This document shows positions 1 to 64,000 of a DNA stretch of 64,000 nucleotides, piece after piece. The notes beneath the pieces were generated by a model. That model was given only the letters and a program-made list of their open reading frames with translations, was not told the DNA's origin and did not search any database. The DNA comes from Candidatus Enterousia sp. (GTDB lineage: Bacteria; Pseudomonadota; Alphaproteobacteria; Rs-D84). The position numbers were made by a program, and so were the translations under genes. The stretch lies in contig JAZRSO010000004.1 of NCBI GenBank assembly GCA_045651525.1, forward strand, positions 17,127-81,126. The letters are read 5' to 3'. Positions within the stretch are counted from its first letter, which is position 1. Each line of letters starts with the position of its first letter.

Positions 1-224
1 GCGTGTGCAATTAGTCTTGCTGTGTCTATTGTTTTGTATTTATTTGCTAATGGGCGTATGTTGTGTCTAATGTTGTTTTTGTCGTAATAAAAACCATATG
101 GATTGCTGTCGATAGTTGGCATAAATCGACCTTTTTTTCGTTTGCTTTCTACTGCGCCAAATTCGCAACGTTTTGGGCATCCATTGCATTTGTTTGTGTT
201 AAAACCAAGTAGTTGTGAAAACAT
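1..224 (-). CDS. Small Cys-rich protein, sixth paralog of the CX2CX3C tandem family. Its 3' end is cut by the window edge.
   Basis: The minus-strand ATG is at 224-222. The frame stays open to position 1. The N-terminus reads MFSQLLGFNTNKCNGCPKRCEFG, matching the MFTQ..NTNKCNGCNKLC N-termini of the downstream paralogs. Confidence 0.45.
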   Translation of the reverse strand, partial: MFSQLLGFNTNKCNGCPKRCEFGAVESKRKKGRFMPTIDSNPYGFYYDKNNIRHNIRPLANKYKTIDTARLIAH

Positions 225-238
225 ATTTATATATCCGT

Positions 239-739
239 CTATCTTTGTATCAAGTAGTTGTCGCATGCTTTGGCGACTTTAAAAGCGTACATTTTTGCGT
301 GAAATTCGTCGGTAAAATTTGGTGTTTTTTGTATTTGGCCAAATGTATTTATATGGTATTTGATTAGTTTTGAACCTATTTTAGTTATAAATATTCCTTG
401 GATTTTTTGTGATGAAAATAAACAATGGTGAGAACAGCCGATGCAACGGTCAAATTGTGGTGTTTGTGTTTTGGGTGTGATTTTTCTGTTTTTATAGCTT
501 TTGCATTGTTGAACCAGGTTTTTTGCTGCTTTTATTGCGTCTTCTAGTGTTGCGTACGGTCGGCGAATTGGACGTCGATTGCCGAATTGGTCTTGCGAGT
601 ATGTAATAGGTTCATTGTTTTTTGTGGGTAAATATCTGTACTTGCCGTGTCCACGGGTTATGTAATATGCGCCTAATATGCACAGTTTGTTGCAACCGTT
701 GCATTTGTTTGTATTAAGTCCAATTTTTTGTGTGAACAT
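239..739 (-). CDS. Small cytoplasmic Cys-rich protein, paralog 1. It has two CxGCx3C motifs and ends in ACDNYLIQR.
   Basis: The ORF spans 239..877. The start was trimmed to the ATG at 739 (MFTQKIGLNTNKCNGCNKLC), 10 nt downstream of the neighbouring paralog's stop. The second motif is CIGCSHHC. There is no signal peptide. Confidence 0.6.
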   Translation of the reverse strand: MFTQKIGLNTNKCNGCNKLCILGAYYITRGHGKYRYLPTKNNEPITYSQDQFGNRRPIRRPYATLEDAIKAAKNLVQQCKSYKNRKITPKTQTPQFDRCIGCSHHCLFSSQKIQGIFITKIGSKLIKYHINTFGQIQKTPNFTDEFHAKMYAFKVAKACDNYLIQR

Positions 740-749
740 TGTTTTTGCC

Positions 750-1256
750 TTATTTTCGATTTTGATAGTTGTCGCACAGATGGGCGATTTTATTTTTTGC
801 AAACATTTTAGCGTGAAATGCATCGTAGAAAATGCGCGATGTTTGAATTTCGCCAAAAGCATTGATGTAACGCTCAATTACTTTTGATCCGATTTTTGGG
901 ACAAATATACCGCGAATAATTTCTGATGAAAATATACAGTGGTGTTTGCAACCGATACAGCAATCAATGTCAGGTGTTGTTAATTGGTCTTTTTCTATAC
1001 GGTAATCTGTGAAATCGTCGCATTGATGTGACAGTAATTTTGCTGCATTTATTGCATCGTGTGCGGTTGTGTATGCTTTTGCTAGTGGACGATTGTTTCC
1101 GTGTTGGTCTTTGGTATATATTTGTACTTCGTTATTTTTGGTTGGTAAATATTTTTGTTTGCCGTCAATAGTTGTTACTTGTAATGCCCCAAGGGTGCAC
1201 AGTTTGTTGCAACCGTTGCATTTATTTGTATTTATGCCTTTTGTTTGTGTGAACAT
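750..1256 (-). CDS. Small cytoplasmic Cys-rich protein, paralog 2 (CNGCNKLC and CIGCKHHC, ending in LCDNYQNRK).
   Basis: The ORF spans 750..1283. The start is the ATG at 1256 (MFTQTKGINTNKCNGC). It lies 5 nt from the stop of paralog 3 and is about 50% identical to paralog 1. Confidence 0.6.
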   Translation of the reverse strand: MFTQTKGINTNKCNGCNKLCTLGALQVTTIDGKQKYLPTKNNEVQIYTKDQHGNNRPLAKAYTTAHDAINAAKLLSHQCDDFTDYRIEKDQLTTPDIDCCIGCKHHCIFSSEIIRGIFVPKIGSKVIERYINAFGEIQTSRIFYDAFHAKMFAKNKIAHLCDNYQNRK

Positions 1257-1261
1257 TATGA

Positions 1262-1762
1262 TTATCTTTGATAGTTGTCGCACAGGTTGGATATGTGTTG
1301 TGCGCGTTTGATGGCCATATCTTGTGATTCATAGTATGGTACGTTTTTTGTAAGACCGCGTTTGTTTTTGTATTTTGTTATCGTTTTTGTGCCAATAACA
1401 GGTAAAAATCCATCACGATTTTGTGTTGATATATGTTGCGCAGCAAGTGTGCATTTACATTCGCAACCGTGACATTGTGTGTCTGTGAATGTTTGTGCGA
1501 CTGGTTGTGGTGGTGCAACGTAATGTTTGCAAGATTTTACAGCGGTATATGCGTGTGATAATGCGACGGTTGCAGAAACGTATGTTGTAATAAAATGCTT
1601 TTTGCCGCTTTTATCACGATAGTGCGGTATTGGCTGTCCGTTCTTTGTTGGGCGAAAGTTTATATAGTTGTCGTATAATACGACGGCCTGGACACCCAGT
1701 TTGCACCTGCGGTTGCAACCGTTACATCTGCCGATATGAATAGATTGTTCTTGGGTAAACAT
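1262..1762 (-). CDS. Small cytoplasmic Cys-rich protein, paralog 3 (RCNGCNRRC and CHGCECKC, ending in LCDNYQR).
   Basis: The ORF spans 1262..1762 and begins MFTQEQSIHIGRCNGC. It has the same architecture as paralogs 1 and 2. Confidence 0.6.
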   Translation of the reverse strand: MFTQEQSIHIGRCNGCNRRCKLGVQAVVLYDNYINFRPTKNGQPIPHYRDKSGKKHFITTYVSATVALSHAYTAVKSCKHYVAPPQPVAQTFTDTQCHGCECKCTLAAQHISTQNRDGFLPVIGTKTITKYKNKRGLTKNVPYYESQDMAIKRAQHISNLCDNYQR

Positions 1763-1766
1763 ATTT

Positions 1767-2087
1767 TTATCGATGGTTTTGATAGTGATCGCATAATGGA
1801 ATAATTTCTTCTTTTAATAATTCCAATGCTTCTTCGGCTGTGTTGCGTTTTGTGTTTGTTTGCAAGACATTGTTTGCGTCAAAGTATTCCATAACCGGCT
1901 GTCTGTCGATGGTTGGTACCCATTTTGTGCCATATTCGCCGATGACTTGGATTGTGTTGTCGGCTGCTGGTTGTTTTGGAACATCAATGGCTTTTACGCC
2001 CAGTCTGCAATGGTATTGGCAACCATGGCATATGTCGTATAAGTTGCATGCTGTGATATTGATTTTGTTTTCTTGGGTGAATTTCAT
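1767..2087 (-). CDS. Small Cys-rich protein, paralog 4. It is a shortened copy with a single CX5CX2CX3C block and ends in LCDHYQNHR.
   Basis: The ORF spans 1767..2297. It was trimmed to the ATG at 2087 (MKFTQENKINITACNLYDICHGCQYHC) so that it does not overlap paralog 5. The conserved C-terminus is retained. Confidence 0.5.
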   Translation of the reverse strand: MKFTQENKINITACNLYDICHGCQYHCRLGVKAIDVPKQPAADNTIQVIGEYGTKWVPTIDRQPVMEYFDANNVLQTNTKRNTAEEALELLKEEIIPLCDHYQNHR

Positions 2088-2101
2088 ACTTGTCACCTTT
2101 T

Positions 2102-2344
2102 TTATTTTGTGTGTTGATAGTTCGCGCAGTGCGTAACATGTATTCTTGCGCGTGCAATTGCAAGTAAACGTGTGCTTGATGCTGCGGGTTGTTCTATGTC
2201 GTCTATATCTATATAGGTTTTTAATAGTTTTTGATTGACTGTTGGGTAGTATTCGGGTGTCCAAGACAGCAAGTTTCTGTGTGTGCCAAATGCACAATGG
2301 AGTTCACAACCGTCACAATAATTTTCGTTTATTTTGATATCCAT
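2102..2344 (-). CDS. Small Cys-rich protein, paralog 5 (80 aa, one YCDGCELHC block, ending in HCANYQHTK). It is the first gene of the array.
   Basis: The ATG is at 2344. An AAAGGA Shine-Dalgarno sequence sits 8 nt upstream, and a near-consensus promoter lies immediately upstream. Confidence 0.5.
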   Translation of the reverse strand: MDIKINENYCDGCELHCAFGTHRNLLSWTPEYYPTVNQKLLKTYIDIDDIEQPAASSTRLLAIARARIHVTHCANYQHTK

Positions 2345-2372
2345 AATTTGAATCCTTTATTGTTTTGGTATA

Positions 2373-2400
2373 ATTATAGACAAATATATATAAATGTCAA
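2373..2400 (-). promoter_or_regulatory. Near-consensus sigma70 promoter driving the Cys-rich paralog array.
   Basis: On the minus strand, TTGACA (2400-2395) is followed by a 16-nt spacer and TATAAT (2378-2373), about 25 nt upstream of the paralog 5 ATG. Confidence 0.5.
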
Positions 2401-2437
2401 GTTGATTTTAAGATTTTTTTATGTTACCTTATTTTGT

Positions 2438-3145
2438 ATGAGATTAGATCAAGCGCTTGTTCTTTGTAATTTGTACCCTACCCGTGCCAAGGCCGTGGCG
2501 GCAATAAAGTCCGGTTTGGTGACTGTGAATGGTGTTGCGGCCAAAAAGCCCAGTCAGATTGTGTCTGATACAGATGTGTTGGATGGGGGTGCGTTGCCCT
2601 ATTCCGTGGGGCGCGGTTCGTTAAAGTTGGAACGTGCGTTGGAATATTTTGACGTAAATCCAATGGATTATGTTTGTTTGGATATTGGCGCCAGTACCGG
2701 CGGTTTTACATCTGTTTTGTTGGCGCGTGGCGCAGAACGCGTATATGCGGTTGATGTGGGAACAAATCAGTTGGACGAGTCATTGCGTGCAGATTCGCGT
2801 GTTGTGTCGCTGGAACAGACAGATATTCGTGAACTGTCCCCTATTTCGCCGGTTGATTTGATTGTGATTGATGTTTCGTTTATATCGTTGACGAATATTG
2901 TTGAATTCTTGCCGCGTTGGGGTGCAAAAACAGTTATTGCATTGATAAAACCACAGTTTGAGGTTCCGCGCGACGTCGCAGCCAAATTTAATGGCATTAT
3001 AAAATCGTCAGATTGGCATGATTTTTCAATAAATCGTGTTGTTGATGCGTTTTCACAGTATGGTTTTAAGAATATCGGTATTACAGAATCACCGGTCAAA
3101 GGCGGCAGTGGTAATACAGAATTCTTGGCCTGTTTTCGTGTGTAA
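2438..3145 (+). CDS. tlyA: TlyA-family rRNA 2'-O-methyltransferase / hemolysin A.
   Basis: An S4-like N-terminus (MRLDQALVLCNLYPTRAKAVAAIKSGLVTVNG) is followed by an FtsJ-like SAM motif (DIGASTGGFT). The listed ORF starts at 2231, but homology begins at the ATG at 2438. Confidence 0.85.
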   Translation: MRLDQALVLCNLYPTRAKAVAAIKSGLVTVNGVAAKKPSQIVSDTDVLDGGALPYSVGRGSLKLERALEYFDVNPMDYVCLDIGASTGGFTSVLLARGAERVYAVDVGTNQLDESLRADSRVVSLEQTDIRELSPISPVDLIVIDVSFISLTNIVEFLPRWGAKTVIALIKPQFEVPRDVAAKFNGIIKSSDWHDFSINRVVDAFSQYGFKNIGITESPVKGGSGNTEFLACFRV

Positions 3146-3376
3146 AAAATTCTTTGTACTTTTATTATGTGATGTGTTATAATTCACAGGTCAACGGGTG
3201 TTTGTTGACTGGGTTTAGCGACCCATTGGTAAGCGTCATGTAAAGACGTAAAAACTTATTCCAACCATTGGTTGGAGTGTGTGAATATATTGAATAAGCA
3301 CGCAATTCTTACTATTGTCGCTAAACTCCAACCACTCGTACAATAAAATACGGTGGTTTTTGTTTTGGGGGATGTG

Positions 3377-4174
3377 GTGAGGTATTTACTAACGATTTTT
3401 GTTATTTGTTATGCCAATGGTGCGATTGCTGCCCTACCCGATATTGTGTTGTGTGATGGGGGATTTCCAGTAATGAATGCGGTGTCAGAAACGTCTGTGT
3501 CCGAAACTGGCGAAGAAATTATTACGCCAATTGTTGAGTATTCTTGTCAACCGTATTCGCAGGGAATTTGTCCGACATCATATGTTTCGTATGATGTTTC
3601 AGGGTTGTTTCCAACAGATATGGATGGAAATTGTAATTCTGAAAAAATTCGTAAAGTCCCGTCACATGGTGGGTTTGTTGCGTCGGGATTTCCGGTAACA
3701 TTGTGCGATAATGGGTATTTTGATGGTGTCGCGTGTGTGCCTTATTCGGAGGCTTCGGAAAATTGTCCGACGGGTTATTTCAAGGCGTTTGCTAATAAAT
3801 CTGTACAACGCGTTTATGGAGAATGTCCGGATAAAACGGTATTGTTTTCCAATGAAAATATTGCAGTTTGGACATATCCGTATGATGATAATGTGGATGC
3901 AGATATCGTGTTGCGTTTATGTGATACTGGTTACGATATGAATTATTTGGGCGAGTGTGCAGCACTGTGTTCGGTTTCAAATACAGGTGTAAAAACGCAA
4001 TATTTACGTACGGATACTGGATTGAGTTTTCCTGTTTATAGCAAAAAATTAACGGTTCCGTCGTTGAATGTCAAGACAGGTAATCGTCGTTGTTATGTGA
4101 ATATGATTCCTGGTGGTGGCCTAAATGCAATAAATATCACGAGTGAAGATACGACTTATAGGGTTGTGTATTAA
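3377..4174 (+). CDS. Secreted Cys-rich hypothetical protein with CxxGY-type Cys repeats.
   Basis: The ORF spans 3353..4174 and begins with a GTG. The GTG at 3377 follows a GGGGGA Shine-Dalgarno sequence and gives a clean signal peptide (MRYLLTIFVICYANGAIAA). The protein contains motifs such as CDNGYFDGVAC and CPTGYF. Confidence 0.55.
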   Translation: MRYLLTIFVICYANGAIAALPDIVLCDGGFPVMNAVSETSVSETGEEIITPIVEYSCQPYSQGICPTSYVSYDVSGLFPTDMDGNCNSEKIRKVPSHGGFVASGFPVTLCDNGYFDGVACVPYSEASENCPTGYFKAFANKSVQRVYGECPDKTVLFSNENIAVWTYPYDDNVDADIVLRLCDTGYDMNYLGECAALCSVSNTGVKTQYLRTDTGLSFPVYSKKLTVPSLNVKTGNRRCYVNMIPGGGLNAINITSEDTTYRVVY

Positions 4175-4192
4175 ATGTATGGAGAAAGTGTA

Positions 4193-4663
4193 ATGCGTTG
4201 TATATTTTTTTCTTTGTTATTATCGTTATTTATTCTGGTGGACGCATGGTGTGCATTATGTCAGAGTAATTTTTCTGTATTAGTTACATTGGACAAAGAT
4301 TCTGGTAATACAGTAAAATATAGCACTCCTCAAATTGATGGCATGAATTGGCGTATAGATGTGGATTATGACACGATGACTTCGATAAATGGTACGTTTC
4401 GTTTTTTGCGTGGGGTTGCGTCATGTAGTGAATATGTTGGAAATTCACAATATGCGTTTGTTACGGGTTATCAAGTAACACCGGCGGATGATGTTGGGAT
4501 TTATTGTTGGTGTGCATTACGTCGGCCTGCGACCACGTATTTTATGTTTTTGCAGGCGTATAATAGTGTGGATGCGTGTGTGGCAGATTGTGCTGCGCAA
4601 TGTGCGAATGGTGTTCGTTCAAGTTATTTATTTAGAGATCATTTGTTTGAGGGGGTATGGTAA
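4193..4663 (+). CDS. Secreted Cys-rich protein of the CWC...CVxDCAxxC family.
   Basis: A GGAG Shine-Dalgarno sequence sits 8 nt before the ATG at 4193. The signal peptide is MRCIFFSLLLSLFILVDA. The core reads SCSEY...YCWCALRR...DACVADCAAQCANG and is shared with 4663..5154 and 27098..28309. Confidence 0.6.
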   Translation: MRCIFFSLLLSLFILVDAWCALCQSNFSVLVTLDKDSGNTVKYSTPQIDGMNWRIDVDYDTMTSINGTFRFLRGVASCSEYVGNSQYAFVTGYQVTPADDVGIYCWCALRRPATTYFMFLQAYNSVDACVADCAAQCANGVRSSYLFRDHLFEGVW

Positions 4664-5154
4664 TGAAATTATATTTATGTCTTTTTTTGTGTTTGTTTAC
4701 AATTGGTGCTGGTGCTGTAACATTTTGTGTAAAGCCAGATGTTATTGCGCTGGGTATAAGCTCGTTAAAAATCCCAACGGTAACATCGTATTCTGGGTTT
4801 GATTGGTCGGCATATGTACCAGAATTTGGTACGATACATGGTATTTCGTCTTGTAGTGATAAAGGTGGTGATAACTCTGTAAATTTGCATGGCTGTCGTA
4901 TCGGTAGTTATTGGGGGCATGTTGCTGCAAAGGGTGAAGATGTAAATAATAATTATTATGGTCGTGCTGATGGAAAAAGTTGTTGGTGTAAAATGACGCA
5001 TCCTGTTGAGTCGGGTTGGATTTTGGTTCATATATATACAGATGTGTGTGTATCAGATTGTGCAAAAAATTGTGGAAATTATTTAAAAAGCACTAGTCCC
5101 GATCACGCTAGTACACTTCGTTGTATGTTAGCGACTGTAGGTTTGGAGGAGTGA
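4663..5154 (+). CDS. Secreted Cys-rich protein of the CWC...CVxDCAxxC family, adjacent paralog.
   Basis: A TAATG stop/start overlap joins it to the upstream gene. The signal peptide is MKLYLCLFLCLFTIGAGA. The core reads GISSCSD...SCWCKMTHP...DVCVSDCAKNCGNY. Confidence 0.6.
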   Translation: MKLYLCLFLCLFTIGAGAVTFCVKPDVIALGISSLKIPTVTSYSGFDWSAYVPEFGTIHGISSCSDKGGDNSVNLHGCRIGSYWGHVAAKGEDVNNNYYGRADGKSCWCKMTHPVESGWILVHIYTDVCVSDCAKNCGNYLKSTSPDHASTLRCMLATVGLEE

Positions 5155-5237
5155 GTTTTTTTACAATGTTTTCCTTGAATTTTTGTGGGGTTGTCGCTAA
5201 TATCTGTGCATTGATTTGAAACAATAGGAATAAAACA

Positions 5238-7634
5238 ATGGCAGACGATATTAAAAAAATTCATGAACGCGAGGCAAAATGGCAAAAACGTTGGAATGAT
5301 GAACGTGCATTTGTGCCAAAAAACGATGGTTCAAAACCAAAATATTATAATTTGATTGAATTCCCATTCCCAAGTGGTTCTGGTTTGCACGTCGGTCATA
5401 TGTTGCCATATACAGGTATGGATGTTCTGGCACGCTTTCGTCGTATGCGTGGGTTCGATGTATTGTATCCTATTGGTTATGATTCAATGGGTATTTCGTC
5501 TGAAAATTATGCAACCAAAATTGGCAAGCACCCAAGCGAATCTGTCGCAGAACTGATTAAAATTTTTGAACGTGATATTTCAATAATGGGTTTGTCTTTT
5601 AATCCTGAATCCAAACTGTCAACATCTGATCCTGAATTTATCAAGTGGACACAATGGATGTTTATTCAATTTTACAAGGCAGGTTTGGCGTATAAATCAG
5701 AACTGCCGATGAATTGGTGTCCGAATTGCAAAACCAATCTGACCAATGAAGAACTGGAAGATGGTAAATGTGAACGCTGTCATGGGCCTGTTGAAAAGAA
5801 AATGAAGTTACAGTGGAACTTGGCAATCACAAAATATGCAGACAGATTGATTGATGATTTAGCGTTGGTTGACTATCCAGAACGCGTTAAAACAGAACAA
5901 ATAAACTGGATTGGTCGTTCGCATGGCGCAGACGTCAATTTCCAGGTTGGCGATGATGTTATGACTGTTTATACAACGCGTATTGATACAATATTTGGTG
6001 TGACGTTCTGTGTATTGGCGCCTGAACATGCGTTGGTCAAAAAATGGCTGAATGCGGGCAAGATTAAAAATACAGATGATGTGAACGAATATATCGCTGC
6101 GGCACGTGCCAAGACTGAAATTGAACGTACAGATGTTACACGTGAAAAAACAGGTGTTCGTTTAGATGGTGTTATGGCGACAAATCCGTTTAACGGGCGT
6201 GAAATTCCAATCTTTATTTCTGACTATGTTCTGGCAGATTATGGATTTGGGGCGATTATGGCGGTGCCTGCACACGATGGCCGTGACTGGGATTTTGCGA
6301 AAAAGTTTGGTCTGGATATCATCCCTGTTCTGTCGGGCGGTGAAGAAGGTAAAGTCTGGGAAGGCGATGGTGCGCATATAAACTCTGGCTTTTTGGATGG
6401 TATGGGCAAAGAAGACGCCATTGTGGCCGCGATTAAATACGGTACAGAACACGGCTTTGCGCGTGGTACAACCAAGTATAAATTGAAAGACTGGGGATTT
6501 TCGCGTCAGATGTACTGGGGCGAACCAATTCCAATGGTTTATTGCGAAAAGTGCGGTTGGGTGCCTGTGCCGGAATCTGAACTGCCATTGTTACAACCAT
6601 ATATGTCAGACTATAAACCAACAGATGATGGCGAAGGTCCATTGGCACGTGCCACAGATTGGGTAAATACAACCTGTCCACATTGTGGCGGTGCAGCAAA
6701 GCGTGAAACAGACACTATGCCCCAGTGGGCTGGGTCTTCGTGGTATTTCTTGCGCTATTTAGATTCAAAGAATAATAACGAATTCTGTGCGCGTGAAATG
6801 TTGGATAAATGGATGCCGGTTGACCACTATAACGGTGGTATGGAACATACAACACGTCATGTTCTGTATTCCAGATTCTGGTACAAGGTATTATCTGATT
6901 TGGGCTTTGTTCCAGGTGTTGAACCATATAAAAAGCGTACCAGTAATGGTCTGATTATGGCAGCAGATGGTACAAAAATGTCTAAGTCGCGTAATAACAC
7001 AGTGCCCAGTTCGGATGTTGTTGCACGCAGTGGCGCAGACGCATGTCGTATGACAATCTTGTACCTGGGGCCATGGGAACAAAGTGCAAACTGGTCCGAA
7101 GATACACTGCGTGGTGTTGAACGTTTCTTGAAACGTGTGGAAAATCTGGCGGATAATTTGACAGACGAACCAATGACTGCAGATCAAGAACGCTTGCAAC
7201 ATAAACTGATTGCAGATGCAACAAATCGTTTGGAAGATATGAAGTTCAACACGACAATATCTGCGATGATGGAATATATCAATGCGTTCGGTGGTAAAAT
7301 GCCCCGCCCTGCGTACGAAACATTGTTGCAAGTATTGAACCCATTTTCGCCACATTTAACCGAAGAAATGTGGGAAAAACTGGGGCATGCTGATATGCTG
7401 GTGTTTGAACCGTGGCCAACATTTGATGCGGCAAAACTGGTTGAAACACAGATGACAATCGTTGCGTCGGTCAATGGAAAACGCGCGACAGAATTTGTTG
7501 TCGCAGCTGATGCGGATGAAAATACCATTATCGAAGCGGCGCGTGTCGCAGCTGGCGCAAAATTGGATGGTTGTGAAATTGTTAAAACAATCGTTGTACC
7601 AAAAAAACTGGTGAACTTTGTTGTGAAAAAATAA
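5238..7634 (+). CDS. leuS: Leucyl-tRNA synthetase.
   Basis: Class I HIGH motif (HVGHMLPYTGMDVLARFRRMRGF) and KMSKS motif, with LeuS-type editing and anticodon-binding regions. Confidence 0.95.
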   Translation: MADDIKKIHEREAKWQKRWNDERAFVPKNDGSKPKYYNLIEFPFPSGSGLHVGHMLPYTGMDVLARFRRMRGFDVLYPIGYDSMGISSENYATKIGKHPSESVAELIKIFERDISIMGLSFNPESKLSTSDPEFIKWTQWMFIQFYKAGLAYKSELPMNWCPNCKTNLTNEELEDGKCERCHGPVEKKMKLQWNLAITKYADRLIDDLALVDYPERVKTEQINWIGRSHGADVNFQVGDDVMTVYTTRIDTIFGVTFCVLAPEHALVKKWLNAGKIKNTDDVNEYIAAARAKTEIERTDVTREKTGVRLDGVMATNPFNGREIPIFISDYVLADYGFGAIMAVPAHDGRDWDFAKKFGLDIIPVLSGGEEGKVWEGDGAHINSGFLDGMGKEDAIVAAIKYGTEHGFARGTTKYKLKDWGFSRQMYWGEPIPMVYCEKCGWVPVPESELPLLQPYMSDYKPTDDGEGPLARATDWVNTTCPHCGGAAKRETDTMPQWAGSSWYFLRYLDSKNNNEFCAREMLDKWMPVDHYNGGMEHTTRHVLYSRFWYKVLSDLGFVPGVEPYKKRTSNGLIMAADGTKMSKSRNNTVPSSDVVARSGADACRMTILYLGPWEQSANWSEDTLRGVERFLKRVENLADNLTDEPMTADQERLQHKLIADATNRLEDMKFNTTISAMMEYINAFGGKMPRPAYETLLQVLNPFSPHLTEEMWEKLGHADMLVFEPWPTFDAAKLVETQMTIVASVNGKRATEFVVAADADENTIIEAARVAAGAKLDGCEIVKTIVVPKKLVNFVVKK

Positions 7635-7645
7635 GGTAACCGTTT

Positions 7646-8473
7646 ATGCCGGAAGAATATATCAGCAGTTTTGGTTGTTTTGATGGTATGATTGCAAGAC
7701 GGTTGTTACGGCGTGGACCAGAAGAGATTAGCCGTATTTATGATAATCCGTCACCATTGGTGCGTGCGATTGTAGAGCACAGATGGGCGCAAGAGCCTGA
7801 TGTTAAATTGGCACTGCAATTAAATCGAATATTGCGATATGCAAAATATATCGGTCCCCAAAAATATAAACAAATAAGAACCGAAATGTTGGCGGCAATC
7901 AAGGAAGGTAGTAATGGGGATATGACGGGCTATCGTGAGTTTGTAAAATTGATAGATAATCCACAAATCGGCGAACAGTATAATAATTTTCTTTCGGAAT
8001 TGCTTGAAAAAAGCCCAAAGACAAAAGCAGTTATTTTAAAACTGGGTAAGCGTAATGAAGAATTAATAAAATTCGGTTTGGATTATCGTGTAGATTATAT
8101 CGCAAACGATTCTAAGTTTTTTGATACAGTTAATACACAGGCGATATTTTTGTGGGCGTTTTGTAGACGCGGTTTTGAATTGAAATTCAAGTGCTTTTTG
8201 ATGCGGATGCGACTAAAAAATGACGAGGCAAGACTGGCGTGTATTAAGTTTTTGTTGCCAGATTATGAAAATATTATCGAAGTGTATCAAAGGAATTTTA
8301 ACGAGCGTCAGAAAATTTGTGATGAAGCTTCTAAGGTTTATCAGGGTGCTGTTAAGGATGTTAGGGATTTGTATCAACAAACAGAAAAAGATATTGATGA
8401 AAAATACCAAGGCATTGCAAGATATAAAGAACTGATAAGAACAAAACAATTACAGCCGTTTAAAAAGAAATAA
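7646..8473 (+). CDS. Hypothetical protein of 275 aa with no signal peptide. It occupies the position after leuS where lptE/holA are often found.
   Basis: It is a clean ORF starting at an ATG 12 nt after the leuS stop and ends at a conserved terminator. No recognizable motif was found. Confidence 0.5.
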   Translation: MPEEYISSFGCFDGMIARRLLRRGPEEISRIYDNPSPLVRAIVEHRWAQEPDVKLALQLNRILRYAKYIGPQKYKQIRTEMLAAIKEGSNGDMTGYREFVKLIDNPQIGEQYNNFLSELLEKSPKTKAVILKLGKRNEELIKFGLDYRVDYIANDSKFFDTVNTQAIFLWAFCRRGFELKFKCFLMRMRLKNDEARLACIKFLLPDYENIIEVYQRNFNERQKICDEASKVYQGAVKDVRDLYQQTEKDIDEKYQGIARYKELIRTKQLQPFKKK

Positions 8474-8500
8474 AAAAATCCCCAAACGGGGATTTTTTTA
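8471..8500. terminator. Bidirectional Rho-independent terminator of the ATCCCC/GGGGAT family.
   Basis: The sequence aaaaaaATCCCCaaacGGGGATttttttt lies between the convergent stops at 8473 (+) and 8498 (-). Confidence 0.7.
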
Positions 8501-9355
8501 AATGCTGTCAGCGTTTACCCAACGGCCGTCTTTTAATAAACCAGGGGCCATGCCTTCGGTTGAACGCAATGCGTCAATTACACTGCGTGCTTTTTGCGCG
8601 TCCAGATTGATAATGCGAACTTTGAATAAATCGCCTTCGTTTACAACGGCTGTTTCGCCATAAACCTTCATACGGTTTGCCAGTGCATCTGCGCTGTCTT
8701 GGGCGTAAAATGCAGCCAACTGAATGCTGTATGGACCTGATACAGGTGCTGCAACAGTTTCAGTTGCGACAGGTGTTGGTTCTGCGACGACTGTTGTGCC
8801 CAATGTTGCGTTTTTAACAGTGTTTGATTGATCGGCCAAAACCTGGACTTGAACCTTGCCCTGACCTTTCAGACCGATTTGTGCAGCAGCCGCAGATGAC
8901 AAATCGATTAAACGTGAGTTTACATATGGGCCACGGTTGTTGATACGAACAATAACAGATTGACCGTTGTCCAGGTTTGTTACCTGTGCGATTGTTGGTA
9001 ATGGCAATGTTTTGCTGGTCGCCAGCATTTGGTTGCTGTCGAATGTTTCGCCATTGCTGGTCTTTTTGCCATCCAAGTCTGCCGGGATAACACCAGCAAC
9101 ACCTGTTTGATTAAATGTCATATCTTCGGCAGGAATATATTGTACACCTTCAACCTGATATGCGGAACCGATAAAGTATTTTGGACCCGCCGCCAGTAAG
9201 TATGCGTTGTTTAAGTTTTCTGTTGCAGGTGCAGCCATCAATGGTTCTTCGCCAAATGCGTCTGGACCGTATGTGGCGCTGCTGCTGGTTCTGCTGAGGT
9301 CTGTACAACCCGCCAATATTGCGGTCAGTGCCGCCAAAGAGATAAGTTTTTTCAT
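8498..9355 (-). CDS. rlpA: Septal ring lytic transglycosylase RlpA. It is a lipoprotein with a DPBB domain and a C-terminal SPOR domain.
   Basis: The lipobox is LAGCTD. The DPBB core reads TSNGETFDSNQMLATSKTLPLPT..VRINNRGPYV. A SPOR-like C-terminus is present. An AAGGAG Shine-Dalgarno sequence precedes the start. Confidence 0.85.
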   Translation of the reverse strand: MKKLISLAALTAILAGCTDLSRTSSSATYGPDAFGEEPLMAAPATENLNNAYLLAAGPKYFIGSAYQVEGVQYIPAEDMTFNQTGVAGVIPADLDGKKTSNGETFDSNQMLATSKTLPLPTIAQVTNLDNGQSVIVRINNRGPYVNSRLIDLSSAAAAQIGLKGQGKVQVQVLADQSNTVKNATLGTTVVAEPTPVATETVAAPVSGPYSIQLAAFYAQDSADALANRMKVYGETAVVNEGDLFKVRIINLDAQKARSVIDALRSTEGMAPGLLKDGRWVNADSI

Positions 9356-9426
9356 TGTTAAGGACTCCTTCCATTACATTTATGATTTTATTTTATCATA
9401 AAAAAGCCCTGTATTCAAATTTATTT

Positions 9427-10893
9427 TTATGCGTGAATTTTGCGGTCTATCAAGTATGCAACAGGCAGGTATATTATGCCGTATCCGCCAATTGCCAGTC
9501 CCAATACCCATATATTGGAAATCGTAATGGTTGACAGACCCATACCCAGTAATGTCGCCCATGCGCCGAATGCAATAATACTGCGTACTGTGCGTCCGTC
9601 GTGTTTGACAAGTCCGCGTTTGTGACACGCACGCCCCAGTAAATAATTTTTTAGATAACCGCTGACAACAACGCCAATTGGAATCGCCAGATAGCCTACA
9701 ATTGGGAACAATATTAAATACAATACGGCCGCAATACTAAGTGATATAATACTTGTCTTGACAGGTGTTTTAACATCTTGGGCGGCGTATAGTGTTTTGC
9801 TGTATATCTGGCTGACCAGCATCGCGGGTAATACGAAAACCTGAATCATAATTGCCAGTGCAACTGCGTGTGTTGATTCAGATGTCCATGCGCCATATTC
9901 AAACAGAAATTTAATAATTGGTTCTGCCAAGACAAATAAACCCACCACGCATGGCAATATCAGCATCATAGAACGACGCAATGAAGAGTTCTGTTGTATA
10001 TAGACGCTGCGAATATTATTATTAGCCAGCGCATTTGATATAGACGACATCAGAACTGTTCCAACAGCCAATCCAATCATTGCAAATGGTAATTGCACAA
10101 TTCTGTCTGAATAATACAGCCATGATACAGCACCGCTTTGAAAACTGGCGACCAGTGTGCCGACAATAATTGTTATTTGATAGAAACCGTTGCCAACGAT
10201 ACTGACCCCTAGTCTTTTAAACATACTTTTTATCTGTGGGGTCCAGCGTGGCTTAATCAGATACAGTCCAAAGTGATTTCTGCGTATGCGCGACCATAGA
10301 ACGCCGAACTGAATAATTCCAGATAATACAACCGTGCCAGCCATTAGGTACAAGATATGCGTGCTGCCAAACGCCATGGCGAACAGTAATGCACATATCA
10401 ACATAATGTTTAACAATACCGGCATAAATGCTGCCAACAAGAACTTTGAAAATGCGTTTAATATTGCAGACAAGAATGCTGCACCGCATATAAAGATTAC
10501 ATATACAAACATTATACGCGATATAATAACAGTCATTTCCATTTTCCCAGGTGTCGCGTCAAACCCAGGTGCCAATCCCCATACGACCAGTGGCATAAAT
10601 ATTTCAAACAGTATTGTAATGCCCAGTAATATCAGTAATAACCACGAAAAAGCATTACGGGCAAAATGTTCGTCTTTTTTGGAATCTGTGTACATGGGAA
10701 TAAAGATTGCAGACAATGCCCCTTCGCCCAGCAGGTCACGGAACATATTCGGCAACTTGAACGCCGCCAAGAATATATCAGACATGCGCCCTGCCCCCAG
10801 TACGCGCGCAATCAGCATATCGCGAATGAATCCGAATATACGGCTGATACCAGTCATGGCACCAACCCCGAAAATATGTTTGCCTAGTTTCAT
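9427..10893 (-). CDS. murJ: Lipid II flippase MurJ/MviN.
   Basis: The N-terminus matches the MurJ signature (GISRIFGFIRDMLIARVLGAG..SDIFLAAFKLPNMFRDLLGEGALSAIFIP). The protein is polytopic and 488 aa long. Confidence 0.9.
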   Translation of the reverse strand: MKLGKHIFGVGAMTGISRIFGFIRDMLIARVLGAGRMSDIFLAAFKLPNMFRDLLGEGALSAIFIPMYTDSKKDEHFARNAFSWLLLILLGITILFEIFMPLVVWGLAPGFDATPGKMEMTVIISRIMFVYVIFICGAAFLSAILNAFSKFLLAAFMPVLLNIMLICALLFAMAFGSTHILYLMAGTVVLSGIIQFGVLWSRIRRNHFGLYLIKPRWTPQIKSMFKRLGVSIVGNGFYQITIIVGTLVASFQSGAVSWLYYSDRIVQLPFAMIGLAVGTVLMSSISNALANNNIRSVYIQQNSSLRRSMMLILPCVVGLFVLAEPIIKFLFEYGAWTSESTHAVALAIMIQVFVLPAMLVSQIYSKTLYAAQDVKTPVKTSIISLSIAAVLYLILFPIVGYLAIPIGVVVSGYLKNYLLGRACHKRGLVKHDGRTVRSIIAFGAWATLLGMGLSTITISNIWVLGLAIGGYGIIYLPVAYLIDRKIHA

Positions 10894-10945
10894 AGTTTAG
10901 ATTATACTGCGTTATGTATTGGAAAATCAAGACAGGAATTAAATT

Positions 10946-11668
10946 ATGAAAAAACTGATAATGTTATGTGGTGTGTTGGCTGTATTGGCTGGGTGCGCTG
11001 GTGGCGACACAGAAATTGTTGCAGATATGCCATTGGCGGATATTTATAAATCTGCATATGATAACTTTAACGATGGTGACTATGAACAGGCGGCAATGGA
11101 TTTCTTGCGTGCAGAAACACAACATCCGGCAAGTGCGTATGCCGCAGATGCGCTGGTTATGGCGGCGTATTCGCAGTACTTAGACGATGATTTCGCAGGT
11201 GCAATATTGACCACAGACAGATTTATGCGATTTCACCCAGGGCACGCAGATGTACCATATGTAATGTATTTGCGCGGAATGTGCTATTACCGTCAGGTCA
11301 GTGACGTTCGTCGTGAACCTGGTATGTCTGCGTACGCATTGCAACAGTTCCAAACACTGGTTCAGCGTTTTCCACGCAGTCCATACGCCAAGAATGCTGA
11401 AAATAAAATAAATATCTTGAAAAACTATATCGCGGGCAAGGTTATGTATTCTGCGCGTAACGATATGCGCAAAGAAAACTGGACCAGTGCGATAAATCGC
11501 TTGCAATCAATCGTGACAGACGCCCAAGAAACCGTCATGCCGGCCGAGGCATTATATCGCCTGACAGAATGTTATACGGCGATTGGATTGCCACAACAGG
11601 CGAACGGTTATGCAGAAATGTTAAAATTAAACTTTCCAGACAACGAATGGACAAAAAAGTTGAAATAA
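10946..11668 (+). CDS. bamD: Outer membrane protein assembly factor BamD, a TPR lipoprotein.
   Basis: The lipobox is LAGCAG. TPR-like repeats follow. The size of 240 aa and the alphaproteobacterial context are typical for BamD. Confidence 0.8.
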   Translation: MKKLIMLCGVLAVLAGCAGGDTEIVADMPLADIYKSAYDNFNDGDYEQAAMDFLRAETQHPASAYAADALVMAAYSQYLDDDFAGAILTTDRFMRFHPGHADVPYVMYLRGMCYYRQVSDVRREPGMSAYALQQFQTLVQRFPRSPYAKNAENKINILKNYIAGKVMYSARNDMRKENWTSAINRLQSIVTDAQETVMPAEALYRLTECYTAIGLPQQANGYAEMLKLNFPDNEWTKKLK

Positions 11669-11695
11669 AATCCCCCATTTGGGGGCTTTTTTATT
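11669..11695 (+). terminator. Rho-independent terminator after bamD.
   Basis: TCCCCCatttGGGGGcttttttatt lies immediately after the stop at 11668. Confidence 0.7.
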
Positions 11696-11696
11696 A

Positions 11697-11728
11697 TTGA
11701 AAAAGATGTAAATTTTGATAGAATATAA
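11697..11728 (+). promoter_or_regulatory. Candidate sigma70 promoter of a structured leader or sRNA upstream of the secreted protein gene.
   Basis: TTGAAA is followed by a 16-nt spacer and TAGAAT/TATAAT. Downstream lie about 200 nt of hairpin-rich sequence ending in a terminator at 11915..11945. Confidence 0.35.
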
Positions 11729-11914
11729 TTTGAACTGACAGGGATGTCGGTTCGGGCCTTAGAAAAGCCAAACAGTTTCGGTGCAAAACGCATCGTAAAT
11801 CCGATGATGTCGGTGTTTTTGCACCGTTATTTTTACCACCCCCGATTATGGTCGGGGTGCCGTTGTAATATATTGAACGCAACGGGGTCACTAAACTGTT
11901 GATTTTTCTAACAC

Positions 11915-11945
11915 CCCGACCGTCATTTCTGTGACGGTTTTTGTT
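11915..11945 (+). terminator. Terminator or attenuator hairpin immediately upstream of the secreted protein gene start.
   Basis: GACCGTCAtttctgTGACGGTttttgtttt ends 13 nt before the ATG at 11958. Confidence 0.5.
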
Positions 11946-11957
11946 TTGGGAAAAATC

Positions 11958-12902
11958 ATGCGTAAATTATTGGTTGTTTTATTTGTCTGTATTGTGTTTT
12001 GCGCAAATGCACGTGTGTTGCATGTGGACGATAATGTAATAAAACTGTCACAAACAAAAACAACCGACCCCGCCCTGCACGTCCGTATTGGTGATGAATT
12101 ATGGTATGGGAATATGGGGCGCTGTACACTTCCTATGAACGAAAGCACAGACAAAGAATTAAAAGTAAGATACAATGATACAGATTATTGGGTGTCAGAT
12201 CATACAGGTTATATTATCCAAGATGGAAAATTAACAGATGTATTATGTAATGTGTATTTAATGGGGACAGGGACACAATTGATCGATACATTGCACGTAC
12301 CAACGCTGGTCACACGCAGTGAATTAGAATTAAAATTTTCTGATGACAATAAAAAATCAGATGGACGTGTTATTTTTTTTGGAATCTATGATTTTTATGA
12401 TACAAAATCGTCTTATGGGCTAAATTTTGGTGCGGGCGGACAATATTATGGTATCTATCCATGGATTTGTGCATTTAATGGCGAAGGTGGACCGTCTTGG
12501 TGCAGAAGTTTTGGAAGTCTTAATATTTCACAAAAATTAAAAACAACCAAACAACTGGTTGTTTTAGATGCAAAAAATAATTATGTACAATACGGGAATC
12601 AAACTAAAGTGCTACAAGGTCGTAAAACCACTGAAAAAGAATCTGTTATATTGTTTGGGGGGCGTTATACAGATAAAAATAATAATAAAAAATTGCTCGC
12701 TTATCAGCAAACAGATGCTATGTACATATATTCCACCAAGATATACGAAGATGACGTTCTTGTTCGGCATTTTGTGCCGGTGCCATGTGGGTTAAAAATT
12801 GGGGATTTTGTTGTGCCATCTAATGGCATGTGGGATATTGTAGAACAAAAATTTTATGGCAACATTGGAACTGGTGATTTTATTTATGGCGTGGATAAGT
12901 AA
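11958..12902 (+). CDS. Secreted hypothetical protein of 314 aa.
   Basis: The ATG at 11958 gives the signal peptide MRKLLVVLFVCIVFCANA. No recognizable domain was found. A conserved terminator lies downstream. Confidence 0.6.
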   Translation: MRKLLVVLFVCIVFCANARVLHVDDNVIKLSQTKTTDPALHVRIGDELWYGNMGRCTLPMNESTDKELKVRYNDTDYWVSDHTGYIIQDGKLTDVLCNVYLMGTGTQLIDTLHVPTLVTRSELELKFSDDNKKSDGRVIFFGIYDFYDTKSSYGLNFGAGGQYYGIYPWICAFNGEGGPSWCRSFGSLNISQKLKTTKQLVVLDAKNNYVQYGNQTKVLQGRKTTEKESVILFGGRYTDKNNNKKLLAYQQTDAMYIYSTKIYEDDVLVRHFVPVPCGLKIGDFVVPSNGMWDIVEQKFYGNIGTGDFIYGVDK

Positions 12903-12906
12903 ATGT

Positions 12907-12935
12907 AAAAAAATCCCCCAATCGGGGGATTTTTA
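12907..12935. terminator. Bidirectional terminator of the ATCCCCC/GGGGGAT type.
   Basis: aaaaaaATCCCCCaatcGGGGGATtttt lies between the convergent stops at 12902 (+) and 12933 (-). Confidence 0.7.
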
Positions 12936-13379
12936 AGAGATTTTTTCAACGCGTCTGACGCGGCGTTCGCAGTTGTCAAATGGACTTTCCAAAAATGCCT
13001 GAACAGTCAGGAATGCAACCTCGATATCAATGTCGTCTGCGGCCAATGCCAAAACATTTATATCGTCGTGAAATCTGTCGTCGCGTGCCTGGTTCGGTGT
13101 GTTGCAACGTGATGCACGAATGTGTTTATATCTGTTCGCGGCAATCATTACGCCCGCCCCTGTGCCACAGATAATAATACCGCGTGAATTTGGGTCGTCC
13201 AACATTGCATCTGCCAATGTCGCGGCAACATCTGGGTAATCCGCAGATGTGTTCGGATCGTCAACCCCTAAATTTACAGCGTTATATCCAGCTGCAGCCA
13301 ACATTTCGATTAAGTATAATTTCAATCCAACCCCACGATGGTCGGCCGCAACAAAAACACGTGATACATTTTTATTCAT
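12933..13379 (-). CDS. rpiB: Ribose-5-phosphate isomerase B.
   Basis: RpiB/LacAB signature (RVFVAADHRGVGLK..IIICGTGAGVMIAANR). Its start overlaps the bactofilin stop as TAATG. Confidence 0.85.
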   Translation of the reverse strand: MNKNVSRVFVAADHRGVGLKLYLIEMLAAAGYNAVNLGVDDPNTSADYPDVAATLADAMLDDPNSRGIIICGTGAGVMIAANRYKHIRASRCNTPNQARDDRFHDDINVLALAADDIDIEVAFLTVQAFLESPFDNCERRVRRVEKIS

Positions 13380-13738
13380 TATTTTTTTCCTTTCTTTTCG
13401 TCTGTGCGTTTAGACAGTTTGCAATCCAGACCTGTGTTGCCTGTGATATTCAATGTGTTATACGCCAATGTGCCGGTCATTTTTGCCGCGTTAAAGACAT
13501 TTGCAGTGTTTACCGTCGCAGAACCGTCCAATGTGCCATGTAAAAATAATACAGGTGCGTTTACGTCGCCAATAACAACGCCACCACGACCAATTACAAC
13601 TGTTTCCGCAGTAATGTTACCCACAACTTCGCCATGGATTTGAACATTGTGGTCTGTTTTTATGTCGCCTGTTAGTTTGCAACCTGCCCCAATGACTGTT
13701 GGTGATTGCTTTTCTGATGCGTTTGTAAATGCCAGCAT
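13379..13738 (-). CDS. Bactofilin (DUF583), a polymer-forming cytoskeletal protein.
   Basis: It shows a beta-helical repeat pattern with regular hydrophobic periodicity (VIGAGCKLTGDIKTDHNVQIHGEVVGNITAETVVIGRGGVVIGDV). The ATG at 13738 follows an AAGGGGA Shine-Dalgarno sequence and lies 1 nt after the M23 peptidase stop. Confidence 0.75.
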   Translation of the reverse strand: MLAFTNASEKQSPTVIGAGCKLTGDIKTDHNVQIHGEVVGNITAETVVIGRGGVVIGDVNAPVLFLHGTLDGSATVNTANVFNAAKMTGTLAYNTLNITGNTGLDCKLSKRTDEKKGKK

Positions 13739-13739
13739 T

Positions 13740-15020
13740 TTATTTTTCCCCTTGTACAAATTTTGTTGGATCAAATGGTGCGCCCTTGTATCTGATTTCA
13801 TAGTGCAGATGTGGCCCTGTTGAACGACCAGATGAACCCGCCAATCCAATTACTGTTCCTGGTCTGACCCAGTCGCCACGTGATACGTTTATCTGGGACA
13901 AGTGGGCATATAATGTTGTAAAGCCCAAACCGTGGTCAATTTCAACCGTTGTGCCATAACCCACGCGTTCGCCTGCTGATACAACACGACCAGGTGCAAC
14001 CGCCATCAATTCTGTGCCAATTTTGCCCGCAAAGTCAATACCACGATGTTTCTTTGGCTTGCCAGTAAATGGGTCTTTGCGTGTGCCGTAATTTGATGTA
14101 ACACGTGAATTTACAGGTTTGCCCAATGGTAATACTTCGTTCAGGCGACGCAGACCATTCCAACGTTCCAGACCGTCGGCCAGTTTTTGATATTTTTCAT
14201 CTAAATCCTTGTTGAATTCAATAGGTGTAAATGCAGACCCAACCAATGGATTTGAATATTTGTTCACATTTCTGATAAGTGTTTTTTCGTTCAATCCCAG
14301 TGTCGCCAATGTGCCATGAATCTGTTTGATGTTTTTGTTTAATTCGTCTGTCTTTTCTTTGGTTAATGTGTTTACTGTATCAACGATTATGTTGTCAGCC
14401 TCGGCAATTTGTAGCATTGATTCCAACATCTGGGTATTGCGTTTCTTTAATTCGTCGTTTTCTGCGCGTGTCAGTTCGTATTCTGTCGCCAATTCTGACA
14501 TTTTGATATATTCTGGGGCATAATCTTCGTCTTTTAGCATTTCAACAATGCGTGTGCGTAAAAATTCCAGTTCGCCCCATGTTTTACTGCGACTGTTCAT
14601 CAGGGTTTCTTTGTCTTTGTCGGATTTATCCTTGGCGTTCAGGATTTTGTCGTCAATGATATTCAAATCACGTGCCAATGTTGTATATTTCGCCAGATAA
14701 GCTTGTAAATCTGTCATATGACGTGCGTGTGTATCGCGTACCTGTTCCAGTTGCTGGGTGCGCATTTGTAATAACGGACGATGATATACGAAAACGTATG
14801 TTGACCATGTCGCCCACAAGAACAGTCCAACCTTGCCACAAAAGCGTGTAAAACGCCAAAAACTGCTTTGTTCATACGAATATACATTGCCATTAGGCGT
14901 GTCCATAACAGTAAACTGGCGCGGTGGGAACAGACGGCTTATCAATCGCCAAATCGCACGAAATGGTGATGTTATAAATGCCCACAGGGACGTAAAATAT
15001 CTTGTTATAAAGTTTAACAT
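13740..15020 (-). CDS. M23/LytM-family metallopeptidase with an N-terminal TM segment and a coiled coil.
   Basis: The C-terminal M23 domain reads HRGIDFAGKIGTELMAVAPGRV...GYGTTVEIDHGLGFTTLYAHLSQ...GSSGRSTGPHLHYEIR. A long coiled-coil region lies upstream of it. Confidence 0.85.
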   Translation of the reverse strand: MLNFITRYFTSLWAFITSPFRAIWRLISRLFPPRQFTVMDTPNGNVYSYEQSSFWRFTRFCGKVGLFLWATWSTYVFVYHRPLLQMRTQQLEQVRDTHARHMTDLQAYLAKYTTLARDLNIIDDKILNAKDKSDKDKETLMNSRSKTWGELEFLRTRIVEMLKDEDYAPEYIKMSELATEYELTRAENDELKKRNTQMLESMLQIAEADNIIVDTVNTLTKEKTDELNKNIKQIHGTLATLGLNEKTLIRNVNKYSNPLVGSAFTPIEFNKDLDEKYQKLADGLERWNGLRRLNEVLPLGKPVNSRVTSNYGTRKDPFTGKPKKHRGIDFAGKIGTELMAVAPGRVVSAGERVGYGTTVEIDHGLGFTTLYAHLSQINVSRGDWVRPGTVIGLAGSSGRSTGPHLHYEIRYKGAPFDPTKFVQGEK

Positions 15021-15700
15021 GTCTGGTATATTCTAGACAACGTATCGGCAATAGTCAAGCCATCACGCAAAATCATATCACAGTTCATAGATATTCCGCG
15101 GTGTAAAACGCTGATTCCGCGTGTGCCAAGTCTGCCCGAAATTAAAACGCGTTCTGCGGTGTTTTTTGCACCAAAAAGTGGTAAAATATTTATATCGCCC
15201 AACTTTTTTGACATTTCTGAAACTGCGCGTGCTGTGGTGGCTGCGTCTGTGATAATACAGAAAGTGCCCATTGGGCGCACACGTGCAACGCAACGCGAAA
15301 TCCATAACGATAAATCTGCGTTATGATGCGCGTTATGCTGTGCCGGCGTACCATTAAAATAAGGTGGGTTTGTTATAACCAAATCAAATGTGCGGTCTGA
15401 TTTCCATGTGGTAATATCTGCATTTATCAATTCAATGTTTGCATTGTTTAATTCTGCATTTGATTTACACTCGTTTAACATTTGTTCTGATATATCAAGG
15501 CCTGTAATCTGGGCGTCTGGATTGTTTGCCAGCAGACACAAAGATGCACCACCGGTGCCAATGCCGACATCCAATACAGTCTTGGCATCCGTTGGTGCAA
15601 ATGCAGCCAGCCACACCGCATCAGATGTTGGATTATAAAAACCACGGTGCATTTTAACGCGCCCGCCCATCAGGGTAAAAATGTCTTGTTTTGTAGTCAT
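15014..15700 (-). CDS. SAM-dependent N6-adenine methyltransferase with an NPPY motif, similar to tRNA m6A37 YfiC/TrmN6.
   Basis: It contains VLDVGIGTGGASL and DLVITNPPY. Its stop overlaps the M23 peptidase start. Confidence 0.6.
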   Translation of the reverse strand: MTTKQDIFTLMGGRVKMHRGFYNPTSDAVWLAAFAPTDAKTVLDVGIGTGGASLCLLANNPDAQITGLDISEQMLNECKSNAELNNANIELINADITTWKSDRTFDLVITNPPYFNGTPAQHNAHHNADLSLWISRCVARVRPMGTFCIITDAATTARAVSEMSKKLGDINILPLFGAKNTAERVLISGRLGTRGISVLHRGISMNCDMILRDGLTIADTLSRIYQTC

Positions 15701-15740
15701 ATCTATTTATAATAAAGTATTCAAATCAAAAGGCAAGTTT

Positions 15741-16727
15741 ATGTTAAATGATATGGCGATTGTACAAAGTGCGGCAAGTGCGTTCAATAATGCAGCGTTG
15801 GTGGCCCCTGCGTTTTTATGGTGGGCGATTTTAATGTTACCGTTATATGTGGCTGTGTATTGGTACGGATGTGATTTTATGATGCGCATTGGTTGGAATC
15901 GTGGCAATTTATTGGCCAAGGTTTCTTTTTGGACTGTGGTGTTTGGGGGCGCATGGACTGTGTTATTTAGTGGTAACTATGCGGTGTTGCGTGATGATTT
16001 GTCTGTTTTGCCAATGTTGACTGCGGTTATTGTCTTTTTATCGTCTTTGTTTGTATCTTCGCATTTACGGGGTGTTGCCCTGCCCCATATGCGCTGGAAA
16101 CAGTGGTTGTTTGTGCTGGCTGTATTGGTAATGGTTGGGTTGTCCGACACGCATGCATGGTGGGGGCCGTTGTTACAGATTTTTGCGTTGTTTGGTGGTG
16201 TGCTGGTTGGGCGTTTCGCAGGCGGTGCAATGCGACCAATGGGCGGAACTGTATTGATTATGATGACGATTATTATTGCAGTCTTAATGCAACCAGAATT
16301 TTTCAGATTTGGTCAGTTGGGTAATTTAACAGTCTTTCATTTATTGGCGATATTGCTGTTTGGAATTGTGTCTGTTGCGACTGTTGTTGTGTCTAATGTT
16401 CGGTCTAAGAATAAAATCCAAGATAGCTTATTCATAAAATTAAAGTGGCTGTGGCGTGTGGCGTGTTTGTTGGGGTGTGCATTATTTATGCTGACCGAGG
16501 CTGTACCAGTTCTGCTGGGGACATTGATTGCGTTTGCGATTATGTTTATAATGTCTGTATGGCATGCAAAAAATATAAACAATGCCCTTGGGGACAAGTT
16601 GTTCGCAGTCAGCTTATTCTTGTTTGGTGTAATCTGTGTTATGCCAGTGGTCAGTGCCATGGGAATTTTGTATTGGTTAAATACTTCTGATTGCAAATTG
16701 TGGCAGGAATCCAAGGTCTTGTTATAA
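15741..16727 (+). CDS. Polytopic inner-membrane hypothetical protein with about 10 predicted TM segments.
   Basis: The ORF spans 15681..16727 and was trimmed to the ATG at 15741. The protein is highly hydrophobic with no recognizable motif. Confidence 0.55.
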   Translation: MLNDMAIVQSAASAFNNAALVAPAFLWWAILMLPLYVAVYWYGCDFMMRIGWNRGNLLAKVSFWTVVFGGAWTVLFSGNYAVLRDDLSVLPMLTAVIVFLSSLFVSSHLRGVALPHMRWKQWLFVLAVLVMVGLSDTHAWWGPLLQIFALFGGVLVGRFAGGAMRPMGGTVLIMMTIIIAVLMQPEFFRFGQLGNLTVFHLLAILLFGIVSVATVVVSNVRSKNKIQDSLFIKLKWLWRVACLLGCALFMLTEAVPVLLGTLIAFAIMFIMSVWHAKNINNALGDKLFAVSLFLFGVICVMPVVSAMGILYWLNTSDCKLWQESKVLL

Positions 16728-16811
16728 TTTGTTATATTTATTTAATACCATTTATTGTCGCAATAATGTATTATTTTAGCAAAATAAACATAAAACCTAA
16801 GGTAATATATT

Positions 16812-17609
16812 ATGACAATACATCCAACTGCTATTATTCACGAAGGCGCTAAAATCGGTGCAGATTGTAAGATTGGGGCATACTGCATTATTGGGCCAAA
16901 TGTTGTGCTGGGTGATCGTGTGGAATTGGTTTCTCATGTCGTTATTGACGGAAAAACATCGATTGGTGATGATTCTATTGTGTACCCTTTTGCAGTACTG
17001 GGCGTAATGAGTCAGGACTTAAAATGGCAAGACGAAGCCGCAATGACAGGTCTGCGTGTTGGTAAGCGTTGCAGAATTCGTGAATATGTAACAATTCATT
17101 CTGGAACACCTGCATCAGATGGTACGGTTATTGGCGATGACTGTCAGATTATGGTTAATGCGCACGTTGGTCATGACTGCAAGATTGGTAACAGTGTTGT
17201 TATGTCTAACCTGGTTCAGGTCGCCGGACATGTAGAGGTTGAAGATTTTGCAATTTTATCTGGTGGTGTAATGGTCTTGCAGTTTGCACGTATTGGACGT
17301 AATGCGTTTGTTGGGGGAATGTCCGGGGTCAGCAATGATGTCTTGCCGTATGCGATTTATGATGGTGCGCGTGCTGTATATCGTACAATCAATCGCGTTG
17401 GCCTGATGCGTCACGGATTTACAAACGAAGATATGCATGCGATTCATTCGGTGTATTCTGCGGTATTCCGCACAGACGAAGGTACTGTTGCAGAACGCTT
17501 GGCCAAGGTTCGTAAAGAAGTAAAAAATAACAAATATGCGATGGACGCGATTGACTTTATTGAAAACCGTTCAAAGCGTGGAATTGGTACATCAAAAAAT
17601 GCAGAATAA
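16812..17609 (+). CDS. lpxA: UDP-N-acetylglucosamine O-acyltransferase.
   Basis: Left-handed beta-helix hexapeptide repeats begin with MTIHPTAIIHEGAKIGADCKIGAYCIIGPNVVLG. The protein is 265 aa and overlaps lpxB. Confidence 0.9.
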   Translation: MTIHPTAIIHEGAKIGADCKIGAYCIIGPNVVLGDRVELVSHVVIDGKTSIGDDSIVYPFAVLGVMSQDLKWQDEAAMTGLRVGKRCRIREYVTIHSGTPASDGTVIGDDCQIMVNAHVGHDCKIGNSVVMSNLVQVAGHVEVEDFAILSGGVMVLQFARIGRNAFVGGMSGVSNDVLPYAIYDGARAVYRTINRVGLMRHGFTNEDMHAIHSVYSAVFRTDEGTVAERLAKVRKEVKNNKYAMDAIDFIENRSKRGIGTSKNAE

Positions 17610-18726
17610 GAAAAAGCGCATTTTTATAATCGCTGGCGAAGTTTCCGGCGATGTCTTGGGTGGACGTATCATGTCCGAAATGCCAAATGCAGAATTCGTT
17701 GGTGTTGGTGGCGAAAATATGCAACGGGCGGGTTTAAAATCCTTGTTCCCGATGTCTGATTTGGCGGTAATGGGAATAATAGAGGTGGTTGCCCACGCAA
17801 AAACGCTGACCAGACGTATTAAACAGACGGTTGATGCAATATTAGAATATAAGCCTGATTTGGTTTTGACAATCGATTCGCCTGGCTTTGCAAAAAGTGT
17901 TATTAAACAGATTCGTAAAAGTGATGATGGACAAAAACTGATTGATTCTGGGTTGCGGTTTCATCATGTTGTTGCGCCCCAGGTTTGGGCATGGCGTTCT
18001 GGGCGTGCAAAAAAGTATGCCAAGATATTTGATAAACTGTATGCATTTTTTGATTTCGAATTGCCTTATTTCACAAAATATGGATTGGAAACAGTTGCTG
18101 TTGGACACCCGATTGCAGATGGGTTAATTGGTAAATATAAATCACAACAGTCTGAAAAGATTATAACTCTTATCCCAGGCAGCAGAATGAGCGAGGTAAA
18201 ACGCCTGATGCCACTGATGCGCGATATTGTAGATAGACTGGTTCGCAATGGGTATCGTGATTATCGGTTTGTAATACCAACTGTGGAAACAACAGAACAA
18301 TATATCAAGGACACAGTTAAAAATTGGGCGGTTACACCAACGTTGGTGCCGTCATCTGAACGATATGATGTTTATGCCAAGACATACATTGCGATTGCGG
18401 CCAGTGGTACTGTATCTGCGGAACTGGCGATGTTGCATGTGCCGACGGTTGTTGTATATAAAATGAATCCGATAACAATGTGGATTGGTCGCAGACTGAT
18501 TCATGTAAAGTGGGTGTCGCTGGTAAATATTTTGCTGAATCGTGGGGTTTATCCAGAATGTTTGGGTGGCGATGCAAATGTTGATTGTGTGTTAGATTCT
18601 GTGCAGAATTTAACAATACCATCCCAGCGTGAAAAAATGATTTCTGATTTAAAAAGTGCGGACAAACTGTGGAAAAAGGCACATGGTGGCACGTGCGCAT
18701 TGATTGCAGAACATTTGTCAAAATAA
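17599..18726 (+). CDS. lpxB: Lipid-A-disaccharide synthase.
   Basis: The N-terminus (KRIFIIAGEVSGDVLGGRIM) and the rest of the protein match LpxB throughout. The start overlaps the lpxA stop. Confidence 0.9.
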   Translation: MQNKKKRIFIIAGEVSGDVLGGRIMSEMPNAEFVGVGGENMQRAGLKSLFPMSDLAVMGIIEVVAHAKTLTRRIKQTVDAILEYKPDLVLTIDSPGFAKSVIKQIRKSDDGQKLIDSGLRFHHVVAPQVWAWRSGRAKKYAKIFDKLYAFFDFELPYFTKYGLETVAVGHPIADGLIGKYKSQQSEKIITLIPGSRMSEVKRLMPLMRDIVDRLVRNGYRDYRFVIPTVETTEQYIKDTVKNWAVTPTLVPSSERYDVYAKTYIAIAASGTVSAELAMLHVPTVVVYKMNPITMWIGRRLIHVKWVSLVNILLNRGVYPECLGGDANVDCVLDSVQNLTIPSQREKMISDLKSADKLWKKAHGGTCALIAEHLSK

Positions 18727-18791
18727 TTTGAATTTTTTATTGGCAGTGTGGTTGTTTTTATGATACAATACACTTAACAAAGGAGAAAAGA

Positions 18792-19016
18792 ATGCGTTTA
18801 TTACTTGTTGGGATTATTTGCTTGTTTTGTGGCGCTGCATTTGCAGAAGAAGCACCAGTAACTGGTGGTACAGGCACCGCTGACACAACTGTGTCTAATG
18901 TTGCACAACAGGTTCCGAATCGTAAGTACGTAGATTTAATGGCTAATTCTGTTCCTATCGAACGACCATCAGATAATGCACCTGAAGGTCGTGCATTGGT
19001 TTGGATTGAAGAATAA
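18792..19016 (+). CDS. Small secreted hypothetical protein of 74 aa.
   Basis: A strong AAAGGAGAAAAG Shine-Dalgarno sequence precedes the start. The signal peptide is MRLLLVGIICLFCGAAFA. A terminator follows. Confidence 0.5.
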   Translation: MRLLLVGIICLFCGAAFAEEAPVTGGTGTADTTVSNVAQQVPNRKYVDLMANSVPIERPSDNAPEGRALVWIEE

Positions 19017-19034
19017 GAAATTTTTTTCAGATTT

Positions 19035-19065
19035 AAAAATCCCGCGATTGCGGGATTTTTTTACT
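19035..19065. terminator. Bidirectional terminator.
   Basis: aaaaATCCCGCGattGCGGGATttttttt lies between convergent genes. Confidence 0.7.
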
Positions 19066-19075
19066 GAACCTTGGT

Positions 19076-19393
19076 TTATCGCAGACCTTTGGCGCGACAG
19101 CATGCAGATGCAGCGGCCTGCCAGCTGGGGTATTCTGTTGATGGACTGCGTAGGTCACGCCATGGTTGCCAGCCACTGCAACGTTTGTTTGAACCGTTGC
19201 CAGTGCATTTTGCATAGCGACGCAATGAACATGTTTGATTTGAAACACGACCCATATCTGTTGTGCATTTTACAACAATGTTTTGGTTTTTTGCATCATT
19301 TTTACCCAGTTCTTTGGATGACATAACCTGATACGCATTTGCGGTGCAAATGGCCGTAATTATCATAACAGATGCGATAAGTATTTTTTTCAT
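19076..19393 (-). CDS. Small secreted Cys-rich hypothetical protein of 105 aa.
   Basis: An AAGGGGGC Shine-Dalgarno sequence precedes the start. The signal peptide is MKKILIASVMIITAICTANA. The mature protein contains 8 Cys. Confidence 0.55.
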   Translation of the reverse strand: MKKILIASVMIITAICTANAYQVMSSKELGKNDAKNQNIVVKCTTDMGRVSNQTCSLRRYAKCTGNGSNKRCSGWQPWRDLRSPSTEYPSWQAAASACCRAKGLR

Positions 19394-19466
19394 TATTGCC
19401 CCCTTGCCTGTTGTATATGTGTATTATAGGGAATTGTTTTATTAAATACAATGGGAATCTGTGCGT

Positions 19467-21206
19467 TTATTGGTTGGTTGTCCATGGTACGTCGTTCATA
19501 ATCAGATAATACAGTTCTGGGGTATCTGTATCAATTCCGCGCAGAACAGGTCTGACGACATAAATGTCAACATTGCATGGGCTGTTAGTATCATTTTGCA
19601 CTTCCATTAAATCTTCGTGGAATTTAGCGGCAAAATCCATTGCTTGCAGATATGCGGCATCATCATCAGCGGCAGATACAGAATCCCCCGCCCACATCAG
19701 CCACATACCATAATTCACAACGTTTTCTTGACCTTTGATATCATCGGCAGATAACAACAGTAATGGCTTGAATTCGACATCGTTGGTGAATTCACCGGTG
19801 CTGGTTTCTGTGAAATCGTACATATTACCAACAAATTTAATGGCGCCGTACAACAGGCCTGTATTTGCGGTCATCTTGGCCAATGTACTGGCGTTTTTAA
19901 GTGTAGAATGAAACAGCCAATCTTTTACGCGTGTGGATAATTTACTGGCGCGTGCGGCCTTGGCGCCCTTGGCCAGAATTTTGTTGCCGTTAAATGCGGC
20001 GCGTGTTGCCTTGGTAACCTTGACGGCGCGGGCAAAGACGTTGCCACGATGTGCCTGTTTGGTTATTGCCTTGGCACCCTGTAATGTTTTGCGATATTTT
20101 TGCAGGTCGCTGTATGCGTCGGCCTGTTCGATATATTTTTTTACATCGTCGCTGTTTTCAATTGTTTTTAATGCGTCTTTGATTTTGTCCAGTTCGGCCG
20201 TTTTATCGGCGATTTTTGCGGCGTCTTTGACCTTGTCCAGTGCTGCGATTTCCTTGGTCAGTTTGGTTACCTGTCCCGATGTTTTGATGTAATCACGTAC
20301 AGAATCCAGTTTTCGTAATGCGCCCAATGATTTAGACAGGTCTCGCATAGTTTTTGTTGCGCGTATTCCTTTGAGTCCCCCAGAAACAAACGCACTGCCC
20401 CCCAGTGTCGCGACGGTCAGAATAACGTCCGCAGCGATTTCTGCATATCCAATCCATTCAAGGTTTATATCGCCTGCAACATAATATTCGTTTGAATCAT
20501 CGCCCGTTGCCAATGCGCCGGCGCGATTCAGTGCCAGTTTGTTGCCAGTAATTGCACTGCGTGATGTGCACGCGCCACCATTTAGTGATGCATTTGGATA
20601 GAATTTATCAATGTTATCGTTTATGTATTTTAATGACAGTGTGTTATTTTTTTGGGGACCAACAAATTCGTTTAATGCGCCCGATTGAACAACCATAATT
20701 CCATACCATGCTGGTTCTGTATTTGTCCAAACGGTTGGGTCGCCATTTTCACCAATACGCGGATTTGGGTCAGATGTTGGCAACGTGCGTTTATTTGCCG
20801 TCAATATACGTTGTTTTATAATCTTTGGCTGTGTTTCATAGTTTATTGCAATCAAGCGCCCATTTGGAAAAGTGTATTGAATTGGTGTAAAACGAATTGT
20901 GTCTTCGTTACCCAAATTTGCCAGTTCTGGACATTCCAATACGCGTGTCAGTGTTTGTCCATCGTAGAATATATCGTAAATCCATTGTTGTATAACTTCT
21001 TCGGGGGCAGATTCATCAACGTTTTGTGCGGTTTGTGCCAATTGGTCTGCCCAAATTTTGGATGCGCACGGTGTGTCTGCATTTTGAATGGCGGCTTGTT
21101 CCAATTCTGCCAACGACACTGCATCATCTGGCACAATAACATCATTTGCATTGGCAGAATTATGATACTGTATTATAATCAATGATAATAGTAATGTTTT
21201 AATCAT
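19467..21206 (-). CDS. Exported membrane protein of 579 aa. It has an N-terminal domain, a hydrophobic segment, a Lys/Ala-rich amphipathic region, a second hydrophobic segment and a C-terminal domain. It is a paralog of 21199..22581.
   Basis: The signal peptide is MIKTLLLSLIIIQ. The hydrophobic segments are IAADVILTVATLGGSAFVSGGL and TGLLYGAIKFVGNMY. The central KxxK-rich stretch runs from KTMRDLSKSLGALRKL to AKGAKAARASK. Confidence 0.55.
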   Translation of the reverse strand: MIKTLLLSLIIIQYHNSANANDVIVPDDAVSLAELEQAAIQNADTPCASKIWADQLAQTAQNVDESAPEEVIQQWIYDIFYDGQTLTRVLECPELANLGNEDTIRFTPIQYTFPNGRLIAINYETQPKIIKQRILTANKRTLPTSDPNPRIGENGDPTVWTNTEPAWYGIMVVQSGALNEFVGPQKNNTLSLKYINDNIDKFYPNASLNGGACTSRSAITGNKLALNRAGALATGDDSNEYYVAGDINLEWIGYAEIAADVILTVATLGGSAFVSGGLKGIRATKTMRDLSKSLGALRKLDSVRDYIKTSGQVTKLTKEIAALDKVKDAAKIADKTAELDKIKDALKTIENSDDVKKYIEQADAYSDLQKYRKTLQGAKAITKQAHRGNVFARAVKVTKATRAAFNGNKILAKGAKAARASKLSTRVKDWLFHSTLKNASTLAKMTANTGLLYGAIKFVGNMYDFTETSTGEFTNDVEFKPLLLLSADDIKGQENVVNYGMWLMWAGDSVSAADDDAAYLQAMDFAAKFHEDLMEVQNDTNSPCNVDIYVVRPVLRGIDTDTPELYYLIMNDVPWTTNQ

Positions 21207-22581
21207 CTATTCTTATACCATCAATAAGCAATCCGACATCTCCATTTCCTTGGGGCAATAATGTGCTTTGATCGTATAATGGTACGCCGATATACATATC
21301 TATGTCATCTTCATTCCAATCGCAATTTCCTGAATTTTGAATGGTGCTACTAATTGCTGATTTTATTTTTTCCCATTGTTCTTGTGTTGTCATAAGCACG
21401 TCTCCGGCAGATGGGACTCCTTTGTTGTTTATTTCACGCAATACATAATTGCTATTTTCGTCAATACATAGCCGTTTACCTAATATTGGCTTGAATACCT
21501 TTTCATTTAAATCGTCTGTTGGACTGTTCAAATTGTCTTTTGTGCAAGAAGTGTAGCAACCTTCTCTTTTATCTGTGTCGGTACAATTCATTATTTGCGT
21601 GTCTAAGCCGGATTCTAGAAAACTATAAACAATACCCAAGCCACCTGCTGCTGCGATTGGAGTAGAAATTGCAAATGTTGTCATTGCACGCTTTAATGCT
21701 GCTGTTGCTAATGCTTCTGTTGTTGTTGCTTTAACCGTTTTTTTTGCGGCATCTTTGGCAATTGCATCGTTTAATAGCGTTAATGCTTGTTTGCCGGTGC
21801 TGGATTGTACAGTACCATTTGCTATGTTTCGTTCAATTTCTTTTTTTATGGCTTGTTTAGAGATTCGTTTGCCACCTTTTTTCTTTAAGGCCTCTTTTGT
21901 TTGAGCAACAAGGGTGTTTGCCATGGCTTTTTTTGTAGCGTCTGTAGCCGCTTTTTGTGCTGCTTTTACAGCTGCTTCTTTCCCTGCTTCGACCCCTAAT
22001 TTTTTTGCGGTTTGTGTTGCTGCTGCCTTTTTTATTGCTGCTTTTGTTGCAGCTCTACCGCCCTTTTTTACACCAAACTTTATTAATCCTTTTGCGCCTT
22101 CTTTTACAACGACTTTTGCGCCTTGTATTGCTACACCACCTGTGCCACCAGAAAATACGGCAGCGACTATTGTTGTTGCCCACAACGCAGCGTCTATTCC
22201 AGCTTGATATGATCTATTGTTTTCGCATACAAACAATTGTCTTTTATTAGATGTGGTAGTGAGAGCTGCGGCAACCTCCTCAACAATATAATCCCAAGTA
22301 ATATCTATTAGCAATCCGTCTTCTTCGATATATATATCCTCGTCTGGGCTGGTGCGGTTTAATAAGTAATCGCGACACGTATCTATATTCTTTGTAAAAA
22401 ATTCGATTAAACCATCAGAAGTAATTTCAATAGAATCGTTCTCTGTGTCAAAATTATCAAGACTGTTTACAATATCGGTTGCTAATGCGTGTATACATTT
22501 ATCTGAATCGGCGTGTGCAGAAAGTGTTGTTACAAGAACAACAGAAAGAATCGCTAAAAAACGTAATGAGTGTTTAATCAT
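21199..22581 (-). CDS. Exported membrane protein of 460 aa with a Lys/Ala-rich segment between two hydrophobic segments. It is a paralog of 19467..21206.
   Basis: The signal peptide is MIKHSLRFLAILSVVLV. The hydrophobic segments are ALWATTIVAAVFSGGTGGVAI and ISTPIAAAGGLGIVYSFL. The central region reads AATKAAIKKAAATQTAKKLGVEAGKEAAVKAAQKA and continues in the same style. Its start and stop overlap those of the neighbouring genes as ATGA. Confidence 0.55.
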   Translation of the reverse strand: MIKHSLRFLAILSVVLVTTLSAHADSDKCIHALATDIVNSLDNFDTENDSIEITSDGLIEFFTKNIDTCRDYLLNRTSPDEDIYIEEDGLLIDITWDYIVEEVAAALTTTSNKRQLFVCENNRSYQAGIDAALWATTIVAAVFSGGTGGVAIQGAKVVVKEGAKGLIKFGVKKGGRAATKAAIKKAAATQTAKKLGVEAGKEAAVKAAQKAATDATKKAMANTLVAQTKEALKKKGGKRISKQAIKKEIERNIANGTVQSSTGKQALTLLNDAIAKDAAKKTVKATTTEALATAALKRAMTTFAISTPIAAAGGLGIVYSFLESGLDTQIMNCTDTDKREGCYTSCTKDNLNSPTDDLNEKVFKPILGKRLCIDENSNYVLREINNKGVPSAGDVLMTTQEQWEKIKSAISSTIQNSGNCDWNEDDIDMYIGVPLYDQSTLLPQGNGDVGLLIDGIRIDD

Positions 22582-23516
22582 TTTGGAAATGCAGATATTA
22601 TTTTGTTTATGAGTTGTTGTTTTGCCTCGTTGGTTGTTTGACCGCCGTTATTATTGCCGCCGTTATTGTTGCCGCCGTTATTATTTTGGGTGCAATCTGT
22701 ATCGGATGGGTATTTTTTACAAAAATCTGTGTGAGATAAATTCTTTTTGTCTTGTATTTTTTGGAATTCTAATTCTTCCTGGGCAAGTTCTTTTTGCCGG
22801 GTTAGATATTCTTCCTTACTCTCAATATTTAACCTGTCAAATGCGGATACGTCTTTGTATGGTTCGTAACCAATCTTTTCGTTTTCCATGCGTTCGGTAA
22901 ATGATAAATCAGCATATGTTGTTGGAAATGCCGCCGCCTTTATACCGTACTGATTTGTGCCGTTTTGGGATTGCAGGTTTTGTAATTCTTGTTTTTTGTC
23001 CTGTACTTCAACTGCCCAGTCGGGTGCCTGGGGGGCAAATGGATTTTTTATTTGAATTGGTTGAATGCTGTTGTTGTTTGGTGTTGGAAATGCAACAACG
23101 TTCATTTGTGGTGTTGCGCGACCATATTTTGCAACATAATCATTAAATGCACCGTCAATATATCCGCCACAAGATGTCGCGTAATTCCCAGTCGTTATAC
23201 GTGATAGTTGAACCATAACGCTTGGGCGAACGTCTGATAATTCTGCGTTTGCACAATTGTTCATCCCTGCACACGTTATGGCAATTAAATCAGCAACAAC
23301 TTGTTGGCAATCATCTGTGCCAACCTGGGGCCCCATTGCATATACAGGTGATGGTAACCGATTGTTATATGGTGAATCTGGGTTATATGCAGGGTTTGTG
23401 GAATAGTTTTGAACGTTCTGAATCACACCGTATTTTGAGAATATAGACGCAGAATATGCCGGCAAAATCAATGCCATAGTGCCAATAAATGTATAAAAAA
23501 GGTGTGCGCATTTCAT
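22578..23516 (-). CDS. Secreted hypothetical protein with NNNGG repeats near the C-terminus.
   Basis: The ORF begins with TTG at 23522. The first ATG, at 23516, gives the signal peptide MKCAHLFYTFIGTMALILPAYSA. The C-terminus reads NNNGGNNNGGNNNGG. It lies 22 nt downstream of the prepilin peptidase gene. Confidence 0.5.
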   Translation of the reverse strand: MKCAHLFYTFIGTMALILPAYSASIFSKYGVIQNVQNYSTNPAYNPDSPYNNRLPSPVYAMGPQVGTDDCQQVVADLIAITCAGMNNCANAELSDVRPSVMVQLSRITTGNYATSCGGYIDGAFNDYVAKYGRATPQMNVVAFPTPNNNSIQPIQIKNPFAPQAPDWAVEVQDKKQELQNLQSQNGTNQYGIKAAAFPTTYADLSFTERMENEKIGYEPYKDVSAFDRLNIESKEEYLTRQKELAQEELEFQKIQDKKNLSHTDFCKKYPSDTDCTQNNNGGNNNGGNNNGGQTTNEAKQQLINKIISAFPK

Positions 23517-23543
23517 TCTCAATTCATATCCCTGCTTGATTGA

Positions 23544-24014
23544 TTATAACAAAAACAGATTTGTAATGAAAGATAAAAATCCACCAATAAAGAAAAATGG
23601 TGCAAATGGTATATATTTTTGATTTTTATTCTTGGCCCATAATGTCCCCAGTATGCACGCGATAATCAGTGCGATTGCCAACCCATTTGTGCCCAGCCAC
23701 ATGCCACCTACCCCCAGTAACTTTATGTCGCCCATCCCAATCGGTGCGCATGCGTCTGGGTTCTGTTTGGTAAGTTTATAATCAAATACAGCGCCAATAA
23801 TTGCAGACATTAAATAACCAAACGCCCCGCCAATAACCGCAGATTGCAGCGTTATCGGAAAAGAATAAAACGCAATCAATGTCAGCCCAATCAACATCAA
23901 TGGAAACAAGTATGCGTCTGGAATAATACGACGACGAAAATCTGTGACGGAAATTAAAATTGATAAAATTGCGGCGATAACCAGTAAAATAATGAAAAAG
24001 ATGTAAGAAATCAT
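23544..24014 (-). CDS. Type IV prepilin peptidase, A24 family, of the short TadV/CpaA-like form.
   Basis: The protein is polytopic and 156 aa long, with Asp-containing motifs (TDFRRRIIPD...GMGDIKLLGVGGMWLG). An AAGGGAGA Shine-Dalgarno sequence precedes the start. It is the first gene of a four-gene minus-strand operon. Confidence 0.7.
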   Translation of the reverse strand: MISYIFFIILLVIAAILSILISVTDFRRRIIPDAYLFPLMLIGLTLIAFYSFPITLQSAVIGGAFGYLMSAIIGAVFDYKLTKQNPDACAPIGMGDIKLLGVGGMWLGTNGLAIALIIACILGTLWAKNKNQKYIPFAPFFFIGGFLSFITNLFLL

Positions 24015-24087
24015 ATTTTTCTCCCTTGCGTTTCGAATCGGAAATATGCTACACTTATATTATAATGTAATACAAGGGTTTTGTAAA

Positions 24088-24678
24088 ATGAGTACAGGTT
24101 GGGATAACGCAACATTAAAAAAACTGAAAGCATTGACAGGCAAAGGGCTGTCAACGTCTGAAATTGGTAAACGTTTGGGGATGTCAAAAAATGCCATCGT
24201 GGGTAAGTTAAATCGCTTGGGCTGGAATGCCAAGGCTGGCGGTGCGACGGCTGCAACTGTGGCAACGGCCAAAAAAACAGAAAAAAAGCCGGCTGCGAAG
24301 AAAACAGCGGAGGTATCTGCAAAAAAAGCAACGGTGGCGAAAAAGGCACCTGTAAAAAAGGAAACGGCGGTCAAGGCGCCTGTAAAAAAAGCAGAAAAAA
24401 AGCCAGTCGATAAACAAGAAGTCGCTGTGGCCAAGGTTAAACCTGTCAAGGAATCAACCAGCACCAAGGTTAGTGATAAAAATTTGGCTGTACATCAGCG
24501 TATCATTCAACATTCGCTGGAAATGGCAAATCTGAAACCAAATCAGTGCCGTTGGCCGATCGGCGATCCCGATTCGGAACATTTTCATTTCTGTGGTGAA
24601 ACAGTGTTTGTCGGTAAACCTTATTGTTATGAACACTGCAAGCAGGCGTATCAATTCGCAGCACCAAAGAAAAAATAA
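24088..24678 (+). CDS. gcrA: Cell-cycle regulator GcrA.
   Basis: The N-terminal HTH reads MSTGWDNATLKKLKALTGKGLSTSEIGKRLGMSKNAIVGKLNRLGW. A Lys/Ala-rich linker follows, and the conserved C-terminus reads CRWPIGDPDSEHFHFCGETVFVGKPYCYEHCKQAY. Confidence 0.85.
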   Translation: MSTGWDNATLKKLKALTGKGLSTSEIGKRLGMSKNAIVGKLNRLGWNAKAGGATAATVATAKKTEKKPAAKKTAEVSAKKATVAKKAPVKKETAVKAPVKKAEKKPVDKQEVAVAKVKPVKESTSTKVSDKNLAVHQRIIQHSLEMANLKPNQCRWPIGDPDSEHFHFCGETVFVGKPYCYEHCKQAYQFAAPKKK

Positions 24679-24701
24679 ATATATCTTGGGGGAATACGTA
24701 A

Positions 24702-26858
24702 ATGGTAAACGAGAGAGAGAATTTAAATCAATCATTGAAAGCAACTGATTTTAATATCGGTGGCGATGTTTTTCGTGCCTATTACGACCCAAATGGTCAA
24801 TTGTTGTTTGTTGTTGATTATCTGATAACAGATATTAAACCAAATGTTTTGCTGGTTATAAATCCAGATGGTGAACGTAAATGGGATGATATCTTGGAAA
24901 ATGACTATGGCGTTGATTTGGAAACTGTTCGGCCTAAAAAAGATAACAAATATCAAAAACTGGATATCGAATATTCTGGGCTGGATTTGTATGACGATTT
25001 AATCCGCGCTTATCTTGATGGTTCAGATACGGCCGCACAGGCACATAAATTAAACGAATTTAGAAAGATTTCTGTGGCGCGTTCTGCACAAGAAAGACTG
25101 AACGATGCGATGAAGACAACAGAAAATGCCAGCGATACAATCGATAAAACAAATGAAAAAATCTATCAATTACAACAAACGATTCGTGACTTGAAAAATA
25201 AACTGACTGTGGCACGTCGCGCAATCGGCAAAGAACCAACAAAACAATCAGCGTCAAAGATATTGCGTCTGGAATCTTTGATTGATATGAACGAAGAAAA
25301 ATTAAAACGTGCAAAAAAACGTCTGGTAAACGCACAGCGTCGCTTGGAAAATGCTGGCGATGATGTTGTTGCTGCACAGGGTTTGTTGGCAAGGCTGAAT
25401 AAAAATCTGCCCGCACGCCCATTAAATACAGGTGTTGCAACGGTGGCGGATGTTCCTGTGCCGGCAATCGTTGATGATGACGAAGACGATGACGATGATT
25501 TTGAAACTGAATTTGAAAATGAAACAAAGGCAGAAGATATGGCTGATGAAGATGTAAAACCGTTGTTTGATACTGATCCAAATATTTTGGACGAAGAAAT
25601 CGCGTTTAAACCAATCGAATTTAATAACGATGTACCACAAAATGTACCTGCTGTGGCGCCTGAAAATAATTTGATTGTCAGTGATGTTGCAGAACCTGCG
25701 CCTGTTGTAGATAATTCTTTTGTGCCAAGTTTTGCAGAAGAAACAGTAACAGAAGAAACTGTACCGGCGCCATTGTCTTTTGCGCCACCGTCATCGTTTG
25801 AAACGGTTGAAACGCCAGTCTTGTCATCAGAAGACGATACAATTAAACCGATGTTTGATGGTTTTACATCGTTTCCAGAAATGGAAGAACAGGAAACAGA
25901 AACAACAACTTGGACGCCAACACCGATTGTTCAAGAAGAAAGACCTGTCCAAGATGTTTTGGCGCCTGTGACACCATCTGTGACTGCGGATTCAATGCCA
26001 GATGTTGCCCCTGCTCCAATTTCATCGGATTTTCGCCCTGTGTCACCAATTCATAACGAAAATATGGATCTAAAGCCTGTGGTAACACCTGTGTCTGATG
26101 CTGGTTCCGCACAGGGCAAGCCAACATTGTTGTATTATGTGTTGCTGATTGTGCTGATTGCGATGTCAATATTTACACTGTGGTTTTATCAAAAGTCTTC
26201 TAATGAAAATATGCCAGAATTAGCGGCATCAACAGAACCTGCGCCGGCGGTTGTCGAAGAAGAACCTGTGGTCGCAGAACCAGAAACCGAAGTTGTTGTT
26301 GAAGATGTAATTCCAGAACCGGTGATGGTAACAGAACCTGAGCCAGAACCTGTGACAGAACCAGACCCTGAAATTACTCCAGAACCAGTACCTGTGACAG
26401 AACCAGAATCTGAAATTATCCCAGAACCTGAAATAATTCCAGAGCCTGTACCTGTTACAACAGAACCTGTGGTTGAAAATCCATTTGTTGATTTGCCTGC
26501 TGGTGCGATTGTTGGGCCTGTGGCGGATGTGATTCCAGAACCAGAACCTGTTATCGTTCCAACCGAAGAAGAAGTGCTTGCGACTAAACCCGCGTATGGT
26601 GTGTCACAACAGGAAAAAATGTTCGTTGCAGATGATAATTATGAAACAGAAACGGTTGTTGAATCTGTTGAACCAACAATTATTCGTGCGCCACAAGATA
26701 CAGAACAAGTTGTCGTAGAAGAATCGGTTGATGTATGTTCTGATGGCAATGCACCAGACAGTTATGGTTGCTGTAACGGCGAAGAATTTGTTTTGTTACC
26801 CGATGGCGAACAGGCCTGTTGCGCAGAGAGTACGGGTGAATGTTTCCCACCCATGTAA
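24702..26858 (+). CDS. Large acidic membrane-anchored protein of 718 aa. It has an N-terminal coiled coil, a D/E-rich region, a mid-protein TM segment, PEPxP repeats and a Cys-rich C-terminus.
   Basis: A GGGGGA Shine-Dalgarno sequence precedes the start. The D/E-rich stretch reads DDDEDDDDDFETEFENE. The TM segment is LLYYVLLIVLIAMSIFTLWFY. The repeats read PEPVPVTEPESEIIPEPEIIPEPVPVT. The C-terminus reads CSDGNAPDSYGCCNGEE...CCAESTGEC. Confidence 0.6.
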   Translation: MVNERENLNQSLKATDFNIGGDVFRAYYDPNGQLLFVVDYLITDIKPNVLLVINPDGERKWDDILENDYGVDLETVRPKKDNKYQKLDIEYSGLDLYDDLIRAYLDGSDTAAQAHKLNEFRKISVARSAQERLNDAMKTTENASDTIDKTNEKIYQLQQTIRDLKNKLTVARRAIGKEPTKQSASKILRLESLIDMNEEKLKRAKKRLVNAQRRLENAGDDVVAAQGLLARLNKNLPARPLNTGVATVADVPVPAIVDDDEDDDDDFETEFENETKAEDMADEDVKPLFDTDPNILDEEIAFKPIEFNNDVPQNVPAVAPENNLIVSDVAEPAPVVDNSFVPSFAEETVTEETVPAPLSFAPPSSFETVETPVLSSEDDTIKPMFDGFTSFPEMEEQETETTTWTPTPIVQEERPVQDVLAPVTPSVTADSMPDVAPAPISSDFRPVSPIHNENMDLKPVVTPVSDAGSAQGKPTLLYYVLLIVLIAMSIFTLWFYQKSSNENMPELAASTEPAPAVVEEEPVVAEPETEVVVEDVIPEPVMVTEPEPEPVTEPDPEITPEPVPVTEPESEIIPEPEIIPEPVPVTTEPVVENPFVDLPAGAIVGPVADVIPEPEPVIVPTEEEVLATKPAYGVSQQEKMFVADDNYETETVVESVEPTIIRAPQDTEQVVVEESVDVCSDGNAPDSYGCCNGEEFVLLPDGEQACCAESTGECFPPM

Positions 26859-26900
26859 ATAAATTAAATATAATGGCATATCTATAAACAAACCCACAAC

Positions 26901-27074
26901 CTCATGTAACTTCTGTACACTACGGTTGTGGGTTTGTTCATATCTATACCATTCTATTTAATTTCTTCGCTAAGTGTGGGTGGTGGTGGCGCCCCTCATG
27001 TAACTTCTGTACACTATGGTTGTGGGTTTGTTCATATCTATACCATTATATTTAATTTCTTCGCAAAGTGTGGG
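26901..27074. repeat. Tandem direct repeat of two copies, each 94 bp and about 93% identical, with a flanking 13-bp stem hairpin.
   Basis: Copy 1 is 26901..26994 and copy 2 is 26995..27074. Both read ctcatgtaacttctgtacactayggttgtgggtttgttcatatctataccattmtatttaatttcttcgcwaagtgtggg. The stem CAAACCCACAACC (26889-26901) pairs with GGTTGTGGGTTTG (26924-26936). Confidence 0.8.
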
Positions 27075-27097
27075 CGATGTGGTATAATAAAGATAAT

Positions 27098-28309
27098 ATG
27101 TTTAAAATAAATCGAGTGTTTTTATTCGTATTTGTTTGCACAAAGGCAATTGCAGTTTGCCCAAATGGTTATCATAGTAATACGATTGATATTTCAAAAC
27201 TTAGTTCGGAAGAAAAAGGCATTTGGCAAGCCTCGGTCGCTACTTATACGCACTATTCATATACATCACAAGGATTAAAAACACGATGCGAGGGGTATGA
27301 TAACAGAATTGCAGGTGGTTGGTTTGGAACAGATGAAGGCGGTACATGCATTGATTGTCGATTTGATAATATGAAACATGGTGATTGGTATATAGAATTT
27401 GATTCTGAGAAAAGCGGTTTTTCAACTTTGCGTGGAACTAGTGCATGTATATCAACTTCCTATGCGTCTGGTGTTGGGGTTGGGCAGCCGTCAGATAGCG
27501 TTAATCCATCGCCAGGTGAACGTTCTGGCAGCAGTTGTTGGTGTAAGTTGTTGTCAATTGATGAAATTGCGGTTGATTCAAGATGGTTATATGATGGTTC
27601 TAATGGTCATTGGCCTTCGAGTACTTGTGTGCAAGAATGTGCGCAGACATGTGCGTCAGAAATAAGAAATTTATCAAATAAAATGTTAAAATCGATGTTT
27701 GCTTATACAAAAAAATCAGTTGTTAGTGGGTGTACTGCTAATAATCAAGAGATATATAATATTACATATGATTTAGCAGGTGGGCAGAATTACAAAGATG
27801 CACCTTTTTGTTATAAAATAACGTCTGGTGACATTGTTTTTGGACAGCCTGTTAAATCTGGTGAAGTTTTTGCATATTGGAAAAATGATAAAAACAAGGT
27901 GATTGATTCTATTGTACAGGGACAGACAGGAGATATTCATTTAATCGCTCAGTGGAGGTCAAATTTATTATGTCCTGCGGGACAATATTTATTTGATGGT
28001 TTGTGTGTGAATGTTGGTGCTGGTTTTTATTCGCCGGCAGATGATAATCTACGCTATCAATGTCCAAATAATTTGACGACACGTGGATATGGTTTTGCGT
28101 CAGATGAACTTGGCGACTGTGGCTATAAACTGCATGTCGGAAAGCAACAAATATTTTTACGCAGTCAGAAAAATACAAGCCCATCATTTTGTGCAAAAAT
28201 AAATAACAAGGTATTTTATGGTTCTATGACTAGTAACGATAAATGTGCGTTGTGTACGAAATATAAAGGTGTTAATTACTCTATACATGATGATTCTATG
28301 TACGATTAA
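27098..28309 (+). CDS. Secreted Cys-rich multidomain protein. It combines a CWC...CVxECAxxC core, a segment resembling the Listeria-Bacteroides (InlB B-repeat / Flg_new) repeat, and CxxGY-type Cys repeats.
   Basis: The signal peptide is MFKINRVFLFVFVCTKAIAVC. The core reads GTSACIS...SSCWCKLLS...STCVQECAQTCASE. The Flg_new-like stretch reads YNITYDLAGGQNYKDAPFCYKITSGDIVFGQPVKSGEVFAYWKND...IHLIAQW. The Cys repeats read LCPAGQYLFDGLCVNVGAGFY..CPNNLTTRGYGF. Confidence 0.65.
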   Translation: MFKINRVFLFVFVCTKAIAVCPNGYHSNTIDISKLSSEEKGIWQASVATYTHYSYTSQGLKTRCEGYDNRIAGGWFGTDEGGTCIDCRFDNMKHGDWYIEFDSEKSGFSTLRGTSACISTSYASGVGVGQPSDSVNPSPGERSGSSCWCKLLSIDEIAVDSRWLYDGSNGHWPSSTCVQECAQTCASEIRNLSNKMLKSMFAYTKKSVVSGCTANNQEIYNITYDLAGGQNYKDAPFCYKITSGDIVFGQPVKSGEVFAYWKNDKNKVIDSIVQGQTGDIHLIAQWRSNLLCPAGQYLFDGLCVNVGAGFYSPADDNLRYQCPNNLTTRGYGFASDELGDCGYKLHVGKQQIFLRSQKNTSPSFCAKINNKVFYGSMTSNDKCALCTKYKGVNYSIHDDSMYD

Positions 28310-28340
28310 TAAAAAATCCCCCGTTTGGGGGATTTTTTAT
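28310..28340. terminator. Bidirectional terminator of the ATCCCCC-gtttg-GGGGGAT type.
   Basis: aaaaaATCCCCCgtttGGGGGATtttttat is nearly identical to the hairpin at 63969..64000. The thyA stop lies in its T-run. Confidence 0.75.
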
Positions 28341-29278
28341 CGGGCGACATCGCCACGCAGGCGTTCGTGACAGACGTAATCTTTTAATTTAAATCCGTTG
28401 TTTGCATGCCAGTTTAGCATACCGTTCCAGTTTTCATTTGGTATTTCAACAGATGGCAGTTTATATGGTGTGCGTGTGATTTGTTCACGTGCTTGATTTA
28501 TATGGTTTTCATAAATATGCACGTCGTGCAGTTCGCCGCGCAGTACGCCCGGTTGCAGCCCTGCTTCTTTGGCGTATAACATCAATAACAGTGCATATGA
28601 TGCGATATTATACGGAATGCCCAAGAACATATCGCATGAACGCTGGGTCCATATTAAATTCAGTTTGTTATTGTGTACCAAAACCTGATGCATAATATGA
28701 CATGGTGGCAGTGCCATTTGATATTGGTCAACAGGATTCCATGCGTTTACAATTATACGACGATTGTTCGGGTCTGTTTTTATCGTATTTATTGCATTTG
28801 TCAGCTGGTCAACACCAGGATATTCTGGTTCAAAGTTTTTTTGTGGGTTGACCGGATTCCAAAAATATTTACCGCCAAAGTGACGCCATTGCCAGCCATA
28901 GATTGGCCCCAGGTCGCGTTCGTCAGACATTGTTTTGTTTTTCAATTCTGTTTTTTCGGCGTCTGACATATTTGGGTTGGCTTTGACTGCTTGTTCGTAT
29001 TTTGGTTGCCATTTTGTTGGGTTTGACCATTCGTCCCAAATGTGGCACTTTCTGTCGGCCAGCCACTTTTTATCTGTTATTCCATGAATAAAGAATTCTA
29101 GTTCTGTTGCGATATTTTTCAGCCCCATTTTCTTGGTTGTGACCAATGGAAATCCGTTTGACATATCGTGTTCAAAGGTTGCGCCCCATGGAATACGCAG
29201 TGTTTTAATGCCTGTGCGATTGTCGGACATTGTGCCGTTGTTAAGACAGTTGTTTAATATATCAAGATATGCTTTCAT
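28337..29278 (-). CDS. thyA: Thymidylate synthase ThyA, a form with an insertion.
   Basis: Conserved ThyA blocks are present (RTGIKTLRIPWGATFEHDMSNGFPLVTTKK and LPPCHIMHQVLVHNNKLNLIWTQRSCDMFLGIPYNIASYALL). The ATG at 29278 follows an AAGGGA Shine-Dalgarno sequence. Confidence 0.85.
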   Translation of the reverse strand: MKAYLDILNNCLNNGTMSDNRTGIKTLRIPWGATFEHDMSNGFPLVTTKKMGLKNIATELEFFIHGITDKKWLADRKCHIWDEWSNPTKWQPKYEQAVKANPNMSDAEKTELKNKTMSDERDLGPIYGWQWRHFGGKYFWNPVNPQKNFEPEYPGVDQLTNAINTIKTDPNNRRIIVNAWNPVDQYQMALPPCHIMHQVLVHNNKLNLIWTQRSCDMFLGIPYNIASYALLLMLYAKEAGLQPGVLRGELHDVHIYENHINQAREQITRTPYKLPSVEIPNENWNGMLNWHANNGFKLKDYVCHERLRGDVAR

Positions 29279-29293
29279 TTTTATAAATCCCTT

Positions 29294-29322
29294 GGATAAA
29301 AAACGCACCAAATGGTGCGTCT
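29294..29322 (-). terminator. Rho-independent terminator after tig.
   Basis: On the minus strand the sequence reads GACGCACCAtttGGTGCGTtttttatcc, immediately after the tig stop. Confidence 0.65.
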
Positions 29323-29325
29323 TTA

Positions 29326-30633
29326 TTATTTTACAGATGCCTGTTTGAACAAGTCGTCTGCATTAACTTTCTTTTCTTTGGTTTTGACGTGTGTCAACAT
29401 TGCGTCCAAAGCCTTGCGTTCGAACAGCATGCCACGTAACATTGCCAATGCATTTTGATTCTTGTTATAGAATTCAAAAACTTGTTTTGGATCTGGATAG
29501 CGTGAAGCTTCGGCCCAGATAGCTTGTTGCAGGTCATCACGTGTAACCTCAACCTTGTTTTGTGTGCCCCATTCTGCCAAAATCAGACCCAGTTTTACAC
29601 GGCGTTCTGCTTCTTTGCGTTCTGCCTTGTCATCCCACTTGTGTTCACATTTTGCGTCGTGACAATGTGCGTGTGAACGTTCAAATTCAGATTTTGCCAT
29701 ATTTAATTCTTGTTCAACCAATGTTTCTGGCAGTTCCAATTTAACCTTGTCTGCCAAAATGTCCAACAGTTCGTTGCGCATGTCACGTTGTGCAGCCTCA
29801 ACATATTGTTCGTTGATGATTTTGCGGATGTGTTCTTTTAATGCGTCAACAGTTTCTTGGCCAACCTGTTTTGCCAATTCGTCGTTCAATTCTGGCAAGA
29901 TGTGTTTGCGGATTTCATGAATTTCAACCGCAAAGCGTGCATCTTTGCCTGCCAAATTTTCCGCATGATAGTTTTCTGGGAATTTAACATTTACGTCAAA
30001 TTTATCGCCAACTTTGTGACCGATGATTTGGTCTTCGAAACCTGGGATAAATGAACCAGAACCCAAAATCAAGTGATGTTTGGTTGCCGCACCGCCTTCG
30101 AATGCGTCGTCACCGATAAAGCCTGTAAAGTCAATTACAGCAACGTCACCGTTTGCAGCCTTGTACTTTTCGTCTTGTTTTTCTGCAACACTGCGGCTTT
30201 TGCGGATGTTTTCCAATGCGATATCAACTTCTTTTTCATCCAGTTCTGCAACCTTTTTTGTTACAGTGATTTTTTCCAAATCAATTTCTGGTAATGTTGG
30301 CAAAATATCAAATTCCAATGAATATTCTGCGTCTTTGCCGATTTCCCAACCGGCCAAGTCTGCCTTTGGTGCGCCGGCCAGACGGATTTTTTTGTCTGCG
30401 ATATAGTTGTTCAAATCTGCGTTCATTAATTTATCAATTGCTTCGCCGTATGCAGATACGTTGTATTTCTGACGTAAAATAGACAATGGAATCTTACCAG
30501 CGCGGAAACCAGGCATTTTTGCCTTTTTGCCATATTCCAACAGGATTTCGTCAGCAGCTGCCTGTAAATCAGATGCAGAAATTGTACCATTTACAGAATA
30601 ATGTAAATCTTTGATTTTTTCTTTTGTAAACAT
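29326..30633 (-). CDS. tig: Trigger factor.
   Basis: The N-terminal ribosome-binding region (MPGFRAGKIPLSILRQKY) and the overall 436-aa architecture match trigger factor. An AGGGGAAAA Shine-Dalgarno sequence precedes the start. Confidence 0.85.
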   Translation of the reverse strand: MFTKEKIKDLHYSVNGTISASDLQAAADEILLEYGKKAKMPGFRAGKIPLSILRQKYNVSAYGEAIDKLMNADLNNYIADKKIRLAGAPKADLAGWEIGKDAEYSLEFDILPTLPEIDLEKITVTKKVAELDEKEVDIALENIRKSRSVAEKQDEKYKAANGDVAVIDFTGFIGDDAFEGGAATKHHLILGSGSFIPGFEDQIIGHKVGDKFDVNVKFPENYHAENLAGKDARFAVEIHEIRKHILPELNDELAKQVGQETVDALKEHIRKIINEQYVEAAQRDMRNELLDILADKVKLELPETLVEQELNMAKSEFERSHAHCHDAKCEHKWDDKAERKEAERRVKLGLILAEWGTQNKVEVTRDDLQQAIWAEASRYPDPKQVFEFYNKNQNALAMLRGMLFERKALDAMLTHVKTKEKKVNADDLFKQASVK

Positions 30634-30700
30634 ATGTTTTCCCCTAAATTTAATTAGAATTGCCCCGTGATTATACAATGTTTTTTAATGAAAGCAATAA

Positions 30701-30731
30701 TAAAAAAATCCCCATGACGGGGATTTTTTTC
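30701..30731 (-). terminator. Rho-independent terminator after rpsI, of the ATCCCC/GGGGAT type.
   Basis: aaaaaaATCCCCatgacGGGGATttttttc. The terminator lies between the rpsI stop (30746) and the tig start (30633), both on the minus strand. Confidence 0.7.
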
Positions 30732-30745
30732 TTGTTCCAAACAAA

Positions 30746-31219
30746 TTAACGTTTTGAGAACTGAGTTGAACGACGTGCCTTGCGATAACCATAGTGTTTA
30801 CGTTCAACAACACGGCTGTCGCGTGTCAAGAAGCCAGCAGACTTTAACGCTGCACGCAATTCTGGTTCGATTTTTTCCAATGCCTTGGAGATACCGTGTT
30901 TAACGGCACCAGCCTGACCAGATAAACCGCCACCTTCAACCATTGCGACGATGTCGTATGCAGATTCACGTTTTGTGACCTGGAATGGTTGTGCGATAAT
31001 CATCTGTAATACAGCACGACGGAAATATTCGTTGGATGCCTTGCCGTTTACTGTGATGTTGCCCTTGCCTGGCATCAAGTATACGCGTGCAACAGAATCT
31101 TTACGTTTACCTGTTGCGTATGTTGCGTCGTTTAATTTTGGTGTTGCAACAGCTGCTGTTTTCTTTGCAGGGGCAGCTTTTTTAACTGTCTTTGTTGTTG
31201 CTTTCTTTGTTTCTGCCAT
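30746..31219 (-). CDS. rpsI: 30S ribosomal protein S9 with a Lys/Ala-rich N-terminal extension.
   Basis: The C-terminal S9 signature reads [19 protein letters not shown]...[25 protein letters not shown]. Its start overlaps the rplM stop as TAATG. Confidence 0.9.
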
Positions 31220-31692
31220 TATTCGCCCCTTTTGTTTTTACGGTTCAAACCTGCGAAATCGATAACCTGTGGGTTTTGTGCAGCGTGTTTGTGTTCACTG
31301 CCAGCATATACATGCAGTTTTGTCAAACGTTGGTTTGCCAATGCAACTGCTGTACGACGACCCATCATACGTTTAACTGCGTTGAAAACCAATTTTTCTG
31401 GTTTTTCAGAACGCATCTGACCCAATGTACGTGATTTCAAAGAACCAGTCCACAAAGAGTGCCAGAAGAAACGATCTTTATCAGCCTTGTGACCAGATAA
31501 TGCAACCTTGTCAGCATTGATGATAACAACATGATCGCCGCAATCCATGTTTGGTGTCCATGTTGGTTTGTGTTTGCCACGCAGGATGTTTGCGGTATAT
31601 GCCGCCAAACGACCCAATGTGCAATCTGTTGCGTCAATCAGATACCATTTGGCATCTAATTCGCACTTTTTTAACGATTTTGTCGCTGCCAT
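31219..31692 (-). CDS. rplM: 50S ribosomal protein L13.
   Basis: The sequence [48 protein letters not shown] matches L13. Confidence 0.9.
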
Positions 31693-31800
31693 TTTATATT
31701 TTCCTTATGGTTTATAAATTAAAGCGGATGTATTATGACGCAAACCCGCAGAAATGTCAAGAAAAATCAATACGGTATTATAGTACCGGGCAATAGACTG

Positions 31801-31830
31801 ATAAAAACGCCCGTTTGGGCGTTTTTTTTA
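31801..31830 (-). terminator. Rho-independent terminator after the histidine kinase gene.
   Basis: ACGCCCgtttGGGCGT is flanked by A and T runs. The kinase stop codon lies inside the run. Confidence 0.65.
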
Positions 31831-33108
31831 TATTGGTAATACCACCCTGACCTTTAATCCGCCAAGGGTGCTGTCTTCCAGGAATAATTGACCGCCATGG
31901 TTTTCAATTGCTGTTTGCGCAATTGACAGACCCAGTCCCGTACCCCCAGTATCTGTGCCGCGCGCATCGTCCAGTCGTACAAATGGGCGTAATGCGTCTT
32001 TCTTGCGGTCGTCTGGAATTCCAATGCCATCATCTTCGATAATGATTTCAACGTTGTCCGCAGAGTCAATTTCGGTGATTTTGATTTGCTTTTTCGCATA
32101 TCTGGCGGCGTTTTCAATAATATTTCCAAATGCGTGTGCCAGTGCCATTGGGCGCGCATAGAACTGTGCCGGTGTTTCAGGGAAATTTGTAACGATTTTC
32201 TTGTCCGGTGCCGCGTCACGTGCAATACGGGTCAGTATTGGTGGCAGTTCGGTTGTTTGTTCTATTTCTGGGGTTTCGCCGCGCGCAAATGCCAGATAGC
32301 CGTTTATCATTTCTGTCATACGGTCGATATCGCGAATTAAATCGTCATTTGATGCAGTATCTGTTTCAACAGCCAAGCGCATACGGGTCAATGGGGCCTT
32401 TAAGTCGTGACTGACAGCGTTTAACATATCTGTACGTGTGCGGTTGTATCTGTCCAGACGTTCTTTCATTGTAATCATGGATGCGGCCGCTTCGCGGATT
32501 TCTTTGGACCCAGTTGGTTCAAAACCTGGGGCGTCCAGACCACGACCAAATCGATTGGCGGCACGTGCGATGCGTCTGATACTGCGTGTGTGCAATATTA
32601 TAAATGGTGAAATCAGAATAGATACAATCAATATCGATCCAATCAGCCATATAATAAATACTTCGGTACTGGTGGAATATATTCTGTGTAACGATGTTCC
32701 AAACGTTGCAATTTGGTTGTCTTTTGTTGGGACATCAATGAACAGTAAACGCTTGCCACGGTCAATGTATATGTCCGCAGGTCTTTTTAACCGTTTTGAT
32801 AGTTCAGATGCCAGTTGACCCGCTTCGTGTGCGTCATTGTCGTTGTGACGCGGACGATTAAGCGTTTGATTTATGCTGAAATTTATACCGATATTATTGG
32901 CGAATTGTTCGGCCTCGGCTGATTTGTCTTGGTCAATGAAATTCATCATAGTTGTAACTTCGCCCGCCATTGTGCGCGCCAATGTATTGTGTACGCGCGA
33001 CCAGTGATTGCCAAAGAATGCGTTGGCAACAATAACCTGGGCAATGACCAAGGGAATTAAAATCATCAATATTGTGCGCCATAAAAAACTGCGTGGTGTT
33101 AGTCTCAT
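31828..33108 (-). CDS. Sensor histidine kinase with TM, HAMP, HisKA and HATPase_c regions.
   Basis: The H-box reads AVSHDLKAPLTRMRL. G1/G2 boxes are present (DDGIGIP...GGTGLGLSI). The start overlaps the response regulator stop as ATGA. Confidence 0.8.
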   Translation of the reverse strand: MRLTPRSFLWRTILMILIPLVIAQVIVANAFFGNHWSRVHNTLARTMAGEVTTMMNFIDQDKSAEAEQFANNIGINFSINQTLNRPRHNDNDAHEAGQLASELSKRLKRPADIYIDRGKRLLFIDVPTKDNQIATFGTSLHRIYSTSTEVFIIWLIGSILIVSILISPFIILHTRSIRRIARAANRFGRGLDAPGFEPTGSKEIREAAASMITMKERLDRYNRTRTDMLNAVSHDLKAPLTRMRLAVETDTASNDDLIRDIDRMTEMINGYLAFARGETPEIEQTTELPPILTRIARDAAPDKKIVTNFPETPAQFYARPMALAHAFGNIIENAARYAKKQIKITEIDSADNVEIIIEDDGIGIPDDRKKDALRPFVRLDDARGTDTGGTGLGLSIAQTAIENHGGQLFLEDSTLGGLKVRVVLPI

Positions 33109-33764
33109 TTGTTGGCTCCGTCTGTGTTATCAGGTTGTGTATTCAGGTTTATTAATTTGTAGCCCTGCCCCCTGATGGTTATTATATCTAAATCAGATAA
33201 TACAATATTTAATTTACTTCGCAAGCGTTTTGCAACCATTGGTGACGCAGGTGCAATATTACCCATTGGACAAGTTAAATTTTGTAACAGTCTTTTTTCT
33301 TCGCCAGACAGTGCCAATAAGGTCGGCGTGCCGTTTTGTGTTATGAAAAATTCATTGTCAACCAGTGTAAGCCCAAATGGCAACTGTGATGATGTTGTTG
33401 GGTTTTGTGGAATAATGTTGTTTAATCGCAGTACCAGTTCTCGCATTTGGAAGGGTTTGGCCAGATAATCATTTGCACCACCTGCCAGTCCGTCAATTGT
33501 GTTTTCTGGGCCTGTCATCGCAGTCAGCATAATCACAGGTGTTTTATTTCCTTGTGCGCGTAATTTTTGCAAGAACCTCAGACCGTCCATGCCAGTCATC
33601 ATTCTGTCTAGAATAATTGCATCAACAGAAATACGTGATAAAATTTCGTTCCCATCTTCGGCAGATTGTGCCGTCAGAACGTTAAAGCCATCTGAACGCA
33701 GTCCCTTGGACAGCGTATTGCGTAAAATATCGTCGTCATCAATAATTAAAACGGTTTTATTCAT
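33105..33764 (-). CDS. OmpR-family response regulator.
   Basis: The receiver domain reads VLIIDDDDILRN...DAIILDRMMTGMDGL...KPF. The C-terminal winged helix contains RGQGYKL. Confidence 0.85.
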   Translation of the reverse strand: MNKTVLIIDDDDILRNTLSKGLRSDGFNVLTAQSAEDGNEILSRISVDAIILDRMMTGMDGLRFLQKLRAQGNKTPVIMLTAMTGPENTIDGLAGGANDYLAKPFQMRELVLRLNNIIPQNPTTSSQLPFGLTLVDNEFFITQNGTPTLLALSGEEKRLLQNLTCPMGNIAPASPMVAKRLRSKLNIVLSDLDIITIRGQGYKLINLNTQPDNTDGANK

Positions 33765-34678
33765 CTTTTTACTGGTTCAACGGCATATTCCCCAGGTTGA
33801 ATCATGCGTGCGTCGTTTGCAGACATGTTGTCCAGGTCATATGTTGCGGCACGGAATTGCATGCCACCGGTTGTAAATTCTGTTTTAAACAGTGCGTATC
33901 CTGTACCGCCACCTGTTGTTGGTCCCTGCATTCCCAGCGAATAATATCCGCCCATAATACCATAATCCAAGTCAATGTAATCCAAGCTTACGATCAAAGA
34001 TACACTGCTGATGCCATCGCTGGTCATATTACATGCAAATTCACGGTTGGATAATACCGCCTCGGAATTTACGGGTACCATAATATCCATAACGGTTGGT
34101 TCACACTTGCGGTCAATTCCGTTTACCAAGAATTCATATGTCATACCAACAGTTGCCTTGGACAGACCTGTTGAAACGCTGACCTGTGAAATGGTTGCTT
34201 TGGGTATTTTAACCATGGCGTTTGCAATACCGCTGCGTACAGGGAATGAAATACCAGATTGCAGACAATCGCGTGAGAATGGGTCAGCTTCGCATATATA
34301 AACGCGTGAGTGTGCGTTCATCATAAACATATTTGCCAAGCTGTTAAACAAGAAAGAACGTGTGATACGGTCGTTCAGGCGTGTGCAACCAAAATTACGG
34401 CAAATAACCATTGGACGGTCTGCGAACATAACGCCTGGGTGGGCGGCAGATTCAATTTTGCGTGCCTCGATAATATTCTGGTCATAGTCTAAACTGTCTG
34501 CGCGTTCCATAAATTCTGTTTCTGGAATAAAATTTGGGTCGTCTGGATATGCATAATAAGACTGAACAGGTGTTTCAGTGTATATTGTCTGAAAATCCTG
34601 ATAAATAAATTCGTCTTGTGCATAGGCGGAAAATCCGCAGAATACTGCAAAAATTGATGTTAAAAATGTTTTCAACAT
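33761..34678 (-). CDS. Secreted hypothetical protein of 305 aa, translationally coupled upstream of the two-component genes.
   Basis: The signal peptide is MLKTFLTSIFAVFCGFSAYAQD. Its stop overlaps the regulator start as ATGA. No recognizable domain was found. Confidence 0.55.
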   Translation of the reverse strand: MLKTFLTSIFAVFCGFSAYAQDEFIYQDFQTIYTETPVQSYYAYPDDPNFIPETEFMERADSLDYDQNIIEARKIESAAHPGVMFADRPMVICRNFGCTRLNDRITRSFLFNSLANMFMMNAHSRVYICEADPFSRDCLQSGISFPVRSGIANAMVKIPKATISQVSVSTGLSKATVGMTYEFLVNGIDRKCEPTVMDIMVPVNSEAVLSNREFACNMTSDGISSVSLIVSLDYIDLDYGIMGGYYSLGMQGPTTGGGTGYALFKTEFTTGGMQFRAATYDLDNMSANDARMIQPGEYAVEPVKR

Positions 34679-34816
34679 GGTACGACCTTTTGTTCTCTCA
34701 GGTCAATAATAGAACATTTTAGACAATTGTGTCAAAACAAAAATATTTTTATTGAAATTTGTGTTCGCTTTGTTCTAAGTTAAATATAGATTAAATGTAA
34801 AGAAAGGTAAGAAAAT

Positions 34817-35476
34817 ATGGTTGATATCATAATTTCAGGTGATGCAGGCAAGTTGCATGCCGTATATCACAAATCTGCAAACGAGGCTGCCCCACTGGCG
34901 GTTATACTGTCTGGGAATCCACGACAAAAATATCATATGAACGACCGTGTGTCTTATGCGATGTTCCGTGCGTTTATGGATATTGGCTTTTCTGTGGTGC
35001 GGTTTAATTATCGCGGTGTTGGTGATTCTGATGGTGTGATTGGTACAACGTCTGATAATATGCTGGATATTGCGACTGTTATTGACTGGATTCAAAATCA
35101 TAACGAAGATAGCGATAAAATTTGGCTGGCTGGACATCAGTTGGGCGCATGGTATGTATTACAGGCCATGATGCGTCGTCCAGAAATTTCTGGTTTTGCG
35201 TTGGTGTCACCGGATGCGTCTGTTTCTGACTTTGCATTCTTGTCGCCACGTCCAAATCGTGGTCTGTTGTTACAGGGAACTGCGGAACCTGATGATGCAC
35301 GTGCGTTTGGCGTACATTTAACACAGGTTTTGAAAAAACAGGCACAAATTGACTTGGAAACAATCCGCGTCAAGGGTGCAGATGCAATGTACAGTCAGCC
35401 GGCTGACCTGCGTCAGATGTATAATGATTTAAAGGCCTATGTTGGTCGTGAAAACGAAGAAGACAAGTTGTTGTAA
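34817..35476 (+). CDS. Alpha/beta-hydrolase-fold protein with a Ser to Gln substitution in the nucleophile elbow (GHQLG).
   Basis: The fold signature is ...VVRFNYRGVGDSDG...KIWLAGHQLGAWY. The motif is G-H-Q-L-G where G-x-S-x-G is expected. Confidence 0.55.
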   Translation: MVDIIISGDAGKLHAVYHKSANEAAPLAVILSGNPRQKYHMNDRVSYAMFRAFMDIGFSVVRFNYRGVGDSDGVIGTTSDNMLDIATVIDWIQNHNEDSDKIWLAGHQLGAWYVLQAMMRRPEISGFALVSPDASVSDFAFLSPRPNRGLLLQGTAEPDDARAFGVHLTQVLKKQAQIDLETIRVKGADAMYSQPADLRQMYNDLKAYVGRENEEDKLL

Positions 35477-35479
35477 ATT

Positions 35480-36469
35480 ATGCAAAACAAAGAAAGATTT
35501 TTAGACGCAAATATTCCTGATGAAATGGCTGCGACCATCCGTCCGCGTACGTTATCGGATTTTATCGGTCATGACAGCTTGAAGCAAAATCTGTCTGTGT
35601 TTGTGTCCGGTGCACGCAGCCGTGGCGAAGCGATGGATCATGTGTTGTTGTATGGTCCCCCAGGGCTGGGTAAGACAACATTGGCACATATTGTGGCAAA
35701 TGAATTGGGTACTAATTTCAGGGCAACATCTGCCCCAATGTTGACCAAGCAAGGTGACTTGGCGGCAATATTGACCGCATTGGAACCGATGGATGTTCTG
35801 TTTATTGATGAAATTCACCGTCTGCCAACAGCGATTGAAGAAGTCTTGTATTCTGCGATGGAAGATTTCAAGCTGGACATTATGTTGGGCGAAGGCCCCA
35901 GCGCAAAAAGCGTACGTATCGACCTGCCCCCGTTTACGTTGGTTGGTGCAACAACGCGTACAGGGTTGTTGTCAAATCCGTTGCGTGACCGATTTGGTAT
36001 TGATTTGCGTTTGTCTTTCTATTCGCCAGAAGATTTGGCAAAAATTATTCAGCGCAGTGCGAATATTCTGGGAACGCCAATTGATGCAGATGGTGCGTTG
36101 ATGTTGGCAAAGTCTGCCCGTGGAACACCACGTATTGCGAACCGTTTATTAAAGCGTGCGCGTGACTTTGCGGCTGCGTTATCAAAAAGTCAGATAACAG
36201 CAGATATTATCAAAACCACCCTATTCCAATTGCATATTGATGAATGCGGATTGGATGAAATTGATCGTGAGTATATGAATATGATTATAAAGTTCTATGC
36301 AGGCGGTCCGGTTGGAATTGAAAATCTGGCGGCGGCATTGTCGGAACCCAGTGACACAATTGAAGATGTTATTGAACCATACTTGATGCAACTTGGGTTT
36401 GTTCAGCGTACACCACGCGGTCGTGTTATTACAGATTTAGGGTATGCGCATCTGGGACTGGAAAAATGA
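35480..36469 (+). CDS. ruvB: Holliday junction branch migration helicase RuvB.
   Basis: Walker A ([20 protein letters not shown]), sensor motifs and a C-terminal winged helix match RuvB. Confidence 0.9.
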
Positions 36470-37074
36470 AAAAAATCATAGATTTTTTTGCCATCGCAGA
36501 AAAATTAGAGTGCGAATATCGTCTGACCCGTATGTCGGATGGTATGCCCCAGGCAGTCGCATCACATTCGTGGAATATGGCGATGATGGCGATAGTATTA
36601 CAACCCTATTTCCAAAATGATTATGATATGCAACGCGTTATGGAATTGTGTTTAATTCACGATTTACCCGAAGCGATTTCACACGATGTACCGTTGCATA
36701 AACAAACATCCCAGGTGCGTCTGGAAAAGCATGCCGCAGAAACAGCAGCAATAAAACAAATTCTGGATATTGTGCAGAACGAACGTGTTGCGGGGTTGTT
36801 TGCGGAATACGATGCGCGACAATCCCCAGAATCACAACTGGTCAAGGCGTGGGATGTTATGGATACAGGTGTTCAACATATGTGCGCCAAAGATTTGACG
36901 TATATTGGCGAATATGCAGATAATTTCTATTGGAAAATGTTTTTTAGTAATGACTTTGCCACAATGTTTGATTTTGAGCCTGTGTTGCGGCGTGTTCTGG
37001 ATGAAATTAGGACCCGTGTTGCAAAGCGATTGAAAGAAGAATTAAATATTGATGCGGGGGATTTTGTAAAATGA
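36466..37074 (+). CDS. HD-domain phosphohydrolase, similar to the YfbR 5'-nucleotidase.
   Basis: The HD motif reads [13 protein letters not shown]...[17 protein letters not shown]. Its start overlaps the ruvB stop as ATGA. Confidence 0.65.
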
Positions 37075-37445
37075 AAGTGCATAAATTTCCGTTCACAATT
37101 GCATATGCAGATACCGATGCCGAAGGTATTGTTTATCACGCGCGATACCTGGAAATCGCAGAACGCGCACGTATGAATTGGCTGCGTGGTCGTGTTGTTC
37201 CAAATGGTGATATTGGATTTGTTGTGCGTGAATTAAATATTAAATATTTGCACTCCCTGCGTGTGGCAGATGAATTTGTTGTTGAAACGCAAATGGTGGA
37301 TGTTGGGGCGGCGATTGTGCGTGTTGAACAAAAGTTCGTGAAAGATGGTGCAGAATATGCTATAATAAACATTAAGGTTGCGTACTTGGGTGGTGATATG
37401 CGCCCTAAACGTATACCAGATGAATTTATAAACGGTTTGGTTTGA
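37071..37445 (+). CDS. ybgC: Tol-Pal-associated acyl-CoA thioesterase YbgC.
   Basis: The 4HBT hotdog fold reads FPFTIAYADTDAEGIVYHARYLEIAERARMNWL. It sits immediately upstream of tolQRA. Confidence 0.8.
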   Translation: MKVHKFPFTIAYADTDAEGIVYHARYLEIAERARMNWLRGRVVPNGDIGFVVRELNIKYLHSLRVADEFVVETQMVDVGAAIVRVEQKFVKDGAEYAIINIKVAYLGGDMRPKRIPDEFINGLV

Positions 37446-37469
37446 TAAATAATAGAAAGGAAGGGAAAA

Positions 37470-37961
37470 ATGGAAAATAACTTTTCAATGTTAAATTTGT
37501 TCACAAGTGACCTGATGACGGTTTTTGTGTCGTTGGTATTGGTCGCGTTCAGTGTTATGTCATGGGCGATTATTATTGAAAAAATCCGTCTGTGGAAATA
37601 TGCAAAACAAAATCCTGTCACTGTCAAGGCAGGCGATAATTTGGATGTTATTGCAGATAAATTAATTGCGCCTTTTGACAAGAATTTGTGGTTCTTGTCC
37701 ATGGTTGCATATATCTCTCCGTTTATTGGTTTGTTTGGTACTGTATGGGGTGTTATGGATTCTTTTGCATCAATCGGTATAAATCAGTCTGTCAGTATCG
37801 GTGTTATTGCCCCAGGTTTGGCAGTTGCATTGGGTACAACAGCGTTGGGTTTGATTGCGGCTGTGCCTGCGGCAATTGCGCATCAGTTCTTTGCAAAAAA
37901 GTCAGATGATTTATATGACAAGCTGACTCAAGATGCTCGTGAATTAAAATGTAAAAAATAA
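37470..37961 (+). CDS. tolQ: TolQ (MotA/TolQ/ExbB family), a compact 163-aa form.
   Basis: The conserved C-terminal TM2/TM3 region reads ISPFIGLFGTVWGVM...IAPGLAVALGTTALGLIAAVPA. It follows ybgC. Confidence 0.75.
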   Translation: MENNFSMLNLFTSDLMTVFVSLVLVAFSVMSWAIIIEKIRLWKYAKQNPVTVKAGDNLDVIADKLIAPFDKNLWFLSMVAYISPFIGLFGTVWGVMDSFASIGINQSVSIGVIAPGLAVALGTTALGLIAAVPAAIAHQFFAKKSDDLYDKLTQDARELKCKK

Positions 37962-37971
37962 GGCCGATAAA

Positions 37972-38373
37972 ATGTCAAGAATTCGTCGCAGACAAACAGA
38001 TGGTGGTATTCAACTGACACCAATGATTGATGTTATGACTGTGTTGCTGGCTGTCTTTATGGTAACAACACCAATGATGACTACTGGAATTGACTTGGAA
38101 TTACCGCGTGCAGGTGCCTCCGCAATGACAGGCGCAGATCATGCGATTCAAATCAGTGTTGATTCAAATGGTCGCTATTACCTGTCTGAAACACAGATGT
38201 CGCGTGATGATATTGTAAAGCGTGCTGTGGCAATGCGTGGTGAAAACCCAGATTTGACCATTATGATAAGTGGTGATGGGCGTGCAGACTATGGCGCGGT
38301 TATGTCTGTTATGGGTAAATTAAAAGATGCGGGTTTTCAAAAAGTTGGATTGCGTACACAACCAGAAAAATAA
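37972..38373 (+). CDS. tolR: TolR (ExbD/TolR family).
   Basis: The sequence LTPMIDVMTVLLAVFMVTTPMM matches the family. The protein is 133 aa. Confidence 0.8.
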   Translation: MSRIRRRQTDGGIQLTPMIDVMTVLLAVFMVTTPMMTTGIDLELPRAGASAMTGADHAIQISVDSNGRYYLSETQMSRDDIVKRAVAMRGENPDLTIMISGDGRADYGAVMSVMGKLKDAGFQKVGLRTQPEK

Positions 38374-38374
38374 A

Positions 38375-39121
38375 ATGGCAAAATTTAATCAATTTTCATC
38401 AGAAAATATTTTGATGTCCGTTTGTGGGCATTTGCTGTTGATTGCTGTATTGGTTACTGCGGCCAAGGTGGTGATTGAACGTGCGAAATTGGTAACACCT
38501 GACAGAATCGAAATTATTGAAATTGATTTAGATAACGTTCGTGTTTCTGGTGATGAAACCAAACTGTATAATGTTGGAACGCCTGAAAAAGAACAAAAAC
38601 AAGAAGCCAAACCTGTGAAAAAAAAGAAACAAGAACAGGCGGTGGAAAAAGTAGAAATTAAATCTACGACGATGGTTGAAGAAGAAGTCAAAGAAGATAA
38701 AAAAGAAGAAGACACAACAGATAAAAAAACACCAGAACAACCAAAAGATGCGCCAAAGAAAAAACGTGTAATCAAAGTAAATCGCGAGGTTTTATCGCTG
38801 GATCGTACAATGACGGTTTCTGTGGTTGATGCGCTGCGTGTTGCGATGACGCGTTGTTGGGTTATTGATAATGCGCGTCCTGATATTGCAGATATTCGTG
38901 CTGTGGCACATTTGAAATTGCGTAAAAATGGTACGGTTTATGATTTGTGGTTTGAATCTGCTGCGCGCGCAGAAACAGACCCTGCATTTGCGTATGTGTT
39001 GGAAACAATCAAAGATGCAATTGATACATGTCAGCCGTTTCGTATGTTGCCAGCCAATGAATACAGCGAATGGCAAGATGTTGAGTTGACTTTCTATCCA
39101 TCGCAAGGCAAAATTTTATAA
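38375..39121 (+). CDS. tolA: TolA-like protein with a TM anchor, a Lys/Glu-rich helical region and a C-terminal domain.
   Basis: The ATG at 38375 lies 1 nt after the tolR stop. The TM segment is ILMSVCGHLLLIAVLV. A KEQKQEAKPVKKKKQEQAVEK low-complexity region follows. Confidence 0.65.
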   Translation: MAKFNQFSSENILMSVCGHLLLIAVLVTAAKVVIERAKLVTPDRIEIIEIDLDNVRVSGDETKLYNVGTPEKEQKQEAKPVKKKKQEQAVEKVEIKSTTMVEEEVKEDKKEEDTTDKKTPEQPKDAPKKKRVIKVNREVLSLDRTMTVSVVDALRVAMTRCWVIDNARPDIADIRAVAHLKLRKNGTVYDLWFESAARAETDPAFAYVLETIKDAIDTCQPFRMLPANEYSEWQDVELTFYPSQGKIL

Positions 39122-39150
39122 AAAAAGCGCACCGTTTGGTGCGTTTTTTT
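39121..39150. terminator. Bidirectional terminator shared by tolA (+) and rnpB (-).
   Basis: aaaaaaGCGCACCgtttGGTGCGCttttttt. The rnpB 3' end abuts it at 39151. Confidence 0.7.
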
Positions 39151-39457
39151 ACAAGACAGACATATAAGCCGGGTTCTGTTCTGCCATAAATAGTTTGCAC
39201 TTTTTATGGTAGCGAGCATGATTAATCTGCATTTTGCATTACTGCAAATGTCAAGCCTTCTACCCGCCCCCAATGTGGGACACATATACGGGGGCCTATT
39301 TGAAGTTGCTGTACGTAGAGATTGCCCGTTTCACCCGAATTTAATCGTATCGTCACTGTTGCTCTAATCGTCAGGTCACCCTGCCCGGTATATTAGCCGG
39401 TACGTTGTCCCATACAGCCCGGACTTTCCTCTGATATAAAAATATCAGCCATGCTCA
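39151..39457 (-). ncRNA. rnpB: RNase P RNA, bacterial type A, reduced to about 307 nt.
   Basis: The reverse complement contains the P4 halves AGGAAAGUCCGGGCU and ACAGAACCCGGCUUAU. It also contains GGGUGAAA, GCAACAG and CAAAUAGG...GGGUAG blocks. P1 pairs ACAAGA with UCUUGU. Confidence 0.85.
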
Positions 39458-39460
39458 GTC

Positions 39461-39493
39461 CATCTTGTGGATGTTATGTTATCAATTTTTTAT
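39461..39493 (-). promoter_or_regulatory. Candidate rnpB promoter.
   Basis: On the minus strand, TTGAAA (39493-39488) is followed by a 21-nt spacer and TAACAT (39466-39461), about 5 nt upstream of the inferred 5' end. Confidence 0.4.
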
Positions 39494-39509
39494 GGTTTTT
39501 CAATGTTTT

Positions 39510-39725
39510 TTATTTCTTTTCGCCCATGTGGCGCGCAGATTGTAATGCGTGACGCAATGCCTGCTCTGCTATTTGGCGGATTTTTGGTGCAAATGTACGC
39601 ATATTCATTGTGTCTGCAACAGTATTACCAAAAATGTGTGCGATATATTCAATTTGTGTTGGGGCGACGATATAAACATCGCTGGTAATGGATTCTGGAT
39701 TTAGTTTTTGAACTGGTTCTTGCAT
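39510..39725 (-). CDS. Small hypothetical ORF of 71 aa upstream of rnpB.
   Basis: Its composition is balanced and it lies antisense to a Phe-rich alternative ORF. There is no homology evidence. Confidence 0.25.
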   Translation of the reverse strand: MQEPVQKLNPESITSDVYIVAPTQIEYIAHIFGNTVADTMNMRTFAPKIRQIAEQALRHALQSARHMGEKK

Positions 39726-39804
39726 GATTTTATACCCCTACATTAAATTTTTTTGTCTTTTACACTTGTTTAATTACTTTATTGATATTATATCATAAAG
39801 TATC

Positions 39805-39833
39805 TTGACCGCAAGGGGCAAAATTGCTATATA
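39805..39833 (+). promoter_or_regulatory. Candidate secA promoter.
   Basis: TTGACC is followed by a 17-nt spacer and TATATA, about 25 nt upstream of a GGAAG Shine-Dalgarno sequence and the ATG at 39860. Confidence 0.4.
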
Positions 39834-39859
39834 TCTGTTGATAAATATAAGGAAGAAAG

Positions 39860-42475
39860 ATGGTAAAAAACATTATTGGTAAAATATTAGGGTCTGCCAA
39901 TGACAGATTGATTAAAAATTATGATAAAACAGTGTCTTTGATAAACGACTTGGAACCAAAGTATCACGCAATGAGTGATGAAGAATTGCGTGAACAGACG
40001 AATGTTCTGCGTGCAAAACTGGCTGCGGGTGACAAAGAAAAAGACATTTTGCCAGATGCGTTCGCCCTGGTACGCGAGGCGTCAATTCGTACAATTGGTT
40101 TGCGTCATTTTAACGTTCAAATGATTGGTGGTATGGTTCTGACTAATGGTCAAATTGCAGAAATGAAAACTGGCGAAGGTAAAACACTGGTCGCAACATT
40201 GGCAATGTATTTAAAGGCATTGCATGGCAAGGGCGCTCACTTGATTACAGTAAATGATTACTTGGCATCGCGTGACGCAGAATGGATGGGTGCGATATAT
40301 AAATTCTTGGGGCTGACAATCGGTATTATTCAGCACGATATGACAGATGATGAAAGACGCGCCGCATACGCATGTGATATTACATATGTAACAAATTCAG
40401 AACTGGGCTTTGATTATCTGCGTGATAATATGAAGTTTTCAAAGAAACAACAGGTGTTACGTCCGTTCTTTTACGCAATTGTTGACGAAGTTGACAGTAT
40501 TTTAATTGACGAAGCGCGTACACCGCTGATTATTTCTGGGCCTGCCGAAGATACCAGTGAGTTATATGCCAAGGTTGATGCGGTTGTTGCAAAACTGACA
40601 GAATCTGACTTTAAAAAAGATGAAAAAGACAGACATGTTACACTGACGGAAAGTGGTGTTGATTCTGCGACAAATCTGTTAAAAGAAGCGGGATTGTTGG
40701 TGGGCGATAATTTGTATGCGGCTGAAAATGCGGCGTTGGTTATGCATATTCAACAGTCTTTGTTGGCACATCACTTGTTCCAGAAAAATGTGAACTATGT
40801 TGTGCGTAATGGTGAAATTCTGATTGTTGATGAATTTACTGGTCGTGTTATGACTGGTCGTCGCTTTGGCAAGGGGTTGCATCAGGCGATAGAAGCAAAA
40901 GAACATGTTGCGGTTCAACCTGAAAATCAGACTGTGTCCAGTATTTCGTATCAGAACTTGTTCCGCTTGTATCCGACATTATCTGGTATGACTGGTACCG
41001 CCATGACCGAAGCGGCAGAATTTGAAGAAATTTATAAATTGCGTGTTGTTTCAATTCCAACAAATCGCCCTGTGGCGCGTAACGACCATCATGATGAAAT
41101 CTATCGTAACAAAGAAGAAAAATACGCTGCTATTTTAAAACAGATTTCAGATTGTGTTGCCAGAAAACAGCCTGTTTTAGTTGGCACTGTTTCAATTGAA
41201 AAGTCCGAAGAATTGGCTGCAATTGTACGCAAAGAATTAAAGTTAAATCCTGCGGTTTTGAATGCGAAACATCACGAATCTGAAGCAAAAATTGTTGCCC
41301 AGGCTGGCGCACCGGGTGCTGTTACAATCGCAACAAATATGGCTGGTCGTGGTACTGATATTAAGCTGGGTGGTAATGCCGAAGAATTGATTGCAGCGCT
41401 GGATTGTAACGCTTCTGATTATGAAGACAAAAAGAAAGAAATTTATGCAACAATCGAAGCAAATAAAAAACAAGTCTTAGACGCTGGTGGATTGTATGTT
41501 ATAGGTACTGAACGTCATGAATCACGCCGTATTGATAATCAGTTGCGTGGTCGTTCTGGTCGTCAAGGTGACCCAGGTGATTCAAAGTTCTTTTTATCTT
41601 TGGATGACGATTTGATGCGTATTTTTGGGGCGTCTCGTTTGCAGGGAATGTTGACAACGTTGGGCTTGAAAACTGGCGAAGCAATTACACATCCGTGGAT
41701 TACCAAGGCGTTGGAAAAAGCCCAGAAACGCGTTGAAGCCAGATATTTCGAAGCGCGTAAAGAATTGTTGAAGTATGACGATGTTATGAATGAACAGCGT
41801 ACAGTTATTTATAAACAGCGTGATGATTTGATGGTGTCCGAAGACTTATCGCCTTTGGCACGTGAAATGATTGGCGATGTTGTTGAAATTATCTGTGAAA
41901 ACAGTATTCCAGAAAAGGCAATGCCTGCAGATTGGAACTTGGACGCAATTCATAATGCGATGATGCGCGCGTTTGCGTTGGATATTACAGATATTCAAAA
42001 ATGGAAAACCGATGAAGAAATCACAGAACGCAAGGCGTATGAATCTTTGGTCGGTTTGGCAAATCGCAGATATGACAGTCAGGCTGCAAAATATGGTCCA
42101 GAAATGATGCAGATGGCATCTCGTCAAATGATGTTGGGTGCATTGGATGCAGTATGGAAAAAACATTTGCAACAGATGGATTATCTGCAAAGCGCAATTG
42201 GATTGCGTGGTTATGCCCAGAAAAATCCGTTGTATGAATACAAGCGCGAAGCATTGGAATTGTTTAAAAATACTGTAAATAATTTCAAAATTATGTCTGT
42301 GTCTTATATTTGTCGTATGGAATTGACACGTGAAGATGTTGCGGCAACCGAAGCTGAACGTGCCAAACACGATGAAAAATTAAATCAAGCCACAGGTGGC
42401 GATGCGCGCCGTAATGCACCCTGCCCGTGTGGTTCTGGGTTAAAATACAAACATTGCTGTGGTAAATTAAACTAA
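39860..42475 (+). CDS. secA: Preprotein translocase ATPase SecA.
   Basis: DEAD-like motor motifs (MKTGEGKTLVATL, DEVDSILIDEARTPLIISG) are present. The C-terminal zinc-binding tail reads CPCGSGLKYKHCCG. Confidence 0.95.
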   Translation: MVKNIIGKILGSANDRLIKNYDKTVSLINDLEPKYHAMSDEELREQTNVLRAKLAAGDKEKDILPDAFALVREASIRTIGLRHFNVQMIGGMVLTNGQIAEMKTGEGKTLVATLAMYLKALHGKGAHLITVNDYLASRDAEWMGAIYKFLGLTIGIIQHDMTDDERRAAYACDITYVTNSELGFDYLRDNMKFSKKQQVLRPFFYAIVDEVDSILIDEARTPLIISGPAEDTSELYAKVDAVVAKLTESDFKKDEKDRHVTLTESGVDSATNLLKEAGLLVGDNLYAAENAALVMHIQQSLLAHHLFQKNVNYVVRNGEILIVDEFTGRVMTGRRFGKGLHQAIEAKEHVAVQPENQTVSSISYQNLFRLYPTLSGMTGTAMTEAAEFEEIYKLRVVSIPTNRPVARNDHHDEIYRNKEEKYAAILKQISDCVARKQPVLVGTVSIEKSEELAAIVRKELKLNPAVLNAKHHESEAKIVAQAGAPGAVTIATNMAGRGTDIKLGGNAEELIAALDCNASDYEDKKKEIYATIEANKKQVLDAGGLYVIGTERHESRRIDNQLRGRSGRQGDPGDSKFFLSLDDDLMRIFGASRLQGMLTTLGLKTGEAITHPWITKALEKAQKRVEARYFEARKELLKYDDVMNEQRTVIYKQRDDLMVSEDLSPLAREMIGDVVEIICENSIPEKAMPADWNLDAIHNAMMRAFALDITDIQKWKTDEEITERKAYESLVGLANRRYDSQAAKYGPEMMQMASRQMMLGALDAVWKKHLQQMDYLQSAIGLRGYAQKNPLYEYKREALELFKNTVNNFKIMSVSYICRMELTREDVAATEAERAKHDEKLNQATGGDARRNAPCPCGSGLKYKHCCGKLN

Positions 42476-42486
42476 AAAAAGAAATT

Positions 42487-42518
42487 GCCGACATTGTCGG
42501 TAATTTTTTTGTCTTTTT
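42487..42518 (+). terminator. Terminator or attenuator hairpin between secA and dnaE.
   Basis: GCCGACAttGTCGGtaattttttt lies immediately after the secA stop. Confidence 0.5.
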
Positions 42519-42562
42519 TGGGAATTATTGGGTTGATTGCGATGGTGGAATTTGCTAATGTG

Positions 42563-45500
42563 ATGGGCATGGAAAAGCAATTCATTCATCTTCGTACACA
42601 TTCAAGGTTTTCTGTGGGGGCCAGTACCCTGACAATTAAAAAAATTCCGGCGTTGTGCTTGGGGGCTGGGATGGGTGCGTGTGCCTTGACAGACACAAAT
42701 TTAATGTCTGGGTGTGCGGAATTTTCTGATGTTATGCCAAAAAACAAGGTTCAGCCAATTATCGGTATTGAAATATCATTAAATCAGCATAATGCAGACC
42801 CAAAAATATTGCGTTCTGAATCGTTGTCAAAAATCGTTCTGTTGGCACAAAATCATGATGGGTATTTGAATCTGTGTGATTTGAATAAAATAATGTATAT
42901 GCGTACAGAAAATCATCACTTGGGGCCATATATTACATTTGACGAATTGTCACAGCACAGCGTTGGTTTAATCTGTTTGTCTGGGGCGCATACAGGACCG
43001 ATTGGTATGGCGATATTAAATGGTCAGGATGCACAGGCAACCATATACGCCAAGGAATTGTTGAATATATTTGGAAATCGCTTTTATATTGAAATTCAGC
43101 GTCATGGGTTGGATGCAGAAATTAAAACTGAGCCAATGTTCTTGAAAATCGCCCAAGAATTGAACATTCCAATTGTTGCGACAAATGATGTTTGTTTTGC
43201 GTCTGATTCTGATTATGAATCTGCGGATGCGTTGGGGTGCGTCTTGGGACAGACCAAGGTTATTGACCCAGAACGACCACGCAAATCATCGGAACAATAT
43301 TTTAAATCATATGATGAAATGGCGGAAATTTTTTCAGACCTGCCCGAGGCAATAGAGAATACTGTTCGTATCGCACAACGTTGTGGATTTATGGTAAATG
43401 TTCATGAAAAACCACTGTTGCCGCGTTTTGGTGACGACTTGGAAACAGAATGTCAAATGCTGCGTGATAATACGATGGCGGGTCTTAAACGCAGATTGGA
43501 ACAGCATAATATCACAGATACAAAACCATACTATGAACAGGCAGAATTTGAACTGGGCGTTATTATTGGTATGGGATTCCCTGGGTATTTCTTGATTGTT
43601 GCGGACTATATTGATTGGTGCAGAAATAATGATGTTTTGACAGGGCCTGGTCGTGGGTCTGGTGCGGGGTCTATTGTTGCGTGGGCATTGGGTATTACAA
43701 ATGTTGATCCGTTAAAGTATGGATTGTTGTTTGAAAGATTTTTGAACCCTGATCGTATATCTATGCCGGACTTTGACGTTGACTTTGAACCAACAGGAAT
43801 CGAACGCGTGTTGGCGTATGTTTGCGATAAATATGGGCATGATTCTGTGTGTCGTATCATTACATTTGGCAGTTTGCAGGCCCGTGGCGCAATTCGTGAT
43901 ATTGGGCGTGTGTATGGTATGCCCTATTCCAAGTCTGACAGATTGTCAAAACTGATTCCCCAGGACGCCAAGACGTTAAAAGATGCGGTTGATATGTCTG
44001 GGGAAATTCAAGATGTTTTGAATAATGACCAAGACTTAAACAAGGTTGTTATGGTTGCCGAAGAATTAGAAGGTTCCTTGCGTAATTTGGGACAGCACGC
44101 GTGTGGTGTTGTTATTGGCGACAGACCAACGACCAAGATTGCGCCTGTATATCGCGACCCTGCCAACCCGTTGCCATCGTGCCAGTATGACGGTAAGTAT
44201 TTGGAAAAATCTGGTTTAATTAAATTTGACTTTTTGGGCTTGGAAACATTGGTTGTGTTAAAGTATGCAACGCGCCTTATTCAGCAGACACGTGGTATAA
44301 ATATTGACTTGGATCAAATCCCAACGGATGACGACAAAACGATGAAATTATGGCAGGCTGGTTTGACCGAAGGTATATTCCAGTTTGATGCCCCGTTTGT
44401 AAAGCAGACACTGCGTAAAATGCACCCGACCAGTTTCTTGGAAATATCTGCGTTAAATGCGTTAAATCGTCCCGGCCCAATTGCATTTATCCCCCAGTTT
44501 ATTGCACGTATGCATGGCGAAGAATCAATTGAATACGTTCACCCAAAGGCAGAACCAATATTAAAAGAAACATACGGCATTATCGTTTATCAAGAACAGG
44601 TTATGCAGTTGACGCGTGCGTTGGCGGGCTTTACACGTGGTCAGTCTGACAACGTGCGCAAGGCGATGGGTAAGAAACTGATTGAAATGTTGAACGAACT
44701 GGAAGGTAAGTTCTATGAGGGGTGCGAAAAAGAACAAACCTTGGACAGGGCAACTGCCAAAGACCTGTGGGAAAAGTTCAAGGAATTTGCAAAGTACGCA
44801 TTTAACAAATCACACGCAATTGCATATTCAATTGTTGCAAATCAGTGCGCGTATTTAAAGGCAAATTATACGCCGGAATTCTTGGCCGCATCTATGTCCA
44901 GTAACTTGAATGATACAGACCAGCTGGCGTTATTCGTAGAAGATGCCAAGGCTAATTTTGGAATTCAAATTGTTGCGCCTGATATAAATGAAAGTGAATC
45001 GTTGTTTACTGTACGCGATGGCAAGATTGTTTATGGTTTGGCTGCATTAAAGGGTGTTGGAACGGTCGCAACAGACGCAATTGTTGCAGAAAGAAATGCA
45101 AATGGAAAGTTTAAAAACCTGACTGATTTTGCAAAACGTTGCGCGCCAATTATGAACAAGCGTATTTTAGAGGCCTTTGCAAAAACAGGTGTGTTGGATT
45201 CGTTAGAGCCAAATCGTGCCGCGATTTATCTGAATGCTGATATGATATTGTCTTATGCGGCCAAGTCGCGCGATGGCGCGAATATGCTGTCGCTGTTTGC
45301 AAATACTGTCGAAGACGATGTTGACGAAGACAGGTTGCACAAAAATCTGCCCAAGACTGCGCCATGGACATTTGGTCAGCGTCTGGAAAACGAACTGTCA
45401 GCGTTGGGATTTTATATTTCTGCGCATCCGTTGGATCAGTACAAGCATTTGATAAAATCTGCAAATCTGACGACCAGCGCAACATTGGCGAATCTTGGCG

Positions 45501-45979
45501 ACAGAAAGTCTGTTCAGATTGCGGTCAATGTAAATTCTTTTTCACGTCGTCGCACCAAGACCGGCAAAGAAATGATTACAATCAATGCGTCGGACAGTTT
45601 TGGTAACATTGATGCGGTTGCGTTTGGTGATTCTGCGATTGAATTTTCTCAGATTTTATCCGGTGAAACAGTTGTATTGTTATCTGGCAAGACGTCTAAT
45701 CGTGATGACAGGGTGTCTGTATTTGTTGATTCTATTACACCGTTGACACATTGGGTTGCGAAAATTGCCAAGAAAATCACAATGGATATTTGGGACAGGA
45801 TGGTTTTACAAGATGTTAAAAAGGCGATTATTGCTTTGCCACGTGGATATACCCAGGTTGTATTAAATCTGCATGGCGCGGACAAGGTTGCGACGCTTGC
45901 GTTACCTGGTGGCGTTGAACTGGGCAATACGACAATTGCGGACTTAACGGCCTTGGGATTAAAGATAGAAGTGGAGTAA
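42563..45979 (+). CDS. dnaE: DNA polymerase III alpha subunit.
   Basis: The PHP N-terminus reads QFIHLRTHSRFS. Polymerase, OB-fold and tau-binding regions are present and the protein is about 1140 aa. In-frame ATGs at 42542, 42563 and 42569 are all possible starts. Confidence 0.9.
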   Translation: MGMEKQFIHLRTHSRFSVGASTLTIKKIPALCLGAGMGACALTDTNLMSGCAEFSDVMPKNKVQPIIGIEISLNQHNADPKILRSESLSKIVLLAQNHDGYLNLCDLNKIMYMRTENHHLGPYITFDELSQHSVGLICLSGAHTGPIGMAILNGQDAQATIYAKELLNIFGNRFYIEIQRHGLDAEIKTEPMFLKIAQELNIPIVATNDVCFASDSDYESADALGCVLGQTKVIDPERPRKSSEQYFKSYDEMAEIFSDLPEAIENTVRIAQRCGFMVNVHEKPLLPRFGDDLETECQMLRDNTMAGLKRRLEQHNITDTKPYYEQAEFELGVIIGMGFPGYFLIVADYIDWCRNNDVLTGPGRGSGAGSIVAWALGITNVDPLKYGLLFERFLNPDRISMPDFDVDFEPTGIERVLAYVCDKYGHDSVCRIITFGSLQARGAIRDIGRVYGMPYSKSDRLSKLIPQDAKTLKDAVDMSGEIQDVLNNDQDLNKVVMVAEELEGSLRNLGQHACGVVIGDRPTTKIAPVYRDPANPLPSCQYDGKYLEKSGLIKFDFLGLETLVVLKYATRLIQQTRGINIDLDQIPTDDDKTMKLWQAGLTEGIFQFDAPFVKQTLRKMHPTSFLEISALNALNRPGPIAFIPQFIARMHGEESIEYVHPKAEPILKETYGIIVYQEQVMQLTRALAGFTRGQSDNVRKAMGKKLIEMLNELEGKFYEGCEKEQTLDRATAKDLWEKFKEFAKYAFNKSHAIAYSIVANQCAYLKANYTPEFLAASMSSNLNDTDQLALFVEDAKANFGIQIVAPDINESESLFTVRDGKIVYGLAALKGVGTVATDAIVAERNANGKFKNLTDFAKRCAPIMNKRILEAFAKTGVLDSLEPNRAAIYLNADMILSYAAKSRDGANMLSLFANTVEDDVDEDRLHKNLPKTAPWTFGQRLENELSALGFYISAHPLDQYKHLIKSANLTTSATLANLGDRKSVQIAVNVNSFSRRRTKTGKEMITINASDSFGNIDAVAFGDSAIEFSQILSGETVVLLSGKTSNRDDRVSVFVDSITPLTHWVAKIAKKITMDIWDRMVLQDVKKAIIALPRGYTQVVLNLHGADKVATLALPGGVELGNTTIADLTALGLKIEVE

Positions 45980-45987
45980 TTAAACAT

Positions 45988-46830
45988 ATGAAACACATAC
46001 CTGTATTACTTGACAGTGTTTTAAATGCCTTGGGCAATATTGCCGGCAAGACGGTCGTAGATTGTACTTTTGGTGCAGGTGGTTATTCGCGTGCGTTTTT
46101 AAATGCTGGTGCGAATGTTATTGCGTTTGATAGGGATCCAAACGTTATTTCGGATGCAAATGCGATGATTGCAGAATTTGGCGAACGGTTTCAATTTATT
46201 CCACAAACTTTTTCGCATATATCTGAATTGGAATGTCGTATTGATGCGATTGTATTTGATTTGGGGATTTCTTCTATGCAGATTGATATTGCGTCGCGTG
46301 GTTTTTCGTTTCGTATGGATGCGCCACTTGATATGCGTATGTCTGAAACTGGGATGACAGCATCAAATTTAATTGAAAATACAAGTGTTTCTGATTTGGC
46401 TGAAATACTGCGCACATATGGCGATGTTAAAAAGGCGGGTCTGTTGGCGCGTGTGATAAAGGATGCCAGACCAAAAACAACATTTGCCCTGCGTGATTTG
46501 ATACACAATCCGCGTGATGTTGCACCTGTGTTCCAAGCGTTACGTATCGCTGTAAATGATGAGATGGGCGAACTGGAACGCGCGTTGGACGCGGTGCCGG
46601 GTTTGTTAAAATCTGGTGGCAAGTGTATTTGTGTTACCTTTCATTCATTAGAGGACAGAATTGTTAAGAATACTTTCCGAAAATGGACAACTGCATTGGG
46701 CGACCCACGTATGCCGGTGTTGGCCCCTGCCCCGTTTGAATTGATAAAGGCGGCAACCCCATCGGATGTGGAGCTGGAAAATAATTCACGGGCGCGTTCT
46801 GCGCATATGCGTGGCGTTATAAAGGTTTGA
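45988..46830 (+). CDS. rsmH: 16S rRNA m4C1402 methyltransferase RsmH (MraW).
   Basis: The N-terminus reads HIPVLLDSVLNAL...VDCTFGAGGYSRAFL. The C-terminus reads ICVTFHSLEDRIVKNTF. Confidence 0.9.
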   Translation: MKHIPVLLDSVLNALGNIAGKTVVDCTFGAGGYSRAFLNAGANVIAFDRDPNVISDANAMIAEFGERFQFIPQTFSHISELECRIDAIVFDLGISSMQIDIASRGFSFRMDAPLDMRMSETGMTASNLIENTSVSDLAEILRTYGDVKKAGLLARVIKDARPKTTFALRDLIHNPRDVAPVFQALRIAVNDEMGELERALDAVPGLLKSGGKCICVTFHSLEDRIVKNTFRKWTTALGDPRMPVLAPAPFELIKAATPSDVELENNSRARSAHMRGVIKV

Positions 46831-46834
46831 TAAT

Positions 46835-47221
46835 ATGAACAAAGAATACTTAAAACAACAAGTTGAATCTGCAGATAATACCAAAAAGGTAAACGCGTTG
46901 GATTTATCGTCTGACCAGGATTTGACGATTGGTCTGATGAACTTGCTGTTTATCGAAGATTATACTGGTGCGGGCGATTTGCACGATATGGTGGGTGAAA
47001 TACGCGGACGACTGATGGACAAGATTATAAAAAAATCAGATAAAAACAGATTGTTATCAGAAAAATTATTACTGGAATCAATGCGTTTGATTGAAATGGG
47101 TAACCAAGAAAGCGGTACGACCGCCTATGAATTATATAATCAGGCGTATGGGTATTATTCTATGTTTTGGGGATTAAATATGGGGTTGATTGATGCAGGG
47201 GATGTGAATTTAAAAAATTAG
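46835..47221 (+). CDS. Hypothetical cytoplasmic protein of 128 aa following rsmH.
   Basis: It is a clean ORF 5 nt after the rsmH stop. No recognizable motif was found. Confidence 0.45.
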   Translation: MNKEYLKQQVESADNTKKVNALDLSSDQDLTIGLMNLLFIEDYTGAGDLHDMVGEIRGRLMDKIIKKSDKNRLLSEKLLLESMRLIEMGNQESGTTAYELYNQAYGYYSMFWGLNMGLIDAGDVNLKN

Positions 47222-47280
47222 CTGTTGCGTCAAATGTGGAAAAAATGATAAAATGCAAAAAAGAGAGAAAGAAATTGAAG

Positions 47281-49761
47281 ATGAAGTTATCTAATTTTTG
47301 TCGGTTTTCTGTGGGTTTGATGGCGTTTTTATGTGTGTCATCTGTGATGGCAGATCAGGCGCCAAATCCACGCAGTGCGGTGGCTGTTAATTCTGCGCCA
47401 CGCACAAATACCAAGGTTGTAACACGTGGCAACGGTGATAATGGTGTGGTTGTAAACCGTACTGGTGCTGGGGTTGCGCGTACTGGGCGTGCTGATACAG
47501 TGGTGCGTTCTGGTCATAAAAATACAGTTGCACGTTCTGCTGCGCCGGTCGTGACAACGAATCGTTCTGCGGATACAACGGCACGCAGTGCATCCAGGGC
47601 CAAGGTTTCACGCAGTGCAACAATACCGGGCAAGGTCAATGCCCGTGCGGCGACAAACGTACCGACAAAATCTGGAATGGCGCGTGCGGCCAGTTTGGCA
47701 CGTGCGACGGCTGTATTTAATGATGTTTCCAAGATTGGCGGTGGTTACGCCCAATGTCGTGATTCTTATGCAACATGTATGGATCAGTTTTGTGCAAATG
47801 CGAATGATACATATCGCCGCTGTTTTTGCAGTCAACGTTTTTCCGACTTCCGCGATACAGAGGCTGCATTAGAAGAAGTAAAGGTATTATTGCAACGATT
47901 CGAAGATAATAATTTGAACGCTGTTGATAAAACCGCGGCCGAGGTTAATGCCATGTACACCGCCACTGTGGGCGAAGCGGCAATTAAAAACGACGTCAGT
48001 GGCGCACAAAATACATTGAATGAGATTAGCGATTTGTTAAGTGGCAAGAAAAAACCAGGGCAACAGGAAAAAGAAAATCCAATGGATATGTCCTTTGGGT
48101 TTGATATCAATATGGATGACCTGTGGGGCAGTACTAATTCCATGTTTGACAGTGGAAATCAGCGCACTAACGTCGCAGATTTAGAGGGGCAATCCCTGTA
48201 TAACGAAGTAAACAAACAATGCTTGGAATTTGTTACAGACACATGTACAACAGATGCTGTTTTAAATATGGCGACCAGTTCTTACAACGTTATGATTGCC
48301 CAGGATTGTAATTTGTATGAAAAGAAAATCGACGCCCAACGCGAAACAGTAATGAATACTGTGCGTCAGGCAGAAAAGATTCTGCGTCAGGCCAGACTAG
48401 AAGAATATCGTGCGCATAATTCTGCAGATGTTAACGAATGTTTGGCCAAGGTTCGTGATGCGATGTTGCAAGATACAGCGTGTGGCGAAAATTATAAACG
48501 TTGCTTGGATTATACCGGTAATTATATCAATTCAACAACAGGCGAACCGATTTACAGTGCAAAATTATTTAAATTGACAGAATTGATTAATCTGTTTGGT
48601 AGCACTGGTACATCATCTGACATTGTTGGTATGAATCCACAATACAGCAAATGGTTGGACGACAGACGTATGTTTGCAACAACGGCGCTGGATTCGTGCC
48701 GCGATATTGCAGATACGGTATGGAATGAATTTAAACGTGCCGCCATTATTGAAATTAACCAAGCGCAAGAGGCAAAAATAGAAGAAGTAAAGGCGTCTTG
48801 TGTAGCGACAATGGGTGAATGTTATGATACACAATCTGGCGCATTGAAAAGTTTTGATAAAACAACGGCGCAAATGTCTGGGGCGTTGGCGGCACAAACA
48901 GCACGTGCAATGTGTGCGGAAAAGGTATCTGCCTGTGCCGCATTGTATGGCAACAATGGCGCCAATGAATGTAAGTTTGATGCTTATGGCAAATTGACCA
49001 CGCCGGAAAAATGTGGTTTGGAAAAATTGTTGGACTTTGTTGGTTTGGTTGATTCTGTCAAAATTGCCGAGGGGTGTGCAGATGCCATGACCAAATATAC
49101 CAAGGAATTATGTGCACCGGCATCTGGTGATGAAAATCATGAATATCCATGGGGTTGCCGTGCATTAACTCATCAGGATTTAGCGGATAATTTGGCACGT
49201 CAGGCGGGTATTTATTGCGTTAATATTGAAGAAGGTGCACAGGGGTTGGATTCAAAATTAAAGACAGACTTGTTGAATAATTTGAAAACTGTTGAAAATT
49301 TATCTAATACGATTTCAAACGAAATTAGTGTAATGTTGGACAATGAATGTACAGAAAAGGGTGGTATTTGGATGTCTGCATCAGCAAGTAGTTGTAAATA
49401 TGCAGATAGTGGCGATAAGGCAAATCCGGTTAAGGCAGAGTGTACAATAAATATCGAACAGGCAGCGTTGGCATATGATGGTGATGTCCTGCAGCAGTTT
49501 TATACGGAACTTACAGGTAAAAGTAATACCGAAACAAATGGTAAATATTCGTCAAACATAGAAGAATATGGACGTTGCTATGAAAATTCTGTAAAAACAC
49601 AATGCGAATGGCAGGATGAATCCACCGGTGGTAATGGTTATGCCAAATATGAGAACGGTAAATGTATATTTGCAACAGGATGGTATGAATATCAGTGTAA
49701 GCAAATTGGCGGTTATTATGTTGATAGTCAGTGTTATATTGATCCATCTAACTATAACTAG
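47281..49761 (+). CDS. Large secreted protein of about 826 aa with an Arg/Ala/Thr/Ser-rich low-complexity region followed by a Cys-rich domain.
   Basis: The ATG at 47281 gives the signal peptide MKLSNFCRFSVGLMAFLCVSSVMA. Upstream in-frame starts at 47236 and 47245 are possible. The low-complexity region reads NRTGAGVARTGRADTVVRSGHKNTVARSAAPVVTTNRSADTTARSASRAKVSRSA. More than 30 Cys follow. Confidence 0.6.
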   Translation: MKLSNFCRFSVGLMAFLCVSSVMADQAPNPRSAVAVNSAPRTNTKVVTRGNGDNGVVVNRTGAGVARTGRADTVVRSGHKNTVARSAAPVVTTNRSADTTARSASRAKVSRSATIPGKVNARAATNVPTKSGMARAASLARATAVFNDVSKIGGGYAQCRDSYATCMDQFCANANDTYRRCFCSQRFSDFRDTEAALEEVKVLLQRFEDNNLNAVDKTAAEVNAMYTATVGEAAIKNDVSGAQNTLNEISDLLSGKKKPGQQEKENPMDMSFGFDINMDDLWGSTNSMFDSGNQRTNVADLEGQSLYNEVNKQCLEFVTDTCTTDAVLNMATSSYNVMIAQDCNLYEKKIDAQRETVMNTVRQAEKILRQARLEEYRAHNSADVNECLAKVRDAMLQDTACGENYKRCLDYTGNYINSTTGEPIYSAKLFKLTELINLFGSTGTSSDIVGMNPQYSKWLDDRRMFATTALDSCRDIADTVWNEFKRAAIIEINQAQEAKIEEVKASCVATMGECYDTQSGALKSFDKTTAQMSGALAAQTARAMCAEKVSACAALYGNNGANECKFDAYGKLTTPEKCGLEKLLDFVGLVDSVKIAEGCADAMTKYTKELCAPASGDENHEYPWGCRALTHQDLADNLARQAGIYCVNIEEGAQGLDSKLKTDLLNNLKTVENLSNTISNEISVMLDNECTEKGGIWMSASASSCKYADSGDKANPVKAECTINIEQAALAYDGDVLQQFYTELTGKSNTETNGKYSSNIEEYGRCYENSVKTQCEWQDESTGGNGYAKYENGKCIFATGWYEYQCKQIGGYYVDSQCYIDPSNYN

Positions 49762-49812
49762 ACATAGGAAACATTTATAAAACATAAAACTTAAATAAAA
49801 GAGAACATAATT

Positions 49813-51111
49813 ATGAGAAAAAGTGTTTGTTTTGCGGTATTAATGACTTTGTTGGGAACAAATAATTTGTTCGCTGCTCAGCGTTCCGATGGTGCAATTT
49901 TTCGTGATAAATGGAAAGTTGAAAGCTTTAATAATGAATGGACCTGTAAAGGTTGTATTACAGATACTGGAATTAATGTTAGAACAAGTAGTTATACGTA
50001 TTTTAATACCGATATGGGTAGTTATGGAAATTATGGTGCTGTTTACTATGTTGCACATGAAATGGTTGAAGGTGGTGCAAAGTTTTGTAAAACAATAATT
50101 GCGGCAGATCGTGGCAATTGCCATGGTAACCCATATACTACATATTATAAATCTGGTGACGATTGTTTTTGGTTATGTGAATCTGGTTATCATGGTGCGG
50201 GGTGTGCCAAGGTTAATGATGGCGCGGCTGATACATGTCAATCGTTTGAGCGGTTTGTAGAACATACACCCAAAACACATTTGAGTTCTTATACCCCTAG
50301 CACAGATATTGATACAACGATACCAATGTTTTATTATGGGGTATATAAATCCTGTTCGGGAAACAACATGTCATGTTTAAATTCAAGTAAGGGACAAGAG
50401 CATGATGTTGTGCTGGCAATTAGCGAAATAAAAAAGGACACATCAGATTCTTCTTTAGAAATTTATGCTCAACCTTTGGTGGTACGTGCTGGTGGGACTA
50501 GCCAATGTTTGTATGGTGGACAGTACCATGCGTGGCCGTTTTTTTTATGGGTATCAGACTCAGAATTATTATGTCCAGAGGGTTGGGTGCATAAAAATGG
50601 AAAATGTGTGGTAGATGACGCGTCTGAGGCATGTCATTTGGCGAATTTATGTGGTGGTTTTCCAAAGGAAAAATTCGACCCTAAAATATATTATACAAAA
50701 AAGTCTATTATCGATAACTGCTATGAATATCGTTGTAATAGTGGTACGGCATTTACATCCAAGGATGATTTGACGTGTACGCCATGTGCACCGGCCGATG
50801 CCGAAATTCCAGAATTGTATTATGTGCCTAATGATGGGCTATGCCATTCTTGTAACAAGGGAAAATGGCCTGTTGCACTAACACAAACTGTGGAAAATAA
50901 AGAAGTTCCTAGTGGTGAGTACGATTGTAAGGACGCAAAACCATTTACACATAATGAATTGCAATATGGACAAAAAACTGTTCCAGATACGGTTACAGTT
51001 AATCAATGTTGGACCAAGCAAAATCCTGATGATTTCTTTGGTTGTGTGACAGGCAAGTGTTCAAATGGTAAATCGTGGACAAAAGATGGCGATTGTGAGG
51101 GGGGGGAATAA
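49813..51111 (+). CDS. Secreted Cys-rich protein of 432 aa with CxxGY/CxxGW-type repeats.
   Basis: The signal peptide is MRKSVCFAVLMTLLGTNNLFA. Motifs include DDCFWLCESGYHGAGC and CPEGWVHKNGKC. The protein contains about 38 Cys. Confidence 0.6.
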   Translation: MRKSVCFAVLMTLLGTNNLFAAQRSDGAIFRDKWKVESFNNEWTCKGCITDTGINVRTSSYTYFNTDMGSYGNYGAVYYVAHEMVEGGAKFCKTIIAADRGNCHGNPYTTYYKSGDDCFWLCESGYHGAGCAKVNDGAADTCQSFERFVEHTPKTHLSSYTPSTDIDTTIPMFYYGVYKSCSGNNMSCLNSSKGQEHDVVLAISEIKKDTSDSSLEIYAQPLVVRAGGTSQCLYGGQYHAWPFFLWVSDSELLCPEGWVHKNGKCVVDDASEACHLANLCGGFPKEKFDPKIYYTKKSIIDNCYEYRCNSGTAFTSKDDLTCTPCAPADAEIPELYYVPNDGLCHSCNKGKWPVALTQTVENKEVPSGEYDCKDAKPFTHNELQYGQKTVPDTVTVNQCWTKQNPDDFFGCVTGKCSNGKSWTKDGDCEGGE

Positions 51112-51204
51112 TACCTAAATACCAATATTTGGGCAATGCTCAGGTTGCTACAAAATAATACTCTGATTGCCACTTTAAACAGTATGTATGTGGAACAAAA
51201 ATAA

Positions 51205-51232
51205 AAATCCCCGTTTTGGGGATTTTTTTACG
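51205..51232 (+). terminator. Terminator of the ATCCCC/GGGGAT type preceding the GC-rich repeat.
   Basis: aaaaATCCCCgttttGGGGATttttttacg. Confidence 0.6.
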
Positions 51233-51250
51233 CCCCCTTTATCACTCTTA

Positions 51251-51999
51251 CCGTCATACCTGCCTTTACCGTCATACCGGCGCAGGCCGGTATCCATTGC
51301 GTTCGTATTTCTTTGGCTTTGGTGGAATGCAGTGGACCCCGACCTGCGTCGGGGTGACGCCAGAATAAACCCTTTGTCACGCCTGCGCGGGAATGACAAA
51401 AGAGAACAAACCCACCCCGTCCGCTTCGCGGGCACCCCCCCCCGCAGGGGGCGGAACGCCCCGGCGACGGAGGGGAACTTACCACCGGTTTTAAGTTCTC
51501 CTCCCTGGGAGGAGTACGGCGCAGCCGGGAGGTGGGTTGCCCCTGCCCCCGTGTGGGGCGAGGAATAAATACCCCCCCCGTGGTGCCTGATGCACACCAC
51601 CCCTCCGTAGGAGGGGAATTTTACTCCCTGCCCCTTTTTTGTCACGCCTATCGTAGGCAGGAGTGGGACTATACAGTGTGAAAAAAAATTCGTCATACCG
51701 GCGTAGGCCGGTATCCATTGCGTTCGTATTTCTTTGGTTTTGGTGGAATACAGTGGGGACCGACCTGCGGGGGGGTGGCGGGGTAGTTGGATTTTTGTCA
51801 CGCCTGCGGGGGAATGACAAAAGAGAACAAACCCACCCCGTCCGCTTCGCGGCCACCCCTCCCCGCAGGGGGCGGAACGCCCCGGCGACGGAGGGGAACT
51901 TACCACCGGTTTTAAGTTCTCCTCCCTGGGAGGAGTACGGCGCAGCCGGGAGGTGGGTTGCCCCTGCCCCCTTTTTTTGTCATGCCTATCGTAGGCAGG
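51251..51999. repeat. GC-rich, hairpin-dense composite element duplicated in tandem. Copy A (about 51271-51691) carries an 86-bp insertion relative to copy B (about 51692-51999). It is a REP/RIME-like or structured-RNA candidate.
   Basis: The two copies are about 90% identical with a 421-bp period. Both start gtcataccggcGYAGgccggtatccattgcg. Internal palindromes include ATACCGGCgcagGCCGGTAT, CCCCGACctgcGTCGGGG, GGGGAACTTAccACCGGTttTAAGTTCTCC and CTCCTCCCtggGAGGAG. A long-range pair joins AAACCCACC and GGTGGGTT. Local GC is much higher than in the flanking sequence. Confidence 0.8.
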
Positions 52000-52074
52000 G
52001 GTGGGGAAAAGGTGCAAAGAAAGAATAAAAAAATATATTGGAATTGTGTTTGTTTGCTGTTATTATGCCAATGC

Positions 52075-53247
52075 ATGAAAAAGAATTTAATCGCAATATT
52101 ACTGAGTGTTATTACAACTGTGGCAAATGCAGGGTTTCAAACACGTGCAAAATCAGCCTTTTTAATAGATTATGATTCCGGTGTGGAAATCGTCGCAAAA
52201 AATGCCGATGTGTTAATGCCACCCTCTTCTATGATAAAACTGATGACGTTGGCAGTATTGTTCGATGAAATTAAAAATGGTAATTTGACGTTGGATTCTG
52301 TGCTGACTGTCGGGAAAAATGCAGACTATAACCGCCCAGAATGGTATCCGGCCAGTAAAATCTGTCTGGTCGCCGGTCAGACAATTACTGTGCGTGATTT
52401 AATACTGGGAATTATTGTGCTGTCTGGTGGTGATGCGTCTGTTGTCGTTGCAGAACATATTGCGGGGTCTGAAAATGCATTTACCGGTAAAATGACAGAA
52501 TTGGCGCGCGATATCGGTATGAATCAGTCAACATTCGGTAATGCCAGTGGTCTGCCCGATCCAAACAATCTGATGACCAGTCGTGAACTGGCAATGTTGG
52601 CAAATCATCTGATTTCTGAACATTCTGAATTATATTCAATGTTTGGTACAAAACGTTTTGAATATGATGGTCATCAATCAGACTGGTGCCGTGAATGGGG
52701 GCGTACACATACACTGAATTACAACAAACTGTTGTTCAATATGCGTGGCGCAGATGGTTTGAAAACTGGACATACGGCCGACGGTGGTTATGGTATGGTT
52801 GCCAGCGCCAAGGTTGGTGGTCGTCGCCTGGTTGGTGTTATAAATGGCTTTAACGGCAAGGGGCATGATGCCTTGGCGACCGAAATGAAAAAATTGATGG
52901 AATATGGGTATCAAAATACAGTTGGCAAAGTGTTCTTTGACGCAAATGAAAAAATTACAGAAATTCCTGTTTGGTATGGTGTAAAGCCGACTGTTGTTGC
53001 AACTGTGGCAAAGCCTTTTGCTGTAACAGTTGATAAAAAAGATGGTTTAAAAAATATTCGCGTGTTGGCACGCTATGACGAACCGATTGCGGCACCTGTG
53101 CGTGTGGGCGATGTTGTTGGCGAACTGATTGTAGAACAAAATGGTCGTGTTATTGCGCGCGCACCAATGATTGCGCAAAACAAGGTTCGTAAAACAATAC
53201 TGTTCGGACGCGTGTTTAAAAATATCAAAGTATTATTGGGATTGTAA
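52075..53247 (+). CDS. Serine-type D-Ala-D-Ala carboxypeptidase (PBP5/DacA-like, S11).
   Basis: The listed ORF start lies inside the repeat, so it was trimmed to the ATG at 52075 (MKKNLIAILLSVITTVANA). The active-site motifs SMIK, SGD (LSGGDAS) and the NASGLPD box are present. Confidence 0.8.
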   Translation: MKKNLIAILLSVITTVANAGFQTRAKSAFLIDYDSGVEIVAKNADVLMPPSSMIKLMTLAVLFDEIKNGNLTLDSVLTVGKNADYNRPEWYPASKICLVAGQTITVRDLILGIIVLSGGDASVVVAEHIAGSENAFTGKMTELARDIGMNQSTFGNASGLPDPNNLMTSRELAMLANHLISEHSELYSMFGTKRFEYDGHQSDWCREWGRTHTLNYNKLLFNMRGADGLKTGHTADGGYGMVASAKVGGRRLVGVINGFNGKGHDALATEMKKLMEYGYQNTVGKVFFDANEKITEIPVWYGVKPTVVATVAKPFAVTVDKKDGLKNIRVLARYDEPIAAPVRVGDVVGELIVEQNGRVIARAPMIAQNKVRKTILFGRVFKNIKVLLGL

Positions 53248-53249
53248 AT

Positions 53250-54155
53250 ATGGCACCACGTAAAAAAGCGACTTCTTCGTATAACTTTCCGCATCCGATG
53301 GATAATGATTATCTGGTCGGACATACGGAAACATTAAACAACTTTTTAAATGCGTGGAATAACAGGGATAATCATCCAATACACCCTGTGTGGATGCTGA
53401 CTGGGCCAAATGGTATCGGCAAGGCAACGTTGGCATATAAAATCGCCAAGATGGTTTATGGAAATGTCGGGGACTTTTTCATAATTGACCAAGATAGAAA
53501 TCTTGATAAAGACGGCAAACTAAAACCAGATGGCAAGGTTATATCGGTCTATACCGTGCGTGCGATGATTGAAAAAATGCAGATGTCGTCTATGTCCGGC
53601 GATTGGCGTGTGGTGTTGATTGATTCTGTGGATCAATTAAACACCGCTGCATCAAACGCAATCCTGAAATTGTTGGAAGAGCCACCTGCAAAAACATTGT
53701 TCTTGTTGGTTGTACATCAATTGGCAAATGTTTTGCCAACTGTGCGTTCGCGTGCACGCGTTGAAAAAATGCGTCCGCTGACCATATCGCAACTGCGTGA
53801 GTTGTGTGTAAAGTTCTTGCCCGAAGAAGACGTAAGTACAGAAACATTAAAACTGGCAAACGGCAGTTTTGGTAAAATCGCAAGTCTGAAACAAACTGGT
53901 GGCGATGAAATATATGCCGATTTAATTGGTGTCTTGGAAAATCCGCGCGCAAACAGTGGCGATATTATGGCTATCGCAAAGAAAATAGCCGCAGACGCCG
54001 CACTGCATGGAATCTTGCTGGATGCAATCGCGCGATTTGGTTTGGCTGAATTGTATCCACTGGCGACAAAGACGATAAATGATATGAAAACTGTCTATTT
54101 GGAACCTGAAACAGGTATATTCAAAATCATTATGGAAATTAAAAAATGTTTATAG
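53250..54155 (+). CDS. holB: DNA polymerase III delta-prime subunit.
   Basis: An AAA+ clamp-loader fold is present (LTGPNGIGKATLAY, VLIDSVDQLN, SRA motif). The protein is 301 aa and lies upstream of tatD, as in many alphaproteobacteria. Confidence 0.75.
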   Translation: MAPRKKATSSYNFPHPMDNDYLVGHTETLNNFLNAWNNRDNHPIHPVWMLTGPNGIGKATLAYKIAKMVYGNVGDFFIIDQDRNLDKDGKLKPDGKVISVYTVRAMIEKMQMSSMSGDWRVVLIDSVDQLNTAASNAILKLLEEPPAKTLFLLVVHQLANVLPTVRSRARVEKMRPLTISQLRELCVKFLPEEDVSTETLKLANGSFGKIASLKQTGGDEIYADLIGVLENPRANSGDIMAIAKKIAADAALHGILLDAIARFGLAELYPLATKTINDMKTVYLEPETGIFKIIMEIKKCL

Positions 54156-54898
54156 ATACACATTGTCATTTGACTGATAAATATACAGATGGTTTAGATG
54201 CTGTAATTCAAAATGCACATGATGCAAATGTCGGTCTTATGATTTGCCCAACTGCAGACCCAAATGATATAGACAGTGCGCTTAGAATCGCAAATACATA
54301 TAATAATATTTTTTGCACGATTGGAATTCATCCTGAATACTGTAATGCAAATGCCGTTGATTTTCTGACAGATGATGTGTTGCGCAATCCGCGCGTTGTT
54401 GGTATTGGTGAAATCGGGTTAGACTATCATTACAGCCCAGAAACCAGAAATGCGCAAATCAAACTGTTTGAACAACAGTTGGAAATTGCAAAAAAATATG
54501 ACTTGCCCGTGGCGATTCATACGCGTGACGCCGAAGAAGATACTGCTGCGATTTTAAATGGTGATGTGCGTGGTGTTATGCACTGTTATACCAGTTCATG
54601 GGATTTGGCAAAAAAAATGCTGGATCGTGGATTTTTCTTTTCTGCCAGTGGGATTTTAACCTTCAAAAATTCTGATGAAGTGCGTGAAACTTTTGCAAAA
54701 ATTCCACTGGATAAAATTGTTATTGAAACAGATGCGCCATATTGTGCGCCTGTGCCACATCGGGGTAAAATTTGCGAACCGTGTATGGTTGTTGAAACAG
54801 CACGTGTATTGGCACAGATAAAAAATGTAGATTTAAATGACTTGGAAAAAGTCTTGATGGAAAATGTGAAAAGACTGTATCCGAAAATTCAATTTTAA
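54146..54898 (+). CDS. tatD: TatD-family metal-dependent DNase.
   Basis: The N-terminus (MFIDTHCHL) and the central/C-terminal segments (GEIGLDYHY, AIHTRDAEED, IETDAPY) match TatD. It overlaps the holB stop. Confidence 0.85.
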   Translation: MFIDTHCHLTDKYTDGLDAVIQNAHDANVGLMICPTADPNDIDSALRIANTYNNIFCTIGIHPEYCNANAVDFLTDDVLRNPRVVGIGEIGLDYHYSPETRNAQIKLFEQQLEIAKKYDLPVAIHTRDAEEDTAAILNGDVRGVMHCYTSSWDLAKKMLDRGFFFSASGILTFKNSDEVRETFAKIPLDKIVIETDAPYCAPVPHRGKICEPCMVVETARVLAQIKNVDLNDLEKVLMENVKRLYPKIQF

Positions 54899-54925
54899 AA
54901 CCCGCATTTCGCGGGTTTTGTTATT
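54897..54925. terminator. Bidirectional terminator.
   Basis: AAAACCCGCAtttcGCGGGTTTTgtta lies between the tatD stop and the convergent orphan gene stop. Confidence 0.65.
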
Positions 54926-55376
54926 TATGATTTTCCATTAAAGAATCCAATATTGTTTGTGTTAATACGGGTGTGTCGTAATCAAATTTAAACACATTAC
55001 CCAATTGTTGGATTCTTGTTTTATTCTTTGTATTGCGTAACGAAACATATACACTGTCGCAATAATTTTTATCGTGATATGTGTATGTGTCAAAACCCAA
55101 ATCAATCAACAGTTTTTTTACATAATTGCGTACATATGTTATTTTTGAATATGATTTATCGCGTAAAATATTTCTGCGAATTTTTGGTTTAAATGTTATT
55201 GTGTCTTTTGTAAAAACAATGTGACATATTGCATTAAGTTCGTCGATTATCTTTTTGTTTTTCCCGAATTTATTTGCAATTGCATAAATAAAACAAGGGT
55301 TGTTTAGTTTGCTTTTTGTGTGCAAATAATTGAATAATGAGTAATATACCATCTCATCAATATTATACTTTGACAT
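54921..55376 (-). CDS. Hypothetical protein of 151 aa, very AT-rich and Lys/Asn/Tyr-rich. It may be foreign.
   Basis: It is a clean ORF with an AAGGA Shine-Dalgarno sequence. Its composition is strongly skewed relative to its neighbours. No motif was found. Confidence 0.45.
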   Translation of the reverse strand: MSKYNIDEMVYYSLFNYLHTKSKLNNPCFIYAIANKFGKNKKIIDELNAICHIVFTKDTITFKPKIRRNILRDKSYSKITYVRNYVKKLLIDLGFDTYTYHDKNYCDSVYVSLRNTKNKTRIQQLGNVFKFDYDTPVLTQTILDSLMENHK

Positions 55377-55462
55377 TTAAATCCTTTTTTATACCTGTTG
55401 GCACAATAGCATATTCTATAATATTTGCAATTTATTTTTAAGTGTGTAAAATAGAACCCGTT

Positions 55463-55930
55463 ATGGCAAGAAGTATTATAAAATTTGGTCAGGTGTCCGA
55501 AAACCGCAAGGCACGATTTAATTACTCTATTGAAGATACAATAGAGGCTGGTATATCATTGACTGGTGCAGAAATTAAATCTATACGTTATGGTTTGGTT
55601 ACGATTGTTGATGGTTTTGTTCAGCGTCGTGGTGATAACCTGTTCTTGGCCGGTGTTGAAATTCAGAAATTACCAACTGCGGCACGTATCGTGAACTTTG
55701 ATGAACGTCGCAGTCGCCAGCTGTTGTTGCATCGCAGTCAGATAAACAGACTGATTGGAAAACTGCAAGAAAAAGGCGCAACAATTGTGCCGTTGAAAAT
55801 GTATTTTAACAATCGTGGTAAGTTAAAGGTTTTGTTGGGGGTCGGTTATGGTAAAAACAAAATCGATAAACGCGAAACAATAAAACAACGCGAATGGAAC
55901 AAGAACAAGGCTCGTATTTTAAAGGGCTGA
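55463..55930 (+). CDS. smpB: SsrA-binding protein SmpB.
   Basis: The sequence KARFNYSIEDTIEAGISLTGAEIKSIR...LLLHRSQINRL matches SmpB. The ORF begins with a GTG at 55442 and was trimmed to the ATG at 55463. Confidence 0.9.
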   Translation: MARSIIKFGQVSENRKARFNYSIEDTIEAGISLTGAEIKSIRYGLVTIVDGFVQRRGDNLFLAGVEIQKLPTAARIVNFDERRSRQLLLHRSQINRLIGKLQEKGATIVPLKMYFNNRGKLKVLLGVGYGKNKIDKRETIKQREWNKNKARILKG

Positions 55931-56135
55931 TAATCTAAAACCCTTGATTTTAGGGAATTTAATACTATATTGTCATTACAGAACAAATTTCCCTCTTTGT
56001 ATTTTAATGATTTTTTGATACTATGGGAATATCGGGTGCATGGTCACAGATTCACTACGGATAAAGAAATTGTTTTCTTTATTGGCAATGAATTTGGTGA
56101 CTGTGCGAAATACTAACTTAAACAAAGGATTATAA

Positions 56136-57935
56136 ATGGTAAAAGTAAAAGAAAAAAAGACAGAACCAAAGAAAAAAGGCCCTGCCCCAAAAATGCCAAA
56201 GGCAATCAAGGGACAAAATAAACACGAAACAGATGCAAATGATGACAAAGTCTATTTTATGGCTTTGGGTGGATTGGAACATATCGGTCAGAATATGTAC
56301 CTGTACAAATACAAGGGTAAATATCTGGTCGTTGATTGCGGTATGGGATTCTTGGATGAAGAAATTGGTGCTGGCGATGTTCAATACTGTGATACAACAT
56401 GGTTGGAAAAGCGCAAAAAAGATGTTGTTGGATTTATCGTAACACACGGTCACGAAGATCATATCGGCGCGTTGAAATACATCTGGCCAAAGTTTAGAAA
56501 GCCAATTTATTGTACACGTTTTCCTGCGGAAATATTGCGTCAGACATTTGCTGGTATTGAAATGGACTTTGACCCAAAGAAAGATATTGTTGAATTTGAC
56601 CACAATGGCGCAACATTAGATTTAAACCCATTCGAAGTTGAAACTTTCCACGTCACACACAGTATTCCAGAGGCACAAATGCTGATTATTAAAACGGGTG
56701 CTGGGAAAATACTGCATACTGGTGACTGGACATTTAACGATGATATTCCAATTGAGGCACCGACAGATTTTGCCAGATTGGCAGAAATTGGTTCGGACCC
56801 AAAATTGTTGGCTTGTATGTGCGATTCTACAAATTCGTCACGTCAGACCAAACAGGTTACAGAAACGCAGGTGCGCGATACCCTGACGGAAATTATGAAA
56901 AATGCACCTGGTCGTGTAATCGTAACTGGTTATTCACGCAGCTTGGCACGTATTAAAATGTTTGCCGAGGCTGCACGTGCCGCAGGTCGAATTGCTGCAA
57001 TCAAAGAACGCAGTAATCCAAATCCTGTGCCATATGTTGGATTGCCAGAATTTCGTGAAATGGGAATTAAATTGGTGTACCTGAACAAGGATGATGTTTA
57101 TACTCATTCTGAAATCAAGGATTTGCCAGCAGAAAAGCAAGCAATCTTTTTGACTGGTTCCCAAGGGGAAAAATTCGCAATGTTGACACGCCTGTGTCAT
57201 GGTCAGGTAAAGGAAATGAAACTGATGCCAACTGATACGGTGGTGTTTAGTGCGATTATTATCCCAGGACGTGAACAAGATGTTTCTTATTTGTATAATA
57301 AACTGGCACGTATGGGTGTAAAAACACATACTATATTTGATACAGATAACTTGCACGCCAGTGGACATGCCGGTCGTCCAGAACTGGAAAGATTTTATGA
57401 CTTGGTTCATCCACAGGTATCTGTTCCAATGCACGGCGATTATATCAATGAAATGTTGAATGGTAAAATGGCGATGGAACGCGGTGGTGCCAAACATATG
57501 ATGGTTGTGCATAATGGCGAAATGATTGCGCTGTCAGATGGTAATGAGCCATATGTTGCCGAAACAATCGATACAAGTTATGTCGTTATGGAAGGTGAAA
57601 CAGAACGCAGTGCAAACGATCAGGTTTATAAAAATCGTAAAAAGATTGCATCCAATGGTGCTGTGTTTGTAACATTGCCAATTGATAAACGCGGTTTCTT
57701 GAAAGGTGTTCCAGAAGTTTCCAGCGCAGGTATCTTTGAAACAGACGAAACAGGATTTATGAAACGTCAAATTCAGATTGAAATCGCCAAGGCAATTGAT
57801 GGTTTGACCAAGGCAGAACGCAAAGATAAAAACAATCTGCATCGTGCGGTTCAGGTTGCGTCTAACAAGGTTGTGCGTGCGGCATTGGGTAATGACAAAA
57901 AACCTCAATACAATGTACACTTTATCTTGAAATAA
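56136..57935 (+). CDS. rnj: Ribonuclease J (metallo-beta-lactamase / beta-CASP).
   Basis: The MBL motif VTHGHEDHIGAL and the beta-CASP and C-terminal domains are present. A Lys-rich N-terminal tail precedes them. An AAAGGA Shine-Dalgarno sequence precedes the start. Confidence 0.85.
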   Translation: MVKVKEKKTEPKKKGPAPKMPKAIKGQNKHETDANDDKVYFMALGGLEHIGQNMYLYKYKGKYLVVDCGMGFLDEEIGAGDVQYCDTTWLEKRKKDVVGFIVTHGHEDHIGALKYIWPKFRKPIYCTRFPAEILRQTFAGIEMDFDPKKDIVEFDHNGATLDLNPFEVETFHVTHSIPEAQMLIIKTGAGKILHTGDWTFNDDIPIEAPTDFARLAEIGSDPKLLACMCDSTNSSRQTKQVTETQVRDTLTEIMKNAPGRVIVTGYSRSLARIKMFAEAARAAGRIAAIKERSNPNPVPYVGLPEFREMGIKLVYLNKDDVYTHSEIKDLPAEKQAIFLTGSQGEKFAMLTRLCHGQVKEMKLMPTDTVVFSAIIIPGREQDVSYLYNKLARMGVKTHTIFDTDNLHASGHAGRPELERFYDLVHPQVSVPMHGDYINEMLNGKMAMERGGAKHMMVVHNGEMIALSDGNEPYVAETIDTSYVVMEGETERSANDQVYKNRKKIASNGAVFVTLPIDKRGFLKGVPEVSSAGIFETDETGFMKRQIQIEIAKAIDGLTKAERKDKNNLHRAVQVASNKVVRAALGNDKKPQYNVHFILK

Positions 57936-57936
57936 A

Positions 57937-57962
57937 AAGTCCCCCGTCTGGGGGATTTTTTA
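57937..57962 (+). terminator. Terminator after rnj of the CCCCC/GGGGG type.
   Basis: aaaagTCCCCCgtctGGGGGAttttttag. Confidence 0.7.
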
Positions 57963-58040
57963 GTGATAGTATTTTTGTGTTTTGTAAATTTTTAGCTTGA
58001 AACTGATAAAATAAAAATATAAACTGTATCTGCACACGTC

Positions 58041-58127
58041 GGGGATATGGCGGAATGGTAGACGCTGAGGACTTAAAATCCTTTGATCATTGCGATCGTG
58101 TGGGTTCAAGTCCCACTATCCCCACCA
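58041..58127 (+). tRNA. tRNA-Leu (anticodon UAA), class II with a long variable arm. The 3' CCA is encoded.
   Basis: The acceptor stem pairs GGGGATA with TATCCCC. The anticodon loop is CTTAAAA. The T-arm is GTGGGTTCAAGTCCCAC. A long variable arm is present. The gene is 87 nt. Confidence 0.85.
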
Positions 58128-58131
58128 CAAA

Positions 58132-58162
58132 TAAAAAAACCGCCGTTTGGCGGTTGTTTTAT
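58132..58162. terminator. Bidirectional terminator after the tRNA-Leu gene and the convergent regulator gene.
   Basis: aaaaaaACCGCCgtttGGCGGTtgtttt. Confidence 0.65.
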
Positions 58163-58599
58163 TGTTTGTTTTCTGGTGCGTCTTTTGAATTTAGCAGTTG
58201 TTTTAACAGTTTTATTACTTTTGCACGATCTTTGTCTGTTGGCAAATCCCAATACATATTTATTAGGCGTAACGATTCGTTCTTGCCCAATGGGTCGTCT
58301 GATGCCTGGTCGCTGACATAATGTTTTGGCAGGCGACCATTGCGTTGTTCGTGGTCAATATAGCCCGGTAATCCTGTAAAGAAAAATGAAATTGGGGTTT
58401 GTAATGCAACGCTAAGTTCGAATAATCTTGATGCAGATATACGATTTGTTGCGTATTCGTATTTTTGCAATTGTTGAAAAGTTACATTACACAGTTCCGC
58501 AACGTCTTTTTGAGACATACTTAGCATAATGCGACGCAGTTGCAATCGTTGTCCGATATGTTCATCAATTGGACCAGTTAGATTTGGTTTCCCGCTCAT
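58159..58599 (-). CDS. XRE-family helix-turn-helix transcriptional regulator.
   Basis: The HTH reads IGQRLQLRRIMLSMSQKDVAELCNVTFQQLQKYEYATNRISASRLFELSVAL. The protein is 146 aa. Confidence 0.75.
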   Translation of the reverse strand: MSGKPNLTGPIDEHIGQRLQLRRIMLSMSQKDVAELCNVTFQQLQKYEYATNRISASRLFELSVALQTPISFFFTGLPGYIDHEQRNGRLPKHYVSDQASDDPLGKNESLRLINMYWDLPTDKDRAKVIKLLKQLLNSKDAPENKQ

Positions 58600-58710
58600 A
58601 TTTTATACTCTTGTTCGGTTGTTTTATATATACAATATTTTCTTTTGTTTTTGCAATTAAAAAACACTTATGATACCCTTGATACAGAATTAAAAACAAA
58701 GGAAGAAAGT

Positions 58711-60183
58711 ATGAATAAACCATTGGTATTGTGTATTATGGATGGGGTTGGTATAAGCGCAGATAAAAAGTATAATGCTGTGACACTGGCAAATATGCCG
58801 TATTTTAATGAATTGTTGAAAAAATACCCACATTCTAAACTGGATGCCAGTGGTGTGGCAGTCGGCCTGCCCGATGGCGTTATGGGTAATTCAGAGGTGG
58901 GACACATCACAATCGGTGCTGGACGTGTTGTTAATCAGTTCTTGCGTCGGTTTCAGTTGGAAAACTGGGATGAAAATTCGCAACTGCAACATTTTGTTGA
59001 ATCTGTGCGTAATAATAATGGTGTTGTGCATTTCGCAGGTTTAATGTCTGATGGACGTGTGCATTCTGATATCAATGATATGCTGGTTATTGTGCGGTAT
59101 GTTGTTGGGTGTGGTCTGCGTGTGTGTTTGCACTTTATTGCAGATGGTCGTGATACGCCACCACAATCTGCACAGGATTATATCAATTTAATTCAGAAAA
59201 AATTACAGCATGAATTCGCAGATGAACGTGTGTTCTGGGGTACAATTTCTGGGCGATATTATGCCATGGACAGAAATAATAACACAGAACGAACACAGGT
59301 GGCGTTTGATGCAATCGCATGCGCAAAATCAGAATTTGTTGCAGATGATATAAACACTGCATTGGCAAACGCGTATGCGCGTGGTGAAACAGATGAATTT
59401 ATTAAACCAACTGTTGTTCGTGGTGACGTGCCAATCACAGATAAAGACGGATTTGTGTTCGGAAACTATCGCAGTGACCGCGCCAGACAAATTATGCGTG
59501 AAATTGTAAAAACAGGGGCGGAAATTTTGTGCTTTTCGCAATATGGCGAAGGTTTGAACGATGTCTGCCCTGCGTTGTTGCCGGATGTGGTGGTTGAAAA
59601 TACGCTGGGTGATGTTTTGGCAGAAAATGGACTGCGCCAATTGCGTATTGCAGAAACGGAAAAATATAATCATGTAACATACTTTTTTGATGCGGAAAGA
59701 AACGTTGATTTTAATGGCGGAAAAAAGATTCTGATTTCATCGCCAGATGTCGCGACATTTGATTTGAAACCAGAAATGTCTGCGGTAGAAATCACAGATG
59801 CATTGTTGCCGGTTCTAAAAGACTTTGACGTTGTTATTTTGAATTATGCTAATGGTGATATGGTTGGACATACTGGGAATATGGATGCTGCAATTACTGC
59901 GATGGAAACCTTGGATGTGCAGTTGTCGCGCTTGGTGCCAGCCGTATTGGATTTGGGCGGTGTTGTTTTAATAACTGCAGACCACGGTAACGCAGAACAA
60001 ATGCGTGATGCGTCTGGCACAACACCATGGACAGCGCATACGACAAATCCAGTAAATTTGATTGTTGTAGGTGGTGGTATTAAATCTGTTCGTAATGGCG
60101 GTTTGGCAGACATCGCCCCAACAATGTTAAAGATATTGGGGATTGTACAGCCAAAAGATATGACGGGACAAAGTTTGGTATAA
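58711..60183 (+). CDS. gpmI: 2,3-bisphosphoglycerate-independent phosphoglycerate mutase.
   Basis: The N-terminus (LCIMDGVGIS...GNSEVGHITIGAGR) and the C-terminal metal-binding region (ITADHGN) match iPGM. The ATG at 58711 follows an AAGGAAG Shine-Dalgarno sequence. Confidence 0.85.
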   Translation: MNKPLVLCIMDGVGISADKKYNAVTLANMPYFNELLKKYPHSKLDASGVAVGLPDGVMGNSEVGHITIGAGRVVNQFLRRFQLENWDENSQLQHFVESVRNNNGVVHFAGLMSDGRVHSDINDMLVIVRYVVGCGLRVCLHFIADGRDTPPQSAQDYINLIQKKLQHEFADERVFWGTISGRYYAMDRNNNTERTQVAFDAIACAKSEFVADDINTALANAYARGETDEFIKPTVVRGDVPITDKDGFVFGNYRSDRARQIMREIVKTGAEILCFSQYGEGLNDVCPALLPDVVVENTLGDVLAENGLRQLRIAETEKYNHVTYFFDAERNVDFNGGKKILISSPDVATFDLKPEMSAVEITDALLPVLKDFDVVILNYANGDMVGHTGNMDAAITAMETLDVQLSRLVPAVLDLGGVVLITADHGNAEQMRDASGTTPWTAHTTNPVNLIVVGGGIKSVRNGGLADIAPTMLKILGIVQPKDMTGQSLV

Positions 60184-60186
60184 TAA

Positions 60187-60217
60187 AATAAACCGGCAGT
60201 TGCCGGTTTATTTTTTT
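60187..60217. terminator. Bidirectional terminator between gpmI and tadA.
   Basis: AAACCGGCagtTGCCGGTTTattttttt. The tadA stop codon lies within the 3' arm. Confidence 0.65.
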
Positions 60218-60654
60218 CTGCGAATAGAAAAAAAATCTTTTAATAACTTGGCGGATTCGTTGGCGTATTCTGGCATATGATGAACTGCCGGTTTCCACAG
60301 GTGTTTGTCTGTTTCATAAACGCGGGCGTTTGATGTTATGCCCCCACCCTTTTCATCTGTTGCGGCGAAATAAACATTATTTATGCGTGCCAATGATATT
60401 GCTGTTGCGCACATCGCGCATGGCTCCAATGATACATAAATATCGCAGTCGTCTAAAAACTTTGTTCTCAGTTTTTTGCAAGCGCGATTTATTGCGACTA
60501 TTTCTGCGTGCAGGGTTGGGTTTTTTCGCATTTGCACCTGATTTTCACCGCGTGCAATAATTTTTCCGTCATGAACAATTACCGCGCCAATTGGCACGTC
60601 ATCGTGTGAAAATGCGCGTTTCGCTAAAACAATCGCTTGATTCATAAATTTCAT
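60208..60654 (-). CDS. tadA: tRNA-specific adenosine deaminase.
   Basis: The CDA zinc motifs HAEIVAINRA and SLEPCAMCATAI are present. Confidence 0.85.
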   Translation of the reverse strand: MKFMNQAIVLAKRAFSHDDVPIGAVIVHDGKIIARGENQVQMRKNPTLHAEIVAINRACKKLRTKFLDDCDIYVSLEPCAMCATAISLARINNVYFAATDEKGGGITSNARVYETDKHLWKPAVHHMPEYANESAKLLKDFFSIRRKK

Positions 60655-60671
60655 GCTTTATACTTTATAAC

Positions 60672-61232
60672 ATGGATTCTAAATTGCAAATTATTTCTGG
60701 GATTTATCGTGGCAGAAAGTTAAATCTGCCGGTGGATGCACGCCCAACACAAAATTTGGCACGAATTGCGTTGTTTAATATGCTGGAAGGTATAATTGTT
60801 GACCCATATGCGCCAATAGTTGTTTGGGATGCGTTTGCAGGTAGTGGATCTTTGGGGATAGAGTGCCTGTCACGATACCCACAGTCACAGGTTTTGTTTA
60901 CAGATGTTGCATACAAATCTATACAGACAGTGCGCAGTAACTTGGCTGCATTAACTGTTGGCAGTCGTGCAAAGACGTTCCAAGCTGATGCGATTGCTTC
61001 TATTCAACAATGGGGTGTGATGTCGGATCTTATTTTTGTTGATCCTCCATATCCCAGGGCTAATTTAGGCGTGGCATTTGTAAAGCGTTTACAAAAAGTT
61101 GCACGCAAAGGAACGATTGTTGTTTGGGAACAAGAGGCAATAAATTTTACAGCCCCAAATACGGACAAGTGGCGTATTTTGCGTGATAAACAGTATGGAC
61201 GCGCCAGATTTTTGATTTTACAAAAGATTTAA
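60672..61232 (+). CDS. rsmD: 16S rRNA m2G966 methyltransferase RsmD.
   Basis: The sequences ISGIYRGRKL, DAFAGSGSLGIE and the DPPY motif match RsmD. Confidence 0.8.
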   Translation: MDSKLQIISGIYRGRKLNLPVDARPTQNLARIALFNMLEGIIVDPYAPIVVWDAFAGSGSLGIECLSRYPQSQVLFTDVAYKSIQTVRSNLAALTVGSRAKTFQADAIASIQQWGVMSDLIFVDPPYPRANLGVAFVKRLQKVARKGTIVVWEQEAINFTAPNTDKWRILRDKQYGRARFLILQKI

Positions 61233-61337
61233 TCAATAAACTTCTTGATTTTTCAAAGTTTTTAAGTAATAATATGCCCCGCACAGCACCCTTGGAGGCT
61301 GTGAAACAATAACCAAAATGCTATAAAAGGATAAAAA

Positions 61338-61952
61338 ATGGCAATAAATGTAAACGCAGAAATTCGCAACGTTGCTGGCAAGGGGGCCGCACGTAGCATC
61401 CGCAATAATAAAAACATCCCTGCAGTTATCTATGGGGAAAAGAAGGCCCCTGTCGCAATTGAACTGAATGGTCATGAATTCGGGATGTTGCTGAATACAC
61501 CAAGCTTGCGGACTAAATTGTTCCAAATCAAAACAGCCGAAGGTACAGAAGACGCAATGTTGATGGATATCCAATATCATCCAGTATCTGACGCACCAAT
61601 TCACGTTGACTTTAAACGTATTGATGTTAAAAAACCTGTGAACGTTGTTGTTCCTGTTGAAGTTATCAATGTTGAAACATCCAAAGGTTTGAAATTGGGT
61701 GGCACATTGAACTTTGCAGTACGTAAAGTTGCATTGCGTGGTTTGGTTGATGTTATGCCAGAAAAAATCGTTATTGACTTGGCGAACTTGACAATCGGTG
61801 ACGTGGTTCACGGTTCTGACTTGGTATTGCCAGCTGGTATCGAATTGGGCTTGCATCAGGCTGAATTGGCGTTCGCTATTATCGGCGGTAAAATGCCAAT
61901 GGAAGAAGATGAAAAAGCCAAGGCTGCTGCAATGGCTGCATCAAAGAAATAA
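61338..61952 (+). CDS. rplY: 50S ribosomal protein L25 / general stress protein Ctc.
   Basis: The N-terminus (AEIRNVAGKGAARSIRNNKNIPAVIYG) and the Ctc-type C-terminal extension match L25. Confidence 0.85.
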   Translation: MAINVNAEIRNVAGKGAARSIRNNKNIPAVIYGEKKAPVAIELNGHEFGMLLNTPSLRTKLFQIKTAEGTEDAMLMDIQYHPVSDAPIHVDFKRIDVKKPVNVVVPVEVINVETSKGLKLGGTLNFAVRKVALRGLVDVMPEKIVIDLANLTIGDVVHGSDLVLPAGIELGLHQAELAFAIIGGKMPMEEDEKAKAAAMAASKK

Positions 61953-61974
61953 TCTCTTTGATTTGAAAAAGATT

Positions 61975-62004
61975 ATCCACCCAAACGGGTGGATTTTTTT
62001 TAAG
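61975..62004 (+). terminator. Terminator after rplY.
   Basis: ATCCACCCaaacGGGTGGATtttttttt. Confidence 0.65.
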
Positions 62005-62083
62005 AAAATATGTCTGTTGCCCCTTGAAAAGATTTTTTGCATAACTATATGGTGGGTAAAGCAAAAATTTTAAGGAGTAAAAT

Positions 62084-63970
62084 ATGGGAAAAGTAATTGG
62101 TATTGACTTGGGTACAACAAATTCCGCCATGGCATTTATGGATGGAACAGACCCAAAAATTATTGAAAATTCCGAAGGACAACGTACAACACCATCTGTG
62201 GTCGCACTGACAAACAATGGTGAACAGTTGGTCGGTATTACTGCCAAGAATCAGGCTGTGACAAATCCTGAAAATACAATCTATGAAATTAAACGTTTAA
62301 TGGGCTTGCGTTTTGATAGCCCTGCGGTCAAAGAAATTGCAGCACGCGTGCCTTATAAAATCGTTGCTGGCGAAAACGGTGATGCGTGGGTTGAAATGGA
62401 CGGCAAGAAATATGCGCCATCTCAAATCTCTGCAATGATTTTGGCAAAGTTAAAGAAAGACGCAGAAAGTTATTTGGGCGAACCTGTAACAGACGCTGTT
62501 ATTACTGTTCCTGCGTATTTTAACGATTCACAACGTCAGGCAACCAAAGACGCAGGTCGTATTGCAGGATTAAATGTTTTGCGTATCGTCAATGAACCAA
62601 CAGCCGCTGCGTTGGCGTATGGTTTGGACAAGGGTAAAGATGGTATTATCGCTGTTTATGACTTGGGTGGTGGTACATTTGACGTGTCTATCTTGGAAAT
62701 TGTTGACGGTGTGTTCGAAGTAAAATCAACAAACGGCGATACTGCATTGGGTGGTTCTGACTTTGACGCACGTATTTTGGAACACTTGATTGCCGAATTC
62801 AAGGCACAATCTGGCATTGACTTGACAGGCGATAAATTGGCGTTGCAACGTTTGAAAGAAGCCGCAGAAAAGGCAAAAATTGAATTGTCGTCCAAGACAT
62901 CAACAGATATCAACCTGCCTTATTTGACAGCTGATGCATCTGGCCCAAAACACTTTAACACAACATTGACACGTGCAAAGTTGGAATCACTGGTTGCAGA
63001 TTTGATTGAACGTACAATTGAACCTTGCAAAAAAGCATTAAAAGACGCAGGTTTGGAAAAATCACAAATCAATGAAGTTATCTTGGTTGGTGGTCAAACG
63101 CGTATGCCAAAGGTTGCAGAAACAGTAAAAGAATTCTTTGGTCGTGAACCACACAAGGGTGTAAATCCAGACGAAGTTGTTGGTATGGGTGCCGCAATCC
63201 AAGGTGGTGTATTAAAAGGCGATGTCAAAGATGTTTTGTTGCTGGACGTTACACCATTATCATTGGGTATTGAAACATTGGGCGGTGTATTTACACGCTT
63301 GATTGATCGCAATACAACAATTCCTACGAAAAAATCTCAGGTGTTTAGTACTGCCGAAGATAATCAATCTGCTGTAACAATTCGCGTATTCCAAGGCGAA
63401 CGTGATATGGCAGCTGATAATAAACTGTTGGGTCAGTTTAATCTGGAAGGTATTGCCCCTGCCCCACGTGGTATGCCACAGATTGAAGTGTCTTTTGATA
63501 TTGACGCAAACGGTATTGTTCATGTGTCTGCCAAGGATAAAGGCACTGGCAAAGAACAGGCGATTTCAATTAAATCAGACGGTGGTTTGTCCGAAGATGA
63601 AATCAAGCGTATGGTTGATGAAGCAGCTGCAAATGCCGAAGCCGATAAACTGAAACGAGAATTGGCAGAAGCTAAAAATACAGCTGAAACAGCAATCTTT
63701 AGCATTGAAAAGTCTTTGAAAGAACATGGCGATAAAATCAGCGAAGATGAAAAGAAGTCAATTGAAGAAGCCAAGAAAGAATTGGCAGACGAATTGGCCA
63801 AGGCCGATGCAACTGCGGCTTCTTTGAAAGAAAAAACTGATGCGTTGGCAGAAAAAGCCATGAAATTGGGCGAAGCTGTCTATAAAGCATCGCAGGCAGA
63901 ACAAGCCGGTGAAGAACAGAAAAAGAACGACGACGGAACCGTTGACGCAGACTTTTCTGAAAAGAAATAA
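62084..63970 (+). CDS. dnaK: Chaperone DnaK (Hsp70).
   Basis: The N-terminus ([10 protein letters not shown]), the ATPase motif [12 protein letters not shown], the substrate-binding domain and an acidic DnaK-type C-terminus are present. A TAAGGAG Shine-Dalgarno sequence precedes the start. Confidence 0.85.
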
Positions 63971-64000
63971 AAAAATCCCCCGTTTGGGGGATTTTTTTAT
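63969..64000 (+). terminator. Terminator after dnaK, of the ATCCCCC-gtttg-GGGGGAT type.
   Basis: aaaaaaATCCCCCgtttGGGGGATtttttttat is nearly identical to the hairpin at 28310. Confidence 0.75.

What the first reader, a model, noticed from the sequence alone, without database searches (positions are those of the whole stretch)
27098..28309. Multidomain secreted protein fuses the CWC core to a Listeria-Bacteroides-type repeat and GCC2/GCC3-like Cys repeats
After the signal peptide and the shared CWC...CVQECAQTC core, the protein contains YNITYDLAGGQNY...G.VFAYWKND...IHLIAQW. This matches the consensus of the Flg_new / InlB B-repeat domain, which is common in surface proteins of Firmicutes and Bacteroidetes and rare in Alphaproteobacteria. 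Then follow C-x-x-G-[QY]-Y...C...C-x-x-G-Y repeats like those of eukaryotic GCC2/GCC3 or furin-like modules. Such mosaic architecture is typical of horizontally assembled adhesins or effectors in host-associated bacteria.
Basis: partly seen in the sequence, partly recalled or inferred. Interest (0 to 1): 0.6.

Follow-up and report, generated by a model that had tools for sequence, protein, structure and literature searches.

The report
Modular secreted cysteine-rich surface protein
A small-genome gut bacterium (Candidatus Enterousia) encodes an exported, disulfide-rich protein built from four reusable modules, two of them undescribed, and its lineage recombines these modules into many small and giant proteins, probably for attaching to other cells.

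Summary
The ORF at 27098-28309 (+) is real. It encodes 403 aa, has orthologues (46-99% identity, dN/dS 0.16 against the Ca. Enterousia orthologue) and has its own promoter-like site and terminator. It has a signal peptide and four modules.

1. An N-terminal "CWC" domain with six invariant Cys. About 517 representative clusters carry it. There is no Pfam, NCBIfam or PDB sequence relative.
2. A divergent Flg_new / InlB B-repeat. Pfam gives 21 bits (gathering score 27), but it matches in all six family members. The family profile hits canonical repeats, and the AF2 model's best PDB matches are InlB B-repeats.
3. One degenerate Ephrin_rec_like (GCC2_GCC3) module, not repeats. It has 4 of 6 Cys and no direct HMM hit. 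It aligns column for column with modules in relatives that pass Pfam's threshold.
4. It also occurs at the N-terminus of window ORF 11931-12902.

All four modules recur in different orders in other proteins, including giants of 4,750-6,218 aa. Every source-named relative comes from an Alphaproteobacteria or Proteobacteria MAG. So the mosaic architecture is real but native to the lineage, and I found no evidence of recent foreign acquisition. The most likely role is a surface or extracellular binding protein of a partner-dependent bacterium. That role is inferred, not shown.

The parts
26900..27074 (+). 94-bp tandem duplication (1.9 copies) in the upstream intergenic region. The second copy runs into the promoter-like site.
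   Evidence: Tandem Repeats Finder: 96% matches, score 329. Sequence read. This stretch aligns poorly with the orthologous locus L002.
27060..27088 (+). Sigma-70-type promoter-like site: TTCGCA, 17 nt, TG-extended TATAAT. It lies 10 nt upstream of the ATG, which implies a very short leader.
   Evidence: Consensus scan, 10 of 12 matches. The count of such sites in the region is not above the shuffle expectation, so only its position supports it.
27098..28309 (+). Coding sequence, 403 aa plus stop.
   Evidence: ORF list. Five homologue clusters at 46-99% identity with 16 invariant Cys. dN/dS 0.16 against the L002 orthologue.
27098..27154 (+). Sec-type signal peptide (aa 1-19: MFKINRVFLFVFVCTKAIA, then VC). 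It has an AxA-type signal peptidase I site and no lipobox consensus.
   Evidence: Read from the sequence and from the orthologue alignment, where an A-x-A-like motif is followed by x-C in all members. No predictor was available, so this is an inference.
27155..27382 (+). N-terminal part of the CWC domain. It holds the first strand with Cys21, then a family-specific insertion (about aa 41-95) with Cys64, Cys84 and Cys87 and the motif WFGTDEGGTCxDCRFDN.
   Evidence: In 62 other CWC domains Cys21 is conserved in 36, while the Cys64, Cys84 and Cys87 columns are gaps in all, 46 and 40 of them. AF2 gives pLDDT 47-77 here.
27383..27712 (+). CWC domain core (aa 96-205). Cys117, Cys147, Cys149, Cys177, Cys181 and Cys185 are invariant. 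Trp97, Gly113 and Trp163 are nearly invariant.
   Evidence: An exhaustive profile search found 517 representative clusters at E<=1e-3. The six Cys are invariant in 62 of 62 diverse domains. The AF2 model places CWC on a strand (146-154) and CxxxCxxxC on a helix (177-190), with pLDDT 87-94. No Pfam, NCBIfam or PDB sequence match.
27746..27958 (+). Flg_new / Listeria-Bacteroides repeat (InlB B-repeat type) domain, aa 217-287. Cys238 probably pairs with linker Cys212.
   Evidence: Pfam PF09479, 21 bits, profile positions 1-65 of 65; it matches in all 6 orthologues. The orthologue-derived HMM hits canonical repeats at 1e-8 to 1e-13. Alignment A6 shows invariant Y, I, Y, GG, P, W, W. Foldseek's top PDB hits are InlB B-repeats, prob 0.97-0.98.
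27959..28120 (+). Single degenerate Ephrin_rec_like (GCC2_GCC3) / TNFR-type Cys-rich module, aa 288-341. It has Cys292, Cys303, Cys322 and Cys341. The third and fourth Cys of the six-Cys pattern are replaced (CVNV..FYS).
   Evidence: No direct Pfam hit. It is homologous, column for column, to modules that pass PF07699 in relatives: P0189 29.1 bits over positions 1-48 of 48, P0188 41.4 bits. The structural resemblance to the EphA2 CRD is weak, prob 0.2-0.3.
28121..28306 (+). Undescribed beta-rich 'tail' module, aa 342-403 (LHVG..FLRS.KNT.P...I....FYGSM....Y....Y.IHDDS), with six predicted strands.
   Evidence: An HMM built from 5 orthologues hits window ORF 11931-12902 at E=1e-13 and 15 other proteins. 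The profile search found 56 proteins. AF2 pLDDT is 84-93. No Pfam or PDB match. Unrelated to Flg_new: hhalign probability 0.1%.
28317..28340 (.). GC-rich hairpin with T-runs on both strands, which looks like a bidirectional intrinsic terminator shared with the convergent thyA gene.
   Evidence: Terminator scan found it on both strands.
4175..5154 (+). Two tandem stand-alone CWC-domain genes (162 and 165 aa, each with a signal peptide). They are paralogues of the N-terminal domain.
   Evidence: BLASTP. Broad CWC HMM gives 1e-26 and 2e-23.
3353..4174 (+). 273-aa secreted Cys-rich protein with CxxGY/F motifs and a weak tail-like C-terminus. It forms a three-gene cluster with the two CWC genes, and the cluster is conserved in L005.
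   Evidence: Translation. The tail HMM gives 8e-6 over part of the module only. The L005 cluster at 6786-8631 has the same order.
11931..12902 (+). 323-aa secreted protein with the tail module directly after its signal peptide, followed by an unrelated C-terminal domain. It lies downstream of bamD, which is where relatives L001 and L003 carry the four-module gene.
   Evidence: hmmsearch E=1e-13 with an HMM built without this protein. Context.

Best explanation
The gene encodes a Sec-exported, disulfide-stabilised extracellular protein of Candidatus Enterousia. This genus belongs to order Rs-D84 of the Alphaproteobacteria, which have genomes under 1 Mb and are thought to depend on partner organisms.

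The protein has four modules:
- a CWC domain, a beta-sheet with two helices and six invariant cysteines;
- a Flg_new / InlB-B-repeat domain;
- one four-cysteine Ephrin_rec_like module;
- a beta-rich tail module that always directly follows that kind of Cys module when both are present.

The lineage reuses the same four modules in many orders. They occur in small secreted proteins and in giant proteins of 4,750-6,218 aa, and one of these giants ends in an endonuclease I domain. The target is a compact member of this module kit.

I infer that it sits on or outside the cell surface. The CWC domain would act as the binding head, the Flg_new and Cys-rich modules as a rigid spacer, and the tail as a common docking or assembly module. 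The protein would serve contact with other cells or surfaces in the gut.

Shown: the gene is real and constrained, the four-module anatomy, the homology of each module, and the lineage-wide recombination of modules. Inferred: export, disulfide bonding, surface location, a binding or adhesion role, and the role of each module.
For: Gene reality:
- Orthologues have 16 invariant Cys.
- The gene is syntenic with an 88%-identical orthologue in a Ca. Enterousia MAG.
- dN/dS is 0.16.

Modules:
- CWC: 517 clusters and six invariant Cys in 62 of 62 domains.
- Flg_new.
- Ephrin_rec_like by transitive homology.
- Tail.
- AF2 model: mean pLDDT 82.8 and pTM 0.59, which is consistent with well-folded modules whose relative orientation is less certain.

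Recombination of modules:
- P0032: FLG..CYS-TAIL-CWC.
- P0157: CYS-TAIL-CWCx5.
- P0078: nine Flg_new repeats with CWC domains, ending in FLG-TAIL.
- P0006/P0155: CWCx4-FLG...TAIL-Endonuclease_1 (90 bits).

Biology:
- Tandemly repeated CWC domains inside giant proteins suit a structural or binding module.
- Rs-D84 genomes lack the TCA cycle, respiration and standard transporters, and are proposed to depend on partners and to interact with other cells through hypothetical membrane proteins (PMC12306168).
- A DsbA-family gene sits near a family member in L007.
- All source-named relatives come from Alphaproteobacteria or Proteobacteria MAGs.
Against: - There is no experimental or annotation-based functional evidence for any member.
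- No fold match was found for the CWC or tail modules. The more sensitive structure libraries could not be searched.
- No route across the outer membrane is evident. No secretion-system gene lies next to any family member examined, so the protein could remain periplasmic.
- The tail occurs at the N-terminus, internally or at the C-terminus. That fits a junction or assembly module but not a simple terminal anchor.
- Signal-peptide cleavage was read by eye only.
Confidence: 0.5

Rival explanations
1. It is a periplasmic or envelope-associated structural protein that is exported by Sec but not surface-exposed, for example one linked to outer-membrane biogenesis.
For: Only a Sec-type signal is visible, with no autotransporter, T1SS or sorting signal. 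In relatives L001 and L003-L006 the family gene lies directly downstream of bamD. In the window, that position holds another tail-module protein. Disulfide-rich proteins are compatible with the periplasm, and a DsbA-family gene lies nearby in L007.
Against: The same modules build proteins of 4,750-6,218 aa with many Flg_new repeats and a terminal nuclease domain. That architecture is typical of extracellular fibres. Flg_new and Ephrin_rec_like modules are extracellular in every characterised case (established knowledge of InlB and Eph receptors). The bamD adjacency is not kept in the window's own genome.
Confidence: 0.17
2. It is a secreted toxin, effector or antimicrobial. The disulfide-locked CWC domain would be the active part, and the other modules would target or deliver it.
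For: Stand-alone CWC proteins are small (about 150 aa), secreted, cysteine-stabilised and occur as tandem paralogues, which resembles many peptide toxins. A CxC strand followed by a CxxxC helix recalls cysteine-stabilised helix motifs (my inference).
Against: There is no match to any toxin family; the only such hit is a sub-threshold Ntox22 match at E=0.0076 on a relative's Cys-tail region. No immunity-like gene is consistently adjacent. Four to seven CWC copies in tandem within giant proteins fits a repeat scaffold better than a warhead.
Confidence: 0.13
3. This is the first reader's reading: a recently and horizontally assembled mosaic, with a Firmicutes/Bacteroidetes-type repeat and eukaryote-type Cys repeats grafted onto a native core.
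For: GC3 is 0.243, 2.2 SD below the window mean. Flg_new and Ephrin_rec_like are best known from other phyla and from eukaryotes (established knowledge). The 3' 290 nt are about 100% identical to L002, against 78-95% elsewhere, so recombination does act on this gene.
Against: Synonymous codon usage is typical (z +0.15), and other secreted-protein genes in the window share the low GC3 (0.241-0.288). The whole four-module architecture is conserved in orthologues down to 46% identity, so the fusion is old. Every module is widespread in CWC-bearing proteins, and all of those named by a source come from alphaproteobacterial MAGs. The nearest solved eukaryotic Ephrin-like proteins match only at E about 0.6-0.9.
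Confidence: 0.07
4. It is a prophage-derived receptor-binding or tail-fibre protein.
For: Flg_new domains are common in phage tail proteins, and the BFVD hits include tail proteins. The tail-module paralogue 11931-12902 has a C-terminal domain that, from memory, resembles fibre or lectin-like domains; I did not test this.
Against: The neighbours are housekeeping genes (thyA, trigger factor, rpsI/rplM), with no phage genes in the window or the related loci. The viral structure hits are weak and confined to the Flg_new and TNFR-like parts.
Confidence: 0.04

Closest known systems
Flg_new / Listeria-Bacteroides repeat (PF09479, TIGR02543); InlB B-repeat of Listeria monocytogenes (PDB 2y5p, 7nms)
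   Same: About 70 aa. The signature Y-x-I-x-Y..GG..P.K.G..F..W...L.A.W is present and covers the full length of the Pfam model. The predicted fold matches best to InlB B-repeats (prob 0.97-0.98, TM 0.59 normalised to 2y5p). It sits as an internal module in an exported multidomain protein.
   Different: It scores below both curated thresholds (21 vs 27 bits in Pfam, 14 vs 20.95 in TIGR02543). There is a single copy rather than an array. It carries an extra conserved Cys238, probably bonded to linker Cys212. The flanking domains are not LRR/GW but CWC and Ephrin-like modules.
Ephrin_rec_like (PF07699, formerly GCC2_GCC3) and related TNFR-type Cys-rich modules (EphA2 CRD, ELAPOR1, Chlamydomonas mastigoneme Mst1)
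   Same: The spacing C-x2-G-x-Y...C...G-x-G-x-Y...C-P...TT.G.G...DC is shared. The module aligns column for column with modules in relatives that pass PF07699 (27.8-41.4 bits) and also touch TNFR_c6, TNFR_ELAPOR1 and NCD3G. There are weak structural and sequence echoes of EphA2 CRD, ELAPOR1 and Mst1.
   Different: The target copy has four of the six cysteines, gives no HMM match and is single. It is bacterial, and it is fused directly (DC-G) to the tail module, which has no eukaryotic counterpart that I found.
Cysteine-stabilised helix / CS-alpha-beta motif of defensins and scorpion toxins (my own knowledge; a lead, not tested)
   Same: There is a CxC on a beta-strand and a CxxxC on a helix, all invariant, and this is the arrangement that pins a helix to a strand with two disulfides.
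   Different: The order in the sequence is reversed (CxC comes first). The domain is about 130 aa, not 30-50. There is a third helix Cys and a further strand Cys. Disulfide geometry could not be checked because no coordinates were available.
Giant modular surface proteins of reduced-genome, partner-dependent bacteria (for example Patescibacteria, as discussed in PMC12306168)
   Same: The lineage has a very small genome, lacks standard transporters and has a large repertoire of hypothetical exported proteins built from repeated modules. Relatives of the target reach 4,750-6,218 aa.
   Different: The target is a small four-module version. The module families (CWC, tail) are specific to these Alphaproteobacteria as far as the labelled hits show. 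No attachment has been observed for Enterousia.

Membership tests
Flg_new (PF09479) / List_Bact_rpt (TIGR02543) | HMM score at or above the curated threshold | tested here: not met
   Pfam gives 21 bits against a gathering score of 27, E=3.5e-4. TIGR02543 gives 14 bits against 20.95. All six orthologues match, best E=3.3e-5, none shown to pass.
Flg_new (PF09479) / List_Bact_rpt (TIGR02543) | Full-length match with the conserved signature residues | tested here: met
   Profile positions 1-65 of 65 are covered. Y, I, Y, GG, P, W and W are invariant in an alignment with canonical repeats from P0006, P0007 and P0078.
Flg_new (PF09479) / List_Bact_rpt (TIGR02543) | Homology to bona fide members by an independent profile | tested here: met
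   An HMM built only from the five orthologues hits repeats in P0078 (Pfam 345.6 bits), P0006 and P0007 at 1e-8 to 6e-13.
Flg_new (PF09479) / List_Bact_rpt (TIGR02543) | Fold of the InlB B-repeat | tested here: met
   The AF2 model has pLDDT 82-94 in aa 217-287. The seven best Foldseek PDB hits are InlB B-repeat entries, prob 0.93-0.98, TM 0.59 to 2y5p_D, though E is only 0.025-0.1 with the whole model as query.
Ephrin_rec_like / GCC2_GCC3 (PF07699) | HMM score at or above the gathering score (23.1 bits) | tested here: not met
   No match at E<=10 on the whole protein or on the isolated C-terminal regions of three family members.
Ephrin_rec_like / GCC2_GCC3 (PF07699) | Six-cysteine pattern (C..C-x2-C..C..C..C) | tested here: not met
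   Only Cys292, Cys303, Cys322 and Cys341 are present. The third and fourth positions are Val306 and Ser312 (alignment A5).
Ephrin_rec_like / GCC2_GCC3 (PF07699) | Homology to modules that are members | tested here: met
   The profile of the Cys+tail unit finds P0182-P0198 at E 1e-23 to 1e-27. These pass PF07699 at 27.8-41.4 bits. In P0189 the match covers positions 1-48 of 48 and lies exactly at the position of target aa 292-341.
Ephrin_rec_like / GCC2_GCC3 (PF07699) | Fold of the Eph receptor cysteine-rich domain | tested here: inconclusive
   EphA2 CRD, mastigoneme and ELAPOR1 appear only at prob 0.02-0.3 and E 0.35-2.5. The PDB profile search gives E 0.6-0.9.
CWC domain (family defined here; no public model) | Six invariant Cys (C...CWC...CxxxCxxxC) with conserved W, G, W | tested here: met
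   Target Cys117, 147, 149, 177, 181 and 185 align with Cys in 62 of 62 other domains. Trp97 is conserved in 58 of 62, Gly113 in 61 of 62 and Trp163 in 60 of 62. The broad CWC HMM gives 2e-28 on the target.
CWC domain (family defined here; no public model) | Known function or solved structure of any member | tested here: not met
   No Pfam hit, no NCBIfam hit, no PDB sequence hit and no Foldseek PDB hit on this part.
Bacterial lipoprotein | Lipobox [LVI][ASTVI][GAS]C at the end of the signal peptide | tested here: not met
   The four residues ending at the first mature-region Cys are IAVC, NALC, FAEC, YASC and GLTC in the family. None fits at all positions. An AxA signal peptidase I site precedes them. 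This was judged by eye only.

The most novel reading that the evidence does not exclude
The CWC, Flg_new, Ephrin-like and tail modules together form the cell-contact apparatus of partner-dependent Rs-D84 Alphaproteobacteria. The undescribed tail module would be a universal docking or assembly unit that mounts interchangeable heads on one surface structure; the heads are CWC domains, a lectin-like domain and a nuclease. The eukaryote-type Ephrin_rec_like modules would reflect interaction with gut protists, or ancient acquisition from them, since from my memory protist surface proteins are rich in that repeat. Under this reading the target would be a minimal, tractable member in which both new domains could be solved and their ligands found.
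Probability: 0.15. Interest if true: 0.7.

Novelty: new variant of a known kind. Interest (0 to 1): 0.42.

Why it matters
Candidatus Enterousia and the rest of order Rs-D84 are widespread, uncultured gut bacteria. Their genomes are under 1 Mb, and how they live is unknown. The only genomic study in the searched literature proposes dependence on partner cells through unidentified surface proteins.

This gene gives that idea a concrete set of domains. Two of them, the CWC domain (about 517 clusters) and the tail module, have no public model. Two known extracellular modules accompany them, and all four are combined in many arrangements.

The gene also shows that an Ephrin_rec_like/TNFR-type cysteine module is established in a bacterial lineage, including a four-cysteine derivative that current models miss.

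The target is small (403 aa) and contains one copy of each module. That makes it a practical construct for structure determination and ligand screening. The practical value is moderate until a function is shown.

Tried and rejected
- AF2 with the six orthologues alone gave pLDDT 41.6 and was unusable. It was replaced by a patchwork alignment of 87 rows.
- MAFFT pulled fragment ends to wrong places: the last Flg_new strand aligned onto NNKVFYGSM of the tail. Trimming fixed the CWC rows but not the Flg_new rows. I used A3 as it was, so coverage of the last Flg_new strand comes from orthologues only.
- The BFVD search gave only Flg_new and TNFR-like echoes.
- PDB profile searches for CWC and for Cys+tail found nothing significant.
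- NCBIfam found nothing beyond sub-threshold TIGR02543.
- I tested whether the tail is a divergent Flg_new and rejected it (hhalign prob 0.1%).
- I looked for a conserved secretion or partner gene next to family members and found only housekeeping neighbours.
- The lipoprotein reading is rejected because there is no lipobox.
- A Pfam SMK_beta_su hit (E=0.06) and a DUF7155 hit (E=1.4) are dismissed as noise.
- Literature searches for PF07699 in bacteria and for Rs-D84 found no description of these proteins.
Full report
**The object.** Window 27098-28309 (+) is an intact ORF of 403 codons. CWC lies at aa 147-149 (nt 27536) and CVQECAQTC at aa 177-185 (nt 27626). A sigma-70-like site (TTCGCA, 17 nt, TG-TATAAT) ends 10 nt before the ATG. 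A GC-rich hairpin with T-runs on both strands follows the stop codon and is shared with the convergent thyA gene. The gene therefore looks monocistronic.

**Homologues and organism.** The 5.8-billion-protein collection holds only five homologue clusters, at 46-99% identity. All have the same length and architecture, with 16 invariant cysteines. One genome hit, at 88% identity, is a MAG named Candidatus Enterousia sp. It has the same neighbours as the window: a 722-aa protein upstream, then thyA, trigger factor and rpsI/rplM downstream. So the window comes from that genus. NCBI lists it under Alphaproteobacteria incertae sedis, and the literature places it in order Rs-D84. Against that orthologue dN/dS is 0.16, compared with 0.03-0.05 for thyA, rpsI and rplM. 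The gene is real, constrained and faster-evolving than core genes.

**Signal peptide.** Residues 1-19 (MFKINRVFLFVFVCTKAIA) have the n-h-c layout, with an AxA-like site followed by x-Cys in all family members. The lipobox consensus is not met. This was read by eye because no predictor was available.

**Module 1, the CWC domain.** The window's ORFs 4175-4663 and 4657-5154 are genuine paralogues of this domain (BLASTP 2e-4 and 3e-6 against the target, 3e-10 between them). An exhaustive profile search of 1.84 billion cluster representatives found 517 clusters at E<=1e-3 and 35 at E<=1e-10.
- The domain occurs alone in exported proteins of about 150 aa, or in 2-7 copies in large proteins of up to 6,218 aa.
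- In 62 diverse copies the six cysteines matching target Cys117, 147, 149, 177, 181 and 185 are invariant. Trp97, Gly113 and Trp163 are nearly invariant.
- Target residues 41-95, which carry three further Cys, are an insertion peculiar to this small family.
- No Pfam model, NCBIfam model or PDB sequence matches the domain.
- With a deeper alignment, AF2 places CWC on a strand (146-154) and CxxxCxxxC on a helix (177-190) at pLDDT about 90. That arrangement suggests a helix pinned to a strand by disulfides.
- Every hit that carries a source name is from an Alphaproteobacteria or Proteobacteria MAG, and one is from Ca. Enterousia scatequi.

**Module 2, Flg_new.** Pfam PF09479 matches aa 220-285 across its whole length, but at 21 bits, below the gathering score of 27 (E=3.5e-4). 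TIGR02543 is also sub-threshold. Four further lines of evidence support the assignment:
- All six family members match.
- An HMM built only from the orthologues finds canonical repeats in P0006, P0007 and P0078 at 1e-8 to 6e-13. P0078 scores 345.6 bits in Pfam.
- The joint alignment keeps the signature Y-I-Y, GG, P, W, W.
- The seven best PDB matches of the AF2 model are InlB B-repeat entries, prob 0.93-0.98, TM 0.59 to 2y5p.

I accept it as a divergent Flg_new domain. Flg_new is not exceptional in this lineage, since it appears in several CWC-bearing proteins and in neighbours of family members.

**Module 3, the Cys-rich stretch.** PF07699 (Ephrin_rec_like, formerly GCC2_GCC3) gives no match, even on the isolated C-terminal regions of three family members. 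However, a profile of the C-terminal region (A4) retrieved 56 proteins, mostly exported proteins of 130-240 aa. Eight of them pass PF07699 at 27.8-41.4 bits and also touch TNFR_c6, TNFR_ELAPOR1 and NCD3G. In P0189 the PF07699 match spans the full model and is the module lying directly before the motif GRILHIG, which is exactly where target aa 292-341 lies. The two align column for column. The target type keeps the first, second, fifth and sixth cysteines and has Val and Ser at the third and fourth (CVNV..FYS). Loss of both together is consistent with loss of one disulfide. Structural support is weak: EphA2 CRD scores prob 0.2-0.3, and ELAPOR1 and mastigoneme score E 0.6-0.9 by sequence profile.

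**Module 4, the tail.** The last 62 residues (LHVG..FLRS.KNT.P...FYGSM...Y.IHDDS) form a separate module with six predicted strands at pLDDT 84-93.
- An HMM built from five orthologues hits window ORF 11931-12902 at E=1e-13, directly after that protein's signal peptide.
- It also hits 15 CWC-bearing proteins.
- It has no Pfam or PDB match and is unrelated to Flg_new.
- When a Cys module is present, the tail follows it without a linker (DC-G).
- It can be C-terminal (target, P0025, P0078), N-terminal (window 11931-12902, P0069, P0090) or internal, before CWC repeats or before an Endonuclease_1 domain (P0157, P0006/P0155).

**Mosaicism.** The four modules recur in many orders: P0032 is FLG..CYS-TAIL-CWC, P0157 is CYS-TAIL-CWCx5, P0078 is FLGx9 with CWC ending in FLG-TAIL, and P0006 is CWCx4-FLG...TAIL-nuclease. 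The loci are also unstable. Relatives L001 and L003-L006 carry the four-module gene next to bamD, whereas the window has a tail-plus-other-domain gene there. A cluster of one Cys-rich/tail gene and two CWC genes beside leuS in the window and in L005 is replaced by a CWC-Flg_new gene in L003.

**Foreign origin?** The target's GC is 0.365 (z -1.4) and its GC3 is 0.243 (z -2.2). However, the other exported Cys-rich genes in the window have similar GC3 (0.241-0.288), and synonymous codon usage is typical (z +0.15). The architecture is conserved down to 46% identity. I find no sign of recent acquisition. An ancient origin of the Ephrin-like module from eukaryotes cannot be tested with what was available.

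**Function.** Nothing is known experimentally. Four observations point towards a surface or extracellular binding protein used in contact with other cells:
- the modules are of extracellular type;
- CWC domains repeat inside giant proteins;
- one such giant carries a nuclease;
- Rs-D84 bacteria have genomes under 1 Mb, lack the TCA cycle, respiration and standard transporters, and are proposed to live off partners (PMC12306168).

I rate this reading at about 0.5. The main rivals are a periplasmic or envelope role (no route across the outer membrane is visible, and there is the bamD adjacency) and a secreted toxin or effector role.

**Verdict.** This is a compact member of a lineage-specific family of modular exported proteins that contains two undescribed domain families. 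It is interesting for domain discovery and for the biology of an uncultured gut lineage, but no function has been shown.

Noticed in passing
window 28024-28323 against L002: The last ~290 nt of the gene and the terminator are about 100% identical to the Ca. Enterousia MAG locus, while the rest of the gene is 78-95% identical. dS is 0 in the tail codons against 0.2-0.85 in the other modules. This looks like a recent recombination tract.
   Followed up: partly
window 26900-27074: A 94-bp unit is duplicated in tandem (1.9 copies, 96% matches) between the upstream gene and the target. The first copy is preceded by a 14-bp inverted repeat (ACAAACCCACAACC ... GGTTGTGGGTTTGT). The region aligns poorly with L002.
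   Followed up: partly
window 239-2297 (-): Four tandem ORFs (212, 177, 166 and 176 aa) each carry two CxGCxxxC motifs (CNGCNRRC, CHGCECKC and similar). They have no Pfam match above threshold. This looks like another lineage-specific tandem paralogue family.
   Followed up: partly
window 24702-26858 (+): A 718-aa protein lies immediately upstream and is syntenic in L002. Its N-terminal region has weak, sub-threshold Pfam matches of coiled-coil type. It also has a central hydrophobic helix, long acidic Pro/Glu-rich PEPEP-like repeats and a C-terminal Cys-rich end (CSDGNAPDSYGCCNGEEF...CCAESTGEC). It has no significant Pfam family, and dN/dS is 0.11.
   Followed up: partly
window 11931-12902 (+): A 323-aa exported protein has the tail module at its N-terminus and an unrelated ~220-aa C-terminal domain ending ...RHFVPVPCGLKIGDFVVPSNGMWDIVEQKFYGNIGTGDFIYG. 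From memory this resembles lectin or fibre-like domains of gut phage and bacterial proteins. It has no Pfam or NCBIfam hit.
   Followed up: partly
P0006/P0155/P0156 (metagenomic relatives, not in the window): Giant 4,750-aa proteins combine CWCx4-5, Flg_new repeats and the tail module. In the 622-aa cluster member P0155 they end in an Endonuclease I domain (PF04231, 90 bits). This suggests a surface-tethered nuclease in a lineage that may scavenge nucleotides.
   Followed up: partly
window 3353-5154 and L005 6786-8631; L003 14195-15340: A three-gene cluster (a Cys-rich protein with a tail-like end, then two stand-alone CWC genes) lies between tlyA/ftsJ-like and leuS. It is conserved in L005 but replaced in L003 by one 381-aa CWC + Flg_new gene, so this is a variable surface-protein locus.
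   Followed up: partly
window 54921-55376 (-): A 151-aa Lys/Asn-rich ORF has GC 0.272, which is 4.2 SD below the window's gene mean and makes it the strongest compositional outlier in the window.
   Followed up: no
window 50000-53000: GC rises to 0.47-0.48 over about 2 kb, against about 0.41 elsewhere. I did not examine it.
   Followed up: no

Follow-up and report, generated by a model that had tools for sequence, protein, structure and literature searches.

RIMEs and the other palindromic repeats of rhizobia are mosaic intergenic elements assembled from palindromes in alphaproteobacteria. The Rickettsia palindromic elements (RPEs) also belong to a host-associated alphaproteobacterium, and they can sit in frame in open reading frames (ORFs). 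In Neisseria, NIMEs consist of dRS3 inverted repeats that flank RS elements, and they have been described as not seen outside that genus (PMC1797815). For REPINs and RAYTs, we follow the definitions in PMC3337134 and PMC3116915.

In this report, we examine a GC-rich, hairpin-dense block in a 64-kb stretch of DNA from Candidatus Enterousia sp.; the whole of that stretch is called the window. An earlier note had described the block as a tandemly duplicated element and had offered several candidate explanations for it; the observation as a whole is partly confirmed. With a probability of about 0.8, we regard the block as a lineage-specific, intergenic mosaic repeat array that resembles NIMEs, REPs, REPINs and BIMEs, and that is non-coding and largely selfish. 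The array is ordinary in kind, and it comes and goes among related gut alphaproteobacteria.

Results

The hairpin block (51270-52005) comprises two tandem copies of 421 and 315 nt, with a spacing of 421 nt. An ungapped comparison of 51270-51550 with 51691-51971 gives 91.8% identity over 281 nt, bearing out the tandem duplication first proposed; of the lengths then given (421 and 308 bp), the former is correct, but the second copy measures 315 nt. The sub-stretches 51373-51550 and 51794-51971 are 98% identical, and 51635-51667 matches 51973-52005 at 94%. By alignment, copy 1 is longer than copy 2 by 83 nt (an insertion in copy 1 had been reported, at 86 bp), and a 9-nt direct repeat, CCCTGCCCC, flanks this extra stretch at 51541-51549 and 51625-51633. 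The divergence between the copies is uneven: the x-hairpin region of copy 2 (~51757-51793) stands out against 97-100% identity elsewhere, and it looks to have been replaced rather than point-mutated. No second occurrence of the block was found elsewhere in the 64-kb window. Tandem Repeats Finder returned no rows for the block, because fewer than two full copies are present. The source assembly is probably a short-read MAG, and a falsely duplicated repeat could be proposed on that ground. We consider such an artefact extremely improbable: the copies are distinct sequences, given their 8% divergence, the 83-nt indel and the replaced segment, and similar tandem arrays occur in independent assemblies.

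The G+C content of the block is 61%, versus 41% (0.413) for the whole window; along 51200-51999 it runs at 0.52-0.68, with flanks at 0.31-0.47, in agreement with the earlier description of a GC-rich element. Every palindrome that had been listed is present in the sequence. When the 749-nt block was folded and compared with dinucleotide shuffles, z-scores of -7.8 (as RNA) and -8.3 (as DNA) were obtained, and 0 of 20 shuffles matched its stability. Only minus frame 0 is free of stops (249 codons); the remaining five frames have 4-8 stops each, where composition predicts ~7.6. The earlier note was right to infer that the block is non-coding, but wrong in its supporting argument that all six reading frames are open. 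P0001, a 280-aa protein annotated across the block on an 82-kb NCBI contig of the public assembly, is spurious, as is the N-terminus of P0002. Exact look-ups of P0001, of P0002 and of the TatD protein of the window gave no entry.

As had been stated, the block is preceded by the terminator of the 49813 gene and followed by the dacA-like gene, and it is upstream of a dacA promoter-like site. The terminator is intrinsic and bidirectional (51203-51233; hairpin at 51203-51227), AAAAATCCCC-gtttt-GGGGATTTTT with a T run, and the array begins immediately 3' of it. The features that follow are all given on the plus strand. The left edge of m1 is partly duplicated at 51248-51263, TTACCGTCATACCTGC, a stretch that is 94% identical to 51266-51281. 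From left to right, m1 is followed by 39 nt, x, 13 nt, m2, A-loop-B (131 nt) with y/A', and m4, and the whole series is then repeated. In copy 1, m1 (51270-51296) is a dRS3-like palindrome, cGTCAT-ACCGGC-GCAG-GCCGGT-ATCCA, with a stem of 8 bp and a GNAG loop. The spacer x0 (51297-51335), whose halves are mutually complementary, separates it from x (51336-51359), an inverted variant dRS3-like palindrome, CCCCGAC-ctgc-GTCGGGG-TGACG; in a hand alignment, the reverse complement of x is identical to m1 at 20 of 26 positions, with three compensated stem pairs. Module m2 (51373-51402), TTTGTCACGCC-tgcg-CGGGAATGACAAA, is a degenerate dRS3-like palindrome, also inverted. Half-element A (51408-51480) begins with AAACCCACC, continues in nested GC hairpins and ends with GGAGGGGAACTT. 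Loop l, ACCACCGGTTT (51481-51491), closes a stem in which the 3' end of A pairs with the 5' end of B, and half-element B (51492-51538) contains the near-invariant core TAAGTTCTCCTCC-ctg-GGAGGAGTACGGCGCAGCCGGGAGGTGGGTT. Present in copy 1 only, the stretch 51539-51630 is the insertion of the earlier note; it holds module y, GCCCCTGCCCCC-gtgt-GGGG, and an adjoining short second A-type unit, CCACCCCTCC-gta-GGAGGGGAATTT, equivalents of which are found in related contigs L006 and L004 (7440-7510). The palindrome m4 (51631-51669), TTTTGTCACGCCTA-tcgt-AGGCAGGAGTGGGAC, recurs at 100% identity in L004 (9974-10007) and L007 (542-572), and it is inverted in the close relative L129.

Copy 2, as aligned with copy 1, has m1 and the spacer x0 at 51691-51756, followed by the degraded or replaced x hairpin (51757-51793), the sole strongly divergent stretch between the copies. 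Module m2 (51794-51823) is 96.7% identical to that of copy 1, and A-loop-B (51829-51959; A, 51829-51901; loop, 51902-51912; B, 51913-51959) is 98% identical. A y remnant, a T run and m4 (51960-52005, with a terminator-like site at 51952-51968) form the right end of the array, past which homology to L129 picks up again at ~52028. The dacA promoter-like site (52038-52066; TTGGAA, 17 nt, TATTAT, with an extended -10) lies beyond the array, and it is also conserved in L129.

Judged by sequence, the palindromes of the array, m2 and m4 included, belong to the dRS3 class. Positions 268-287 of L007 are an exact fit to ATTCCC-N8-GGGAAT, and the L007 palindrome is 92-95% identical to its N. gonorrhoeae counterparts over 37-38 nt. 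The m1 core of the window (51274-51293), ATACCGGC-GCAG-GCCGGTAT, is a stem variant with foot and loop unchanged, and the L001 palindrome, ATCCCCGC-GCAG-GCGGGGAT, is likewise a stem variant with the same foot and the same loop. In IMG/VR, the m1 motif class is found in at least 120 stretches with covarying stems; both free stem pairs are Watson-Crick in 165 of the 166 occurrences there, with four pair types represented.

The m1-x0-x doublet folds into a hairpin of ~90 nt (51268-51361) with a predicted energy of -53.5 kcal/mol on the plus strand; that of copy 2 is weaker, at -40.0 kcal/mol. The doublet of copy 1 has seven G.U pairs on the plus strand and two on the minus strand. Nine copies of the doublet are distributed over four contigs, and all of them have 6-10 G.U pairs on the plus strand versus 0-2 on the minus strand, an asymmetry that amounts to few independent observations because the nine copies share ancestry.

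A-loop-B is a branched element in which the B core of 43-47 nt barely varies. B is 95-100% identical in L001 copy 1, L002, L003, L006 and L007, and 89-95% identical in L001 copy 2; its hairpin loop is the sole variable part, and in a variant in L005 the B hairpin CGGC-GCA-GCCG is replaced by GGCC-GCA-GGCC. The first hairpin of A covaries among loci (GTCCGC/GCGGGC, GTCAC/GTGAC, GCCC/GGGC), and the sequence of loop l also varies. The layout A-loop-B is found in the window, L001 copy 2, L006 and L007. In L001 copy 1, B is followed directly by A, and in L002 and L003 a 60-nt AT-rich spacer stands between B and A; in these three, the open end is at loop l. Further, A occurs by itself in L004 (7440-7510), as does a B variant in L005. 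Read from the sequence, either gene order can give the same helix set, with the open end at AACCCACC/GGTGGGTT or GGGGAACTT/AAGTTCTCC, and single-sequence folds show the shared helix set in the L001 form, in the L003 form and, for the window form, on the minus strand.

This compatibility of both gene orders with one helix set invites the reading that A-loop-B is a structured ncRNA gene in two tandem copies, the permutation reflecting a fold that tolerates either open end. We regard this as improbable. Significant folds in L001 (z = -4.8 and -5.8) and L003 (z = -6.2) speak for it, but the window copies (z = -2.2 and -1.5) are little better than shuffles, and their minus strand is at least as stable as the plus strand. 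The covarying first hairpin of A and the compensated B hairpin of L005 are as one would expect of an RNA, but equally of DNA hairpins recognised in single-stranded form. The almost unchanged B core and the co-orientation of every locus with an adjacent gene also suit an ncRNA gene; against this, the element comes after a terminator, the array has no same-strand promoter-like site within it, orthologous loci lack the element, A and B are also found alone, and one copy is in frame in a 435-aa ORF. An Rfam scan, a check that the earlier note had proposed, matched no family: only chance-level scores were seen in the block at E up to 10 (and in the whole window at gathering scores), the best being 15-28 bits versus gathering scores of 44-134, and five related loci (L002, L005-L008) gave nothing at E up to 0.1. 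The true Rfam RNAs of the window, RNase P RNA and tRNA-Leu, both lie outside the block. Hammerhead, twister and two-piece tmRNA were considered because of the circular permutation and the tandem repeats; their core motifs are absent by eye, and Rfam is blank for them. The earlier proposal of an ncRNA gene with a pseudo-copy thus fails for want of an Rfam match and a promoter-like site of its own, for its absence at orthologous loci and for the separability of its modules.

On the reading that we prefer, a mosaic repeat array, the near-invariance of the B core while A varies is unlike neutral selfish DNA and points to a specific constraint. A scan of viral sequences with the B core gave 0 hits; there is therefore no sign that the core is a phage attachment site.

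Modules of the array were found in eight contigs (L001-L008) of Candidatus Enterousia-like bacteria, in other orders and circular permutations, with the tandem copy number ranging from one to three, and in one case in frame within an ORF. L001, a MAG of Candidatus Enterousia sp. and hence alphaproteobacterial, has two such loci within 20 kb, as does L004. A search of GTDB-representative contigs with back-translated peptide patterns matched one locus, L001; the patterns were narrow, so absence from the other representatives is weak evidence. The tandem count differs at the same locus between L003 (two) and L002 (one) and between L005 (three) and L008 (two), all comparison sequences being metagenome assemblies from short reads, which can collapse the copy numbers of repeats. 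All module loci are oriented like an adjacent gene. The module sites are intergenic and lie at or shortly after intrinsic terminators: the arrays of the window, L004 and L006 are directly 3' of a terminator T run, and that of L003 is ~55 nt after one. The exception is L001 copy 2, an A-loop-B in frame inside the 435-aa ORF, just upstream of a DUF559 nuclease domain. The adjacency to DUF559 is noted as an observation on L001 only: no homolog was found in the window or at the other module loci, and no DUF559 link was found in the literature searched.

Orthologous loci differ in whether and how they are occupied. In L129, the dacA protein is 95% identical, and a different mosaic lies upstream, without the 49813 gene. 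In L130 and L131 (dacA 86% and 81% identical), an AT-rich spacer of ~100 nt and no array precede dacA, and the gene upstream is divergently oriented. Conversely, L006 carries an array of ~385 nt (m2-like, A-loop-B, A3') directly after a bamD-like terminator; the orthologous spot in the window, at 11669-11930 on the plus strand (marked as a feature at 11669-11735), is an empty site. Block content differs in L004, L005, L006, L007 and L129. The modules are thus independent dispersed units with recombined orders, orientations and tandem numbers, present or absent at orthologous sites, and the comparisons of sequence indicate that turnover is faster for the arrays than for the genes beside them. 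Of the candidates first offered, it is the RIME/REP-like mosaic that these changes of order, orientation and copy number in relatives uphold, together with the dRS3-class palindromes.

The same comparisons bear on two other candidates. A cis-regulatory region, either a long dacA leader or a horizontally acquired regulatory island, would suit a block that lies directly upstream of dacA and contains terminator-like hairpins with T runs (51600-51616 and 51952-51968). However, the dacA promoter-like site (52038-52066) is downstream of the array and is kept in L129 despite the different mosaic there, and L130 and L131 have dacA without an array and with a divergent upstream gene; we judge such a role very unlikely, and the regulatory island of the earlier note is not sustained. 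Similarly small is the chance that an ordinary MITE, with terminal inverted repeats and target-site duplications, was inserted twice. The elements are short, dispersed, and present or absent at orthologous sites, and TTTTAT stands on either side of the L006 insertion, but that motif is within a terminator T run and too AT-rich to serve as evidence. The two ends of the array, CCGTCATACC... and ...GGCAGGGGTGGGG, do not form inverted repeats, its units are modules in shuffled combinations rather than one fixed element, and the copies lie head to tail with shared junction modules, which fits a duplication and not two insertions. The MITE candidate is thus left with neither terminal inverted repeats nor a convincing target-site duplication, and no transposase for the array was found.

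Discussion

The array, read as a mosaic of repeats, shares its palindrome architecture with NIMEs. The 20-bp inverted repeat of dRS3 type is present exactly in L007, which has the same sequence, GTC-ATTCCCGC-GCAG-GCGGGAAT-CCA, and as variants in window m1 and L001. As in NIMEs, the palindromes flank clustered blocks: here they separate blocks of ~40-135 nt of several families (NIME blocks are ~50-150 bp). Repeat number and content vary at syntenic positions (window/L129/L130/L131, L003/L002, L005/L008 and L006/window), and the genes next to the arrays encode variable secreted or surface proteins. The differences are that the host is an alphaproteobacterium rather than a Neisseria, that the window palindromes have other stems (ATACCGGC or degenerate ones), that the blocks here are GC-rich and hairpin-rich, the RS elements of Neisseria having less G+C than dRS3, and that neither a dRS3-integrating phage nor a Piv/IS110-type recombinase was seen here. 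Because the related locus L001 is alphaproteobacterial, and thus outside the genus to which NIMEs belong, we class the array as NIME-like and not as a NIME.

Resemblances to the REP, REPIN and BIME families are also evident. The array is built of palindromes that are short and imperfect, and it lies in intergenic DNA 3' of a terminator; its inverted doublet m1-x0-x forms a long hairpin, as in REPINs; its mosaic clusters, alternating orientation and linker motifs recall BIMEs; tandem amplification is a further shared trait; and its strand-specific hairpins are consistent with action on single-stranded DNA, as for REPs. In contrast to REPs, the conserved GTAG foot is absent. The foot here is GTCAT...ATCCA, or GTCAC in variants, and GTAG occurs only within some loops, e.g., those of m1 and m4 in copy 2. 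Further, classical REP and NIME families number hundreds of copies, whereas the modules are confined to one locus in the 64-kb window. A tblastn search found no RAYT in the window or in L001-L008, although the query was an approximate E. coli RAYT sequence and the test is weak. The palindromes of S. meliloti are unrelated in sequence to the window modules, and the likeness to RIMEs is by description only, but a GIY-YIG gene of S. meliloti is bracketed by ATCCTCGGG-N5-CCCGAGGAT, which is used in the manner of dRS3-like palindromes. By description only, too, L001 copy 2, in frame inside its ORF, is like an RPE; the window modules are GC-rich and shuffled, in contrast to the AT-rich RPEs with their fixed length.

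The array palindromes hint at an undescribed link between repeats and GIY-YIG nucleases. The gene bracketed by palindromes is a GIY-YIG nuclease gene and not, as in the REP-RAYT system, one for an HUH tyrosine transposase, but the arrangement is alike: the palindromes on either side of a GIY-YIG gene are those of its own lineage, just as REPs flank RAYT genes. Among ten PLSDB loci selected solely by GIY-YIG homology, nine have the same perfect palindrome ~50-105 nt upstream and at most ~60 nt downstream of the gene; in Aeromonas, the downstream palindrome overlaps the stop codon. The loops of the pair are usually reverse-complemented (CTTGA, TCAAG), and the stems are lineage-specific (ATCCTCGGG, ATCCCAGGG, ACCCCGGG, GCCCCGTG and ATYCCCGC). 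The density of perfect hairpins (stem of at least 8 bp) within 200 nt of the GIY-YIG gene is 11.7 times that of the remaining 96 kb of flanking sequence. Bracketed GIY-YIG genes exist in many Proteobacteria, and bracketing is also found in N. gonorrhoeae, at six IMG/VR loci and, more loosely, in L004, where the gene is inside the relative's array; in Azospirillum, the cassette lies between sufB and sufC. It is possible, and we offer it tentatively, that small GIY-YIG nucleases (~95-105 aa, COG2827/SLX1-like) and their own hairpin repeats constitute an undescribed, widespread counterpart of the REP-RAYT system that includes the array palindromes. The nuclease would presumably mobilise or maintain the repeats that bracket it (Neisseria dRS3 and the rhizobial and sphingomonad palindromes), and arrays like that of the window would be non-autonomous progeny of such GIY-YIG/palindrome pairs. 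In the literature searched, no link of GIY-YIG to REP-like repeats was found, and a PDB sequence search with the L004 protein gave no match. No GIY-YIG or DUF559 homolog that might serve as a mobilising enzyme was found in the window; a putative gene remnant at 51355-51372 was rejected because it has only 9 nt in common with the 3' end of the L004 gene.

We propose that the array inserts just after terminators and is then reshaped by recombination. The two window copies may have arisen by unequal recombination or slippage between modules, and the 83-nt difference by recombination between the 9-nt direct repeats CCCTGCCCC. Spread could proceed via a single-stranded hairpin form, either lagging-strand template or RNA, because the doublet uses G.T/G.U pairs on one strand only and the copies are co-oriented with the neighbouring gene. 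A structure-specific nuclease or recombinase would probably catalyse this step in trans; the leading candidate is the small GIY-YIG nuclease inside the related L004 array. Likely side effects would be added termination between the 49813 gene and dacA, or insulation of one from the other, and more recombination beside genes for variable cysteine-rich secreted proteins.

Conclusions

The block at this locus is best viewed as a repeat array, neither a gene nor a riboswitch. It follows that NIME-like arrays built on dRS3-type palindromes exist outside Neisseria, in uncultured gut alphaproteobacteria, and that they stand beside variable secreted-protein genes here too, as they do in Neisseria. Since they turn over fast relative to the flanking genes, such arrays should be useful as strain markers, and they are hazardous for assembly and annotation. 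Finally, a small structure-specific GIY-YIG nuclease is a testable candidate for the long-missing enzyme of the dRS3-, NIME- and RIME-type repeats.

Results

The array between the 49813 gene and dacA

Window 51270-52005 holds two head-to-tail copies of a GC-rich hairpin block, spaced 421 nt apart. Positions 51270-51550 and 51691-51971 are 91.8% identical over 281 ungapped nucleotides (98% for the sub-stretch 51373-51550 versus 51794-51971), and the terminal modules (51635-51667 and 51973-52005) are 94% identical. In the alignment, divergence between the copies is focused in one replaced segment, ~51757-51793, rather than evenly spread. G+C reaches 0.52-0.68 in the array against 0.413 in the whole window. 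The tandem GC-rich duplication described in the earlier note is thus borne out, as are all of the palindromes it listed and its placement of the block, bounded on the left by the 49813 gene's bidirectional terminator (51203-51233) and on the right by a dacA promoter-like site (52038-52066). The insertion it reported in one copy is also present, but measures 83 nt by alignment, not 86; it occurs only in copy 1 (421 nt, versus 315 nt for copy 2). A 9-nt direct repeat, CCCTGCCCC, flanks this difference (51541-51549 and 51625-51633), the signature of recombination or slippage between short repeats. The statement that all six reading frames are open does not survive: a single minus frame is stop-free, and the other five carry 4-8 stops, matching the expectation from composition. 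Outside the array, the modules are absent from the 64-kb window.

Each copy is a chain of modules. The first, m1, is the palindrome GTCAT-ACCGGC-GCAG-GCCGGT-ATCCA; a 39-nt spacer (x0) separates it from x (CCCCGAC-ctgc-GTCGGGG-TGACG), an inverted m1 variant whose reverse complement is identical to m1 at 20 of 26 positions in a hand alignment, with three stem pairs altered on both sides. Together, m1-x0-x folds as a single ~90-nt hairpin (-53.5 kcal/mol) and is a REPIN-like inverted doublet. It is followed by m2, a degenerate palindrome of the m1/x class in inverted orientation. After m2, a branched element comprises half A (AAACCCACC, nested GC hairpins, GGAGGGGAACTT), an 11-nt loop and half B (TAAGTTCTCCTCC-ctg-GGAGGAGTACGGCGCAGCCGGGAGGTGGGTT). 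In copy 1, B is followed by module y and then by a short second unit of A type; the palindrome m4 closes both copies. As a whole, 749 nt of the block fold far more stably than dinucleotide shuffles (z = -7.8 as RNA, -8.3 as DNA). Further, a scan of window 51000-52200 found eight promoter-like hexamer pairs where 0.9 were expected. Six are on the minus strand, and three of those six lie inside the array, where the foot of a palindrome (TTGTCA, GTGACA or ATGACG) supplies the first hexamer; transcription from the array, outward or antisense, is possible.

Modules in related genomes

Searches using translated frames and the B core led to eight contigs. L001 is a MAG of an alphaproteobacterium, Candidatus Enterousia sp., with two module loci within 20 kb; L002 and L003 both come from one JGI metagenome, and L004-L008 from ENA gut-type assemblies. 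Module order and orientation differ among these loci and the window. The order A-loop-B is found in the window, L001 copy 2, L006 and L007; in L001 copy 1, A comes right after B; in L002 and L003, A follows B after a 60-nt AT-rich spacer; A stands alone at L004 7440-7510; and a diverged B stands alone, 3' of m1-x-m2, in L005 and L008. L004 also runs m4, m2, A, truncated B, m1-x, a gene, x and an m1-like palindrome. Tandem count varies at a single locus: L003 has two 186-nt units where L002 has one, with flanks 86-89% identical, and L005 has three ~218-nt units (m1 start to start) where L008 has two.

The stop-free minus frame across the array (window 51175-52017) has been deposited in a public assembly as a 280-aa protein, P0001, and another deposited protein, P0002, begins with ~120 residues of translated repeat before continuing as a cysteine-rich secreted protein. 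P0001 and the repeat-derived N-terminus of P0002 are annotation artefacts; the remainder of P0002 is a real secreted protein. Separately, a 435-aa ORF in L001 (12431-13738, minus) carries an A-loop-B copy in frame (13225-13345), which directly precedes a DUF559 (Vsr-like nuclease) domain (Pfam E = 6e-27). The N- and C-terminal parts of this ORF match no family, and it may represent a nuclease-plus-repeat cassette inserted in a gene.

Two other elements recur in these genomes. A conserved leader of ~150-200 nt, with a terminator-like hairpin and GGTTTTTGTTTTGGG at its end, closely precedes genes encoding secreted proteins, which are often cysteine-rich (window 11735-11950 and 3190-3370; L006 1230-1470; L001 10340-10620; L002 1169-1316, minus). 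Window and L006 copies are ~90% identical. It has no Rfam match at gathering scores and may be attenuator- or riboswitch-like, of no known type. The second is an AT-rich palindromic repeat family of ~105 nt, centred on ACAACCTCATGTA...TACACTACGGTTGT, at window 26861-27060 (partly tandem-duplicated) and at three places in L001 (9931-10040, 17546-17906). The window also encodes class A RNase P RNA (39148-39467, minus, 191.6 bits) and tRNA-Leu(TAA) (58041-58127).

Presence and absence at orthologous sites

Three dacA-homolog loci were fetched for comparison. In L129 (dacA 95% identical in protein), the dacA promoter is the same as in the window, and the 500 nt upstream of dacA hold a different mosaic of m4-like and other palindromes, with neither m1-x nor A/B. 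L129 (1-670) also lacks the 49813 gene, which encodes a 432-aa cysteine-rich secreted protein (window 49813-51111); its homolog of the 47236 gene runs directly into the different mosaic. Here gene content varies beside the array. In L130 (86%) and L131 (81%), dacA follows ~100 nt of AT-rich spacer, and the next gene upstream is a different one.

In L006, a bamD-like gene and a homolog of the window's 11931 gene (64% identity) flank the array. The equivalent interval in the window, 11669-11930, has no array and is thus an empty site (compared with L006 835-1220). The L006 insertion is ~385 nt long and begins directly after the T run of the bamD-like terminator, with TTTTAT on both sides. In the window and L004, too, a terminator T run immediately precedes the array; in L003 the distance is ~55 nt. 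No terminal inverted repeats were found at the array ends, nor any convincing target duplication; a MITE, proposed earlier as a candidate, is rejected on these grounds.

dRS3-class palindromes and GIY-YIG genes

The L007 palindrome GTCATTCCCGCGCAGGCGGGAATCCA fits the published Neisseria dRS3 consensus, ATTCCC-N8-GGGAAT (PMC1797815). In N. gonorrhoeae it has at least 40 matches per record, at 92-95% over 37-38 nt, and it also matches Photobacterium, Cupriavidus, Azospirillum, sphingomonads, Aeromonas and Legionella. The degenerate pattern GTCATNCCSGCGNAGGCSGGNATCCA occurs in at least 120 IMG/VR stretches, on contigs of 39-72% G+C. Among the IMG/VR matches listed, both free stem positions are Watson-Crick paired in 165 of 166 occurrences, with four pair types, so the 8-bp stem, which carries a GNAG loop, covaries cleanly. 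Palindromes of this class frequently form inverted doublets, 20-60 nt apart. The array palindromes are members of the dRS3 class.

The L004 mosaic encloses a 104-aa GIY-YIG gene (10438-10752), with 100% identical copies of the 23-nt x hairpin on both sides. Among the IMG/VR loci listed, which were chosen by palindrome alone, 6 of 120 contain a homolog (45-50% identity), each palindrome-flanked (L011, L048, L073, L096, L119 and L121). A second set of ten loci was chosen by GIY-YIG protein alone (tblastn against PLSDB), and the flanks were then fetched. Nine have the same perfect palindrome ~50-105 nt upstream and within ~60 nt downstream of the gene, the downstream loop usually being reverse-complemented relative to the upstream one; in Aeromonas the downstream palindrome overlaps the stop codon. 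The flanking stems vary with lineage: Azospirillum and Aeromonas have dRS3-like ones, Sinorhizobium, Neorhizobium and Shinella have ATCCTCGGG, Rhizobium has ATCCCAGGG, Sphingobium ACCCCGGG and Novosphingobium GCCCCGTG. Within 200 nt of the GIY-YIG gene, the density of perfect hairpins with stems of at least 8 bp is 11.7 times that in the remaining 96 kb. The Azospirillum cassette separates sufB from sufC, and the N. gonorrhoeae gene is embedded in a dRS3 array. Small GIY-YIG nuclease genes (~95-105 aa) of alpha-, beta- and gammaproteobacteria have perfect palindromes of their own lineage on both sides, either dRS3-like or CTTGA-loop hairpins with lineage-specific stems. RAYT genes are known to have the same arrangement, being flanked by their REPs (PMC3337134, PMC3116915). 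We found no literature linking GIY-YIG to such palindromic repeats. The window encodes neither GIY-YIG nor DUF559, and a weak test found no RAYT in it.

Discussion

We conclude that the array is a DNA repeat family acting via a single-stranded form. It is built of modules, is dispersed, and inserts between genes at terminators or a short distance after them, one in-frame ORF copy excepted; over the time in which strains and species diverge, it is reshuffled, tandem-amplified and lost. The first candidate of the earlier note, a RIME/REP-like mosaic intergenic element, was therefore correct. The array behaves as a NIME or a REP/BIME cluster does. A strict NIME is rejected, however, because the host lineage is alphaproteobacterial, and a classical REP because there is no GTAG foot and a weak test found no RAYT.

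Does the array instead encode an RNA? In its favour, both A/B orders can, on reading the sequences, adopt identical helices whichever stem is left open, and single-sequence folds of the L001 and L003 forms show these shared helices. The first hairpin of A covaries (GTCCGC/GCGGGC, GTCAC/GTGAC, GCCC/GGGC), and the B hairpin CGGC-GCA-GCCG becomes GGCC-GCA-GGCC in L005. Each of the nine m1-x hairpins contains 6-10 G.U pairs if folded from the plus strand but 0-2 if folded from the minus strand, and every array locus is co-oriented with a neighbouring gene. Yet the array matches no Rfam family, which also disposes of a known RNA; the window's A-loop-B barely beats shuffles, with the minus strand at least as stable; the array holds no plus-strand promoter-like site and has a terminator upstream; and it is missing from orthologous loci, its modules also occur separately, and one A-loop-B copy lies in frame inside the L001 ORF. 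Further, recognition of the hairpins as single-stranded DNA would predict hairpin covariation and one-strand G.T tolerance just as well. Positive GC skew usually marks the plus strand as leading-strand sequence, that is, lagging-strand template; because the skew is positive across the array region, its plus strand would have that identity. We consider a role for RNA improbable. The constraint on the B core, which also speaks for an RNA, is nonetheless strong (95-100% identity at most loci, 89-95% in L001 copy 2, whereas A is variable), and the repeat-array reading explains neither this nor any role that the A/B junction may have.

For a DNA repeat family, recombination between repeated modules would yield the tandem duplication and the 83-nt indel, and spread would proceed via hairpins formed on one strand, acted on in trans by a structure-specific enzyme. 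The GIY-YIG nuclease is the best candidate for that enzyme, albeit a tentative one that we think somewhat doubtful. Its association with the palindromes is the part of this work most worth following up.

For the host, the array may add termination or insulation ahead of dacA. Genes for cysteine-rich secreted proteins or for homologs of the 47236 protein (3.5-3.9% Cys) adjoin arrays in the window, L001, L005, L129 and P0002. The array may also serve as a recombination hot spot beside such genes, a possible role that parallels the proposal for NIME arrays.
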